Below are positions 1 through 64,000 of a DNA stretch of 64,000 nucleotides, in pieces; within the stretch, counting starts at the first letter, position 1; each line of letters starts with the position of its first letter. The stretch comes from Ascidiella aspersa (lineage: Eukaryota). A program made the position numbers and the translations under genes. The stretch covers positions 24,180,001-24,244,000 of the forward strand of contig OZ004613.1 of the NCBI GenBank assembly GCA_963924565.1. The letters are read 5' to 3'. A model generated the notes under the pieces. It was not told where the DNA came from. It saw nothing but the letters and a program-made list of their open reading frames with translations, and searched no databases.

Positions 1-3000
1 GGGAACGCTGGCAAATACGTGGGGCGAAAGCACGCTCGAAGAAAGTGAGGGAAAGCGATCGACCACCAACGATACAAGCTCCCCATTGTATCTGCAAATG
101 CAACCGATTTTTTTTCAATTTTTATAATTCTTTGTAACTGCGATATAGGGCGGATTAATTGGCATCTCAACGTTTACTGATTTTTGCGATATATTCGGAA
201 AAGCACGACTTATAGGTGTTTTGAAAAGTGTGTGGATAAAGTGAACGAACAAATATGCTGTTGCTACCAGGCATATATTATCCTAAAATAAGTTCGTCTA
301 GTATATATTTTTTTGCAAATATATACCAGAAGAACTTGTTTTTATTAAAGTGAACGAACTATATGCACGGATCTGTAATGTATAGCTTGATAATAATTTC
401 ATAGGCAAATAGGTCGAGTATATAGCCTTTAGATCGACATTAGAGATAAAAGTTCGTACAGAAACGTCTTAATCAAGATGATGTCGATCTACTCGACCTT
501 TTTGGCTTTGAAATTCATTATTAAAATACTGTGCGTATTATAAATAAACAACAATGGCAAATTGTCAATTTTGCAAACGTTAGCAATGCAAATACAAAAA
601 TCGATGTCTTGTACAGTAAAATATGATTCTGTTTTGAGCAATTTTTTCAGTTCTAAGTGTTCATAAATAAATTGTCACATGGTATACATAAATGACAATT
701 GAAGAAAATGAATGTACTCTTTACAATAAAAGTTATTTCGCTCCCGGAAAAAAATTTTAACAATTTTTCTATGTAATGTCGAGCTATATTGTCGGGGGTT
801 GCTCACCTTTCCTAAGTTTTTACATAAGGCCACTCTATTTTGAGCATAATATTTTATGGCACAGAGCAGTCTCCAGGGGGCCACGAACATCTATTTTCTG
901 ATTATAATTTTTATTATGACTTCTTTATTATCATATTTTTATTATCATATCCTTGTTTCGTTCCGTTATGTATTTTCCAAAACGTTGATAGGTTATAGAC
1001 GGTGCCACCAGTAATAAAAGGCCGAGAACCACTGCGGTATAGTGTATAGTGATGTCACCAATACGGAATAGGATTCGATGCCCTCGTGATAATCTATTAC
1101 AAAAGGTATTGAGCATTGGTTTACAATTAAACGCAGTATTGACAATTTAAAATGAAAATTTGTGTTATCATACGCAAGATATTTATGTGTCATTTTAGTC
1201 ACCACACTCAATCCGAGTCAACTTATTTCGACAAAAAAACAGTTTGTGTTTTACAGAAGTCAAGTCCCGAATCATTGCAACAGCAAGTCAAATCATTACT
1301 ATCAAGCAGTTGAAATCAATAACCTAAGTCCATTTTGATAATTTTATATTGCAACCACTAAAACAAACAGATATAAACTGTTTGATGGATAAAACCAAAT
1401 TTAACTTAAGCCATGTGTCTAAAACAACCTAAGTCCGCGTCAAGCCAAATAAAGTCATGTCACACAGAATAATGAAGCCAAGCCAAGCTGAAAAATAAAT
1501 CAAAGGGTACTTAAGTCAAGCCATTGAATTAATTCTTTACGAAGTCGGTAATGACGTCATTTGGCGTCTGGAAGGAATGTTCCAGAATAGCGGTATCGAT
1601 TTGAAAAGAAATCGAGTATTGGACATTCCTTTAGCCGCATTTCATGTATAGCAGCATAAACACCGCTTATCATTCAACTAAAACCCCGCATATATTGTTG
1701 CTTGTCCATAGCGAAATCGAAATAACACGATACAAAAATCGATCAGCTTATCCTAACGGCGAACGAATAGAGCTTTAATCGACATTCAACATGCGAATTA
1801 CATATAGTCATCAATCCCAAGAAGATACATCGAACGATTTGTACTCGTTACAATCGATATAAACGCTATTGCGTGTCACGGAATGTACTGAGTTTTCAAA
1901 CGGTTCTCTGCTGACAAAATGACTAAACGAACACAATCTTAACAGTTGGCTTTCCTAAAGATTTGGAAGGAGCCGAAATAAAAAAAAACAATTGCTCGAT
2001 GCGCATTTTCCATCGCGCATTTATACGTTTTTTTTTATTTTTGTCATTTATAACTTTTGTGTAGTACACAAAAAAATGGTCGCACAATTTAGTGTCGAAA
2101 ACCAACAGGTATACTTAAAAAGTCGCACACGTAAAAAATAACGCTCACCAATAGGCTTTTCCGAGGAGTAGCGAACCAACACCAATGTATACCAATCGAC
2201 TGATTTCGGTATGGCCTACAGCCCTTAAACAATGAAAACTTAGCACTCCATAAAAGACAATGGCCGTCTAATAGCACCATGCACTTTTCAGTTGTCAAAG
2301 AATAGGTTGAAGCTTCGTTTAGATTTGGACATAACTTAATTTGGTGGTTTAATAGCGAACAAACAATAAGACCTATACAAATCGACAATCAAAGCGGAAT
2401 TATCTATAATACCACATTATTAAGATCAACAACACAAAAAAACTAAATACGCAGGAATATCTACGACCGAATAGGTCCTACACTCGTCGGAATGGGACCT
2501 ATATGCACTAGTCTACATAAAGTCATAAAATATCTTTAAAAAGGGTAAAAAAACACATAAAACCCCCAAAGAGAATGGGACGATTGGGGCTGCCCTGTTG
2601 GTATCAACCGTTCTTACATCGACGTTTGGATGCAGATGTTTTGGTAACGGACTGTTTACCCTTATTTTGGGTTAGGGGTGGGTGCTATTCGAATTCTGCT
2701 GGGGTTGAAATTATTTGTGGATTAAATGATAAAGTTTGGGGCTGCGTCATGGGTTAGATAAAAAAGTGCGAAGATTTATTTTGGCAGTGTATGTCTTATT
2801 CTGACTGGTTCAGGTCTTAGTGAATTTAAACCAAATTATCATCAGGTTCAAGTCCGGTTTTGGTCTTATTCCCAACTGTGTATCATTCTAACAATTACGT
2901 TATTCTAATTCCGGCCTTATTTCTAGAGGTTTGAAAACAACATCGTGTAAACAAAAGACAACGCCACCTAAACAACAGCAATACCTGAACGCGTCTTCGG

Positions 3001-6000
3001 GAATTTCCCGGACAAATGGGAACCCCCTCAGGACGAGGTGCCTCAGGTTGGCGAGGGGGGCCAGGGAAGGAGACGGGAAACTGGTCAGGTTGCAATCGGA
3101 CAACTGAAGGCTGGTCAGTTGGCCAAGTCCGGAGAAGGCCCTGTCGTCAATCAACATCAGTAAGCGTTTAAAGCAGAGGTTCCCAAACTGGGGTCCGCTG
3201 GGCCAACTGGGGTCCGCGGACCACAAGAAGAATTAGTCTTTAAGTTTTTCAACATTAGACTTTAGCGAATGTTTTTAAACATTAGACTATGTTTTACGCA
3301 TTATCTGTCATCATTATTGTCTTTAGGTATTTCTTCTTATTCTATTATACAGCGTTTTGTGATGTTGTGACTCCATAAAGGATCTATTATATCTGCTTTT
3401 AGCGAATCGTTCGAATTAGTTAGAAAGTTGGTACATTAGAAGGAATCTTGACTGCACTAGTGTACTACAGGTAAAATGGGTCAACTGACCCATGAATTTT
3501 TATGGGGCCGCGAAATATCAAAATATTTGCAACGGGTCCACCGGGTAACATTTTTAGAAATGTTCGGGAACCACTGGTTTAGAGGCAATTTGTTCAAGCG
3601 GTGATTGTGTTTACCTTGTGGCGGTTTTGAGTGTTAAAACAAAGAAAGGTTAACACGAAATTGAAAAGTAGAAAAAATAAACAATTGAAAAAATAGTAAC
3701 TTTTCAGAAGGGCAAAAAAAATTGAAATCTAAAACAAGGGTTTGATTATATGTAATCGACGAAAAAGTATAGATCCAATGTCACCAATAGCAGTTATTAA
3801 ATAACTCTCTACGTTAACTTTGGTTCTATACAGCAGTGGTTCTCAAACTTTTTCTTGCAACTCCTTTGAATAAGTTTGTTGGACTTGCCAAGCAAAAGGG
3901 TTTTACTATAATATTCAGTAAAATTGTTGCACACCAGTCAATTTATATGTTTGTTTTAAAATATCATGATCAATTTCTGCATTTTTTGTAATAACACGTT
4001 CAAATATCAGTAGATTAGAATACTTGTAAGCATTAAATTATCAATAGAGTTTGCATACCAAACAAAACCACTAAGCGACGTAATTGGAAAATCAAAAAAA
4101 CGTGCACCCGAAGGTCGCAAAGCACAGTTTCAGAACCGCTGCTATACAGTATACACTATACACCAGGGGTTCTTAAACTTTTTTTATGGCGGACCCCTAA
4201 AATTTTCTTCACCCCCAAGGGGTCCATGGACCCCAGTTTAAGAACCCCTGCTATACACCAATGTTCCATCGGAGTTGTGTGCCTATAATGCCTAACATCT
4301 GTTACAATATGCCTTGTATAGTCCGTGTTTCAAAAATGGATGATTCCGTAAATGACGAATCTAAACCTACTCGGGCGAAATGTACAGGATCGGATTCCAG
4401 CGCAAATCCAAGTGCGTCAGGCTGTCCAGGGCTTGAAAGGTGCCGCCCAGCAAGACGACAATGCGGTTTGCGGCCAGGTTGAGGCGCGTCATTTGCGGCA
4501 ACGATGCCACGAAAACGTCGGTTTCCAAGACGCGCAGACGATTGTCGCTCAAATCGACCGAAGTCAGTTGCGGAAATTCGCTGTAACGAAAACGCATAGT
4601 GGTTAACCCAGTTGTGGCCAACCTTGTAGAGCCTGTGCGAAAAGTTGGGCATTGTACTATTATAAGTGCCGCAATATACCCTGAAGCTGGGTTGTAATGA
4701 CAATATGTGATATTTTTGGTTCAAAATATCGCTTTTTCACCAATTTCATCATTTTTAAATTAAAAAAAATTTTTTTTTTTTTAAGAAACTAACTTAATTG
4801 GAGTTTATCGTTGTAAATAAGGTGTGAAGCTTTTCTTAAATTTTTATTGTGCCCTTCGCGAAGCACAACTAAGTGCTACATTGGATCGGCCTAATTTTGT
4901 TCCCAACTGCATAGAATAAGCAAGCTCCGCGCGTTAAAGGAAAACTTATGACAATTTATTGGTCTATATATAGGACGCGTGGAAACTTGCCGAAACTCTC
5001 TACTTTCCGAATATTATGTTCTTGTTCTTTTTTCCCAATCCCGATTTTTGGACCATTGTGTTTATTCTAAGTTCTTTGGTGTACTGTATTGCTTAATATA
5101 AAGTGACATAAATGACCAAAGTTCAAATTATCGGGTCAAAATGCATTTAAAAATAACGTAGTGATATACAAAATAAATGTAGGCCTATACTAATTAAAAT
5201 AAACTGCGTAAATTTGCTATGCTTACGAGGTTTCATAACTTGCTATAAATTTGATATAGCAAATACACGAACGTATACTTTGCAAAATAAACTGCTTACA
5301 TTACAATGTTTCAGAGGTTCCATAACTTGCTATAGTTTTTAACACATATTTTTGGGTTTTTCAGAACATGCGAAGATTGAAAACAACGTCAACCTCACAT
5401 TTCTGTTTGGAAGCTATGCCACAGCGAAAAAACAGACTGTTCTTTTGCTTTTTCCTGGTATTTGTTTGATTTGTTTAGTTTTTCCGTCACGAATTCAAGC
5501 CGGTGCGCGTTTAACCCTAACATGAAAGGTCGAACCTGATCGAACACCGCTATCGACCCAAGCCGTCTAGGACTCTAGGTTCATGTCCTCGCCAGAAACC
5601 TATGTGACTTGTTTCATGCGGTGCTGTGTCTCCTTTCTGTTTACAGTGGGCTACGCGCCGATAAGCCGAATAGTTCGAACCGATATTTTTCGAGGTGCTC
5701 ATAAATTATAAAGTGCCAAAACGAACTGTCTTAATAACGTAGGACGGTTTATAGAGTATTACAATAAAAATTGGAGCTTGATATTACTGTCGAAACTATT
5801 TGGAACTGCGTCTCAATCATGTTGTTTAAAAACACAATGGTGAAGTGAAAATTACTTTTAAATAAACACTTGGCAGCGTACAAAAATAAGAAAAACTGTC
5901 GGGAATATTTACATTTAGAATAAAGTCGCTGATAAAGCGTTTGCAGCAATTTTATAAACTTTAGCAAACATTGTGACATGGCTGGTGCAGTTAAAGTAAA

Positions 6001-6589
6001 AGCTTAAAGCTATAGGTGCATAGGTTAAGCCACGTAGACGTTTACGATTTATACAATAAAGCCAAACTATGTCTACACACGCGCGGTAACGTGGCCTCTT
6101 TTCAGCAAGGCCGTAAGCTATTTTGCTCCGCCCCTTAGAGGGCAATTAGAGGGCGGGGGAAAGCTCTTATGCGAGGCCACAATCTGGGATAAAAAGTTAA
6201 TCTCGAGGCCGTAATAGCCTTTAACGCCGGATCAGCGTTTAGATAGCTCACTAAATCTTTTACCTGAATGTTCCGCTTTCGATATTGCTCAACCGGTTCT
6301 TTGAGATATCGAAGTAAGTCAGGCCAACTAGACGACTTAAGTGCTCCGGACGAAGCGTCACGTCGCCCAAGACCCAGTTTTTCCTGAGCGCCAGGGTGCG
6401 AGTGCGTGCCGGAATCAGAAAGGGCAGCACCTCGTTAATGTCCAGGTCCATGCCGGTACAGGCGACGCGGTATCGCAGAGGATCGCAGCGACAGAACTTA
6501 TCGCGACCGCCAAGGCAGGCGGCGGCGCCGTCGGCAATGGACAGCACAATGTTAACCAGCGTTAGCTTGGCTCCAAGAAGGAGTTTCAT
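1..6589 (-). CDS. LINGO1: LINGO-family leucine-rich-repeat receptor, 5' part (signal peptide, LRRNT, LRRs); continues beyond window start
   Basis: Exons 6589-6264, 4580-4371, 3140-2985, 91-<1, all GT-AG and all phase 2. Spliced protein MKLLLGAKLTLVNIVLSIADG...CRCDPLRYRVAC...NRIVVLLGGTFQALDSLTHLDLRWNPILYISPEAFSGLGQLTSLQLSDCNLTSFPSPSLAPLANLRHLVL aligns by eye with vertebrate LINGO1 (NKIVILLDYMFQDL...[28 protein letters not shown]). The paralog number is not resolvable. The first coding exon probably starts at the acceptor at 6882. Confidence 0.85.
359..524. mobile_element. Family-1 hammerhead element, degenerate palindromic copy
   Basis: TATGCACGGATCTGTAATG arm plus opposite arm GAAACGTCTTAATCAAGATGATGTCGATCTACTCGACCTTTTTGGCTTTG (461-510). 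Confidence 0.65.
2350..2925 (+). repeat. Same dispersed repeat family, diverged copy
   Basis: GGGACGATTGGGGC..TCGACGTTTGGA..GGGTTAGGGG..GGTCTTATTCCCAACTGTG. Confidence 0.55.
3174..3576. mobile_element. hAT-type MITE
   Basis: TIR CAGAGGTTCCCAAA / TTCGGGAACCACTG; 8-bp TSD GTTTAAAG / GTTTAGAG. Confidence 0.75.
3834..4141. mobile_element. hAT-type MITE
   Basis: TIR CAGTGGTTCTCAAACT / AGTTTCAGAACCGCTG; perfect TSD CTATACAG. Confidence 0.85.
4164..4250. mobile_element. 87-bp hAT-type MITE
   Basis: Perfect TIR CAGGGGTTCTTAAACT; perfect TSD CTATACAC. Confidence 0.9.
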
Positions 6590-6904
6590 GTCTTTTGCGG
6601 TGATGCTTTGGCGGCGGGAGAGGCGACTCTTCGGGGTCGCAGCATCATTATCGCCGACGCGACGAAGCGATGCGCTGCTGGGTCCTCATCAATTTTTCAC
6701 GCTCAGCGGATCCGGGATCGCACGAATCGATATGTGGGGAAGCGGGAATTTGGATTTTTCTCGCTAAAGCGTCGTGACGTATGACGGATGGCGTTTCGAA
6801 GGTTTGCAGCAGAAATGTTGCCGGTAATTTTAAGGTTTATAACGATTGGCCTGTGACTCACCTGTTTCCACTTGCTAAGATCTGCAAAAACAAACCTATT
6901 AAAC

Positions 6905-7226
6905 CAGAGGTTCTTAAACTTGGGTACGTAGACTAGTTTTAAGGGGACCATGAAGGCCTAATTGAATTATTAGTGTATATTAAAAAAGTAATTGCATTTT
7001 TAAAGCAAATAGTTTGATCAAAAATAAAACGTTTTTGCACTGAATGTATTTAGACCCTATCTCACTATTACATTTTTGGACCGTAAACAGCAGATTTCTG
7101 AAGTCTATATTTGCATTGTGACGTAAATTTATGACGTCTTCTCTTAAAATTTCTTGCCTACACTGGTCCATGCAAAGCAAAATATGTTTTAAGGGGTCCG
7201 CGGTAAAAAAAGTTTAGGAACCCCTG
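6905..7226. mobile_element. hAT-type MITE
   Basis: TIR CAGAGGTTCTTAAACT / AGTTTAGGAACCCCTG; TSD TATTAAAC / TGTTAAAC. Confidence 0.8.
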
Positions 7227-7334
7227 TGTTAAACTGTTTGCATACTTTTAGCAAATATGAAACTATACAACACAATTTAAACAGTATTGCCGAATCCTAA
7301 AATCAAAATTCTACGTGCTATTTACAAGGACTCC

Positions 7335-7930
7335 AGCCCAAAATAAGAACAACATCAACGTCGGAGTAAAACACAGTTCGGAATTAATCCAAACTAGGAA
7401 TAATCCATTATAGTCATAGTACCGTCTTAATCGGAATAAGACTTGAGTGGCCAGAATCAGGCCTATGCAACATTTTACCTAGCCCAAAACCTAACCCCTA
7501 AGTACAGCACTAACTCCCCTAATAATTTCAACCTTAGCCCATTTTCTAACCCCACCCATTACCCACCAATAACCCAAAACAGGGCCAAAAATCCGGAGCC
7601 AAAACAACTGCGCCCTAACAGTAACCGTTCAAAATAGGGTGCCTAAACGTCGACACCTAAAACGGCCAATGCCAGACCGATAGCCCCCGATCGTCCGATA
7701 CAGTCTCCCTACAGTTACAGGCGTTATTTGGGCCAATTTGGCCTTATTTGGATGAATTTAGGACTTATTCCGACAGTTTTGTGTCCTGTTTGGACGATTA
7801 AGTTTTTATGCTTTTGTGGATACTATTGCGTATTTGGTTTTATTATGTCGGTGGTCTTAATACTATGGTCTGATTGATTTTTCTGCTTTAGATATATTGT
7901 TGCTTTTTAGGTTTTATGTGTGTTCCCGTT
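7335..7930 (-). repeat. Dispersed repeat with TCTTATTCCGA-type subrepeats and a telomere-like CCCTAA core
   Basis: Reverse-complement homology to 42236-42830 and ~2350-2925; weaker copy at ~19725-20005. Confidence 0.65.
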
Positions 7931-10900
7931 TACAAATTCCATCACACATCTGAACAATTTAAAGTTTCTTGTTTGCATTTTATCAACGCATATATAAATT
8001 AAACCTTTCAGGACTATGAACTTTTTTTTCTTTCAGAGAGTTAAATTGGCGAACGCTTACCGGTTTTTGAAATTGTGTCGAACTTAATTAGCTTGAATAT
8101 TTTAATCATTAAACAAAGGAATTATAAACAATACTAAAAACTGTTTAGAGCTTTACGAGATTGTAGTTCGGTTAGTTTGTCATCCAGATTTAGCGTTGAA
8201 TCGCATCTGCCATATTTTAATTGCATTCTATCTTATTCGAGCAAGATTCCGCGGGTCGTAGTTTGCTGACCCATGCTTAAAGAACGTTGTAAATTTTACC
8301 ATAAAAATTAAATCCTGTTTGTTTTTTTGAAAATCCCCAATGTTGATATTTTCTTCAAAGCTTACAAGGCGTATACAAGGTGGTCGCCCTATCAGCAACA
8401 ACCGGAATGACAAAAATCAGAAAAAATTCAATAAAGTTCTGACCAAGCCAAATACGTTACGAGGCAAAATAAAATCAACAGTTGACTTTTCGGCGAAAGT
8501 AAAAATACTAAACTTCCGACGCATCAAGCGCCTAATTAAAACCGGCCAACCAGAAACATACCTCAACTCTATTAAAAAAACATCTAAAACAATAAACTTA
8601 CATTAGCGATAAAGTGGGAGATATTCGTATTGTTGAGGCGTTTCTAGCAAAATCTGGATGCGTTTACATGGGGGCTGTACTGCAATCTATAAGCTGCCTT
8701 GTTATCTAAGCTGCCTTGGAAAAACCACGACAGACTATAGACGTAGTTATCGACAGTGTCTACTCTGAGTCATAGATGTGGGCTCTTGCACACGAAAAAG
8801 GCACCACAAAATCAAAATTCGCCACTCGAGCCAAATCAATAGCGACAATGTAAAGATTGTGTAAGCCCAATAATCCGCAAATATTGCATCCATAAAAGGC
8901 GAAGGCGTGTATACACCATTGATACGATTCATTTATTGTTTCATTGCATGGGTGTGGTACACAACAAACAGGTTCTGAATTACATTACGACTAAAGTGGT
9001 AAATATATATTCCGCGACTCGTTAAGAATGCCTTCACTTAAGAAATTGTTTTTTAAGTGTAACGATATGCTGATAGCCGTCTTAAATAACTGCTGGGAGG
9101 TAATTTGCCTACTATACATAATACAAAAACGTCCATTACTTCTTTTCAAAAACAACCTTATGTCTCTAGTTGATAAACCCTTTTTTCTGATTAATAATGT
9201 CTTATCAGGACTTTACAAAAAAAACTTTTACCTTTATCAGGTTTTCACCGCTATATAGGGTTTTGCGCTTTTATAACGTTTTGTATTAATTTAGCAAAGA
9301 CGAACTTTTAACGGGCCATGTTGCGACCATGAGGTCAGTGTTGGTGTTTTATCACAGTTTTAACTGTTTGTAAACAAACGTTTTTAGATTTAAAGGTAGC
9401 CTATATTTTTCTAAATAAGAATAGTCTTGAGTTGCATTTGTTCTTTAATCACCCATATATATCTATATATACAAATGAAGCCAATTAGCAATTTTCAATA
9501 CGCTGAATACTGTTCATTACCAGTCGTTTAAAATAAAATGTAGATTTATTAACCATGTTGGGCTAGGCCGGTTGCTAATATTTTGTAAAAGCTCTATATT
9601 TAAAAATTAACTAACAAAGAGCCGAGACTTTCTGCTTTCTGAAGTCTGGTTGGTTTATTTTCTGAAGTCTGGTTGGTTTATATATATATATATATAGCAG
9701 AAGTCACTAAGGTACAACCCGTGAGCAACATCCGGCCCGCAAAATTAATTCTTCGGCCCACGGCATGTTTACTAACGAAAATTAAGGAGTTGAAATGTTT
9801 TGGGATTGCAATTCTAAACTAAATTTTTATGACATTTGAACTAAAATTTAATAAGGCTCACAAAAATTGTTGTTGAACAGCTTGATTATGTTTATTTCAT
9901 TTAACGATTAACAAGGTAATAAAGTTTGTCACAAAATTTTATATACGGACCGTGAAACCCTTATAGTTATCCCACCCGCGGTGGTTATAGGCCTTGCGTT
10001 TTTTCTGATATAGTTAAATGTCTACACCTCTTTTTATGTTATTAATTTAATAATTTTGCCGTAGTTTCACGTTCCGTTTGCGTGGTGAATACTACTAAGT
10101 TTCATATCAATTATTTTTACCGTCAACCAAGTTAACCAAGGCTGATAAGCACTTTCGCGACAAGACGGAAATAAAACTTTGACTTTCTCCTTGACATTCT
10201 TTAAAAAGAACTAACTAACGGTCCAAAAATCGAAAAAGCCTGTTTTAGCTGTTCGTTAAATAGTTGTAATCAATAACAAATACACTTACCGGGCGCCCTT
10301 TAGCTGATCAAAATGACCCTGATGTCACATTAGCACTGGACACTGGTTTTAAATAGCATTGTGGGATAAAACTAGAAAAAAATCGATCGTAATGAAATTG
10401 TCCAGAGGAAAAGAAGGTACGAGACGAAAATGAATTTATAAACGTTCACTTATAAAACAAGTGTCAATAATATATAATTATACAGCTACTGCCATACTTT
10501 TCTTTATCCGCACAAAGATGCGCAAAGCGTTAAGATAAAATCAACACCAAGTTTGTCGACAAAAAACTTACATCTCTTACCAACTCTTACTATGGCCAGT
10601 TAATAGAGTTCAATTGACATTGGTTTTAGCAATTATCATTTTTGTGTTTAGGATTTAACTATTAATAAAGAGTAACATAATAATGTAAATCTTGTAATAA
10701 TACGGAAAATAAATAACAAATGCTATACATATGTGAGCCGACATCTTATTTTTTAAATAATATGTTTCGACGTTACATAAAAAGATATACAAAGTTTTCG
10801 TTGCACTCAACTAATAAGAACTAAATTAAAGACTGGTTGGACAAATTTATCTTTGCTGTCCGCCATTTAAAAGCTTCGTGGTTCACCAAACGGATTTATT

Positions 10901-13550
10901 GCGTTGCTCTATTTTTAAACGCCCTCTACCAAATCGCTGGACAACAGGCAAAACCAAGCCTGGCCTTTTCTGTGAAGTCGAAATGCCATTCGCAACGCGA
11001 TATCTATCCGTGTATAGCTTAATTATCAGACGGTCCGCCCGAAACTTTCTCATGGCGACGCAATCACGGCAGCGTACAAGAGATGTGAATTATTCACGAG
11101 GGCAAAACATGCCGCCCGGGCGTTTATCGAAACAAACTAAACAAGTGCGTTAATCTGCGGACTAATTTTGTTTTTCTCTCTCGCGCCTTGTGCTATGCGC
11201 GTTTAAAGGAGTAACACAAAGTTCTCCTGATGCTGTGCCGCGACACCTCATTAAAACTAAAAAAATAAAAAAATATAATAATAAAAAAAAATCGCAGTTG
11301 ATAACGCACAGTGACTTGTTGCAATAATCATATTGCGATCGAAATGCTAGCAAATAAATATAGGATATACTGTTTTAAGTAAACTATTAACGCAAATGCA
11401 TCGAAGAAGCGCTATATCTTCGTTAATAAGTCCAATATTAGTTTTCAAAATTTGCCCGCAAAACTTTCGCAAAATTACCCATCCTTTTGCTATTCTTTAG
11501 AGAAGAAACACTGTAAAAATATCGACAGCCTCACGTCAAGTATATTCTGCAATTGGGTCATAGGCTAGGCTTAGTTTTTCTGTTTTTCGCCCTTCGAAAA
11601 ATAGATATCAAGCTTGCCACCAGCAGTTTAACTTTTGAGGTCGGCCAAATAGTCACCTTGTCCCACCTGAACAGCAACGAACGAGCGTTCTGGGCGTCGG
11701 CCTGCTTGTTAAAAGGGGGGATAAGATAAACATTTCAATCAACGTTACTAAATGCGCCTGATGCAGTTGAAAACGAATCTCACATAGGCCTCTGCTGTTG
11801 TTAACTTTTTGTCGGGCGACTCTATTTAAAAAAATCGCTTAAACTTAAAACAATAGCTATTTTGTTCCAGGCGGGTTGCTTTTTATCCAAGAGCTTCACA
11901 GCAGTGATTGTAAACTGTTTTCTCTCGTACATCATCTGCATTCGAAAGAAAATAAAAAGAGCTAATAAAATCACGGAGAATTTCTCTGCGAAATTTGCTG
12001 TAAAATGCGTGGACCATATTGCACTTGACTGCCCGAAGTAACTCGTGACATTCGTTTGTAAGGTGTATCACGCTCTCAGAAAAAAGGCCGATAAGTCAAA
12101 CGACACAAGGGCCACAAAATGGCCTGTTCGGCAACGAGCAACATTTTGCCTGTTCACCCATTATACTATTTAATAATTCGAAACAAACAATAAGAGTAAA
12201 GTTTAACTGCGCCACGTTCTTTTATGTGGAATAATAAAATTTGCAATATATCTTTATTCCTAAAAGGGAATTTACCGGTGAGAAGTTATATAACTTGCTT
12301 CTGTAATCCTAAACCTTTATGAAACATTATACTTGACAGAAGTCATCATCTGACGCATTAAGTATCTATAACGACGAGTCGTGAATAAAACGCATTATCT
12401 TCCTTAATGAGGCAATTTCATTTTCACACCTTCCCTTAGCCTCGCAAACGCTCGATATCGTATGACTGGAAAACCTACAAAAAGGATCTTAGTAAGGCAA
12501 GCGCCCTTAGCCGATAAAGAAAATAATTCCCTCGAGGTTTAGCACTTTTCTTTGCCTCGCTATTCTGCAAAAACATAGACTAAGCAAGCACACGCTCCTC
12601 CAATGCAGTACTTTCAGACGCCCGTTTTAATCCCGCCTGAGAGACGTGCTGGCTTTGGTGACAAGCGAAAATTTTCCCCCTTTCAATATTTATGCTAATC
12701 CCAAAATGGGGGCCGACGAAGCAATAGACTTACAACGACCAAAGTATTGCGAAATAACTTCTTTAACGATGGCGGTCGTTTATCTGATAAACTCCGAAGA
12801 AGGACTTTACTTCCGAAGTGTTGGGACCAGTATAGATTACACTGTTCCCTGATAAACCCATTAAAAGTTGCAATATTGTACTAGAGGTGGCCTAGAGTTA
12901 ACGGACGAAATAAATTGTCACTTTTCAATGCGTTGGTTGTCGGTGGCTAAATTTACGTAAAGCTTCGTCGCCTAAATCAAATGAACATTACCTTAATTTG
13001 TTTAACATTTTTCTAATTTGTTTCTCATGAATGGTTTGCTATCTCGGCAAATCAATGTCTATATCATATCACTACTGATTAGTAATGTTTGCAAGTGTTT
13101 TCGTAAAGCGTTTTGGAGAAGAATGTATTTATTCTCAAACGGGTCAAAAGACTAATTTATTCACTAAATACTCTTGCAAAGTAAAATTATAAAAGTAAAT
13201 CAAAAAGTATCTACAAAAACTAGTATATATTGTAGCTGGCCGTCCGAAGCAGAAAGTTAAATTTCTTCATGAGGCATCTAAACCAAGGTGCAAGTCATTA
13301 AACATTCATGTCGTCCTTTCACACCGGCCATTGAAAAAACTCAGACAATCGGTGGTTAAGTTAGTTATTGGCAACAACTTAACACATAAAACCTTACAGT
13401 GTACTAAAAGGGCTTTGATTGCTCTTGTAAGGCAATATGGGCGAAACTAAAAAGTTTTTGACAAACTTTAGGGTGTGTTGTATACAAAAACCTTAGCCAT
13501 GATGCAAATATAAATCGTGATTCCAACAATAGTGATATTGTTATAAAAAC

Positions 13551-13749
13551 CAGGGCTGCGGAGTCGGAGTCGAAGTCGCGACTCAACGAAGTCAATTTGT
13601 GTTTTTGGAGTCGGACTCGTGAAGTAAGACTATACCCGAGTCCCGAGTCCGACGTGCGCAGTACGAAATTTCAAAACTGATAGTGCCGAGATCTGTAAAT
13701 TGTAAAGCTGGAATAAAACATATGGTTGAATACAGACTCCGCAGCACTG
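13551..13749. mobile_element. hAT-type MITE (GGAGTC-repeat family)
   Basis: TIR CAGGGCTGCGGAGTC / GACTCCGCAGCACTG; TSD ATAAAAAC / ATAGAAAC; related sequence at 45993-46282 and ~48090-48130. Confidence 0.8.
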
Positions 13750-15019
13750 ATAGAAACTTACTTATCTGAATTAAATGCTTCATAAAGGGCATCTCAACTT
13801 GTGAGCGACTAGTCGATGCATTAGTACTAATAATAGTTCGATGCTGTAGTTTTGGCGGTTTTAATATATTTTATAACGGACAAAGAGTACGTTAAATATG
13901 CATGGTACAGTATCAGCGCGTCAGGCCTTGTCTCACCCACGCTATAGTAAACATTGGACATCATTCGTTTAAAATCGTCGCTGCTTGCTATTCAGGCGTT
14001 AGTGTTTTAATTCGTTTTTTTCTTGACTGACAACTGAGCCAGACAGAACAGACTATGCGGTTTACGTTGCAGCGGGTCTAACCTGGCGCCTTCGGGCGAC
14101 CTATAATTGCGCGACAAACCTCGACGCGCCAACGGAATTTGTCCCGAGAAATGTTCATTTATTTGCTATTTTTAAAACCAAAAAACAAAAATTAAATTAA
14201 ATTTTGAAAGAAATTTATTCACACATACAAATTTATCTAGTTTTTAAAAACTGTATTCCTTTGACTTTTTTGAAATTTTTGTTAAGTTTTTTTTAATGTG
14301 TCCTGCAGAATATTAATGCGAGTACTTTAAACTTGCTGATGTGTAAATTTACAAACACTTAGTTTCCTATGCCCACCGAATGATAGTTGTTTTGCATCCT
14401 TTGCAATGACAACGCACTACACTAATCAAAAGTTATACTGCCCAGTTAAACACATCACAGATATAGTGCAGAAAACCCTCTTATCAACCACAGGGTAGTT
14501 CAAGATTGACCTCACAGTGTTCCACGGGCCACGTTACGGATCGCATAAGGCCTGGGTTCGGGACTACCCTGTCCTAAACTACAAGAAAAACACTTTGTAA
14601 CTCCTGAATATAGCTGGGCAATCGTGCTGGTAAACGACCACACTGCAGTATAAATAAACTGCAGCGTGCTAAATACAAATGATGTAGAAAGGGAAGAAAA
14701 CTCTTGTTTCCTTACGGCATTCTGTTGTTAATCGTTGTATAGCAAGTCTTTGATTAACAAATAAACCACGGTTCTTGTAACGCTTGCAAAAAAGAGGCAG
14801 TTTTTTGGCTACGTCAACATCGGTGTCATTCACCCTGACGAAGGCACCTTGCATATAGGTTACCTAAACTTTGGTTAAGAATTACAATTACCAGAGGAGC
14901 TGGTTTTCGATTAATATTATTCTTACGTCGTTCGACGTTTAACACGTTGTCAGAGCGTGTCCAACAATAGCCTATATACCAGTTCAAAAACGTCATTATA
15001 GGCCTACGCACCTCGTAAC

Positions 15020-15460
15020 CTCACTTGGCACAATCAGCCCTATGCAGCCGCTATTAACAGCTAAATCCCACTCGTCAAATCAAATCCGCGGAGAAAGGGT
15101 TCGCCTGCCGGGCCCGAGCAAAAAACGACAGCGCAAGGGCTCATCCCAAAGCAGACCTACTGTATATACGGTACAAGGGCAGCAATAACCCTCCACCGCA
15201 TCAATATTGATGGTCAGGGATGCTCGCGCTGACGTTTCAGGGATTAGCCAGGAGCTAAATCGCCAGGAGTGGCTGCGTTAGGTATAGAACGGTTCAACGA
15301 AGGGACGAGGACCGGGGAACCTTCCACCGATGGCCCGTTCTCCGGACGGGATTAGTGCGCCAGATGGTCGCTTCTCCCTTGTCGGAGTCAAAGAGCTGAT
15401 TGGATCGCCGTGGTTTGGAGTTACGTCGCCAAATTGCGCCGTGTCACGCTATTGCAAGGA
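15020..15460. promoter_or_regulatory. Candidate enhancer upstream of the LINGO-like gene
   Basis: GC-rich non-coding island with GGATTA twice (15241, 15349), palindromic ATCAATATTGAT (15200-15211) and CAGATGG (15361). Confidence 0.4.
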
Positions 15461-15538
15461 ATAACCGAGTGTTTTTTTTGTAACATAGCAAGGCGAGATA
15501 AGCCTTTGCAACGGGTTATGGGTGAGTTTCAAACAAAA

Positions 15539-15591
15539 AGGGTGTACATTTCAGTCATTAAGGGTGTAGATTTCAGTCATTAAGGGTGTAG
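15539..15591. repeat. ~21-bp tandem repeat
   Basis: AAGGGTGTASATTTCAGTCATT about 2.5 times. Confidence 0.8.
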
Positions 15592-15953
15592 CAGTTGGCG
15601 GATTCCAATCGTCTGATTGGAGGGTTTGATGTTTCGAAACAAAGGCAGCAATACAACACTAAAAATATACGAACCATTTCATGAGGAAATGTTTATTGTA
15701 TTAAGCGAATCTACATTGAATTCTATTGTACAACTTTTAATTTTGATACAGTTCACTTTATGTTATTATAAGAAAACGATTCTTCGTTTAACAAAATAAT
15801 AGGGGTCATATAGGAGTGTAATATGCTTTTTGCTCTTAAAGTACTAAAAGTTAAAGCCGGAGTCAAATTTTAATGCAACTGGTATAGACCTTAGATAATC
15901 TTCTTTTTTTAATGCAACTTCTTTGCTTTGTTCAACCGGCATATAGCTTAGAC

Positions 15954-16322
15954 CAGTGCTCTTCAACATGTGTGCACGGTGCACCCTAGGGTGCACCAAA
16001 ATATGCATAAGGTCCACCAGTACGAAAAGGTATACAAGGGTGCATCACATACTTTTATTGAATCATTATTGTTTGACATTGAACGCTCTTTTATGGCATG
16101 CAATAGTACTCACAAGCAGCATGCAGTCATAATCGAACTATCACCGACAGTGTGTAAAACTTCGGCAGCTCCGCTTGGTTTAAGTGAAATGATGATATTG
16201 ATATGCATAATGATTTTTCAAATCACTTTTAACCTCAGTTTACATTTTAAGTAAATAAGGTGCATGAGTTTGTTGCAACAACTTTAAGGGTTCACCAAAC
16301 CGAAAAAGGTTGAAGAGCACTG
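15954..16322. mobile_element. hAT-type MITE
   Basis: Perfect TIR CAGTGCTCTTCAAC; perfect TSD GCTTAGAC. Confidence 0.9.
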
Positions 16323-16461
16323 GCTTAGACGATACGCTTTATGTTTACGAAACATTTCTCGTATTCGATCTGCGACGAACTAAATTAAGACTGTGACAAA
16401 GAGATTTAAACGACCAACAGACCTCTGAGATTACGAACGATAACAGTAACTTAGTTTAAAC

Positions 16462-16764
16462 CAGTCTTTTCCAAACTTTTTAGTCTGTCATTCTATTTAA
16501 TTTAAAACGTTTTAATTTCTTCCACGCTTCACAGTAAAAACAGAACATTGCTTCTTGTCTATACTCGACACGTGTTTGTTAAAGGAAGATTGAGTTAAGG
16601 ATTTTGCTTTGTGTTGGTTTAATGCTTGTTTGTCAAAAGTAAAAAAAAAAATAAAACTTTCATATATATTTAACACTGTTATATTGACGTAGGCCTAATA
16701 CAACAACCCCTAAAACTCGTTATATGTCTCCCTGCCAGCAGGATACCCAGTTCGGAATGCTCTG
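16462..16764. mobile_element. Degenerate hAT-type MITE
   Basis: CAG...CTG ends with decayed TIR; perfect TSD GTTTAAAC. Confidence 0.65.
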
Positions 16765-18322
16765 GTTTAAACAATATTACAGATTTTCACCAGCGTTAGC
16801 CTAAGAAGGCTGTCCACAATTTGTCCTGCGTGTTGTAATGACTTAATTAAGTCACTATTTTGAAATGACTATACTTCTGTGGGACAAATGACTTTGGTAG
16901 AAATAAGCGTTTTTCAAAAAGCACGCATTTTTAAATTGTGTTATTTATCTTAATTTTTTAACATAAAACAATTTGATTGGTGTACGTTGCGTTTCTGAAA
17001 TCGTTTACTTGAGTTGTTCCTCATAATTATAATCGAACGAGTTGATCAGAGTTTATGGTCTGGAATTTAAAATGACTTGTTTAAAACACTGCTAATTTTT
17101 CTTACAACATTCCCTTTGCTTTTTTGTCGCGATCCAGCACAAGGATAAAGGATGTCCGCTAACTTGATTACTTGAAGGTATGACAAAGTAAAGCGAAACA
17201 AGATACGGTGGTTGCGCGACAAGCAGGCAAGGTTGACAAGGATTAGCAGTGCTCTTACGTCATTCACTTGCATAAGCCTATTTCACGAACTCTGCCTAAC
17301 TACGATACGAGGATTACTACTTTAAAAATAGCTTCTAAATAGAATAGTTTCGAATTGCGGTTATGTTGCCAAACAGTATGGTTCTATTGATTACTCGATT
17401 GTAGGCTAATCATAAGTCAGTCTACAGAACAAATACAGTAACTTTAAGGCTAAACCTAATCTTGCGTTGATTAGGCTGGGGGGTTCGGAAAATATTTGTG
17501 GCATGTTACAAGATCCATTCGTTTAAATCGTATTACTTAACTACAACAGTGAATGGATAAACGAACTTTTTACTTTTGTAGTAGATTTTGCGGCAGAACT
17601 TTTTTTTGATCAATTTTTTTCACTGAAACACCCTTTTTTGCAAACTGGTAGTTAATGGCCACGTATTTGTTGCCCAAAATTAATTTCTGCTAGTTCTGCT
17701 TTCGTGCGGTGTGCACTCACAAATAAAAGCAAAACCAAATAGGTAGAGGTTAAACAATTTTGTAATTTTTAGAATTATGCAGTATCATAATTACTTTAAA
17801 AAGCTGGATTAGTGGAATCGCTATATAGCCTAACTATTAACATAAATTACTTTAATTTTAAGGATTATAGGTAAATATATATACATATATTAACCTTTAT
17901 ACTATCTGTTGGTAAGACGAACTACCTTTTTTTGCCACGCCTAATAACATTATTATTCTTGATATTTCATAAAGAAAATGACTGTTTTATTAACTCTACA
18001 AACCGAAATTTCTAATGAACTGCTTAGTACGAAACTGAAGTGTATCGTCTGTGCGTGAACCCAGAGTTTCCAGGAATATTTTTCAAATCGTAGAATAAAT
18101 AGAAACCGGTACGTATTGTTTTTAGGCAATTTTAGAACTTTGTAACCAAGAAGTTAAACTCCACAATATAGTTGCATTTTTTCATTTTTCTTCTTATAGT
18201 TATACAAAATAAAAAGTTGACGCAAGCTTTGAGTTGAAAATTAGTCCTGCTAAAGCAGAATTGCAAGTCGTACGACCAAGAATGACGTTAACGGAGAATG
18301 TTATATATGATTAATTATGTAG

Positions 18323-18444
18323 GTACACTATGCACGAATCGGTAATGTAGCTTAATAATAAATTGCAAAGCCAAAAAGGTCGAGTATATTGACATCATCT
18401 TGATTAAGACGTTTCGATACGAGCTTGTATCATCTTCAGTTAAT
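18323..18444 (-). mobile_element. Hammerhead-bearing Penelope-like non-autonomous element, family 1 (single arm)
   Basis: Near-identical to 58657-58746; the tail ends in TGCATAGTGTAC as in the copies ending at 56912 and 58858. Confidence 0.75.
18403..18444 (-). ncRNA. Minimal type-I hammerhead ribozyme, intact core
   Basis: Minus strand reads ATTAA CTGAAGA T GATAC aagctc GTATC GAAAC GTC TTAAT: stem I (5 bp), CUGANGA box, stem II (5 bp), GAAA box, rudimentary stem III, GUC triplet. Confidence 0.88.
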
Positions 18445-20934
18445 GTGACTGAGAAGCAATTCAAACATCAGTTATAAGAGATGGTGATTAATTAAATTGT
18501 TCGCATTTTACAAAAGCGTTTTTCATTCCGGTCAACCTCATGGAAAAGAAACTCTTTGTAAGTTTTAAGTTGTATTATTTTTTATGATTACACCAAGTTA
18601 AATAAATTTATTTAGGTAAGGGTAGTTTTCGATAAGCTGAAGTTTTGTACCTTCTAGGAATCTAGGCTTAGACGAAAACGCACGTAAAATGTAGAGTTTT
18701 TAAACTTCGACAAAAAGAATATACTTTGTACTAGGAATGATATCAGAACGTTAAAAATGTTGTTTAGAGAAGCGTGTTATTATTTATGTTGAATTAAGGC
18801 CCGACAGCAGTTGATAAGTATGTTTTTCCATAAATAATACCAACAATCGTTTTATTATAAAACAGTCGCTTAACAAATTAAATATCTTCTCGAATGCGAA
18901 ACTAATTTAAGTCTAAACACATGTGGGCAACGTAACCACCAAAAAGTAACTTAATTGCTAGTATTCTAGGCGCGGGTAGCAATTTCAAAGTTTATCTTGA
19001 TGAAAATGTGTCGTCACAAAAGGTAAAAAATATGACATCGCTTTCACAATGGAATAGAGTTGCATGCGGCGAAGGTGGTAGAAAAATGGCGTTGATTAAG
19101 TAAGTACGAAAAGTACGGTTAAAGCATATCTAAAAAAATGGTACCTTACTCAAAAAATGTGAAATCGTTTGGCTAAGTAAGGTCGTTCTTTTACGAGGAC
19201 GTGTTACTTTCACGGTTTCCTAAGGGCCCATCACATACCGAACCTACAAGGTAAAAAAAATATTTCGAAAAATAATTTCAAGTGAACGTTTCTACGATAG
19301 ATGTCAGCAACATTAGGACCATTACTTACGCTGAAAATTAAAAAAGGGGGCAAATTAAAAAAATAATGTTTTTTTTTTCAAACTACAAAGTGCACATCGG
19401 AGGTGAGGGCGATTTGATCAAATAAAAAGCCTAAACTAGGCGAAACCACATCGACATATTTAGGTCGGCAAGACTAGAACTTCGTTATATACTGAGAATT
19501 TTATAACCAGTCGTGGAGGCGACGAATAAATTTGAATTATTTTCCAACAATAGCAGACACGGAAAGCCCTCAATTGTAAAGAGTAGACATAGGTATAAGT
19601 TTTGAATATGACACCACATTTCAAAAACAATCCCTCGCCGCATTTTCGCGTTGCCAACTCTGCAAACCGCTGGGCTTTAAAAGCATCAACATTGTTGCGA
19701 TAAGGAAATAAATTTTATATAGTTCGGGTAAGACCTTCGTACACCATTTACCGGACTATTGGAAGCTTAGGACGATTTGCCATGTCCGATGGCAGTTTGG
19801 GCACCGATCTTTCTGGAATTGTGTCACTGGACTGTTATGTGCATTGTTTGGTTTTCAAGTTTGGTTACAGCGGGTATTGGTTGATTAGATAAGAGGATAA
19901 ATCTTATTCTGGCATTTACCCATCATTCTAACGGATTCAAGTCGCATTCCGACTCATAGTTTTAGTCAAGTAGCGGTTGTATTCCGACGTTGTCGTTATT
20001 CCAAATAATTAAATTACACAAGCAAGTGCTTTATTTCCACATTCAAGGCAATTTTCAAATTAGAAAGATAGGCTTTGAAAAACAGAGATTCTTTACAGTT
20101 TCGGAAACTCCAAGCAAACCCTTGGGACACTCTTTTTAACAGGTAACACATGACTTACATTATCGACAGTTCTAATATGGATCGTCTGGAACAAACAAAT
20201 GGTTGGTGACAGTGGAGGTTAGTTTCACCTGACGAAACCTAATTTTCGTGGCGGAGCGGAAAACCCAAAAAACTCGCAACGGATGACGATGGTTAAGTCG
20301 GAAAGAAACATTGCTTAAATCATTGACTTATTGATCCTATGGCAGCGAAATCCGAACAGAAAACCGCCGGATCAATTTTACCGCTAAAACCCAATAACTT
20401 GGGGATAACAAGGGTTGAAGTTATTGAAACAAGTTAAATTTCATATTTTTGATAAATGAATCTATTTTTTTTTAAATTAATCTATTCAATTAAACCAAGT
20501 AGGCTTAAAGAACCTTTTAAAGGTCAAATTGTTATATAATTTGTCGGATTACAAAACTGCTTTATAAAATACTTCTATAAACAGGAGAAAATTATACATA
20601 CACAAAACCCGGCCCAAACTTCTAAACTATAGAAATATCTGGCATTTAGGCAGTTGAACTTATCTCGGTCCAAACCGAATGTAAGGGCACGTCAGAGCCC
20701 TAAGTAAAAACCGAAAAGTTGCCATATTGGCAGGCCTTTTAAACTGGCGTGTTACCGATGGGAATTGCGAAAGCCTGTTGTTGCGGGGAGATCTAGACAA
20801 GAAATTGTTGTGTTCTGTTATCACTTACAACATGAACTGTTATCACTCCAAGAGTAACGCGCGATCGTATTTTTGACCTTTCTGGCGACCCCAGTTTTTT
20901 CCCTATACGCACACACACGCGCGCGCGGAAAGAG

Positions 20935-21151
20935 ATTGAATATTAATATGTTTTTAAATAATAATTTTGTTTTTAGAATTTGAAAAATGTAGACCAGTCC
21001 TAAGACGGTGGTAATTTTTTTCCCTGGGATGAAATTATTAATTTAATTTTCATGGCGAATATTACTATTGAATATTAATATGTTTTAAAGTATTAATTTT
21101 GTTTTTAAAATTTGAAAAATATAGTCCAGTCCTAAAACGGTGGTAAATTTT
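20935..21151. repeat. Direct duplication of ~85 bp (period ~132)
   Basis: ATTGAATATTAATATGTTTT...CCAGTCCTAARACGGTGGTAA twice. Confidence 0.85.
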
Positions 21152-21433
21152 CTTCGGAAAAAATTATACGTAAATAAGTTTATTTTGGCGTTAAAGTAAT
21201 CTGGCAGAATTTTCTTTTTTCGATGACCAGCTCTTTGTCCTAGTGTCTATAAACAGTGCTCGAATTTTTACACAACATTCAGTCAGGTAAATTCCCTCAC
21301 CGGAGAATATTGACGTCACGTGACTGCAGGGATTTGAAGGCACCATTTCGCTAGAGCGATCTCACGATCTCCAAGGGATCTTTCGACGTCGCGTTTTAGA
21401 TAGGCCCCTATTCCTAAATTCCTTTACCTAAAT

Positions 21434-21714
21434 CAGTGATTCCCAAGCCTCGAGAGGTTGACAAGTGTGCCGCGAAGCTTTTTCTAATTTCTGAAAATAG
21501 AGTATTTATATTACCAATAGGCATACCGGTACACGCAAGCATTTTAGACTTAAATACGCACTATTCATTACAAATTAATAATTTTGAGACATTTACATCT
21601 AGTTTGTCGTGTGTTTAGTGCGAATGTAAAAATAATATTTTGTTGTTCAGTTAAAAGGGTGCCACGAAAGATTTTTTTGGTGTGCTGCGAGCCGTAAAAG
21701 TTTGGGAACCACTG
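21434..21714. mobile_element. hAT-type MITE
   Basis: TIR CAGTGATTCCCAA / TTGGGAACCACTG; TSD ACCTAAAT / ACCTAAAG. Confidence 0.8.
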
Positions 21715-22782
21715 ACCTAAAGCGTTCCCTCATGCTGTGTTGAGCTTTATTTAAAAGCGCAAAAAAGATTCTTTAGTCGAAAGACTTTATTATGGTGAGA
21801 ATACCAAAAATGTCCTCGCATCACTGATTACTTGTTTTTGAGAACCACTGATCCATCTCCTTCAGTATAATTTTCGTCATTAACAGCTTTAACTTAGGTA
21901 AAGAAACAAACCTGTTTTCGGAATAAACACGGTTTAAGTATTAGGTAGGCCTACACTTTAGCGTTATGATTACTAACTCATCGTTGTCTACAACTCGTGG
22001 CATACATGTAAGCAAGTTCGACTGTAACCTCAATTATTCTATATAAGTATAAATAGATGTTTCTTAGCGACGTCCCTCATTGTATCATTAAGTTACCAAG
22101 TTAATGCTTTCTAACCTATTTCTATTAATTATATCAGTACGTTTTATTTGTTTTATGCAAAATATTTACCCAAAGGTGCCGTATAAATAATGGCACGTTC
22201 GGCCTTCCTTATTTGCCAATTTAAACTAAATTTACGCATTTTTTGGACTTCAGCTCCTTATTTGTGCACAAGTTTCCGAGATCAACGAAAATTGCAAAAT
22301 TAGCGTTATATATACCATTTATTTTGTTAATAATGATCTAATGCCGTCATCAACTCGATTTATCGCCTTGGTCGTATTTGGTCTTTTTTGTTATATTTAG
22401 TATACTCTTTAATATAAGACCAATTTGAGCCCAATTTTTTAGCCCTTACCAATATCTGGATGACGTATAAAACACGCTATTTTTCGCGTCGTACCAAACG
22501 TAGATACAAATGCTATACTTTCAAACTAAAATATCACAATAAGAGTTACGCAAGAGTCTGCGGTCTAAACTTTAAATTAAATCGAATGACAAATGCCTGT
22601 TTTTCGTCGTCTCCCCAATTCTCTAATAAAGAACCTATACCGACATAAATATGTACATAAAATTTATTGAAAAAGTCATAAAATACAAATTAATGAAGTT
22701 TCAAACAATTTTTTCGGCGCCGGCCGAATGGTTGTAAACCATGCGATCACATTGTCTTTATAGAGAAATCTCTCGAGATCAC

Positions 22783-25700
22783 TCAAAACATGAGTGGATC
22801 GACTTGCAACTGTTTGGGGATGTTGCAAGTGTACAGCCAAGCTTCCACCTCCTCTTCTTCTGCGTCAGTCATCTTGTATAGGTGCGGGGTTCGATCGCAC
22901 AACTGGCGGATATCTTCGTTTGTAATCAGTGGCAGGTCGTCGGGAAACTCATAAACTAAATCCAGCAGTTGTGGTTCCAGATCGAAAAACCTGGAATCGT
23001 CTAACTGCAAATCAAGGAAGATTTTAATGCCATATAAAATATTGAGTAAGAACTAATCAATGAAAATGATTTACCTGTATTTTTCCTAACCGCCGTGCAC
23101 CACCGGAAACGCATGGGACGAGGTTAAAAGGTTCCGCCAGTTCCTTAATTTCATCGAGGAAGTCAACCTCTTCCAAAATTGTTCTTCTCATCCTAGTTGG
23201 CTTCCTCATCTTGCCGATGACAGAAGATGAGGTGCAGCGATGCTCAGGGTCATCTTGAATCCTGAACAACTTCTCCCTTGTTAAGGCTCTTTGCATGCTT
23301 GCCATCCAATCTTCCTCTTTTTTCTTATCCAGTTTTGGTACATGGACAGTTAGCGACTCTGAAATTGCAGACGACTTACTTTTGGGCACCATTTTAAGCG
23401 CATCACTCAAGTCTTTCGGTGTGATTTGAAGATTGGATCCACAACGCTTGGACACCGGTCGTTCCAACTTGCTTGGCTGTCGCATTTTTGACTCGTTCTT
23501 TACTACCATTTGAACCTTGTGGTTGGTCGGCGCACGGAGTTTAGAGGAAGAATCAACTTTATTTGGTGCCTTAAGTCTTCTTGGTGGACAAAGTTTAGAA
23601 GGAGAACCATTGGGTGCGTTGTGAGAGCTGGATACAGCTGTCAACTGAGAAGTGCTCACTTTTATCGCTGTCTTGATTGGGTTTGGTGTCCGCAGTTTGG
23701 AGTGAGATCCAGCAGCAGCAAGTTTTTTTGTCTTTGGTATTTCGCCAAGTTTTGACGGAATGGAAGACCTATCTTGTGGTGATTTTTTAGATCTTGCCTT
23801 CTTCGCCAGCCGTTGTGCGTCTTTTTTTGCCTGCTGTGCCAACTCCTCTTGGTAGTACCGTTCCCAGTCTTCTTCAGTGGGAGACTGGCGAACGTGTTTT
23901 TTCTTTGGTAGTTGATTAATAGATTTCATAATTTCATCAACTACAAGAAGTGTATCTTTGCTCGTTGTATCTCCGGGATTACGGAGGGAATTTATGTCCT
24001 GTCTTTTGCAATATGCCCTTCTTTGCAGTCGCTGTGCATCCTCTTTTGCCTGTTCTGCCAACTCCTCCTGGTAGTACCTCTCCCAATCTTCTTCGGTGGG
24101 AGTTGTTCCAACGATTTCTTCATTAGGCAATTTGTTAATTGCCTTTATGATATCGTCATTGCTGAATTTCGGGATTTTGACAAAAGGGTGCTTCCTTTTG
24201 GACCATTTCTGAAGCCAATATTCATGTTCTGGATCAAGGAATCCTCCTAGTTCATCTGATCCTGGATAGCTTGTGACGACAACATGGGACTTACTAAGTA
24301 CTGGGCGCAGTCTTTTTGCCACTACGGAAGATTTGTCGGTTTTATTTACTTTCTTCGAAGTACCAGCCCTTGCTGGAAGAGTAGTAGTTTGTGTTCCTTT
24401 GTTGAACTTCGACCTGGGTTTTAGCGCCGGCAACATTCGAACAGTTCCAAAAATAGTTTGGGTGAATGTGGTTGCGCTTTGTCGTTTTTGTAGGGTTCCA
24501 GTGTCCGATGTTAGTACATAATCCGGTTGAGTTTGAGTTGTTTGTGTGCTTACAGGCGAACCAACGACTGCTACAGTCTGGGTGGAAAGAGTAATACCAG
24601 CACTTTTGGAAGTCTGAGACGCTGAGAGCATGGGACGTTGGAAGGTCTGAGTTGAAGTCGACACAGCAAGTGACTTTGAACTTTTCGAATCATGTCCAAT
24701 AGTTTGAGTGAAAACAGGGGCGGTTGTCGAAATAGAGGTCTGTGTGGATGCGGGTTTACCAACGGATTGGGAAGTCTGGGTTGGAACTGACTTGAGGATC
24801 GGATTAACCGTTTGGATACGGGCGGGCATGAAGCATTTTCTGATGGTCTGTGTTGGAATTGGCGGTACGACAAACTGAAAGGTTTGGCTTGCGACAGATA
24901 GGGATTGTGCTTTTACTAAGTTAATCGTCTGGCTTGAGCTGGATTGAGTAATTGGGCGCTTTACAGAGGATTTGGCAGGTTGAATCGTGCAATGAATGAA
25001 GAGCTGCTGCGGTGATTTAGACACGGCCTTGATATTTTGGCTGCTCTCTGTTAAACGTAGGGGGAGAGTCGGTGATTCTAAAGGTGACTGGGCTAAACGA
25101 TCCTGTACCCTACGCTGCTTTACTTTAGTCAGAAGAGCATTAGCCTTGGTCAAGACATTCCTTTCCAAGTGAGCAAGGAATATTTCAAACATGTCGGAGG
25201 TGATGATAAAATGTACGCAAGGTCCATTAATCGGAAACCCTGTTTGAAGAAACACAACCATGTCAGCAGGTAACAGGAACGGTTCGAATGGTAATTTGGG
25301 AGAAGGTTTCGCAATGGACTTCACGGCGACATTTGATAGACCTATAAATACACAAATATGGGTTAAAAGGTGTACAACTAAGCCCAAGGCAGTAATCAAT
25401 ATAAAATCCCACAGCAATTACCTCGCAATCCTATATTTTCGAATTTCTTTCTTGCCGGAATGCAAATTGTCAGCAACTTATCGTTGTTTAGGTTGCTTGA
25501 AATCTTTGTGAAAAAATATTGCATGTACAAATTAACAAATTTAGACATAGACACTTACAGGTAACAAAAAATGGTATTCATACATTGAAAGCTTAGTCAT
25601 AGCAACGGCTTACGCAGAAACGTAAGAAAAAGGGCATTACTAAGGGTTATAGTTCTTTAAAATTAGAATAAATGTTTGCTTGGTTTATAAATATAGCATT

Positions 25701-27780
25701 TTCCGAATAAATGTTAATTCGCAGAAAATTCTGTCTGTCATTAAAACAAGACTATTAAAAAATGTAGAGGTAGTTTGACGCAAAAGGACGACGTTTTCTT
25801 TTTACATTTTTTCCACCACTTTTTACAAGCCGACGTTATGATCTTGCTTGTAGTTGGTGCCGTATTGTATTGTCATACCTTATATGAAATGAGGCTCACA
25901 GGTTAAAAAAGTCGTATATCCTAGTACAGTGGTCGGCAAATTTATTTGTCGCGGACCAAAATACTCTTTTTAAAGCTATTGAAGGCCCACTACGTAAAAC
26001 AACTACAAAACAGGGCGGATCCATGATATTTATTTTAAGTTGGAGGCATTAGAATGACGTCACAGAGTTACGTCATGAAACAATTTTTCTTAGAAACACT
26101 TGTTGTATTAAACGAACTCGTGAGCAAATATGAAGCTAAAATCCAGGTGGCGAAACGTTTACCTTAGACCAGCGGTTCTCAACCAGTGGGACATAAAAAC
26201 ATTTGAGGTGGGCAACAGACCGATTTAAAAAAGTTAGATTTAGTTTCTTTTGTGTATTTAATTTTACAGGAATAATGGCTTGGGTAAGAATTAAAAAAGA
26301 TATGTAAATTTATTGTTCAGCTGCAAGTATCTCACTAATGCACGGTTGAATTAATAATTTCTGTTTTGAAATATGTTCTGCTGTGCTTTGTTCTAAATCT
26401 ATTTTACAGTTTTTTCTTTCAAAAAAATGTGTTGGGCCACAGAATTTATTTGCAACGTAAATGGGTCACGAAAGAAAAAAAGTTGAGAACCACTGCCTTA
26501 AACGTATTAATGCATAAAAGATTAAAACTATAGCATTTCCATAGCGGATGGCGGCAGCCGCAATCACGTCAAAAAAAAACGCTCGAAACACATAAAAGGA
26601 ATACATTATGTTAATCCTGTAGTGAAATCTGGATAAATGTTACTCACGATACATTAGCAATATTACAATGTTCAATAAAAGAAATACATAAACTAGATAA
26701 ATGTTGGTAGAAATTGTATTTTGTAGGGAGTCTAAGTCAACCCAGCGTTAGTCTGTGGACACCAAAAAAGCGTGAAATATTGCATGGCACCTTGATGCAG
26801 AAAACAATGTCATAATATAAAACAAAACATACTATAAAACGATAATATACGCGCGAATCGCAAAAAAATTGCGTTTACATATAGTTGAAGTTGAAAAATA
26901 TAGTTGTCGGTTCCTCACAGCAACGCATATATACAACAGGTGTTGCTCACAGTGCCACATTTACCACGCTGGCCTGATCCACGGTGAGACAATATAACAT
27001 TTTTTAGACACACCGACTTTTTAAATACCGTACAATACAATATATGTAGGCCTACAGCATTCACGCGGCCCATAACTAAATAATAAAACAAAAACATTAA
27101 AAAAAAGCTCGCGGCCCACTTAATATGGCTCTGTGGCCCACGGTTTGCCGGCCACTGTCCTAGTACATAACGTTGATTTTTAGGAATAGCAAAATATCGC
27201 ATTCAAAAGTTCAGCCGCATCCTAAAACTGGAGAATTTTGTTTTTACTTATTTTTAAGAAAACTTAAATTAATGCAGCTATTCCGATCAAACAACTGAAA
27301 TACTGGTGTAACCTATGCTTTACCTTCAAGCCATTTTCAAGTGCAGCGTTCCTGGAACGCACAATTCTTCGTAGAAAGGATACAAACCTAAACAACGTTG
27401 CAAAAAAACAAACATTGTAAGATAGCTGTTAAAACTCAAGTGTAGATTATGTTAAATTACATGGCTATCGAAACAAAAACATTCAAATAAATATAAAGTT
27501 TGTTAATTCATAAACATATTTACCTTTCCACGAGAACACATCCACCCTCGAAGAGTGCGATAAACACCATCACGCTGACCAACAACATAGCGATGTTAAA
27601 AGCTAGGTTGGTCTTCAGTTTTACCAATGAGTCAGGGACCATTGAATAGAAGCATTTCTGCAAAGCCTGGAAATCATTCGCAGGCTGCTCTGGTTCGAAC
27701 GTAATGCCGAACAACCCATTGAAGGGCTCAAACAGTTTCGAGTCGATTCGAATAAAAATCATAGCTTTCGCTTCTGCCAT
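22783..27780 (-). CDS. Uncharacterised single-pass membrane protein (~963 aa) with TQT-motif array, basic SxIP-like region and duplicated EEDW modules
   Basis: Exons 27780-27524, 27387-27324, 25503-25422, 25341-23075, 23004-22783; GT-AG, phases 2,0,1,0, no stops; AATAAA at 22668-22663. The internal duplication differs mostly at synonymous sites. Linking the first two exons to the rest is less certain than exons 3-5; an alternative first exon is 25600-25559. Confidence 0.75.
25927..27157. mobile_element. hAT-type non-autonomous element hosting a nested MITE
   Basis: TIR CAGTGGTCGGCAAA / TTTGCCGGCCACTG; perfect TSD TCCTAGTA. Confidence 0.85.
26170..26495. mobile_element. Nested hAT-type MITE
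   Basis: TIR CAGCGGTTCTCAAC / GTTGAGAACCACTG; TSD CCTTAGAC / CCTTAAAC. Confidence 0.85.
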
Positions 27781-28865
27781 AAATTTCTGTCGTTCCCGAC
27801 AAAAGACATTGAACGAATATGACAAAAAATGTAAAAAAAAACTTTGCCCTGGCGAAAATCCATTGTTTCAAGTCGCTTGTGACGTAACAGAATCTTTGAA
27901 AAACTACTGAATTTAACAAACTTTTCGGAAATTACAGTCAAATCTTTTACAAATACTGCATTAAAACACCCATTAATAAGAAAATAACACACCTATAGTT
28001 AATTTTTTTAGTATTACTTGTTCATGGCAAGAATAAAAGCATACAGCCACATGTAAGAAACCGAGCGTCGTATTAAAAATCAAAATATTGGCACGCTGTT
28101 TTTAAAATTGGCATACGCGGATACTGTATTTTGTTTAGTTTTTTGTTGTTCTGTAGTTAACACCGACTGGTTAACACTATATAAAGGACACCTATATATG
28201 CTATATGCAGCCAACCAAAGCTTCAAAAGTAGTCCGCTAAACTTGTTACATTTTTAATTCAAAATGGTAGGTAGGACAGCAGCAATTATTTGCTATAAAC
28301 ATTTGCTTGACTAATGCCTTATGTAAGAGGCAGAAAAACAGTTTAGACCAGTGGTTCAAAGTTGGCAATATCTCCCTTTTTTGCATTTTCTATTTTTGCA
28401 TTGAAGAAATACAACGGGTGTCGAAAAACCGTGCACTATTGTCTAATTCAGGGTGGGTGTGCTAACATCACAAAATTCTGAGTTACTTTCCTAAAAAAAT
28501 CATTGTTAGTCAAAGTCTGGAAGCAAGTACCAGGGAAATTTGGAGCAAAGTACCAGGGAAATTTGCATCAACCCTAATTGTTCTTTGTGCTTTGTAAAGC
28601 CCAATTAAGTCAAGTATTAAATGAGAAAAAACAACTATCAATTAGTGAACAGTTTTTTTTAATAACGTCATCACAAAACTACTTAATTTCCTGTTTCAAC
28701 AATAAGGATAGTTTTAAAAGAGGTAAATACCTAAATCCAATTTACAATTGCCATTAAAGGGTTTTTGCTATAAGCGTATGATCCGAAATGTTTCCAAACA
28801 CGTTTGCATAATTATTATACAATTTACATCATTACACATTTCTATTTCAGCTTAGTAAGTTGACT

Positions 28866-29266
28866 CAGGGTTGCCAGCTAGGATTTTTTAACGCCAAATT
28901 TGAAAATTTAGGCTTTTTTAAACCCCTTTGGATTTTATTTTTTCAAAAAAAAAAATCGAAATGAACTTTGGCTATGTTAGGCTTTTTTGGGTTTTATTCA
29001 AAAATTTCGTGAGTGTTATATTAAACAGAAAAAGGGAAAACCTGACAAAAAAATCTCAAAAAGCGAAAAATAGCCAAGAAAAATTTACAAAAACAAAAAA
29101 CTTGAGAAAAATTGCCACAAAAAGAGAAATTCAATGTACCAGCATGACCATGTATTGCATTTTTTCACAAGCAGAAGCATGTTAGAGTTTTTATTAGATT
29201 TGGCTTTTTTTGGCTCTTTTTGAGGTAAGTTTTTTTTGTTGTTGTTTTGACTATCTGGCAACCCTG
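28866..29266. mobile_element. hAT-type MITE (CAGGGTTGCC ends)
   Basis: Perfect TIR CAGGGTTGCCAG; perfect TSD AGTTGACT. Confidence 0.9.
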
Positions 29267-29579
29267 AGTTGACTATGTCCAACCCGCATTTCTTTCGAGC
29301 TATCTCTTGTGGTTTGTGTGAGTACAGCGGTGAGGATAATGGTAGGGTAACAACACGTCCCCTTTTAACAAAGTAAGGCAAATAAATGGTCTTCCAAGGA
29401 CACTGCAGAATGCCCATGTGCTCAATTTGCATATATTGCGTTATTAGCTTCTGGCATAGTAAATATACGAATTTGAAAAAGAGGCTTTGCATTCTATTTT
29501 TGTTCATTTTTGGTGCGGAACATTCCTAAAATTTATAGATCTTTGCATTACACCTGATCATCATTACTGTATTTGTTTT

Positions 29580-29640
29580 GTCACGTGACAAAAAGTAAAA
29601 TGGTCGTCACGCTTTGCGATTTGTAAACAAACCGTCGTCA
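29580..29640 (+). promoter_or_regulatory. KCTD7 proximal promoter with CLEAR/E-box and FOXO motifs
   Basis: GTCACGTGAC at 29580-29589, GTAAACAA at 29623-29630, CGTCA half-sites; CpG-rich; ~150-200 bp upstream of the ATG. Confidence 0.6.
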
Positions 29641-29780
29641 TTTATTTCCGAGTAGCTTCAATCCTTCGCTGCTGCATCCTACGCAACGCGACGTCTTTAA
29701 AAATAGAAACGGTGTTTTAGAAAGTTTGGCATCACGGTTAAGAGGCGACATTTTAGATTATATGGCCTGGTGGTTGTATT

Positions 29781-32700
29781 ATGATGGCCACTGCAGAAAC
29801 CGCTAACGACGAAATGGATTACGACCGCTGTCTTAACCGTTCAAATAGCAGCGGCGGAAAATTTTTGCAAGTTTCGAATGGAATAAATGGCGGTACTTTA
29901 AAAGAAGAAATCAGAACTCCCATGCAGCAGGTTAGTTCTACATCTTTGTAATACTGTATTTGGTATATCATGGAAACATAATATGTTAACGCTGTCATTG
30001 CTTTACTTTTGAATCAGTCTGCATTGTGTGGCAAGTGCACGCCAGAAATTTTCTCGAAATAAATTTGTGTGATCACCTGAATTGGGATATTGCACACCTA
30101 AATTTCTTAAAAAAATGCTAAATTGCTGTAGGATTTCCAACTTAGGGTGTTAACTACATAATTGCACACTGCACACCTAAAAATTTGGTTCTGCAACCCA
30201 AGATCTAGGTGTGAAGTGCCATGAAATGCAGACTGGTAGGTGTGCACCCAATTTTTTTTAAGAAGTTTGTGTGCACACCTAAACTTTAGAAAAAAGATTG
30301 TTGTAAGTCTCTGACACCTCGGGTTTGCAAAAACGTTTGATAACACATCTGTAAATTTGGCGTTTTACAGACAAAATCTTGACGAAATGTACCATTAAAT
30401 GACTTATTTATTTGTGGTACGAACAACTAAATAGGCTTGGTGACAATCTAATTTGCATTATGTCGGAAGTGCATGTCAACAAGCATTTTTAAGTATTTGC
30501 CAAAATATTATCTGAGTTTATTTGAAAACTTCACAATTGACAAAAAGCTGATGGATGCTACCTGAAACCAGCCAAAATCTTATCGAACTTTTTGGTGAAA
30601 TATCAGGTGTAGAGCATTACTTTTAATGCTCAGGTGTTTATTCATGTTTTTTATAATTTGTGGCAAAACTCGGGCATACTTTCGCACAGCTATCATAAAT
30701 GTCTATCATCATTACTACATTTAAATATGTGTTAACATGGCACAGACAAATCAAACATGATTTTATTCTATTGGTATTTAAGTATTTGGGTAATTATTTT
30801 TTTAAATTTTGATCAAAAGCTTTCAGTTTAGTTCTGATAATATTAGATTTTATGGAACCTTGGCTGAATGTCGTCAATCACCCCTGAATAATTCATTGAC
30901 CAGCACCAAATATCTAATCTAATAGTTGAGATGCATTAGTATTTAATTATGTCTACACTTTTGAATACAGATGGGGGGAAATAATAAGAGCCTGAAAATT
31001 TTTTAAACAAATATAATCTAATGTTGTAAATTGCTGAGATAATAGATTGTACTACCAACTTTTTTAGGTAAATGTATCATGCAATTGATTTGAGCACATG
31101 GTTTTACCACTACACCCTTCTAGGCGGCAATTAGACATAAATATACATTATTTTAAATTAAAGGTTATTCCAGAAGTAATTGAGCTTAATGTTGGAGGGG
31201 TACATCACACAACATCGTTATCAACACTGCAAAAATGCCCTGAATCAATGTTAGCTGCTATGTTCAGTGGAAGACACAGGCTAAATACTGATGGAAATGG
31301 AAGGTGATTGTGCCTTAAATTAAATTGCAAGGTAACTTTGTAGGCACAAAGTTGCTTTTGTGGTTGATTATTATAAAACATGTACTACAGTTTGGTAGTT
31401 AATACCATTCCAGTTTTTTATGTTTCACAAACAGTGTTTTGTCTTTAAAAGATTTTCCACAAAAAATAGATAACTTTTTTTAAATACTAAAAACCTTTTA
31501 TTATTTATCTAGCTACTGTGTTACTGACAGCCAATATTCTAATGCTTAACAGGTTGTATAACACTAGGCATAAATTGTGCAACAAAGTGTCTTTAATTCA
31601 ATTTCTTGTAAACATTGCTTTAGATATTTTATCGACCGCAACGGTGATCTCTTCCATTATGTGCTGAATTTCCTAAGACAGGGCGAAATGCCCGGTCTGG
31701 CCAACTGCCTGAAAGTCTACCAAGAAGCACAGTTTTACAACCTTCAGTCGATGATTGACGCCATGGAATTCCTTCAACCAATTGCTGGAGAAAAGCAAAA
31801 GAGAAACTTTTTGAAACATGTAAATATGTCTTTGGCATCTTTGCAAAGCTTACAATGCTTGCACGCATAGGAGCCGAACGTGGGTGTGCAGAGCGTTTTA
31901 TAACGCCCTGGCTTTCTTGTAGGACGTCCAAACGCCCTTGAATTCAACCAAGTTATAAATACGTGATAAGAATATCAAAGCCCATACAGAAGTAGGTATC
32001 ATTTTGGACGTTTCGAATAACTCTTTATTCATTTTCAACATCATAACTCTTATTTTCAACATGATGTGGAAAATGAATAAAGAGTTATTCGAAACGTTCA
32101 AAATGATACCTGCTTCTGTATGGGCTTTGATATTCTTATTACGTCTTACTACAACCTCCAACCATTATGCTCCAAAGTTATAAATAGATGTGCAAAATAA
32201 TTTCTGAAGCACAGTCTTAGTTAATCAAAAGTGTTTAAAATTTTCTTGAATAACCATATAGACACACGGCCATAGAATCCTCAAACTATGTTTTTTTTTT
32301 ATGTTTTATGCAATTTTTTTTCAAAATATTGTTACGTTTTGCTCATTTCAATAGAAACTTTTTTAGCCCAAGGTGCGAAAATGAAGTTTTAAAAGGCGAA
32401 ATAGCTGGCACGATGATAACAGACAACAGCTGTTATCTAAGAGCTCACATTTTTTTATTTAATTAACAGGCAATTTTCCACTGTCTAGAAAATAGCGCTC
32501 TGGAATTTAAGTTTGGCGCCTATGCTTGCACATATATGTTTTTGTTTGAGATTGGAGATTAAAGTTATTACTGCTCAAACAAATGGCAACAAAATGTAAG
32601 ACTAAAAAAAAAGATATGTAAAACAGCATTTATTAAACTTGGCATAACACAGTTGCAAAGCTTACAATGCTTGAGCGTATAGATCAGGGGTTGTCAACAG

Positions 32701-35700
32701 TGGTCCTCGGTCCCCTGGGGGGCCATGGGCATAACTCTCATGAATGTTAACCTTTTTTGTAACATTTTCTAACACATTTTTCTGACACATTTTTGGACTC
32801 GTCAGTAGGAATGCTTAAAGACAGTAGAATATCGGATCGTTTTTATTTATGCTGTTAGCCGAGCAACTAACGTGTAATGCAAGGTACAGAGGTTTTGTAA
32901 TTTCCTAAAGGGCGGTAAGTTGAAAATGAAATATTCAATTGTATAACGCATTAAGTACGCTACAGCTGCAGGGTCAATTTTATTCAAGGTCAATTTTAGA
33001 CCAATATTCAGGGAGGTTATGTACACTACACCTCATTCGTCATTAATAGTAATGCATTAATAAAACGAAAATCGACAAATCGTTGACGAATGCTGTGAAC
33101 CGAATTTGGCCAAGAACAAGCTTTGTAATGACTAACAAAGTTAATTTAAGTTCAAATGACCGATTTATTAATTTTTTAGAAAATAAGTGCATTGATTTGT
33201 TGGTTAATGGCTGTATTTGTTATATACATGAAGAAGTTAAACAAGTGAAAACACGTTAAATAGAATGCTAGGTATTTTTATAAGGAGGTGGGCACGAGGG
33301 TTGAGAGCCTGTAAAAGGGGGCCATGAAGCATAAAAGGTTGAGAACCACTGATATAGATATTTGTTGACTTTCCTGCTTAGTCAAAGTCAGTCATTCATG
33401 AGTTCTCCAATTTGAATCCATTGTCTTCATTTACGCGTAAGGGCGAGGAGATATCTTCCTATTTTGCACATTTAGTTTGTCATATAATTTTTGTTTGAAA
33501 TTATTGAAATGAAAGTTTGAGCACAGTTTGAGCAGTGACTGCTCAAAAAATGGCAGCAAAATGTAAGATTTCAAAAATTTATGTAAAACACCATTTATTA
33601 TACTTAAAGCATAACACAGTTGTTGATAACACGCTGAATTTCTTTTTAAAAGTTCATCATTATGTCTTAAGGTTCCCAACTACCATTCCAACCTGGAGCT
33701 ATTTCTAACCTTCGCTCAGCAGTTTGCCAACTCCCAGCCAGATCGCATTGCAAGACTCAAAGTCTGTATTTACAAGGAAATGTCTTCGCAAGTCCCGCCT
33801 CTCGTCCCTGGAACAACAAACCACATTGGCTTTCACAAGTGGGTTTTGTATGGAAGCTTCATGGTTAAGTAAAAAAAAAGATTGCCAACTTATTCATGTT
33901 TTTTATGGCATTACAGTGTATTTAGCTAATTAACTGAACAAATACTACTGAGAAGAAGAATATGTTTTTATACATTGAACCAAACATTCAGTTTTTCCAT
34001 GATAGTACTGAACATTTATTCCTGTGTTACAAAACTACTGTCACAGTTTGTTATTTATTTTTTATTTGCTGCATTTATTTTAATATTACCCTGGGACGTA
34101 ATTTACATGTTTTATGCCCTATAAAGTTTTTAATTATTTATATTTATTGATTATTTTATCTTGATAAAAAAGAAAAAGTCTGATAAGCTAACAGTTATTA
34201 ACCAGGATTTTGAACAAAGCATTATCCTGAATTAAATGTTACTTTTAATCAAAAGAATATGGAAGTTTGTTTTCATAATGTTCTTTCCTATACACACTTA
34301 CATATGCGACTAAGCAGCAATTTATTTTATTTTAGCAGCCAAAATTATTATCTGCAAATATGACTTGTGTATACAAACTGTTCATATAAATGGTTGATTA
34401 CATTTTATAGCCCTAAAGCATTCTAATGAACATTAGCGATTGCAAAGGGTTATGCTGGTGTGTTTTGCCAAAGTTGCTACTTTAATTTTCATGAAAAATT
34501 GAAATAGTTCATTGTCATGTTGGTAGTTGAATGTTTGCAATCATTATTGGTTTGTTTTCATAGGATGTTATGACACTATGTATAGGAACAACAACAGAAG
34601 ACATTGGGTGTTGGTTTAATTCTACAAAATACTACAGGACTAAATCAATTGGTGATTTGTTAAGTAACACCCTACACATTTATTTTCGTGGCTACAGCAG
34701 CAGAGTAGACACCTGCTTTTTTTTCTTCAATTAGACATTGATTGATGATCTAACAATGGCATTTTCTTGTCAATTAGCTAATCTGTTTTATATTTTATGC
34801 CATTTTTAAACACACTGCTATGTGTCTTGAAGTCAAAAAAATTGATCAGATTTTTTTTTTCAAAAATGGAAAAGTTTTAAGCGGGAATGTTTTACTGTTT
34901 ACAAACACATATTATCCGTCCCAATTTAAATTTTGTGCAATTTGCAACAGCAAAATGCAAACATCCTCTGCAGCATATTAAGTAACTAATTAAGGTTGGT
35001 TGTCACTGTCAGGTCTTTTAGCTAGTTACTGACTTAAGGAAGCCTAAATTCAGTAAGTTCTGTGGCCATGTGGTGGTGTATATTTTTCAGGCTTATTTTT
35101 TTTTCTTAGCACTTTTCAGATTGGTAGGCTAGCCCTTGAAGGCAGATTTTTGTTGTTACAGAGTGTGCTTCTACTGAACTGAGTATACTTGTCATAGTAA
35201 GTTGCGTCAGCTAAATGGCCCCAGAATCCAGATTTCTAGTAAGTTGCATCAGCTAAATGGCCCCAGAAGGATTATTAGACATGTGTTTAAGATATTCCAA
35301 ATCATTAAAACTACGCTGTGATCGGTTTTGCTTCCACTAGGTTTTACAAAATAATGACTTGAATTTAAATTTGAGGTGTATGCAGCTTTCACCCAAACTA
35401 AGTTATTTGTTATTGCATTGTACTGCATTTATTAGGATCCACGAAAACAATGCAGTTATTCAAACCGAGGTCAAATCAGACGCATTTCGTTATTTAAATC
35501 CTAAACTAAGCATAACATGGTGCAATATTTCCTGAAATAGCTTACACGCCTTTAATAGCCCTTTGATCGATTGTAAACAACTCTGCGTACCATGCGTATG
35601 CAGCAATGGGGTAAATATGCTGCATATTGATCGACTGGTGGCGTTCAGGTTGTTTTGACGCCCGCTATTTCACTCGTGCTGTCGTGATTCACGCGAAAGA

Positions 35701-38700
35701 GAAACGGCCACGTAACTGTAGTGTAGAGCAGTGCTTTTTAAACTTTTTTAGTTTTGTTCGCCCCTATCATCTATCTCCAGATTTCATTCACCCTTGTCTC
35801 ATGATATCATAAAACTATCTCATCTATATATAGCACAAAATGACTTCAGTTGTTCGAATTTTGTTAAGATAAACTTAAGCTAAGTTTTGCCATTAGAAAT
35901 TTACAATTTTTCGAGCCTAGAGATATAAGGCTACAGAAGCACAAAACACAGTCACAACATTTTTGTACTTATACACTCAGTGCAAACTAACTTCGCTATT
36001 ACAATAAGCAAAAAAACACCTAATAACAACAGTTCAGTAGTCGATTTACTGTAGAGCTATTATCCATTTCTGATGGTTCACTCTTATTCACCCCTTTTGG
36101 TTGGTTTACCCCTGCAAAAATTTACTCACCCTGGGGAGAACCATTTACCTGTTTAAGAAACACTGGCGTAGAGCATTGTTGCGACAGAGCTTTGAAATCG
36201 GACTAAGAGGTTTCATGGTCATGTGATGTGCGTTTGCGCCACATCGTAATAAATTAGCGGCGCTGGCAAATGTTTTGACGGCAGTTTGCGAATTGCGTCT
36301 TTATACTTTGGTTCGCAATGCGCAAATTAGCGTGTGTGTAGAACAGCTTTCCGGCTGCTTCGCGTAGGCCGTTATTTACAAATATGTTAGTACCACACCC
36401 ACATGCTTCATACCCATGTATTAAATTACGTCACTCCATCCTTATTCAATACATCGGCCAAAACTGTTGAATGATATTTATTTGCATAGCGTGTTTTTAG
36501 ATTACGCAACTTATATTTTTATTATTTGCAACTACGTCGTTTTTTGTTGGTTTTACCAACGTAAGAGCAAGACATACCAGAGTAACGTTACTACTTACGG
36601 GAATACACGATGCCTTCGGAAAGGCTTAGCAAAATCAAAATTAGGTTTAATTTTAAACGTTCTGAATAACTCTTTATTCATTTTCAATATAGAGAGAAGC
36701 TTCAATGAAACATATGTACACACATAGAGAGAAGCTTCAACTTTTTATGGGCTTATTCTTAGTTTTACGTCTTACTACAATCTTCAACCATTATGCTCCA
36801 AAATCAAAATATTTAAAGGAAATAGCTCGCGACGATTATATTTTTACACAATGTAATTGTCAAATTGTGGGGCGCGCTAAGGACAATTTACAGATAACTT
36901 CATTTTTATCGTTTTTCTATTATTATTGGGTTCAGATGGGAGACGAGCGTTGTTTTTTATGCAATACCTTCTATATCAGGTCTAAGCGTCCTCCATGTCA
37001 ACTCATTTGTCTTGTACCTTCGTATGATTTCCGGCAGAATTCGCACAAATCCGCTGTCTATAAACAACTGATGAAATTTTATTATTTATACCGACAAGCG
37101 TCATTGCTGTTTAACATCTTAATTTATTTGGGCGATAATTAGGAGTCTTTATCTTGGGTCGCACCAGCGCAATCTGAAAGTTATCCCTAGATTTGGTCGC
37201 AAACGCCTATAAGAAAATCAAAAATCATAGCATGTTTTTATATTACGCAATTAATTTTTATTATTTGCAAACATTGGCCCTTTTTGTTAGCTTTTTCAAC
37301 GTAACACCAAGAAATGCCAGAGTAACGTTAATATTTAATGGAATACATAGGCCTCCGGAAAGGCTTACTAAAATCAAAATATTGGACAATAACTCAATTT
37401 TTTATTGTTATTGGGTTCAGATGGGAATCAAGCGTTGTCTTTTATGTAATACGCAATATAGATCAGGTCTTAAACGCCCTTCGTGTCAACTCATTTGTCT
37501 TGTACCTTCGTATGATTTCCGGCAGAATTCGGGTAAATCTGCTGTCTATAAACAACCGGTAGACATTTATACCGCCAAGCGTCGTTGCTGTTTAACACCT
37601 TAATTTATTAGGGCGATAATTAGGAGTCTTTATCTTGTCGCACCAGCGCAATTGGAAAATGGTCTCTAGATTTGGCCGCAAAAGCCCATTAGAAAATTAA
37701 CAGTTCCACCTGATTTACACCAAATGCTAAAAAATAACACCTTTTTGCTTAAGTTGCAACTTATAAGTTTACTACAAGAAAACACCAAAGACAACGCTTT
37801 CGTGTAGTGTTGCCATAACACATAACAGTGCGCTGTAAAAATCAAGTTTGAGTGAGATTTCCAACTACAGTATAGTTTTAACGCCACCAATACTCCGCCA
37901 GTTCAACCGCCTGCTTTATGCTATATACCTTTTACCTCAGCAGCTTGTTTACTCCCAGCATAAAATCTATCATTTGAATAAACATTGTGTTAAAGTTGTT
38001 TTTCAAATGCAGAAAAAAGTAAGGTTCTTATATTTTGCACAAAAATGTTCACAAAAATTCTTCCTTTTTGGACGTTGTCTCATTTTATTGTTGCACCAAG
38101 GCGTACAGAGTTATTGCGGACAAACAAATAATTAAACTCAAATTTTAAAAACCTGAGTGAATCCTGGTGTTACTCAGGTTTTCAAACTTTGAGTTTTATT
38201 GGTAATATACGCGTCAGCGGAACAGTGATCGGCAAGCAGAAACCTGCTGCCAATGGTTTTGGATTCCATAAGTATACGCCCTTTTTAGTTATTGTGGGGT
38301 GAGGCTCACGAAACATGCACTTTATAGTCCAATAACCAGGTCACGCAACGCTGGTCAGTGTGATTTTAAGCACAGCAAAATGAGCCGACGCCGTTTATTT
38401 AAAACTAGGACCAGAAAAAAGTGTGGTTAAACAGGATTCAGTCAAGTGTAGCAGCTTTTAAGCCACTGAGCGTATATTGCATTTGCTTGTGCAATTCGTA
38501 GTGTAAACCTAGGCTGGATATGTCAAAGAAAACAGGTTTCAACTTGTTTTGAATAGTCCAGCCTGTCAATTTCACAACTTCCATTAAATGCTCGAGTTGT
38601 GCATGTTTGCCTTACCCATTAAAAAGTGTCAAAATGGGGAATACCAGAGACGTAAAATGCGATGATGTTCATGCCGATCACAATTGAATTTCACCATAAA

Positions 38701-39809
38701 AGGATAGTGCACACTGCACTGTGATTTTTGATATATCAAAAAGTAATGTGGAGTATATGACGGTGAACACCGCGCCATGTTGCTTTCAATACATGATTTT
38801 CGTGTTTATCTCTAGCATATAAATTTGCGTTCTCATTTTGGATCACAAGGTTTACATCATAAATTAAATATTTTTTGCTATTTCTCGAAAACACAGACAT
38901 TTTTGGCATTCTCGCGACCGAAAACGTCAATCAGTTGAGAATCAAACAGTTAGCTTCAACCAAAAAAGATTTTATTTTTAAAAAGGACGTGTTTTATTAC
39001 AACCAGTAAGGTTAGAGTAACTCCTATGTGGTTAAGTCGGCACAGTAAAGAAATATAAAAATTGCAGGCTGCAAAAAAACTGAACAGGCAGCTGAAAAAA
39101 CTGAACAGGCAGCTGAAAAAACTGAACAGGCAGCTGAAAAGTCGATATTTAAGCATGCAAAAAGATTGACCCAACGTAACTCAATAACGAATCAGATTTG
39201 TTGTGTTATGTAAATCTAATCAGGAATAAATGATTGTAAATTGGAAGGCCCTCGTTTTACCAGCTTATGAGGGCTCGCTCCTCCTTGAACGCCTTCACAT
39301 ATCTAATGCTGTGATTCGCAACCTTATATGGCTTACGGCACCCCCAAAAAATAATAAATAGATTTTCGGCACTCCGACTGGCATTTTTGTTGAGTATTTT
39401 ACTGTACTGTCACTATAAATGTAACTGGTACAACACAATCAACTTAAAAACATGTACACAAATAGTTGTATCAAGAAGCTTACCAATTGAGCAAAAATTA
39501 AACTCCCAAAATTATTAACTACCTATCGGCACCCTTGAGCATTAGAAATGGCACACCAGGGCGCCGCTGCACCCCGGTTGAGAACCACTGATCTAATGTC
39601 TTTCGACTTTCAGGTGTGACGCAAGCGTGACCTTTGGCCCCTGGACGGCGACGCCCGACGTTTATGACCTCATCGACTGCATCAAGCACGACCTTGAGGA
39701 GAAGGGCTACGACCTTGAACACCGCTGCATCGGCGTTTGCGACAAGCTAATTTCGGGCCAGCACTACTGTAAGCGATCCATTTTCGAGTTCAAGTTTAAG
39801 TGGTGGTAA
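29781..39809 (+). CDS. KCTD7: BTB/POZ domain-containing protein KCTD7 (282 aa)
   Basis: Exons 29781-29930, 31164-31303, 31624-31819, 33672-33838, 39614-39809, phase-consistent, 849 nt. The BTB domain (LNVGG..TTSLSTL..MLAAMFSGRH..GRYFIDRNG) and C-terminus (VTFGPW...DVYDL..CIGVCDK..HYCKRSIFEFKFKWW) match human KCTD7. Confidence 0.95.
31866..32524. mobile_element. hAT-type MITE (CATAGGCGCC ends), host of the family-2 palindrome
   Basis: TIR CATAGGAGCCGAAC / GTTTGGCGCCTATG; TSD CTTGCACG / CTTGCACA; homologous to 59027-59337. Confidence 0.8.
31962..32174. mobile_element. Palindromic insertion with U3-A8 variant hammerhead (family 2), flanked by a 12-bp direct repeat
   Basis: ~77-bp near-perfect arms 31967-32044 and 32061-32138; AAGTTATAAATA at 31950-31961 and 32175-32186; absent from the sister host MITE at 59027. 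Confidence 0.65.
32685..33351. mobile_element. hAT-type MITE
   Basis: TIR CAGGGGTTGTCAAC / GTTGAGAACCACTG; TSD GTATAGAT / ATATAGAT. Confidence 0.8.
35729..36165. mobile_element. hAT-type MITE (longer relative of 42509-42735)
   Basis: TIR CAGTGCTTTTTAAAC / GTTTAAGAAACACTG; TSD GTGTAGAG / GCGTAGAG; appears to sit inside an older inverted-repeat element (~35458-36319). Confidence 0.85.
36485..37700. repeat. Tandem duplication of a ~470-bp unit in KCTD7 intron 4
   Basis: Both units share CCAGAGTAACGTTA, TTGGGTTCAGATGGGA, TGTCAACTCATTTGTCTTGTACCTTCGTATGATTTCCGGCAGAATTC and GGGCGATAATTAGGAGTCTTTATCTTG. Confidence 0.9.
36642..36797. mobile_element. Family-2 element, degenerate copy
   Basis: Shares GAATAACTCTTTATTCATTTTCAA and the tail TTACGTCTTACTACAA..CCATTATGCTCC with 31962-32174; flanked by CAAAATCAAAAT repeats; absent from the second unit of the tandem duplication. 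Confidence 0.55.
39067..39140. repeat. 21-bp tandem repeat, ~3 copies
   Basis: GCTGAAAAAACTGAACAGGCA repeated without spacers. Confidence 0.9.
39309..39590. mobile_element. hAT-type MITE adjacent to the KCTD7 exon 5 acceptor
   Basis: TIR CTGTGATTCGCAACC / GGTTGAGAACCACTG; perfect TSD ATCTAATG. Confidence 0.8.
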
Positions 39810-42235
39810 TCGGCGAAATATGTCGTTTTTTGTGTTTTTTGCGGTTCTCCAACGTTTGTTTTGTTATTTTTGTTTTAAAGCTCTTGTTAAGACGCGCAAA
39901 ATCGACCGCATTCCACTTGGCTTTTGTGACTCCGTTAAGTTTGTGGAGTGTTTTTCCTTTTTTATCGTTCAGATTTAATTTTATATATATTTTTCTTTTA
40001 TGACTCGCTTGCCAGCATTCCACATTGTCCCATTTTTCGGACAAACAGATTGCATTGTCAATCAGTCGTTAACGACTCTAAAAAATCATTTTATTCAGCT
40101 GGCAATTTTATCGTATCCGCTTCTGCTTTTCCGTATAGTGTTCGACGTTTCTTTCTTGCATCCTTTCTATTTGGTTTTAATCCAGTCTTTAATCTTGTTG
40201 TTCTTCAGGCCAAGTGCCTTTTGTTGGGCTTCGCGAAAGTTCGTCTTTCCAGCTCTCGCACAACTTAACTGTGAACAATGGCATCCTAACCCGTTTATTT
40301 TCTTCATCGAAAAAACAACAATGAGATCTTGATTGTGTCGCCTGTGAACACAAACCACGCTGTAGCCTGTAAAACGCACCACACGGTTTTTGAGTTAGTA
40401 AACAATTAGCAACTCTAAGCTGGCCTACTAAAATTTAACTTGCACGGTGTTAAATGTGCGACGCCTTACTTGCCTTTTAGAGACTGGTCATTTTAGGTAG
40501 AGCTAAAAACAACAACTTTAACATTCAGTATGGTGTAAATAAAATAAAAAAGGCACAAACGAAAATTTCAGGGCTCACTAAAGGTCCAGTACAAATAGGC
40601 GCTTGACTTTTAGTTAGTAACTTTGACCTTAAACGGAAAAATCGACTTAACACGGCATTTAAGTTTAAAGCACCGAGGACTTTTAATCGTTGAAAAAAGC
40701 ACTTTAAAATAAAAAGAAAACGTTGGCTATGTACCACAAGGCACACTTTTTTTAAAAATAGATCGTTCATATGAAATCCACTTTGTTAAACAAATACGAC
40801 TAAAAATGAAACAACGTATCCCCTTCCGTGTATAACTTATCCGATTACTATTTTTCCACTTGCGCTTAAAGTTTTAGCATGCGCCGAGCGCTTTCTTTTC
40901 ATTGATTTAGTTTAGCTGACGGTTTGACGCGCATTTCCCCTAAAGCGTTTTGTTGGCATCCAACAGTTATTAGAACCCTCTTTCGATTGGCACTTACTAT
41001 TGGCCTGTTCTTCAAATGCTCTATTTTTATTAGTTTGCCAACTTCAAACGCTTTGCCGAAAATAGTATGTTGTTAACGCTTTTAATGTGTTTTATTGTTT
41101 TATTTCGGCTTAGCTTAAACAGCGACACTTATAAAAAATTGTTTCAATTCGTTTGTATAGGCGGGATTGTCCTAACCTTATACGTGATTGGTATTCCAGT
41201 AGTGCGGCGTTGTACTTCGTTTAGAAACAGTTATATTTTAATCCAACTGGTTTCCTTAAGATTTTTGTTCTTCACACTTCCAAAACTTTGATTTGGATTT
41301 TGTCGCTTTGATTTCGCGAAACAAACGGCATACTTTGCTAATACCTAAACGAAATCAGCATCCTTGATTACCCAAATCGGTATTGGTCTATTTTTTTAGA
41401 GCTTGCATTTATTATTTCTATGCTTTGTTGAGTCGTTTCATGTTAGTTGCATTCCAGAAAAACTTTACTGTTTCCAAAGCTTCGTTTGAATCATAATAAC
41501 ATTTTTTGACCATTCCTATTTTGATAATTTAGCTCTACAGCATTACTACCTAAAATGCAGCAATATGGTTTGCATGGCCATAATGGGTAGCATATGACTC
41601 GGTGTTTACTGTTTATGGAAGTCCATATTAAATCTATTGTTACAGAATAAATATTTTCCGTTCTTACTGTATGTACACCCTCGAAAATTCTGAAAACTAA
41701 TTATTATTCCTTAAGGGTACAAAGTATCTAAAGTAAGTCATTCCAAATTATTTAAATAAAGTCGGCTACAGTTGTATCTATCACTGTGTGACTCAAATCT
41801 GGCAATTTTCCACTGTGTAACAGGGTCACTAAACGGCAGGCCTGCGGGCCAGATCCGCCCGCGGCTTTAGTTTTTTAGCTCGCTACATATTTCCAGAATG
41901 ATCCCAAACCCTTATTGTTAATACTTTATTAACGCAAATGTTTATCCCATTCAAAACCGGCTAAACTCCCATTTGCTAAAACTCAGTTTAAATTCTGACT
42001 AGATTTTTTTCTTCTTTTTGTAACAATTCCTTCGGTCCTTAAAAAAAGGTTTAGAAAAAAGTATAAAAAGTTTGGTGAACCCAACCAAATATGTGCGCAG
42101 TTTTTGAGTAAAATTGCAATTTTCCCTCCTTCCAATATTCTTGCGTGGTGTAAGGTAAATAAACGCAGAAAGACAAAAATTGTGGTTTGTTTTTTGTCAG
42201 TGTATCCCTTCCCTGAGTTTCTAGAAACAGTAGGC

Positions 42236-42830
42236 TGTAGGGAGAGAGTATGGGACGATAGGTCTGGCATCGGCCGTTATGTTGTCGACGTTTGGACGCC
42301 CTAGTTTGAATTGCACCGCGGTTTCGGTGCCAGATTTTTCGGCCATGTTGGGGGTTATTGGTGGGTAATTGATAGGGTTATGGTTAAAAATATCAAGGGA
42401 GTTTATAATGTAATAGGCTACTTAGGGGTGGGCTTTGGGGTTAGGTGAAGTATAGGTCAGAATCTGGCCATTTAGGTTTAGGTCCGACGAGTCTAGGACT
42501 TTTTAGACCAGTTTTTTCTTAAACAGGTGAATGGTTCACCCCAGGGACAATAAATTTTTTGCAGGGGTGAACCGTCAGAAATGGATGATAGCTTGCGAGC
42601 AGGGAGGATATTCCAGGTGTCCATTTTGTGCTGTTATATATAGACGAGATGGTTTTATAATATCATGAGACAAGGGTGAATGAAATCTGGAGATAGATGC
42701 TAGGGGTAAACAAAACTAAAAAAGTTTAAGCACTGTTGTAGACGGTATTACGAGTTTAGTCGTAGTTGGGTCTTATTCCGAACTGTGTTTTATTCCGACG
42801 TCGATGTTGTTCTTATTTCGGTCTTATTGC
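42236..42830 (+). repeat. Same dispersed repeat family, interrupted by MITE 42509-42735
   Basis: TGTAGGGAGA..GGACGAT..GTCGACGTTTGGA and CGAACTGTGTTTTATTCCGACGTCGATGTTGTTCTTATTT match 7341-7713 in reverse. Confidence 0.7.
42509..42735. mobile_element. hAT-type MITE, internally deleted inverted copy of 35729-36165
   Basis: Shares CATGAGACAAGGGTGAATGAAATCTGGAGATAGATG; TSD TTTTAGAC / TTGTAGAC. Confidence 0.85.
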
Positions 42831-42905
42831 TCTAAACCAAAAAAATGATGACGTAGGCTATAGGCGAAGTATGTTTCAATCTTCTAACAAGCCAAAGGTT
42901 TGGGG

Positions 42906-44314
42906 CGGTAGGGAAGATGTGGGACCATTGGGTCAACTTTGAGGTTTTTGCAACTGCTTTGGCTCGTAAAATGGGATTTAGAAGTCTTAACATGAACTTC
43001 AATCCATCCTTAAACACATCACAGCATTTATCTTAAAATGTCAGAACAGAAAAGTTGTTTATTTTGCATGCAAAAAATGCTACTCCAGTGAACCATTGGT
43101 CCCTATCCATGGGTACTATTGGTTCAAGGATTGGGGACCATTGATTTCAGAACATTTAGTTGAAGAAGAACTCACACCGTCCATTGCAATTGCAATTTTC
43201 ATCTGCAATATTTGCTAATTCATATTTTTATTACTACACAGGCCTGCATGGATTTGTAGTTTAATTCATTTTTCCGCAATGTCCCTTAAGAAGCAGTTTG
43301 CCGTCATCACTATCGTCTGTGTGTCTGTTAATACGTTTTAAGGCTACCACCAACTTTAAAGTTTAGAGATGCCGTAGAAAATTTGCTTATCGCTGTTAAT
43401 TGTTTACTCGGTAGGCCAACAATAGTGCTGATTTACTGATCCACTGGTCCCGTTTGTGAACCACTGGTCCCCATGACGGCCATTTGCACTTGACTTAGAC
43501 TAATTTTTCAGGTGTAGTGCTATTTGCCATCACCTAAAATGTAAATATAATTTTTCCTAATAAACCACTATATATAATGACTCTGCTGTAGTACAAGATA
43601 CAAATCTATTAGACGTGACATTTTTCCTTTTTGCCTCAAAAATCGTTTTATCATCTTAAATCTTACACAGATTTCCGTCTTGTTGGAAAACTCGTAGACA
43701 AAGGTGGCGTTGCATCTCAATACAACATGGAAAATTCAAATATCAATTTTAAATGGAAAGGGTAAAAAAGTTCCAGAGTCACTGGTCCCTATGGTCCCCA
43801 CTAGACTTGGACAACTAGATTTATTTTAGCTTTTTTAAATTAGATTAGAATTAAAATTAGATCATTTTGAGTTTTTTTCATATTAGATTAGAATTAGAAT
43901 TACTGAATTCCTAAAAAATCAAATTTCAACTAGAATTTGAACTAGAATCACATTTAGTTTTTACAACCAATTTAATTTAACCGCGATTTATTCTCATAAG
44001 AACGTGAATGGTAAATATGTGTGTGCTAATTTGTATGCATTTTTATGCTCTTTAGCCTGAAAAAATTACATAAAAGTCGTTCCAACCAGAAAATGTTATT
44101 TGAAATTCTGTGTTTGAACTGAGAGACTAAAAATGCCGTTCGACAAAGTAGCATTTTTGGTAAAATCCAAATTAGATTAGAACTAGAATTAGAGCAAAAA
44201 AGCAATTCACAAATTAGATTAGATTAGAATTAGCCGCATTTTGCTCTAATTCAATGAATTAGAAAACTAGAATTATCTAGTTGTCAAAGTCTTGTCCCCA
44301 CATCTCTCCTACTG
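42906..44314. mobile_element. Probable pogo/Tc1-type non-autonomous element with an interrupted right TIR
   Basis: CGGTAGGGAAGATGTGGGACC versus GGTCCCCAC[insertion]ATCTCTCCTACTG followed by TA. Confidence 0.5.
43802..44293. mobile_element. hAT-type MITE rich in ATTAG/AATTAG repeats
   Basis: TIR TAGACTTGGACAACTAGA / TCTAGTTGTCAAAGTCTT; perfect TSD GTCCCCAC. Confidence 0.8.
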
Positions 44315-44826
44315 TAAATTTCACAATCATGCAAAAAAAATATTATGTGGTATTATAAAAGAACGATTGGAATTACATGTAGAACTTTTACATTAAAACA
44401 TAAATCCAAGACGTGTTTTAATACCAGGGTATAGTTTTTCCGAAACAACCTTCCTGGGATTTCAATGTTACTTACGCATCCTTCCAAAGCGACTCAGTCA
44501 ACCAAGTATTTCAATACACCTTGTGCTGTGTTAATACAGCTTGTGTAGTATTTTAATACAACTAATGTAGTATTTCAATACAATACACTTTACGTACAGC
44601 AGCTTAATGACACAAGTAAAGCAGACTGATACAAGTATTTCCTACCCAGTATTGCAATGCAACTTACGAGCGTTTCAATATAAATAACAAAAAACAACAA
44701 TTAGGAAGAATAAATCCATCACGCATTTCCCACACTTCCATTTTTTCGCGACCCTTTCAGATTTTCGCAAAATCCCTCGTCCGACATTGGAACGCTTCGA
44801 GTCCCTCCGGTCCGCAGTTCCGCTTT

Positions 44827-47800
44827 TCACCCGTCGCCCAGTTCCATCATTTCGTTGCGCTTCTGCTTAAGGGCTTCCAAGTGGAGTTTGAGCTTGTCGT
44901 AGTGACCCTTGCTCTTGCAGTGCACCACCTGACCGGCCTGCTGCGTGCTGTAGAACTTGCGGCAAATCTGGCAGAAGTAGCCCTTTGGGAGAGAGAAACG
45001 CGGCGGACGCATTAGCATCGGGTGCATATCGTGGCTACACGATCGTTTTTTTTTTAGCTTTTTTAAATAAGATGAAAACTTAACTTATAGTTTTTAGGAT
45101 TTTTCAAACTCGATTAGAATTGTCGATTTCGCAAAAGAAGTAACTCAATCGAAATCCAAGTTGGAATTGCTTTTAATCAATTCACATTTTGTTTAGAAAC
45201 TAGATGAAGTCGATTTTTTCTAATAAGAATTACATAGCGTGTCAACACTTCGTGCTAGCTCATTAGGCATTTTATTTCAGCCACTTAATCTCAACTTTGT
45301 TCATAGCCGTTGAGCATATTTCAAAAATTGAAAATTAGATCAAACAAAAATAAGAACACGTGGGAAAATTACAAGTTTTAAAATTAAAATTGCCAGTACA
45401 AGTAAAATTGTCTAGTTGACCGAATCTGTCACACACAAGAGATAATCGGGTATAGCTTCTTGCAGTGCGTTTACGACAGACCGCTTTGGTTCTTGGTAAA
45501 TTGGACTCATGATTGACAAATACCCCAAAGCTTACCAAGTTTAACGTTAAAAAAGGAAAATCAACCAAAACATATTATAACTTGATAACATATAACAAAA
45601 ATCGGCACAAATGTTTGGTTAAATTTGTCCCCATAACTCCTGTTCCAAATTCGGGATTTTTAAGAGAGACTGTTTTCGTTTTCCTTACTGACACAAGCCA
45701 TAGTGAATTCTAAGGCCGGGATTTAGCGGTAAATCAAATTTCTCGCATATAGCCCTTACCTCCATAGCTTTTATAGCGCACTGCCCAGCAGGATTGTTGG
45801 CATCGTAGGCTGGTAAGCGGTATCTGAACGGATCATCAGGAAACGGTGGTATCTGGATAAGTAAAATGGAATATCCTCACATGAGGTCGCGACCTTTGCA
45901 GGGTGTCTCACAAGTTATACGAGTCGAGAGTACAGAAGTTTTACCCAAGTGACATATACGAAAAATGTATCTTTTTTGAAACTAAAATGAACCAGGGCTG
46001 CGGAATCGGATTCGTGCGCTGTACCGAACTCGAAACTAATTAGGCAACAAACTGTAAATCTTAAAGGTGGAATAGAATGTGGGTGGTATTCTTCTAGCAT
46101 GTATTGTGGGTGGATGAATAGTATGACACCTTTATTCTGAGTTGAATGCTGAATATAAACCTTAGTTACGTAAATGGATGAAATACAGGTTATTTGGAGT
46201 CAAACCACATTTGGCTCAAGACTCGGATTCAATTTTTGGCCGGATTTAGAATCGGGTTATTTTTAATACACTTCGCATTCTGGTTAAAACAGTACAAAGA
46301 AAAATTGTGAAGCGCACAGCGTAATACTTTCAAACTAAAGGGTCCCGGAAAGTTGTAATGAATTAAATAGGGCCGCACACTGAAAAGGTCAGAAATTCCG
46401 GCGAGTAAGCAAAACTTCTATTACCTAGTCCCAGAATATGCTAATCTGAAACCTTTTTAATATTTTAATAACAAATAACTTCTTTTTATATTGCTAGATT
46501 TCGTAGTGAAAGTGTGTTGTAAAATGTTGAATATTCACTTTATGTTTATCTTACGACTTAGATCAGTAAATTAGTTAAAATATTATATATAGAAGATTGA
46601 AACGCTTCCATTATTTTAATCGGGTGCGCAAATTTTCAAATCAAATTCACTGAAGTACTATAGAAGAACTCAGCAAATACTATAGTAAACCTAGTTTATA
46701 GAGACAACTGGCTATTCAATGCAGAACTTACATGTATTTTCTCGCCTTTTTCGTCGTCGCGGTCCACGTCGAACCCATTGTCGGCCGGTTCTTCTTTTTT
46801 ATGCCGTTGGCCTTTGCAAGGCAAGATTTTATATTTTTCGAAAATATATTATTTTTCAAATAGTAAACAACGAAATATCGTAAAGAACTTGGCAGGTAAA
46901 TATTCAGATTAATGATTTGCAGATTGATGGTATTACAAGTATAGCTATTAGATCAAAGGGTTAAAAAACGTGAATATAACTAAAATTAGGTATTAGGTAT
47001 ATATAATAAAATATAACTAAAGTTAGGTATAATTGCGCGAAGCGCGAAAAAACTTGCGTTCATAATTTGTGAAAATATAATCTAGGAGACTTGGGATGAA
47101 GCATAAAAAATAATTGGCACACTTCTCGAAAGAATGGTCACTTACAAGATTAACATAGTAAACGAATTGTGAAGGCTAATGATTTTAATCAGCTGTATGG
47201 CGAAAAGTTCGCCAAACGGGATAATTTTTTTCTTGTATTCGGTTTAAGTAGGCAAAAAATTGGAATTTTAAAAGGGTCGAAATACTTTCGATGATGTGTT
47301 TAAATATAAAAGAAGAATATTTTTATGCAGGACAAATTATTTAGGTTTGGGAAGCCATGACTGGGTATCAAATCATAATTAATTAATACAATTAGATCGA
47401 ACGCATATGCCAGGGATAATTACTACCTGAAAGAATTCAGGTTACCGCGGGTAAGTTTAGACACGGAATGGAATCAATGCGCGACGCCCTTGGAAAATCA
47501 AAAACGCACAGTTTACAACCTCAGAAAAACATTGTAAGAAAAAAGCTTCGGACCAAAAATTATGTTTATATTTTCATCGCCCAAAAATAAATGAATTGTA
47601 ATTGAGGCCGCTGTTGTCGTTATTTCGATATGGACCGCGCTCAACCTACCACTGTTGTGTCCATTTCGCCGCCTCTTCGGACGCTCGTCGCCTCGGCTGT
47701 GGTCGGAAAATTTACGGGCAGGGGGAGGGGGGTGCTCCGCGCCCAAGGGCGGGGGGTCGGAGCGCCGTTTCTTGGGCGCCTTGGCCACGCCGATCCGGGG

Positions 47801-50800
47801 CGGCAGGGGCACCGGAGGGCCAGGCAGCAGCTCCATGGCAACGGCGTTCTTGCGTATGAGCATGCCGTGACGCCTTAGGGCGTTCATAGCGTCGTCGGGC
47901 GTGTAGAAGTCAACGTCCACGATGTTGTAGCCGATGTTCTGTAAAAAAATCGGTTTTAGGTGTCAATTGTTGTTCACGTTAATATGGGGCCAGTATTGAT
48001 ATATAATACTATGTTAACTTGGAAAATATCCACCATATGATATATTGACTTTACAATTTAAAGTTGGCGGAAAGGTCAGTTTTAAAATCTGGTACTGCGC
48101 ATGCGCACGTCGGACTCGGGACGCGGGTAGTTTTACGTGGCCGACTTCGCGGCCCTGGACAATACACCGTAGATACAGACGCTTGGCAATATGCTGCAAG
48201 TGCAAGTTTAACTTGTTGACTCAAGTGCGGTCGAAAATCGTGGGCTGACCTGTGCGATCTTGGCCGGGTGAATTGGGGCTAGAAAGTCCCTGATGTCATC
48301 GGTGGTCGCCTGTTCGGGAAGGTTGTACATTCGAACGTAGACGCTGGGACCAAATCCGCCTGGACAAGTAGTACGAGATATAAGCAACTTGGAAAATTGA
48401 ACTAAAAGATCTACAAATGTTCTGAGGATAATCCCACATTAAATCAGCCATTTATTTTGGAAACGACATAAATAATTAAAATCTGCAACATTACCATTTT
48501 TATAGGGTTTTATGAAAAAATCTACACTTTTTCTCCTTGAAATGATTATCTGCATTTTTGCGTTACGATTAAATCAAGTTAAGGTGTACTTTTTTTTAAA
48601 TAGTATGTCTAAAATAGATGGAATATTTCAAATCTTCAATATAACAGCTGTAAAGTTTACCTGGTCCCGGCATCGGTGGTCTTTGACCTGGAGGTCCCTG
48701 GTGAAACATCGGAGGCCTTCCCATCATAAGGGGGCCACCTGGCCGGGGACCCATCGGACCGGGGCCCATCATCGGACCCCGTGCCATCATCATTGGGTCA
48801 GGACCAAAAAGGGGTCTGGGACCGATCCACGGTTGACCAGGACCCATTCTCAGGGGCCCAGGTCCCATATGAGCCGGGCCAGGCCCCATTCGAGGGGGTC
48901 CGGGCCCCATTACCATGGGGTTTGGCCCCATACCTGGCCTCATACCCATGCCTAGGGGTCTTGGGGGCATTCCCATACCGGGATGACCCGGGGGCATTTG
49001 GGGTCGCGTGGGTTGAGTATTACCGGTGTCCTTGCTTTGTGTACTGCTGAGTTGTAGTTTCGTGCTAAAAAATAAATAAATTTACAAAAATGTAAAGTCT
49101 AGTTTGTAAGAGCTAATGCGCCTAAGTCAACAAACCACACCAAGGTTGGTTTATCGTAAGTTGGAACAGTGACTTGATTCTAGGGGCGGGTCAATGGGGA
49201 GGCACCAGGCCATTGCCCATCCAGACTATATTTTTTGCTAATTTTTACTACGCAAAACAAAAAATATCGGGCTTCGCGATAACTTCCAGTCATATTTGCT
49301 ATGTTTTGTCCGTTTGAAAGAAACTATTCAGCCCGAAGACGCCAAGTACACTATGGCGTGTTACGCCGTGTGAACTCATACTCTATATAGGGCGATGTTT
49401 GTTATTTTCGAGCTCTTTTATGCGTCACGTTCCCTTATTGATTTTGCCATCTACCCCTTAAATTCTAGATCCAGCCATGTTTGATTAGATAAAAGAGCTC
49501 AGTGAAACCGATAGAAGCTTGGCAGAGTTACCCAGACTTAAGTTGGATTTTTTTTTCGAAATACCATGCTTTATTTCAGCTGACATACCGAATATTACGC
49601 AATGAGCACAGCATACAGTAGGCAACAGTGCTACGTTAGTTTCTCGACCGGCTGCTACTGAGCCCGCGTAGCTCAGCCGACAGAGCGGTCCAGGTATGGC
49701 CGAGATTACCGAGTTTACTTGATTTCAATCAATTGACATTGATATTTGTAACTTTTTTTATTTTTCAGCAAAATAAATGTCTTGACCTAAAGTTACATTA
49801 TTTTAGAAATTTGTAAGTAATTTATAATAACTCGTTTGTGTCTCAGGAATCAAACTAACACTAAAAACGTCACAGCCCAACGTAATTTTAAAACCTTTTA
49901 ATTTTTGATGACATATTGAATTCATGTCTTACCTCGTGGAAGAATCCACTTTCTTTTCTATTTTTATTTTCTCTTCATCAGTTGGCACCTTCAAAAAGAG
50001 GATTAATTTTTCACGGTTTAATAAAAAGTTTATCTACGATTTTGTCCCTTTAACAAAATATTGCTATCAACATAAAACGTTAAACTGTTTTGGGCAAAAT
50101 ACATAAATACATATTTCAAGCATATTCTGATATGGTACCTTAATTTGGCAAAGATTAATGAAGTCATTGACAAGATGCAATACCTGTGGAATAACTATAG
50201 AGTCCATGTTTCCGGGGTCATAAACAAAGACTGTGGACTGAGGATCAGCATTAATAACGGCTCCACCGTCTGTCGTAGGATTTTTTACATTGTCAGATGC
50301 TTTTGAATCCAATTTGTCCTTACTTTTGTCCACTATTAAAGCTGGTTGGCTAATGTCACCAGAATGACCCTCATCCTTGATTTTTTGCTGGCCTAAAAGC
50401 ATAATAGACTCGTAATTAAAGGGCAATGATGGTCTTAAATAAGAGGTGTCCGGAAATATCAAACAGAAAAACAATAAATTTTCAGCTACACATCTAGTTT
50501 AAAAAATGTTAAAATAGCAACAGCACTTAAATACAAAACGATATGAATAATGTGCATTTAACAAATTAAAGTAAAAAATATGCCACATTCACCTACCAAT
50601 GTATTTTATAACTGTTTCATTTCATGAAACTTAGTAAATAAAATATCAAAGTAACCTTTATTAAATTAATATAGCAAAATGTAGGGAATACAAAAGCGTC
50701 GAAAAATTTTCTTATTACTTTTTAGAAATGCAATTAAAGTGCATAGTTAAGCATTTCCAAAATAAACAGTATAAAATTTCCACAAGACTTTTCACAAGTT

Positions 50801-53800
50801 AAACAAAACAATGGCCATACTCTTATACATGGTCCATAAAATTGTTTAACAAACTGGACACTTAAAATTAAGAAATTACAGGATTTTGTTTTTATTTCAT
50901 TGCTTGGGTAATTTCTTTTTTTGTTACAAACCTGCTTGAGGTGGTATTTGATTCTCAAACTCCATTTTTGGGGCCAACACATTGACTGGAGCATTCATGC
51001 TATCATTGTTGTTCATTTCAAGTGAAAAGTTGTGAGTCTGACAATATCGAATAACATATTCCGGGTGTATTTTCCTTGCTAACAGAGTTCTACAACATAA
51101 CAAAGTTTGATTTCTATGACTATAGCACAAGTTTCTTGCACACAGCTATCAGAAAAGCAAAAAGTGAAAATATATAATAGGCTTGGAAACATGGTAATTT
51201 ATGTTGTAAATGTTAAAAAAGCAAATCATAAATTTTATTAGGACCTTGAATTGAAATGCAATGTTTTTTTACAAAACTCTTCTGCCATTTCGGCATTTTC
51301 AAGATGGGCTAATGCATAACCATCATTGCCACGAGCTGGCTTGTAACTTTTGCAGTAAACATCTGTAACACAAGAATTGGAATGACGTAATTTTACTCAT
51401 CTAAATGGCAATTGTAAAGACAGACAAAATATAGAATGTAAAACAGATCGATTGTTAAGAGTAAAATTTATTCTAGGTTAGAAATCTTTTTTTATGTTAA
51501 GTAAGGGTCTGTTTGCTATTTTATATTATCCACAAATATATAATAACATTATTGATACATATTGCAAACAAAAAAAAATGTTTAGCAACAAAACATAAGA
51601 AAGTCAAATAGTGATCTACTCTGCTCATAGTAAAGAAATAAATCTCTATGCCGTCTGTTACTAGAAAATAACTTTTCCCACATTGAATTGCACAGTTTGT
51701 AAAAACGATTTGCGGCAGGAGGGTTTACATTAATCAGATGTAGGTTGCACAATGCTGATTAAAGGCTACATTTTTGCATTTCATGTTTAGTCAAACTGAC
51801 CAATGTTTAGGTATTCTGTAGCAAATTGCACAATGCGACTACTAACAGCATTAAATTTACCAAATTAGACACAAAATTAACATTTAAAAAAAATTTAAAA
51901 AACAATATTAAACTCTATTTGTTCCTATTTTGGAACAAAAGAGTAAGTGAGAACTTACACTAACAGAGAACGTTAATTAACCAACTATTTCAATTAGAGA
52001 TGCACCCATATATCGGTTTACCGATAATATCAGTCGATATTTGGCTTCTACCGATATATCGGTATAGGCAAATGTAGGCCGATACTTTGGCTGATATTTT
52101 AGTACGAAAATATGATAAAGATTTTGATGTACAACAAAAAACCTTTTGACAAAAAAAGTGGGTTTTAGCATTGCACCAAGTTAATATGCAAAATAATAGT
52201 TTAATAATTAATAAAGAGATATAAACTAAAACATTATTTGGATTTTATTTTCAATTAATTCAAGTTTTGAACATTTCCCAGGTATATAAAAAAGTTGGTA
52301 TGGGCATCAGTTGACAAAATTGTACAAAATCTGGTATCGTAATAGGTCAAAGATCGCTATCACGGTCGATCTCTAATTCCAATAAAACTAACACCTAAAA
52401 AAAATATCATCCCAAAATAACAGTTTGTATTGTTTTCTGTCAAGCAAATGCAACCACAATATAAAACCATACTAAATTTCTTATAACAACAAGTAAAGAA
52501 AATCAGATCAATTAACTCAATTTTTACGTTGTTGAGCCAAATAACACAAAGTCCATATTATTTGTATTCCTATATTGATAAATAGTTTAAGCTTCAGCAC
52601 AATATTCTCAAGCAACTGTTAATTAATTGAATAAAAACTGTTGTAAGGATTTTGGACAGTATTAATACTGTCTATGAGAGTGCCTCATATTTCACAAAAC
52701 TAGCTCCGAGGACATCCCGACTTATTACTACTTAGCATTAGTACAAAAATTAAGGAATACAATATAATAATGCTAAACACAATCATATAGTTTTTCTATC
52801 AAAATATTCCATACTGTAATTGCTAAGTCTTCTTCTGTCTGGTAAGCATGGCAAATATGATTAAAACACATTAGGCCTACCATATTTTAACAAGTACAGA
52901 TATAAAGATATAAGTTATATAAGCCAGTCAAATATAGCTATAATAATACAATTACAACTTATAAAGTTTATGTTACTACCCTAAAAATACATTAACTATG
53001 AAAGTATTCTATATCACTAGGATTAGGTTATAGTTATCAATGAATACGGCCGGCAAATGACTGTCTCCTGTTCTTTCAATTACCTTTAACCCTCCAGTTA
53101 TTGACCGACAGCAAGACCATCAGGTCATGTTTAGTCGATATGAATGGAACGTTGGAAATCTTGACAAACTGTGGCAAAACATGCAACAAAGTGCCATTAG
53201 CAGTTACACGATAATTTGCCGATAGCAAAGCATACTTTAAGTACTACTAAATGCTAGACTATGTTTTACAAATATATAATAGGATATTTACTATATTGGC
53301 TAGCAGCACATATTCTCTCTTACAAAACCTATGTGTTTAAGTAAAATGTTTTTAAGTAAACAAATATATTAAGTTATCAATAAAACAAACAACTTATCCT
53401 GTCATTTTTATTAAAAATACTGTACAGTCTGTACCCTAAACAAATATTTAATTAAGCTTGCTATTTTATACTATCCACATATATATAATAAAACTATTTA
53501 TGCCTATTGCAAACAAAAGTGTACAAAAATACTTGGCAACAAAACATAAGACAAACTTTAACTTACAAAATAATAATATGATATATTTTAATCTAAAGAT
53601 TTATTGCAATTCTGCATAAAACAACATGATAAATATATTACACAAGTAATTAACTAGGCATTTTGGTTAAATAATTCCAGTATCTATCTTTTCTTCAAAA
53701 AACATTGAAGTTAGTGGCTGAACTTAAAAAAGCTAGAGTTATAACAAGTTTATCACTAACTATTTTTTCAAAACTTAATTCCATCCATTTAACCATAGCT

Positions 53801-56800
53801 ACTTTAAAATGTAGTTTCCATTGAATAGTGCTTTAAACCCATTTTAAACCGATAGCCAGTGACCCTGGTAATTGTAACACCAATAAGTGTGTTTCTGCAT
53901 TTTAAGCATGTTCACCAAGAGTTAAACACCTCTTAAGAGAATCTGCTTCAGTTAAAAAAAATGTTACATCAACATCAGATATTAGCGCGAAGGAGCATTA
54001 GCTACGCCTAACTCAACGATTTTATAAAAAAAGTAGGCAGACTTGACTTTGCGTTGTCAATTGTTGAATACACCCTTGCTGATCAGCCAACCTGACCAAA
54101 TAACGAAAAGCGAAAGAAAAAAATCCTGCATTTACAGTCGACCAAACAAGAAACAAAAAACGGCATTTTGCGTTAGATTTGGGCTTCGTATTAGGTTATA
54201 CGTGTGAGTTACTTAAAAAAAAACATTGTCGCTTAGGACATTGAGTAAAACCCTGACAAAACCGAACAAAAAAACGATAATATCACTAACGAAAAGAGCG
54301 GGGAATCCGGACATATTTTTGGTGAATAAAAAAAGAAAATTTCAGACAAAAGGGATTAAACTTATAAGCCATAGTCTTCTATAGGACAGATAGCAAACAT
54401 TGTGCTTCCCGAAATTTATTTCGCTCTTTGTTGTGACTGTTTGTTGGTAAAATGCCATAACCTGGAAATATTTTTTAACAACCACGGTATATTTTGCAAT
54501 AATATGTTTTTCAGAAAGAGCGACAGAGCATAGATATTTTACAATCCAACTAAGATTTTTTTTTGATTTTTTTTTTTTACATATTTGCTATTTAGTGAAA
54601 TAAATAAACACAAAGAAAACATTTTTGTTGTGTTTGTGCACCATAAACCAAATGTTGCCTGCACAAAGAAAAAAGCATGAACAAAAACAGTTCAAATATT
54701 TCAGGTGCTGTGCTGCTATACTGCAAAGCAGATTTTGCCTAAAATATCAAATAAGCTATTCAAAAGAATTTGTCATAAACTTATGATACAGACTTTTTTA
54801 GATATATTTTTCTGGCTTATAATCAAATTTAGGAGCTCACTATTGAAATTTTTTTTACATAAAAATTTTGTGATCACACAGCAAAAGAGGGTTTTGATGT
54901 AAATGTGTATACAGGGTTGTCACACAGTATTATGAAAAAAGTTCAAAGACATAATATAAAGACTTTCGAAAAAAATTTTATAGCCTTTTAAAGAATTAAA
55001 ATTGGATCACTTAACCTTCATTTAACATATATAATTTAACATATATAATTTTAAAACAGAATAAACGCCATGATCAGCAGAATAAAAATTAGTTACAAAT
55101 TTGTTTTTTAACTGCAGTTACTTGAGAAATAATTGGAAAATAAATTCGCAGACTGTTCAAAGACTTTTCAACATGTAAATCAATTCAAAAAACACACAAA
55201 AACTTGATTTTTTAGATATTGAAGGGAGATTTTTAAAAAGTGAAAGACTTTGTGTCAACCCTGATATATCTAGCCAAATCAACAAACTAATTGATTTTCA
55301 TTATTGAGCTCAGACTGATTATATCAACTGCTTGATAGAACACATGTTGATTGAAATAATCACCCAAGTCAGTCTGACATGTTTTGATGATAGTATCACA
55401 ATGTCTATGCAGTTTTAAAAAACTGTATTTTTGTTAGGGTTGGCAAGCCTGTCAATTGATCGGTCAAATACGGTCAATTAATGGCACTTTATTTACCCGG
55501 TCAAATACTCATATTGGATTCTAATGTTGTAAATTTGAGTTTTTAATAATCTTGAGTGTAACTTATTTAAAGAATACAAATATGTAATGGTAGGGTTTAC
55601 CTGATGCAAACACATGTTCTGTGGTAATAACAAAGTGTTGTAATAGCAAAGTAGATTTATTTTGTTTAGAATAAATGCATGTATATGATGAATCGCGTTG
55701 GTCAAATAAGAAAACACTAGTAGGAGTATACCACAATCTTAGGCTACCTAGAAATTTAGAAGAACCCAATGCCTGATCTCCAGTGGAACTTGGTGACGAT
55801 TTAGAAAATTCAGAATGACAAAAGTTGTGACGAGGAGTAAAAATATTTTTTTACTGATGCATTTACTTGTTAAATTTCGGTAATCAACTTGTTGGCTTAA
55901 CTAGGTGGTTGTAGTAATGGTAAAAATTACAACAATACTGTTACAGTATTGCTTGCAAGATGGGTATGGTTTTGCAAAATTACAAAAAGTAATTGTTTTT
56001 GTTTATAAACCATTGCACTTGAGCCAAAACGGTCATATATTTATTTAAAGTTAAAATCAAGGTTTTTTTACTTCAATTGCATTATGTTGGTGTGTATAGT
56101 ATTTGACCGGATTTTATTTGACTGGTCAAATACCCAACCCTAATTTTTGTTATTTAATTTTTTTTTAGTTTAACAACACACAAGTCTGTAGTATCTTATA
56201 CCAAATTTATTTTTCTGCAATGCTAATTGGCAGAGGGTCAAAAGCATACAACTAACAACCCTTACCGGTGACTTTTTGAGTTGCTTCTTTACACACAGGG
56301 TCATTTTCTGACCAAGTTCCATCTCGTTGGGGCTACTTTGCTCCACTTTAAGAATCTGTTTTTGAAACAACGTTCCTGAAGCTTGTAAAACTTTTGTCAT
56401 GTCGTTTGGACCTGACAGCTCAAGGAAGGCTGTGCCCGATGGATCCCCAGACCTGCAAGACGATCTTAAAATTATTCCTAAAGTCAAAAAGGTTGATTAG
56501 ATTGACTATTATCTATTGATTAAGAGGTTTCTATGCATACTTGTATCATCAGTAGGAAAATTCGATATTAAGTGGTATTATTGGAACTCATCCTATTCCA
56601 GACCGTGATACTTTTTGCTCAAAATATTAGGTATCAGTATCAGAATGCAATATCAAGCAACAGACATACCTAATCATTAGTAAATGTTCAAACATAAAAC
56701 ATTTTTCCATGGATGGGAATAGTAACAAGGAGTGACTGAGGTAAAAAGTCTAAAAATTATAAAAAAAAATGACTTAGGCAATTTGGTTATGAGCATGACG

Positions 56801-59800
56801 AGATGTAAACTAACTTTGACTGATGATGACACAAGTACAAATTGAAATGTCTTTATCAATATGACGTCGATTTACATTACCAAGCTACATTAAAGATCTG
56901 TGCATAGTGTACATAAATGCAAGATAATTGTATAACAAACCAGACTTTATTAAAAAGGAATACTAAAAAGCACACATAGAGTTACCAGGCTAGGAAAACT
57001 TATTCATATACTAAGCTCAAAAGTATTGCTAATATGTATTACAAGATATGTTATTTGAGGAGTAATAAACTAAAAATTATGCAGCCACTGTATATTAGTA
57101 ACTGATAGTGGCTAGTAGCAGTTTTTGGTTGGTTTAAAAAATCCAAGCACATTATTTTGTATATATGTATTAAACAAACCAACAAAATTTAATGCGGACC
57201 TTTACCAAAGTACCCACTTTTTTAAACTGCAAATCACAAAACACTTTAATACACTTTTTTTAAATTGCCAGGTAATGATAGACCAAACTTGTTTTAATAC
57301 CAGTAAAAAAATGACCTGGGAATACTCACAAGTCACACACTAAACAAATTCCATCTTCCCCATTTTTAGGATCAACTCCAAGAAATGTGATCAAGTCCTT
57401 TTTGATGTTGGTAATTGGCAATCCAGATATTTTCATTATTATCCTACAATAAAATAAAATTGGTGATTTTTCTCATTGGTTATTCAAAAAATATATGGAA
57501 AATGCTTGTCTAGTAATAGTTTTAGCAATCTTTAAAAGTCATCCGTTTTCCATCAACAATAAAAACACCCAGGGAATATAAGCTATTCTAGGAAGATTAA
57601 CCGTAGTCTTACAGAAATCACAATAACATAAATGTATCCTTTCTATTCAGCTTTATTCCCCACCAAATCAAAAAGCAAAAAGGCAAATATAAATGTTCCT
57701 TTCTTCACCAAACAACTGAAAAGTTGTCACCAACCTTTTTCCGCCAACTTCTGGCTTGACTTCGCTTTGTACAACACCATAATTTGGATTATCAAATTTG
57801 TCTATCGGGGATAAATCATCAGATTTAAATTGTTCTTCGTGTGAAATAACTTTGACATTATCTCTTAAATTCTGGTGTTCGGTAATATGTGCAGTTTGCA
57901 TAGGTATAGGTTCGGTTTTTATATGAGCTAAAGGTGCTTCGGACTTGGAATCTTCTGTCCTTAATTGTTCACCATCAAGGCAGATTGATGAATGATCAAC
58001 CTCTTGCTTGATCAGCTTTGATTTTAAATCCTGTGGCACTGAAACAATTTTATACACGTATAAAAATGATATATAAACAACAACTAGATCAGGGTGGTCC
58101 AAATTCAGGCCAATAATTCAACAGTGCTTCGCGGGCCACGAATAATGATGTGACCCGCGAAGCACTGTTGAATTATTGCAATGCGTACCTTTGAGGGTTT
58201 ATTCAAAGAAATCTAAGTGACCAACGAACAGCAAGCATAATGAAATTGTTTGGTTATGATCACACTTTTTTCCTACAGCTCACCAAATTCGGATCCAGGG
58301 GTGGCAAGAACGCCTAAATTTTTTAATGTGCTTGACCGGTTTGTGAGAAGCCACATTGCGTTATATATGGAACTCTCCTTCTAAATTTTTTTTCGCGCTT
58401 CGCGCACACAATTTTAACCAGTTTCATAATATTAGAATTTATCTATGTACAAGTCGACGATAACAGCAAGTTTCTGGAGCTTATATGTATTTCGATGTTA
58501 TATTGTGACTCATCTTTAAACATTTTCATGTCCCGGCCAAACGAAAAACGTTGGTCAGCTCCTGGTATGCATGTAGCCTACTTTATGTGGCCAGCGAAGA
58601 ATATGTAAGAAATATTGTGGCCCGCGATGCAGTCAACCTTGGACCACCCTGAACTAGATAATAAATTGCAAAGCCAAAAAGGTTGAGTAGATCGACATCA
58701 TCTTGATTAAGACGTTTCGATACGAGCTTGTATTATCTTCAGTTAAAGTTCAGTTAACCGAAAGTCTTAATCAAGATGATGTCAATCTACTCAAACTTTT
58801 TGGCTTTGCAATTTATTATCAAGCTACATTACAGATCTGTGCATACTGCATAGTGTACCCAACATCGATTTAATAAAAAGCCAAAATAAATGCACATTTT
58901 TACAACTGGTAAATTTAATATAGTTCTCAACCAAGGCCACCATCATTTCTCATGCTGTCAAAAAAGAAAGACAAATGAGGAATTTCAGGCCGAACTAGTT
59001 GATACAAAAGATGACATACATGCAGTCACAGGCACCAAACGGGGGGTGCAGAGCGTTTTAGATGCCCTGGATTTCTTGTAGGGCGTCAAAATGCCCGGAA
59101 ATGGACCAAGTTATCAATAAATGTGCGAATTAATTTTTTGTAGTACAGTCTTAGTTAACCAAAAGTGATTAAAACTTACCCAAATTGCCATATAGGCACG
59201 AGGGTATAGAATCCCCAAACTATTTTTATGCATTTTTTTTAAACCAGTATTTCGTATTGCCAATTTTTTTATCTAATTAATGAGCAAATTTATACTGTCT
59301 GGAAAATAAAGCCCTAAAACTTTGTTCGGCGCCTATGCAATGCATGCAGCAGTGTCCTTAGTGGACTGAAAAAAGTGACAACTCAAAAAGGGTGTTTTGC
59401 GAAGCCCATTCGGGCTCTTTTACATTTGATAAGATGGATTGATTTTTCGCTGATGCACAAAATTTTGGTCAATTGCACATGTGGTCCAAATTTAGAATGA
59501 ACCCTGTCACTGATCACATTTTTTTTTCAATTAAAATATTACATACGGGCAGCAAGTTATACCTTGACTATTTTGCAGCAAATCACCTTCGTTTTGTTCA
59601 GATTCCAAAACTAAATGCTTTGCATCTTCAGCTGTTATCTCCTGAAAATTATCTTATTAATGTGATGCACGTTAAAGCCAAAAGCAATAAAGCAATAAAG
59701 CCAAAAAATAATTTTTAAATTGAGCTTTTTATTAAAAATACTTACGATGATCTACACATGCATAATTGCATAAGGCAATGTAACGTTATTTAGCCATAGA

Positions 59801-62800
59801 ACTTGGCAAACTTATAGTATGCAAAGTGTTGTCTATACTTTTTTTAATACACAACATATATTTTGAATGTTAGAATTGAAGTACTAGGCAAATAAATATT
59901 TTTTTGTTTTTTTTTTTACCTTTGTTAGATCTTCCTTATTTTCTTTAATAAACATCAAAGCCTGTGCAAGCCCAGGAGCAGCTAGACCTGAAAAAAAAAA
60001 TTGTAGCGTAACTAAAATAAAACTTAGGTTAAAGCCGATTTTATACTGATCATTTTAATAAAAAAAGTGAAAGAAATAATAAATCCTAAAATTAACACCT
60101 GAAAAGAGATATTATAGTTTTGTGTTTATTAATATTTTTTCATGAAACAATACGGAGCAATTAGTGAGTCCTGTTTAAAGTTTAAATCATCAAACAAACA
60201 TTGTCAAAATAAAAATATAGTCCTATCAACTTTGAATGTTTGTTTAAATCATGTTTAAATGTCCGCTGCGAATGACGAATAAATTACATCAATATGGCTT
60301 GCTGAGAAGTAACAAGTAGTTAAACTATACCGGTCTTTGGTAATTGCGGTTCAACTTTTAAGGCAGGTTCGCAAACGGCCCTTGTTTCATCTTTTGATGG
60401 TCTAATAAATAAATAAGAATAATTAACAAAATATGGCAAAGTTAATAAACACAAAAGGTATTAACAATAATTCCCAATTAAAAGTAATCCACACACAACA
60501 TACAAACATTAATATGTATATGGTATGGTACAGGCTATAAATATTAGAGATAGACCGAAATATCAGTTATATAATATCGGCTAATATTTGACTTCTACCG
60601 ATATATCGGTATCGGTAAATGTAGGCCGATACTTTTGCCGATATTTTAGGACAAAAATATGTTATAATTTTTCCTGAACAACAAACAACTTACTCATTTT
60701 TTGATTAAAAAAATATGGGTTTTAGCATTACGCCAATTTAAGATGCAAAATTATAGTTTAATAATTAATAAAGGTATATAAACTAACACTTTATTAGGAT
60801 TTCATTTTCAATTAATTCAAGTTTTGAACATTTCCAATGTATATAAAACAATTGGTAACGGTATCGGGTATCGGTATCGGTCCAAAAAATTGATATCGGT
60901 TGATCTCTAATAAATATTGTACTACATTTTATTCAGAAAACTTTTATCAACCCTCTTGAACAGCATAAAAATAAATCTTAACTTCTTAGATCTCTAGGCT
61001 CTACATATATACAAGTTAGACCAATGGTTTTAAGGTGAGTCAAACAATTCTTAGGGGTCGGGAGATATACTACAATTAAACACTGCTTTACATTGAATTA
61101 CTATGTAGTTATGTCTAATGATTTTGTGATTAAATGTTTTACGCAAGTAATGTTTAAAGTTTCTTGTTATTTCTGCCATTTTTAATCATATTTGCTAGAA
61201 TTTGAGCTGTGTTTACTTAAAACTGCACAAATTGGGTGTAATAATTCAGGCCATAAAATTTTAATAAAGCACTAGTTTTGACTAGCATACTGTAGTCATG
61301 ATCTCTGAAACAATATGCTAACCCTGAATCATTTTGGTCAAACTTGCTATTAAACCAAATATAATGTTGTGCATTATGGGGCTTAAACATAGATGGAAAT
61401 ATTTAGGCAAACATAGTGAATATAGGCCAAATTTAACTACTAAGAGGTAACATTTAAGAGGGAAACAGAGGGTTTGTTAAGCGATTTGACAGAGAGTTAG
61501 AGTAGTGGGGGAACAATTTTGTATTTAATATACACCGATGACATGCATAGTATAAATAACCTTTCTGTTGTTGGTTTTATTGTGTCCAAACTCTTTTTCT
61601 TAAGAATACTCCGAAGTGGCTTTGTTGGCGTAGTGGATTCAAAATGCATCAGAAGAAATTCATCATTGCTCAGTTCTATAGAACAAATATTTTATTTTTT
61701 TGGTTTAAAAAAATATCTTCAATTCTGCAATATTGGAATCAAACAGTTTTATTAGAAATTATTATTATACAGTTCTTCAAGCGTGGTTATAGATTTCTGA
61801 AAATAGACCACAGTATTGTGGTGCATGTTAAATTTTTTTTTTGTATAACTTGTTAATAATTGAACCTTTATCTAATGTTCAAGGGTTATTGTAGACCAGT
61901 ATAAAATGTATGGCAGATCATGAAGCTGTACAACATAAAAAAAGTTGGGCGTATATATATATATATACATGCAAAAAAAAATAAAAAAAATGCTTCTGGG
62001 TTGAAAGTATAAAAAATCAGGGGGCAATTTGCACTGAATATGTGATATTGGAAATCACCTCGACCATTGCGAGATAAATGTCCACCTTCATTTCTGTTCA
62101 GTAACAGCAGAATACTCTAGCAAAGCTAGAAATTCAAGCCAAACACTATTAACCAATCTGGTACCTTTGACAAATGATGAATGAGATCGGGTTCCCAGCC
62201 AAAAAAAGTGGGATGACCCGGTGCAAATAAGGTCAAAAGTGCAAGCCTTCAAATGATATAACATATGAGAAAAGAGGGTGCATATTCATTTCCTAAGGTT
62301 ACAGGTCAAGTCTGTTAAAACAATTGGGGGTGCACTTGCCACACTTTCCATAGTGGACTATCAAAAGCTCTTAAAGATATATTTGTATTTTATATGGCAA
62401 AATTAAATGTGGTGGTTCTTAACCAGAGTTCGATCGAACCCTTGGGGATCGACGCAGTTGTTTCAAAGTTTCGGCGAGAACGTCCTCATGGTGTCATGTA
62501 ACGTTATAAATTGAAAGTTTGTCCAATTTACCCTATATAAATGCAAGGTATAATTTGATTATGCCCAGTTTCAGCTGCTAGGTGGAAGAAACGAATACTG
62601 AGCGAAAATTTGCAGTTCGACGAAAGCCTACCGAATAACATAGGGGGTCGACAGGTTGCCAAAGGTTAAGAACCACTGTGGTAAACCATAGTTTTCACAG
62701 ATGTGGATGGCTTTTTTCTAGATCAAGCAATTTAAGAATACTGCAAATTATGCAAAACAAATCAACAAACGTAATGCACAAACGGCATTGGTATTTTATA

Positions 62801-63005
62801 AAAACTAAAAATTGCAAATAAGCATGGAACCTTAGTACAAAATAACCCTTGGTCTAGCCAGCGTTTAGTAAAAAATGAAACAAATGCACCACTTACCTTT
62901 TTGATGTGCAGGAAGATCAACTTCTTCATCGTCTTCGTCGTCATCAGATAACGCCATCATTCTGACAGCGGCAAGAGCATTTATTTTCTTGCCACCCGAA
63001 GTCAT
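44827..63005 (-). CDS. Multi-RRM RNA-binding protein (hnRNP F/H/RBM12-type qRRMs, Pro/Gly/Met-rich tract) with C-terminal matrin-type C2H2 zinc finger, ~934 aa
   Basis: 19 phase-consistent GT-AG exons: 63005-62897, 61675-61561, 60401-60331, 59987-59920, 59641-59563, 58038-57735, 57443-57330, 56452-56266, 53168-53084, 51362-51245, 51089-50932, 50392-50184, 49988-49933, 49064-48661, 48359-48250, 47938-47650, 46811-46732, 45852-45760, 44982-44827 (2805 nt). qRRM motifs: MKISGLP..GDPSGTAFLEL; VKISNVPF..GYALAHL; VRMYNLP.ATTDDIRDFLAP..DVDF. Zinc finger: LPAYDANNPAG..GYFCQICRKFY..HCKSKGHYDKL. The donor at 51244 (GTCCTA) is weak and the N-terminal exons are less certain. Confidence 0.82.
49662..49722 (+). 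pseudogene. tRNA-derived fragment (pseudo-tRNA or SINE head)
   Basis: GCCCGCGTAGCTCAGCCGACAGAGCG resembles a tRNA 5' acceptor strand plus D-arm (A box); the T-arm/B box is decayed. Confidence 0.5.
51995..52375. mobile_element. hAT-type MITE (TAGAGAT ends, ATCGG repeats)
   Basis: TSD ATTTCAAT / ATTCCAAT; homologous to 60545-60909. Confidence 0.8.
54912..55263. mobile_element. MITE-like element
   Basis: TIR CAGGGTTGTCACA / TGTGTCAACCCTG; no clear TSD. Confidence 0.55.
55435..56142. mobile_element. hAT-type MITE (TAGGGTTGG ends)
   Basis: Perfect TSD ATTTTTGT; internal ACCGGTCAAATAC repeats. Confidence 0.8.
56470..56912. mobile_element. Family-1 hammerhead element, older palindromic copy with spacer
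   Basis: Minus-strand CTGATGA..GAAACCTCTTAATCAA at 56552-56516; plus-strand CTGATGATGACAC..GAAATGTCTTTATCAA from 56820, followed by the family tail GATCTGTGCATAGTGTAC. Confidence 0.65.
58090..58651. mobile_element. hAT-type MITE
   Basis: Perfect TIR CAGGGTGGTCCAA; perfect TSD AACTAGAT. Confidence 0.9.
58657..58858. mobile_element. Family-1 hammerhead element, palindromic two-arm copy
   Basis: The left arm carries a minus-strand hammerhead at 58707-58746 (stem II closing pair mutated G to A); the right arm 58759-58858 is its reverse complement starting at GAAA-GTCTTAA. Confidence 0.8.
59027..59337. mobile_element. MITE, same family as 31866-32524
   Basis: Shared GGGTGCAGAGCGTTTTA and CAGTCTTAGTTAA segments; ends GTTCGGCGCCTATG. 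Confidence 0.75.
60545..60909. mobile_element. hAT-type MITE
   Basis: TAGAGAT...ATCTCTA ends; perfect TSD ATAAATAT. Confidence 0.85.
62410..62678. mobile_element. hAT-type MITE, left end damaged
   Basis: GTGGTTCTTAACC / GGTTAAGAACCACTG; no TSD seen. Confidence 0.6.
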
Positions 63006-63159
63006 GTTCAGTGTGTTGTGGTCGTTGGTAAGATTTGCAAGGGGGCAAAACGCATTGCAATAATCTTCCCAGGAACGTAAACAATTGTATGTTTCGCATT
63101 GACAAGAAATTTACTTGCTAAATTGGATTCGGCATTGAAGCGTAACAGCATAGAATAGT

Positions 63160-63214
63160 ATGAAAGCAAGAGCACTCGCTTTACACACCATTATCGACAT
63201 TACTGAATTTATAG
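63160..63214 (+). other. Possible first exon of a divergently transcribed gene
   Basis: ATG-open stretch MKARALALHTIIDITEFI ending at a strong donor AG/GTAAGA (63215); acceptor-like sites at 63684 and 63973; no convincing coding continuation. Confidence 0.25.
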
Positions 63215-64000
63215 GTAAGATGCTAAATTAAATTGTTGGTAACGTGCAAAAAAAAACTTTTAAAACATGTAAGAATAAAAATTAAAACTAAAGACAATAA
63301 TGAGTGAGTCAGCGCATTAGTTCCTATTTGTACGTTATAAGGCCTTCATGTAAAAAAAACACTGCGAATGTAGAGCATTTGGCTTGGTCAGCCACTGAAT
63401 TCTGTTGTTGAACCATAATATGTGTGTATAGGCAGAAAAGTTAAACGCTGAAGACGAGGTTTATACACAACGTTACACATTCGGTTTTAGAAACACATAA
63501 TAAACTAGGTTTCGCTAGATGGTGATAGAGAAGTAATGACTAATTAGGCTACTTAGGGATTTCGGGCACTCCCAATCGACCAGCGTAGTAGTCCTACCGG
63601 TACTTCCATGTTGTTTAAAATAAGCAATATTATACCAAAATTGAAAATAAATTGTCAAATGTACTTTAATTTTGTTTCCTGCAGCATTTTTTAGACAACC
63701 CTAGTGGTAACACAGGATTAACTTGGAAATGTGTTTAATTAGACAGCTTTTTGCAACACAAACTACAAATAAAACTAATGATAAATCCGATTACCAGTAT
63801 TAAATGCACCTTGTCATATAATTGAAGGACTGAGAAGATTAGCGTGAATTGCTAAATTTTAAATGCATGAACGCATGAACTTTAAAAAAAATACAGTTTT
63901 GGGACAACCTCGGGGGTCTCACCCCTTAATTTGCTCTTGGCCTTTAAGGCAAAAAGTTCCTGCTTTCCTGTAGAATAATATTTGACTGATTGCATTTGGC

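Follow-up and report, generated by a model that had tools for sequence, protein, structure and literature searches.

LC8 binds motifs of 8-10 residues that carry a glutamine anchor with a flanking threonine, and in doing so pairs two client chains (PMC12057147). The closest known system is KANK1, a soluble protein whose disordered linker L2 has a cortical spacer role and contains about 15 individually weak sites, mostly with non-canonical anchors, joined by 3-4-residue linkers and arranged in two blocks with a hinge (PMC12803091, a preprint). According to that preprint, the sites do not bind singly, and 15 LC8 dimers build up a hinged rod of ~53 nm in a cooperative manner; the paralogue KANK2 is described there without the LC8 region. 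In yeast Nup159, a nucleoporin not known to have a membrane helix, strong and easily predicted tandem motifs with 4-5-residue linkers form a rod with Dyn2, so that the period of rod-forming clients lies near 12 residues (PMC12803091).

Other clients are organized differently. The zinc-finger transcription factor ASCIZ/ATMIN carries numerous QT motifs, separated by linkers of 3 to 41 residues, on a disordered tail, and its heterogeneous, partly filled complexes go with these uneven linkers (PMC10046861). RSP3 of the radial spokes combines tandem TQT, TQTQT, IQT and TQI sites, five in number and 17-31 residues apart (PMC3392930), and is not known to have a membrane helix. The membrane protein L-MAG has a disordered cytoplasmic tail that is dimerised by DYNLL1 through a single non-canonical site (PMC7072810).

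Here we describe a gene within a 64,000-nucleotide stretch of the Ascidiella aspersa genome (the window) whose product contains 14 QT motifs, most of them regularly spaced. Judged from its sequence, the array probably serves as a cooperative LC8 rod of the KANK1 type on a predicted membrane-anchored orphan protein, a reading to which we give a probability of about 0.65. The array resembles KANK1 L2 in its presumably weak single sites, short linkers and two blocks with a hinge, and short paralogues of the gene are without the array as KANK2 is without its LC8 region. In contrast to KANK1, for which binding was measured, the array here has QT anchors, lies behind a predicted membrane helix and is read from sequence and structure prediction; the two families share no sequence homology. 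Tandem sites and short linkers are likewise common to this array and Nup159, and motifs in numbers to this array and ASCIZ/ATMIN, whose zinc-finger domain has no counterpart here. Pfam, homologue and PDB searches gave no homology to the ASCIZ/ATMIN, Nup159, KANK or RSP3 families. The protein therefore belongs to neither the KANK1 nor the Nup159 family, while its working mode is most likely similar to that of KANK1 L2 or Nup159.

Gene structure and transcription

A five-exon model on the minus strand encodes 963 residues free of internal stops, and every intron has GT-AG ends (Table 1). The joint between exons 1 and 2 is marked by 32 reads (RNA run X3) with a loose end at 27389 whose letters match 27526-27547, and introns 2-4 were placed by RNA depth, GT-AG ends, frame and paralogue comparison. 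Stranded reads from the same run, of which ~6% was read, span ~22700-25500 as well as 27330-27500 and are oriented as expected for a transcript of the minus strand. Because the reads bear paralogue alleles at many sites (47/47 at 22951), transcription is assigned to the family as a whole, and the window copy is not singled out. The private changes of the window copy amount to 22 synonymous at 357 sites and 21 non-synonymous at 1230 sites, a ratio of 0.28 that indicates purifying selection. Intron 2 contains a high-copy short insertion (26170-26495), which is missing in several paralogues, has very high depth in DNA runs and is probably a MITE, to judge by these traits.

Table 1. Positions of the gene, its parts and the surrounding duplication in the window
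Feature	Positions	Strand	Details
Duplicated unit	17709..29560	.	common to other copies at 82-89% (nt); ends vary from copy to copy
Exon 5	22783..23004	-	encodes the acidic C-terminal segment with the stop; AATAAA lies at 22668-22663
Exon 4	23075..25341	-	2267 nt, aa 135-890; stranded RNA cover throughout; contains linker, QT array, conserved core, helical repeats, basic low-complexity stretch
Second EEDW helix repeat copy	23795..23938	-	84% nt identity with 24017-24102
Conserved core	24035..24364	-	aa 461-570; dN/dS ~0.14; ends in predicted helix containing EEDW
QT array	24386..24931	-	Q at model aa 272, 287, 299, 311, 323, 335, 347, 366, 377, 389, 401, 404, 429, 452
Block B	24539..24649	-	four motifs at 11/12/12 (most paralogues 14/12/12), behind a 17-19-aa hinge of variable length
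Block A	24701..24886	-	six motifs, exact 12-aa period; 0 indels in 11/11 intact copies
Intron 3	25342..25421	-	GT..AG ends kept in 12/12 copies; interior with 1-nt and ~32-nt indels; RNA depth 5 at 25364 vs bin means of 23-31
Exon 3	25422..25503	-	acceptor placed by AG conserved in 12/12 copies, frame, and RNA depth falling to ~0 above 25520
Exon 2	27324..27387	-	basic segment right behind the helix; RNA depth 14 in bin 27329-27500
Exon 1 (coding part)	27524..27780	-	starts with the ATG at 27780 and covers aa 1-86; includes the hydrophobic helix and an N-terminal segment under strong conservation (dN/dS ~0.1)
Predicted membrane helix	27529..27606	-	aa 59-84; Kyte-Doolittle 19-residue mean up to 2.64

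Predicted membrane helix and topology

The original prediction had placed the array at a membrane. The hydrophobic start of the 786-aa stop-to-stop reading frame (25417-25342) was considered as a membrane helix and rejected, because this stretch is intron 3 sequence, with frame-breaking indels in paralogues and low RNA depth. A membrane location is suggested instead by the helix predicted in exon 1, 2.1 kb upstream of that false hydrophobic start. It is the only stretch above 1.5 on the Kyte-Doolittle scale in the 963 residues, and it is hydrophobic in the short paralogues too.

The segment directly after the helix (aa 85-107) has six K/R and two D/E, compared to two K/R before the helix. The tail consists of K and R to 15.5% and holds three sequons versus ~5.7 expected. 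Due to this charge bias and composition, a cytosolic tail is favoured. As ~58 residues precede the helix and a signal peptide is absent, a lumenal tail is possible, if unlikely.

The array and its spacing

All 13 QT motifs of the original prediction, nine of them TQT, were recovered in the same order on the minus strand. A further TQT, absent from the earlier list, overlaps the eleventh listed motif at 24535-24530 and brings the array to 14 QT including 10 TQT, located at 24931-24386 within a single open frame (25417-23057). Successive motifs are separated by 15, 12, 12, 12, 12, 12, 19, 11, 12, 12, 3, 25 and 23 residues. Seven of the 13 intervals are thus exactly 12 residues, as had been claimed, and one more is 11.

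To estimate how far chance could account for this, the 191-aa region was shuffled 20,000 times in its own composition. The shuffles contained 4.3 QT on average (maximum 12) and 0.8 TQT (maximum 6), and none reached 14 QT or 10 TQT; the region was picked after the motifs had been seen, and the remaining 772 residues contain just one QT. Seven equal intervals of any value occurred in 0 of 90,380 random QT placements.

The residues between the motifs have diverged, as originally described: outside positions -1, 0 and +1, units are 10.7% identical in amino acids and 31% in nucleotides. Tandem Repeats Finder detected no tandem array in the QT region apart from a 20-nt pair at 24929-24948. Together with the near-background identity between units, this led us to reject a recent tandem repeat. 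The Q and T of the array are encoded by mixed synonymous codons, and this anchor is what all units share. Position -1 is T, S or I in 14/14 motifs, and position -3 is valine-sized or larger in 10/14. Over the array, S and T make up 35%, P 7% and V, I and F 17%, with 17 K/R versus three D/E. By composition, the QT-motif region has a low share of order-promoting residues (0.22-0.29) and a charge-hydropathy index near zero.

Selection on the anchor residues

Comparison of paralogues revealed that selection is concentrated on the anchor. When five lineages were compared in pairs, dN/dS amounted to 0.03 at Q0 and T+1 and to 0.54 at the remaining codons of the array, with values of 0.14 for the core and 0.38 overall; these pairs are not independent, and all conservation evidence comes from related paralogues of a single genome. 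Among 11 intact copies, with each distinct variant codon counted once, the 28 anchor codons show eight synonymous and three non-synonymous variants. Both comparison sets differ from this (p=0.018 each), with counts of 46/92 for the 163 other codons of the array and 22/45 for the 78 other Q/T codons. In 12 broken copies, the residue is changed at 19/299 anchor codons versus 435/1723 other codons; L054 was excluded from this count, as most of its array is missing.

The surroundings of the anchor behave differently from one position to the next. Position -1 swaps among T, S, I, V and A in the copies (two synonymous and five non-synonymous variants), while the proline at -4 is well kept. Proline-flanked motifs are conserved as strictly as clean ones, and at the exact 12-aa period. 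Seven indel events were found in the array, three of them between aa 347 and 377 and none in block A, which covers ~31% of the array; the indel-free block is suggestive of constrained spacing. Conservation of the QT spacing had been proposed as a check on the motifs. Among the paralogues of this one genome, Q and T+1 are kept, and so is the 12-aa period of block A in 11 copies; homology searches found no orthologues in other species.

A multicopy family with and without the array

A search of the genome (309 Mb, 75 contigs) yielded 84 matched segments, which are spread over nine contigs and form a tandem cluster on C7, among other places. Long copies with the array share 82-87% identity with the protein encoded in the window. 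Twelve of them were modelled, of which 11 are open, and the same exons are open in 10 of 11 paralogues; a further 12 long copies are broken by stops or frameshifts. A second subfamily of short proteins (~376-387 aa) has the same five exons, helix, conserved core and exon 5 without the array. Its modelling covered four of seven copies in one set, and more short copies were examined besides. The core of the window copy is 51-60% identical to that of the short paralogues. In a tree of the core without an outgroup, 17 long and 15 short rows lie on opposite sides of a single branch (100/100). Because the short forms show the deeper diversity, we infer that the array was gained in the long clade.

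The short loci (L035-L041, L062-L065, L067, L068, L070, L071 and L073) have features of their own. Exon 4 opens with a Q kept in 14/14 readable copies, in the form S-T-Q-V in four close copies. This single S-T-Q-V was considered as an LC8 site and rejected, with T at -1 in only 6/14 readable copies. In a divergent short group (L068, L070, L071, L073), at least three copies carry an extra acidic insert behind the EEDW helix. A divergent, broken relative at L066 (1511-2260, plus strand, and 5535-6406) has a 250-aa reading frame 3.3 kb upstream of a core exon. It retains just the last two TQT, 23 residues apart, and the conserved spacer between them may be a motif of its own.

The gene lies in a larger duplicated unit (Table 1). 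Flank sharing fades gradually over 26 upstream and 21 downstream flanks, and the ends are ragged. Four tandem long copies at L016-L021 (G000:C7:21497001-21557000) follow each other with a period of 10.7-13 kb and are separated by degenerate-repeat blocks of ~0.5-1 kb. No shared second reading frame of at least 200 aa, and no shared transposase, reverse transcriptase or Rep-helicase, was found in 190 kb around 11 copies. An autonomous transposon with defined ends was rejected, as neither a shared transposase or reverse transcriptase frame nor shared termini are present; an old non-autonomous carrier is possible. Reading-frame fragments at L028:1333-2166 and at L071 (2867-4435 and 117-962), presumably of hAT transposase and retroelement proteins by their resemblance, lie near family copies and are not common to the copies. 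As lineage-restricted multicopy families that spread by duplication, primate NPIP (PMC12790995) and fission-yeast wtf (PMC5478263) are comparable; the likeness concerns genome behaviour only, with no homology, and the family here has an overall dN/dS of ~0.38.

Beyond this genome, the family stands as an orphan without detected relatives. At E<=0.001, neither P0001 27-786 (7,991 candidates scored) nor the alignment of the core (7,995 longer candidates) had a homologue. HMMER over 1.84 billion representatives returned one match (P0002), which was rejected as unrelated repetitive sequence. There was no Pfam family match at cut-off, no match in the PDB and no usable match in the Atlas. Structure predictions were of low confidence (pLDDT 42 for the core and 56.5 for exon 5), too low for these models to be used in a fold search. 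A literature search, mostly outside subscription journals, returned no membrane-anchored many-site LC8 ladder and no account of this family.

Probable LC8 docking

The original prediction read TQT as the anchor of LC8 motifs. Anchor, period and selection are consistent with LC8 docking, whereas 12/14 motifs carry at least one disfavoured residue by the text rules of PMC6607443, a ranking that the LC8Pred matrix could change. More specifically, these features are an internal proline in six motifs, a hydrophobic residue at +2 in eight and an aromatic residue at -2 in two; only sites 404 and 452 are clean by these rules. The residues at -1 fall within those tolerated by LC8 (T, S, I, V and A; PMC3392930), and a valine-sized or larger -3 is a rule of the motif (PMC6607443). 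In Table 1 of the latter source, many TQT peptides, mucin ones among them, fail to bind LC8 alone. Since most motifs here break single-peptide rules and many TQT peptides fail alone, weak single sites and cooperative filling are to be expected. Favourable single-site flanks are not required of cooperative arrays, as the KANK1 sites fail singly too (PMC12803091).

A period of 12 residues corresponds to an 8-residue motif plus a 4-residue linker, which matches the linkers of rod-forming clients, and the short uniform linkers, a trait of such clients (3-5 residues, period 11-13), are kept in the paralogues. The array had been predicted to form either a stiff rod or a concentration sensor. Due to the 12-aa period and the individually poor motifs, the rod type is preferred over the ASCIZ-type sensor, which goes with uneven linkers.

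A conserved LC8, its groove strand intact, is encoded in the genome by an intronless 90-aa gene (L055:1495-1767, minus strand; G000:C7:15771355-15771603). Five more Dynein_light matches were found elsewhere in the genome. We predicted a complex of four LC8 chains with two copies of a 39-aa three-motif piece (P0001 205-243), which scored 0.40 versus 0.10 for the best control, with a contact agreement between runs of 91% or higher and a partner pLDDT of at least 54. The mark applied was reached by 51/78 solved pairs and 2/108 mismatched pairs; at scores up to 0.60 it was reached by only 5/78 solved pairs, and all four passing mismatches (of 180) lie in that range. As LC8-peptide complexes are already solved, the pass may reflect memorised structures, and the prediction lends weak support to LC8 docking.

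Competing explanations

Within LC8 binding, the main alternative is that LC8 occupies no more than a handful of suitable sites (for example 366, 389, 404 and 452), so that the array would act as a plain dimeriser or a heterogeneous ASCIZ-like sensor without forming a rod. The many rule-breaking motifs, the spacing of 23-25 residues between the last sites and the two TQT with their 23-aa spacer in the L066 relative would fit such a role. We nevertheless consider it unlikely, given the strict conservation of proline-flanked motifs at an exact 12-aa period and the uneven linkers that accompany ASCIZ-type behaviour (PMC10046861). Docking of another repetitive partner with the same Q-T preference would account for the kept prolines at -4 and the hydrophobic +2 residues, which are unlike strong LC8 sites, but anchor and period both match LC8. 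We know of no such partner, and this explanation appears very improbable. Clusters of S/T-Q define substrates of ATM/ATR-type kinases, and the array contains 16 S/T-Q in 191 residues versus two in the other 772, a number reached by 5/20,000 shuffles. T follows in 13 of these 16, however, and it is T+1 that is under strong selection, whereas the phosphoacceptor at -1 varies and one kept motif is IQT. With SQ alone not enriched (4 versus 3.4) and a fixed 12-aa period not needed by a kinase, phosphorylation as the reason for the array is very improbable; it could regulate LC8 binding.

A lumenal or extracellular tail would turn the array into an O-glycosylated mucin-like stalk. Its S, T and P content would suit a stalk of this kind, and a single helix after a soluble N-terminus, as predicted here, can serve as a type II anchor. 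Against this, the distribution of charges speaks for a tail in the cytosol, the array is rich in K/R and in V, I and F, sequons are not enriched, and selection acts on Q and one T rather than on S/T in general, which makes the stalk improbable. Equally, the period of 12, the TQT faces and the location of the gene in actively duplicating DNA could point to a 36-nt tandem expansion that has decayed and whose motifs have no function, or to a self-folding TxT beta-solenoid. TxT solenoids occur in ice-binding proteins. Decay does not produce conservation of the anchor alone with synonymous change, as is seen here along with near-background unit identity, and a solenoid is at odds with the frequent prolines, the uneven spacers and the lack of conserved turn or core residues. 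We therefore regard both forms of this explanation as highly improbable. On the sequence evidence, LC8 docking is the best explanation, accounting for the array better than a kinase cluster, a mucin or a repeat expansion.

Proposed mechanism and implications

If the array is a cooperative LC8 rod, the helix would anchor the protein and leave the basic tail on the cytosolic side, and each motif would add a beta-strand to an LC8 groove. With 8 motif residues and a 4-residue linker per unit, LC8 dimers could form an end-to-end column along two parallel tails, and the individual weakness of the sites would favour cooperative filling. Block A with six sites and block B with four, with a hinge between them, would then give a hinged rod of ~35-45 nm, estimated at 3.5 nm per dimer from the 15 dimers at ~53 nm in KANK1. 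Such a rod would dimerise the protein and hold the conserved core away from the membrane, while the short paralogues would keep the same core next to it.

At the level of the family, we tentatively propose that an orphan membrane-anchored family gained an LC8 ladder in one subfamily, with the core at the membrane in the short paralogues and on a hinged ~40 nm LC8 rod in the long ones. The rod version may subsequently have expanded beyond 20 copies, possibly as a duplicon that is selfish or acts in the germline and exploits the host hub. If true, the family would constitute a natural experiment with and without the ladder, showing that a young gene can acquire an LC8 ruler de novo. The LC8 rods known to date belong to a small number of conserved, soluble scaffolds. 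If a membrane-anchored protein that is lineage-restricted, as far as detected, bears a ladder of 13 sites, then the design of weak sites, 12-aa period and hinge can evolve afresh. The roles of valency and linker length are directly testable, since some paralogues have the array and others do not, and the hinge varies. Furthermore, the LC8 motif rules would have to be widened, for cooperative arrays, to admit the conserved prolines and the hydrophobic residues at +2.

Other features of the window and genome

Elsewhere in the window, exons on the minus strand at 2900-6685 encode what we take, from its motifs, to be a leucine-rich-repeat protein. An exon on the plus strand (31574-31870) is BTB-like and presumably of the KCTD type. 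Exons at 44827-58117 on the minus strand, among them a Pro/Gly/Met-rich low-complexity exon at 48596-49081, resemble those of an RRM and matrin-type zinc-finger protein, to which we provisionally assign them. A cellulose-synthase-like GT2 exon, which in a genome with spliceosomal introns points to a tunicate, is located at L061:1186-2076 on the plus strand.

What the first reader, a model, noticed from the sequence alone, without database searches (positions are those of the whole stretch)
22783..27780. Orphan membrane-anchored protein with the motif grammar of a dynein-light-chain and microtubule-tip scaffold
Seen: one hydrophobic helix (LAFNIAMLLVSVMVFIALF) followed by a basic patch (FLRRIVRSR), implying a cytosolic C-terminal tail of ~850 aa with no recognisable folded domain. 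The tail is ordered as QT-motif array, acidic-Trp modules, basic SKLRxP region, then more modules. I recognise no homolog. Inference: a lineage-specific adaptor tethering an organelle membrane to LC8 and microtubule plus ends, possibly in gametes.
Basis: partly seen in the sequence, partly recalled or inferred. Interest (0 to 1): 0.78.

Follow-up and report, generated by a model that had tools for sequence, protein, structure and literature searches.

The report
Membrane-anchored protein family with TQT array
This is a real, intact gene for a membrane-anchored, mostly unstructured protein carrying fourteen evenly spaced copies of the short motif that the cell's dynein light chain LC8 grips, but it is one of at least eleven near-identical copies of a sea-squirt-only gene family, and the proposed link to microtubule tips is not supported.

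Summary
A five-exon gene on the minus strand (27780..22783, 963 codons by arithmetic) has an internal hydrophobic helix followed by a basic patch. Its 755-aa main exon carries 10 TQT plus 4 S/I-QT motifs, six of them exactly 12 residues apart, then two EEDWERYYQEELA helices and four SKLxxP repeats.

"Orphan" is only half right. Five database searches found no believable relative outside this genome. Inside it the gene belongs to a large family: 11 intact long copies (81-86% identical), many broken ones, and older short members that lack the TQT array. This scan had already noted three paralogs elsewhere in the genome.

The 12-residue units share nothing but the anchor: non-anchor identity is at chance and synonymous codons are mixed. 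Anchors are also more conserved than linkers among paralogs, and the array is predicted disordered. This fits a multivalent LC8 client with 4-residue linkers, like Nup159 or KANK1. The flanks are mostly non-canonical, and binding is untested.

The EB1 reading fails. SKLxxP is not SxIP, and the two real SxIP-type matches are no more than chance gives.

RNA support is at family level only.

The parts
27524..27780 (-). Exon 1 (257 nt): start codon, a 58-aa N-terminal segment and the hydrophobic helix LAFNIAMLLVSVMVFIALF. It ends AG|gtaaat.
   Evidence: It is 91-94% identical in 11 other loci without stops. RNA depth is 28-35 on one strand only and 0 upstream of 27850.
27324..27387 (-). Exon 2 (64 nt): the basic patch FVSFLRRIVRSRNAALENGLK. 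It completes the Arg codon split by intron 1.
   Evidence: The AG acceptor and GT donor are conserved in all 6 paralog loci aligned. RNA depth is 13.9 in bin 27250-27449.
25422..25503 (-). Exon 3 (82 nt), ISSNLNNDKLLTICIPARKKFENIGLR plus 1 base.
   Evidence: Splice sites are conserved in all 7 paralog loci aligned. RNA depth is 12.2 in bin 25450-25649 and 0.2 in the next bin. No junction read was listed.
23075..25341 (-). Exon 4 (2267 nt; 755 whole codons from 25339): the main exon.
   Evidence: RNA depth is 10-48 on one strand. pN/pS against 10 paralogs is 0.43.
24374..24949 (-). QT array, exon-4 residues 131-322: 14 [T/S/I]QT anchors at a period of mostly 12 residues.
   Evidence: It is predicted disordered. 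Anchors are invariant in 36 of 45 columns, linkers in 82 of 147.
23780..24094 (-). Two (S/T)PTEEDWERYYQEELA.QAK.DAQRL helix modules, exon-4 residues 416-451 and 489-516, with their spacer.
   Evidence: The helices have pLDDT above 80. The first module is the most conserved motif of the whole family. coreA pN/pS is 0.19.
23420..23779 (-). Basic SKLxxP region, exon-4 residues 521-640: four SKL..P motifs, plus the SSIP match at 525.
   Evidence: It is predicted disordered. It has the highest pN/pS, 0.72.
23075..23416 (-). C-terminal family core B, residues 641-755: EEDWMASMQ..., DDPEHRCTSSSV.GKMRK, EEVDFLDEIKELAEPFNLVPCVSG.
   Evidence: It is shared with the short-form paralogs at 52-55% identity. 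pN/pS is 0.31.
22783..23004 (-). Exon 5 (73 codons plus TGA): LDDSRFFDLEPQLLDLVYEFPDDLPLITNEDIRQLCDRTP...
   Evidence: It is shared with the short forms at 39-56% identity. 21 RNA reads ending at 23002 continue into the exon-4 donor sequence of a paralog-like copy.
26170..26495 (.). Not part of the gene product: a dispersed repeat inserted in intron 2, private to this copy.
   Evidence: The paralog loci align straight across 26169/26496. Word depth in the DNA runs is 100,000-287,000 there, and RNA lies on both strands.

Best explanation
The gene encodes a single-pass membrane protein. A 58-aa N-terminal segment is followed by one helix, and the long tail most likely faces the cytosol. The tail is intrinsically disordered.

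I propose that its 14 [T/S/I]-Q-T anchors, set 12 residues apart (an 8-residue motif plus a 4-residue linker), each take up one LC8 (DYNLL) dimer. LC8 would then zip two parallel chains into a stiff ladder or rod projecting from the membrane. The conserved C-terminal modules would sit at the far end: the two EEDW helices, the HRCTSSS...VDF...NLVPCVSG block and exon 5.

Those C-terminal modules are the ancestral business end of a sea-squirt-specific family. The QT array and the roughly 130 residues before it are an insertion found only in a recently amplified subfamily.

Shown: gene structure, motif array, family membership, relative constraint, predicted disorder, and transcription of the family.

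Inferred: topology, LC8 binding, rod formation, and everything about the partners of the core.
For: - Motif excess: 10 TQT against 0.39 expected, and 14 xQT against 1.41 expected, in 0 of 2000 shuffles each.
- Period: Q lies at 152/164/176/188/200/212 and at 242/254/266. This leaves 4-residue linkers around an 8-residue motif. That is the range described for Nup159 (4-5) and KANK1 (3-4), where short linkers favour rigid, cooperative assemblies (Discussion of 10.1101/2025.07.16.665182, read; passages of PMC10046861).
- Selection on the motif rather than a recent repeat:
  - Units are 0.30 identical at non-anchor bases (random 0.27) and 0.10 at non-anchor residues (random 0.10).
  - Anchor bases are 0.73 identical.
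  - Q is coded 7 times by CAG and 7 times by CAA, and Thr uses all four codons.
  - TRF finds no array.
- Conservation among 11 paralogs: anchor columns are 36 of 45 invariant (pN/pS 0.32), against 82 of 147 for linkers (0.54). All 11 keep 10-13 TQT.
- Pattern of invariance: Q and the following T are present in 14 of 14 motifs, while position -1 is T, S or I. This matches the published LC8 anchor [T/V/I]-Q-[T/V] (abstract of PMC3078936, seen).
- The array is predicted unstructured, with pLDDT below 50 over residues 75-362.
- LC8 genes exist in this genome: 6 Dynein_light matches, all over the cut-off.
- Membrane anchor: a hydrophobic segment is kept in long and short family members despite only 28-37% identity. 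The flank after it is basic, and in the short forms the flank before it is acidic.
- Transcription: depth lies on one strand only over the exons.
Against: - No binding data exist, and a TQT anchor is not sufficient for LC8 binding (PMC6607443).
- Judged by that paper's rules the flanks are mostly poor (motifs listed):
  - +2 is never D, E or P (0 of 14).
  - -3 is K or R in 1 of 14.
  - -4 is Ser in 4 of 14 and Pro in 5 of 14.
  - -2 is Pro in 2 and Phe in 2.
  - Only about 5 motifs (Q at 137, 231, 242, 254, 317) lack a listed negative feature.
- I could not run LC8Pred or a complex prediction.
- The paralogs are close (pS about 0.1-0.17) and related by descent, so the anchor-versus-linker contrast is modest evidence.
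- Topology rests on the positive-inside rule and is weak for this copy. The flank before the helix has net charge +1. The flank after it is 0 over 15 residues and +3 over 21.
- RNA reads are mostly 90-95% alike (873 of 1138), and at many places none carries the window's letter. Transcription of this particular copy is therefore not shown.
Confidence: 0.55

Rival explanations
1. The protein is a fast-evolving, lineage-specific membrane protein whose function lies wholly in the conserved family core (the EEDW helix, the HRCTSSS...V.F block and exon 5). The QT array would be a spacer or low-complexity insertion that does not bind LC8. The periodic QT would be a relic of an old 12-residue repeat, or would serve another reader.
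For: - The short-form family members work without any QT array.
- The core is the most constrained part, with pN/pS 0.19 and 0.31 against 0.50 for the array.
- The motif flanks are mostly non-canonical for LC8 (one search compared).
- The window copy has already changed two TQT to SQT relative to most paralogs.
Against: - A decayed repeat should lose its anchors as fast as its linkers. Here non-anchor identity between units is at the random level, while Q and T are kept in 14 of 14 units with mixed synonymous codons.
- Anchors are more conserved than linkers among copies.
- The exact 12-residue spacing survives.
Confidence: 0.25
2. The S/T-Q sites form an SQ/TQ cluster domain, phosphorylated by ATM/ATR-type kinases, rather than an LC8 array.
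For: There are 13 [ST]Q sites among the 14 anchors within 190 residues. ASCIZ combines such a cluster with LC8 motifs (recalled, not from a call).
Against: - The invariant residues are Q and the T after it. The residue before Q, which would be the phospho-acceptor, varies and is Ile in one unit.
- A membrane anchor makes access by nuclear kinases unlikely (inference).
Confidence: 0.05
3. The topology is reversed (N-terminus in, tail out), and the Ser/Thr/Pro-rich array is an O-glycosylated, mucin-like extracellular stalk.
For: - Exon 4 is 11% Ser, 9% Thr and 7.5% Pro.
- For this copy the charge difference across the helix is small.
- There are 58 residues before the helix, which is long for an N-terminus that has to cross the membrane.
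Against: - In the short forms the flank before the helix is acidic (four acidic residues within 16) and the flank after it is basic.
- Downstream lie highly charged helices typical of cytosolic proteins.
- Mucin stalks are normally DNA-level tandem repeats, which this is not.
- No signal peptide or known ectodomain was found.
Confidence: 0.08
4. One reading: a tether from an organelle membrane to both LC8 and EB1 at growing microtubule ends.
For: - TTLP directly follows the last TQT, in a basic Ser/Thr-rich stretch. It is kept as T-x-L-P in all 11 copies (L016 has TILP).
- A membrane protein that tracks plus ends through such a motif is known: STIM1 (recalled, not from a call).
Against:
- Two matches against 1.49 expected, with 883 of 2000 shuffles reaching 2.
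- SSIP is SSFP or lost in 7 of 11 copies.
- The SKLxxP region has pN/pS 0.72.
Confidence: 0.07

Closest known systems
Nup159 dynein-light-chain interaction domain (yeast) bound to Dyn2/LC8
   Same: It has a run of QT-anchored motifs in a disordered segment, separated by short (4-5 residue) linkers. LC8 dimers stack on two parallel chains to form a rod (as described in 10.1101/2025.07.16.665182, and PMC10046861).
   Different: Nup159 has five sites, is a nucleoporin and is not an integral membrane protein. There is no sequence similarity. The window protein has 14 anchors and poorer flanks.
KANK1 L2 linker with LC8
   Same: It is a long disordered linker of a membrane-proximal adaptor with at least 15 sites, 3-4-residue linkers and individually weak motifs that bind cooperatively. 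The result is a rod of more than 50 nm spanning the membrane-microtubule gap.
   Different: KANK1 motifs lack the canonical anchor, whereas here the anchors are canonical. KANK1 is peripheral (it binds liprins), not transmembrane, and has coiled-coil and ankyrin domains. There is no homology.
ASCIZ/ATMIN
   Same: It has many TQT motifs in a Ser/Thr/Gln-rich disordered region: 7 in Drosophila according to PMC10046861, and 11 in human (recalled).
   Different: ASCIZ is a nuclear zinc-finger transcription factor with mixed long and short linkers that give heterogeneous complexes. No zinc finger was found here, and the spacing is regular.
RSP3 (radial spoke protein 3) with its LC8 array
   Same: An array of LC8 dimers binds a disordered stretch and stiffens a stalk (abstract of PMC3392930, seen in the listing).
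   Different: RSP3 is an axonemal protein with no membrane anchor and no sequence similarity.
STIM1 (EB1-binding ER membrane protein)
   Same: It is a single-pass membrane protein whose cytosolic tail carries a T-x-I-P motif in a basic Ser-rich region (recalled, not from a call).
   Different: STIM1 has EF-SAM and CAD domains. Here the matching motifs (TTLP, SSIP) are no more frequent than chance.

Membership tests
Multivalent LC8/DYNLL client | Two or more motifs with the anchor [T/V/I(/S)]-Q-[T/V] | tested here: met
   14 anchors: 10 TQT, 3 SQT and 1 IQT. 0 of 2000 shuffles reach this number.
Multivalent LC8/DYNLL client | Motifs lie in an intrinsically disordered region | tested here: met
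   By prediction only. Residues 75-362 have pLDDT below 50 and no secondary structure.
Multivalent LC8/DYNLL client | Favourable flanks: H-bonding residue at -4, K/R at -3, D/E/P at +2; no pre-anchor Pro and no bulky -2 (PMC6607443; PMC3078936) | tested here: not met
   +2 is D/E/P in 0 of 14. -3 is K/R in 1 of 14. -4 is S/T/N in 8 of 14 and Pro in 5 of 14. -2 is Pro in 2 and Phe in 2. About 5 motifs are free of listed negatives. KANK1 shows that weak sites can still bind cooperatively.
Multivalent LC8/DYNLL client | Motifs are exposed to the cytosol or nucleus, where LC8 is | tested here: inconclusive
   The positive-inside rule favours a cytosolic tail, clearly in the short forms and weakly in this copy.
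Multivalent LC8/DYNLL client | Direct binding to LC8 | not testable with these tools
   It needs ITC, pull-down or a complex prediction. LC8 genes are present in the genome.
EB1-binding +TIP (SxIP class) | [S/T]-x-[I/L]-P motif, more frequent than chance or conserved | tested here: not met
   2 matches against 1.49 expected, with 883 of 2000 shuffles at 2 or more. SSIP is kept in 4 of 11 copies, while TTLP (TILP in one) is kept in 11 of 11. SKLxxP does not fit the motif.
EB1-binding +TIP (SxIP class) | Motif embedded in a basic, Ser/Pro-rich stretch free of acidic residues | tested here: inconclusive
   The TTLP context (KFNKGTQTTTLPARAGTSKK) fits. SSIP has Asp at -3 and Glu at +6.
ASCIZ/ATMIN | N-terminal C2H2 zinc fingers | tested here: not met
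   No zinc-finger family appears in Pfam at E up to 1 for exons 1, 4 or 5.
SPEM1 (Pfam PF15670) | Score over Pfam's gathering cut-off (27 bits) | tested here: not met
   14 bits, E 0.035, over 44 low-complexity residues. There is no hit in the short-form paralog.
Single-pass membrane protein with signal-anchor | One hydrophobic segment of about 19 residues, conserved as hydrophobic in relatives | tested here: met
   LAFNIAMLLVSVMVFIALF here and LSFNLTMMVFAVIMLIGLCI in the short forms, at 28-37% overall identity of the exon. No dedicated TM predictor was available.

The most novel reading that the evidence does not exclude
A gene family found only in this sea-squirt lineage encodes the first integral-membrane, high-valency LC8 clients, with 14 canonical anchors at a fixed 12-residue period. 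LC8 turns the tail into a rod of tens of nanometres that holds a conserved, still unknown effector module at a set distance from a membrane. The QT array was inserted into an older short protein, and the new form was then amplified to at least 11 intact genes within a synonymous divergence of about 0.1-0.17. That pace suggests strong recent selection, for example in reproduction or in buffering LC8.
Probability: 0.35. Interest if true: 0.7.

Novelty: new variant of a known kind. Interest (0 to 1): 0.55.

Why it matters
Multivalent LC8 clients are few, and the rules that turn disordered chains into rods (motif strength against linker length) are being worked out on three or four proteins. This family offers a natural series for that work:
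- 14 canonical anchors with weak flanks and a nearly constant 4-residue linker.
- At least 11 slightly different intact copies.
- Sister proteins with no array at all.
- A membrane anchor, which no well-studied multivalent client has.

It is also a clear case of a short-linear-motif array kept by selection after all other trace of the repeat has gone, and of the birth and rapid amplification of a gene subfamily.

If LC8 does not bind, it remains an ordinary lineage-specific family of disordered membrane proteins.

Tried and rejected
Searches for relatives outside the genome were all blank or spurious:
- Word-indexed search with exon 4.
- Full HMMER scan of 1.84 billion representatives. It gave one hit, E 4.8e-4: an SH3-domain protein with an SQTFNDVLRNLP repeat that matched the array only. 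I judged it a repeat coincidence.
- Profile of 18 core sequences. Caveat: candidates are limited to 0.55-1.75 times the query length, so full-length short forms of about 340 aa may lie at or beyond the limit.
- Profile of 22 long and short sequences.
- ESM Atlas: no usable hit.
- Pfam on the window exons and on a short paralog.
- PDB by sequence. The best hit was phage T4 gp6 at E 9e-4 and 22 bits over helical segments. I took it as chance and did not follow it.

Structure:
- The short-form core gave pTM 0.22 and exon 4 gave pTM 0.19.
- These are too poor for a fold search.

Readings rejected:
- SPEM1 resemblance: 14 bits, rejected.
- Kinesin-light-chain W-acidic motif and LIR readings of EEDW(E/L)RYY. 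I considered both from memory and dropped them: the short forms have Leu after Trp, and the segment is a confident helix.
- Tandem DNA repeat as the origin of the array.

Not obtained:
- I tried to see whether the dispersed copies sit in a mobile element. Homology among 7 loci covers the whole gene with its introns, from about 22495 to 28200-28860. I could not fetch more flanks.
- Junction reads for introns 1-3. The joint table listed only contig joints and said 65 more were not shown.
- Supplementary tables of PMC6607443 (the LC8Pred matrices) were closed, so no LC8Pred-type score could be computed.
- The claim that no paper describes this family rests only.

Every search used single exons, and the 963-codon length is arithmetic on exon lengths.

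Full report
**What is there**

On the minus strand between 27780 and 22783 lies a five-exon gene.

| Exon | Coordinates | Length |
|---|---|---|
| 1 | 27780..27524 | 257 nt |
| 2 | 27387..27324 | 64 nt |
| 3 | 25503..25422 | 82 nt |
| 4 | 25341..23075 | 2267 nt |
| 5 | 23004..22783 | 222 nt, with TGA |

- The lengths sum to 2892 nt, or 963 codons plus the stop.
- All introns are GT..AG.
Exon 2 ends in phase 0, while exon 4 needs one base from the preceding exon. The 82-nt exon supplies it.
- The splice sites of exon 3 are conserved in all 7 paralog loci aligned.

**Motifs**

The 755 residues of exon 4 hold several repeated motifs.

| Motif | Observed | Expected from shuffles | Shuffles reaching the observed count |
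|---|---|---|---|
| TQT | 10 | 0.39 | 0 of 2000 |
| [TSIV]QT | 14 | 1.41 | 0 of 2000 |
| EEDW | 3 | 0.00 | 0 of 2000 |
| SKL..P | 4 | 0.05 | 0 of 2000 |

- Six successive Q residues are exactly 12 apart (152 to 212), as are three more (242, 254, 266).
- Pfam gives nothing over its cut-offs. The best match is Spem1 at 14 bits against a cut-off of 27.
- AlphaFold with 22 family sequences gives mean pLDDT 36. Residues 75-362 and 518-641 are unstructured. Two long helices are confident (416-451 and 489-516, blocks at 82-86).
- So "no recognisable folded domain" holds.

**RNA**

One RNA run with the same species label (X3) was laid on 22450-28440, together with two DNA contig sets.

- Depth lies almost wholly on one mate orientation, which in usual stranded libraries means an RNA of the minus strand.
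- It covers:
  - 27250-27849, at 14-35;
  - 25450-25649, at 12;
  - 22850-25449, at 10-48.
- It is 0 upstream of 27850 and about 0-1 in the intron bins outside the repeat at 25850-26649.
- 21 reads ending at 23002 run on into a sequence that matches the exon-4 donor region of an L015/L016-like paralog. This shows the exon 4-5 splice in a sister copy.
- No junction reads for introns 1-3 were listed.

Caveat on which copy is transcribed:
- 873 of 1138 laid reads are only 90-95% alike, and 51 are 99% or more.
- At many places all reads differ from the window, for example 47 of 47 at 22951.
- The 6-nt deletion at 24671, in 21 of 40 reads, is exactly the two-residue deletion seen in most paralogs.
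- The RNA evidence therefore shows that the family is transcribed with this exon structure. It does not show that this copy is.
- Of the 39 listed differences that fall in exons, 18 are synonymous and 21 are not. These are only the best-supported rows; 642 more were not shown.

**Not an orphan gene, but an orphan family**

Outside the genome I found no believable relative. The searches are listed under Tried and rejected.

Inside the genome, a six-frame search with exon 4 gave 84 matches, which is a lower bound.
- 11 full-length copies have no stop (the window's and 10 others, 81-86% identical). Nine of the others lie on the same contig, seven of them in two clusters at 21.50-21.55 and 21.72-21.80 Mb. 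One lies on another contig.
- Three near-full copies carry stops, and there are dozens of fragments on nine contigs.
- Exon 1 gave 60 matches. Each of the 10 other intact long copies has an exon 1 at 91-94% identity, 2.1-3.4 kb upstream on the same strand.
- Homology between copies runs through introns and about 0.4-1 kb upstream, from about 22495 to 28200-28860. These are DNA-level duplicates of the whole gene, not retrocopies.

An older subfamily of short genes has the same layout but no QT array.
- Its layout is a first exon with a helix, a core exon of about 150-250 aa, and a last exon.
- In the four closest short-form copies, residues equivalent to about 326-435 of the window's exon 4 abut residues 689-754 directly.
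- The array and the roughly 130 residues before it, the second EEDW module and the SKLxxP region are therefore insertions in the long form.

Three first-reader notes of this scan describe paralogs elsewhere in this genome. A fourth covers the array in this window.

**Constraint**

Among the 11 intact long copies, pooled pairwise pN/pS varies by region.

| Region | pN/pS |
|---|---|
| Whole exon 4 | 0.43 |
| Core A (323-440) | 0.19 |
| Core B (641-755) | 0.31 |
| Second EEDW module | 0.39 |
| QT array | 0.50 |
| N-terminal block | 0.56 |
| SKLxxP region | 0.72 |

- Within the array, anchor columns give 0.32 (36 of 45 invariant) and linkers 0.54 (82 of 147).
- The copies are related by descent, so these are not independent counts.

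Stronger evidence comes from comparing the 14 units of this one gene.
- Outside the three anchor codons they are 0.30 identical in bases (0.27 expected from composition) and 0.10 in residues (0.10 expected).
- Anchor codons are 0.73 identical, with Gln coded 7 times by CAG and 7 times by CAA, and Thr by all four codons.
- TRF finds no tandem array.
- Anchor and spacing are thus the only things kept. That is the signature of a selected short linear motif.

**Mechanism**

The pattern fits the LC8 motif as described in the literature.
- The motif has 8 residues, with Q at position 0 and buried branched residues at -1 and +1 (passages of PMC6607443; abstract of PMC3078936).
- Here Q and the +1 Thr are invariant, -1 is T, S or I, and the region is disordered.
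- A 12-residue period leaves 4-residue linkers. Nup159 has 4-5 and KANK1 3-4. Short, even linkers are reported to favour rigid, cooperative, fully occupied ladders.
- LC8 genes are present in the genome.

My best reading is a membrane-anchored chain pair zipped by up to about 14 LC8 dimers into a rod, carrying the conserved core at its end.

Points against this reading:
- By the published flank rules most of the 14 sites are poor. The counts are in the Against line and the membership test.
- A TQT alone does not guarantee binding.
- KANK1 shows that weak sites can bind cooperatively, but that is analogy.

I put LC8 binding of the array at about 0.55.

**Topology**

- The helix is internal, at residues 59-77.
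- In the short forms the flank before it is acidic and the flank after it basic, which puts the tail in the cytosol.
- In this copy the difference is small.
- Which membrane it sits in is unknown.

**The EB1 claim**

- SKLxxP is not [S/T]x[I/L]P.
- True matches are TTLP (319) and SSIP (525): 2 against 1.49 expected, with 883 of 2000 shuffles reaching 2.
- SSIP is kept in 4 of 11 copies. TTLP (TILP in one) is kept in 11 of 11, but it sits beside the last anchor.
- The basic region is the least constrained part of the protein.
- I rate the EB1 part at under 0.1.
- Expression in gametes could not be examined.

**Verdict**

It is best filed as a new variant of a known kind: a multivalent LC8-type motif array on a lineage-specific, amplified membrane-protein family.

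Noticed in passing
L009:5375-5893, L030:2764-2943, L033:2365-2814, L035:2842-3066 (short-form paralogs); window 23150-23200 equivalent: The conserved C-terminal block of the short forms carries a K/R-x-V-x-F/W element (KSVHF, RKVHF, RGVHF, CRVNW, SGVDF). It resembles the PP1-docking RVxF motif, which I recall from memory. In the window's long form it reads EEVDF and fails the pattern: 0 matches.
   Followed up: partly
window 26170-26495: A dispersed repeat of about 326 bp is inserted in intron 2 of this copy only. Paralog loci align straight across it. Word depth in the DNA runs is 100,000-287,000, and RNA lies on both strands.
   Followed up: partly
window 22493-22600: Homology with dispersed copies on other contigs ends at nearly the same base downstream of the gene: 22495 in L016, L018 and L025, with a break at 22492/22493 in L014. 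Such a sharp shared end may mean that the gene travels as a defined unit.
   Followed up: no
window 22990-23004 (start of exon 5): DDSRFFDLEP in the long forms loosely resembles an FFAT motif (two Phe in an acidic tract, VAP binding; recalled from memory). About three positions are suboptimal. The element is absent from the short forms, and paralogs have FFDLE, FFNLV or FFELK.
   Followed up: no
window 27781-27812: A short upstream ATG opens a 16-codon frame that overlaps the main ATG out of frame, and the stretch is conserved in all 7 paralog loci aligned. An AG just before the main ATG could be a trans-splice acceptor that removes it. RNA depth is 0 upstream of 27850.
   Followed up: no
P0001: The only database hit is an 884-aa protein with three SH3-like C-terminal regions and about 30 copies of a 12-residue SQTFNDVLRNLP repeat. 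It is another protein with a QT motif at a 12-residue period, and it is unrelated otherwise.
   Followed up: no
G000:C7:21505034-21545663 and 21726450-21802093: There are two clusters of long-form copies on the window's contig. One has four copies on the plus strand at 11-13 kb spacing. The other has four on the minus strand, one of them broken.
   Followed up: partly
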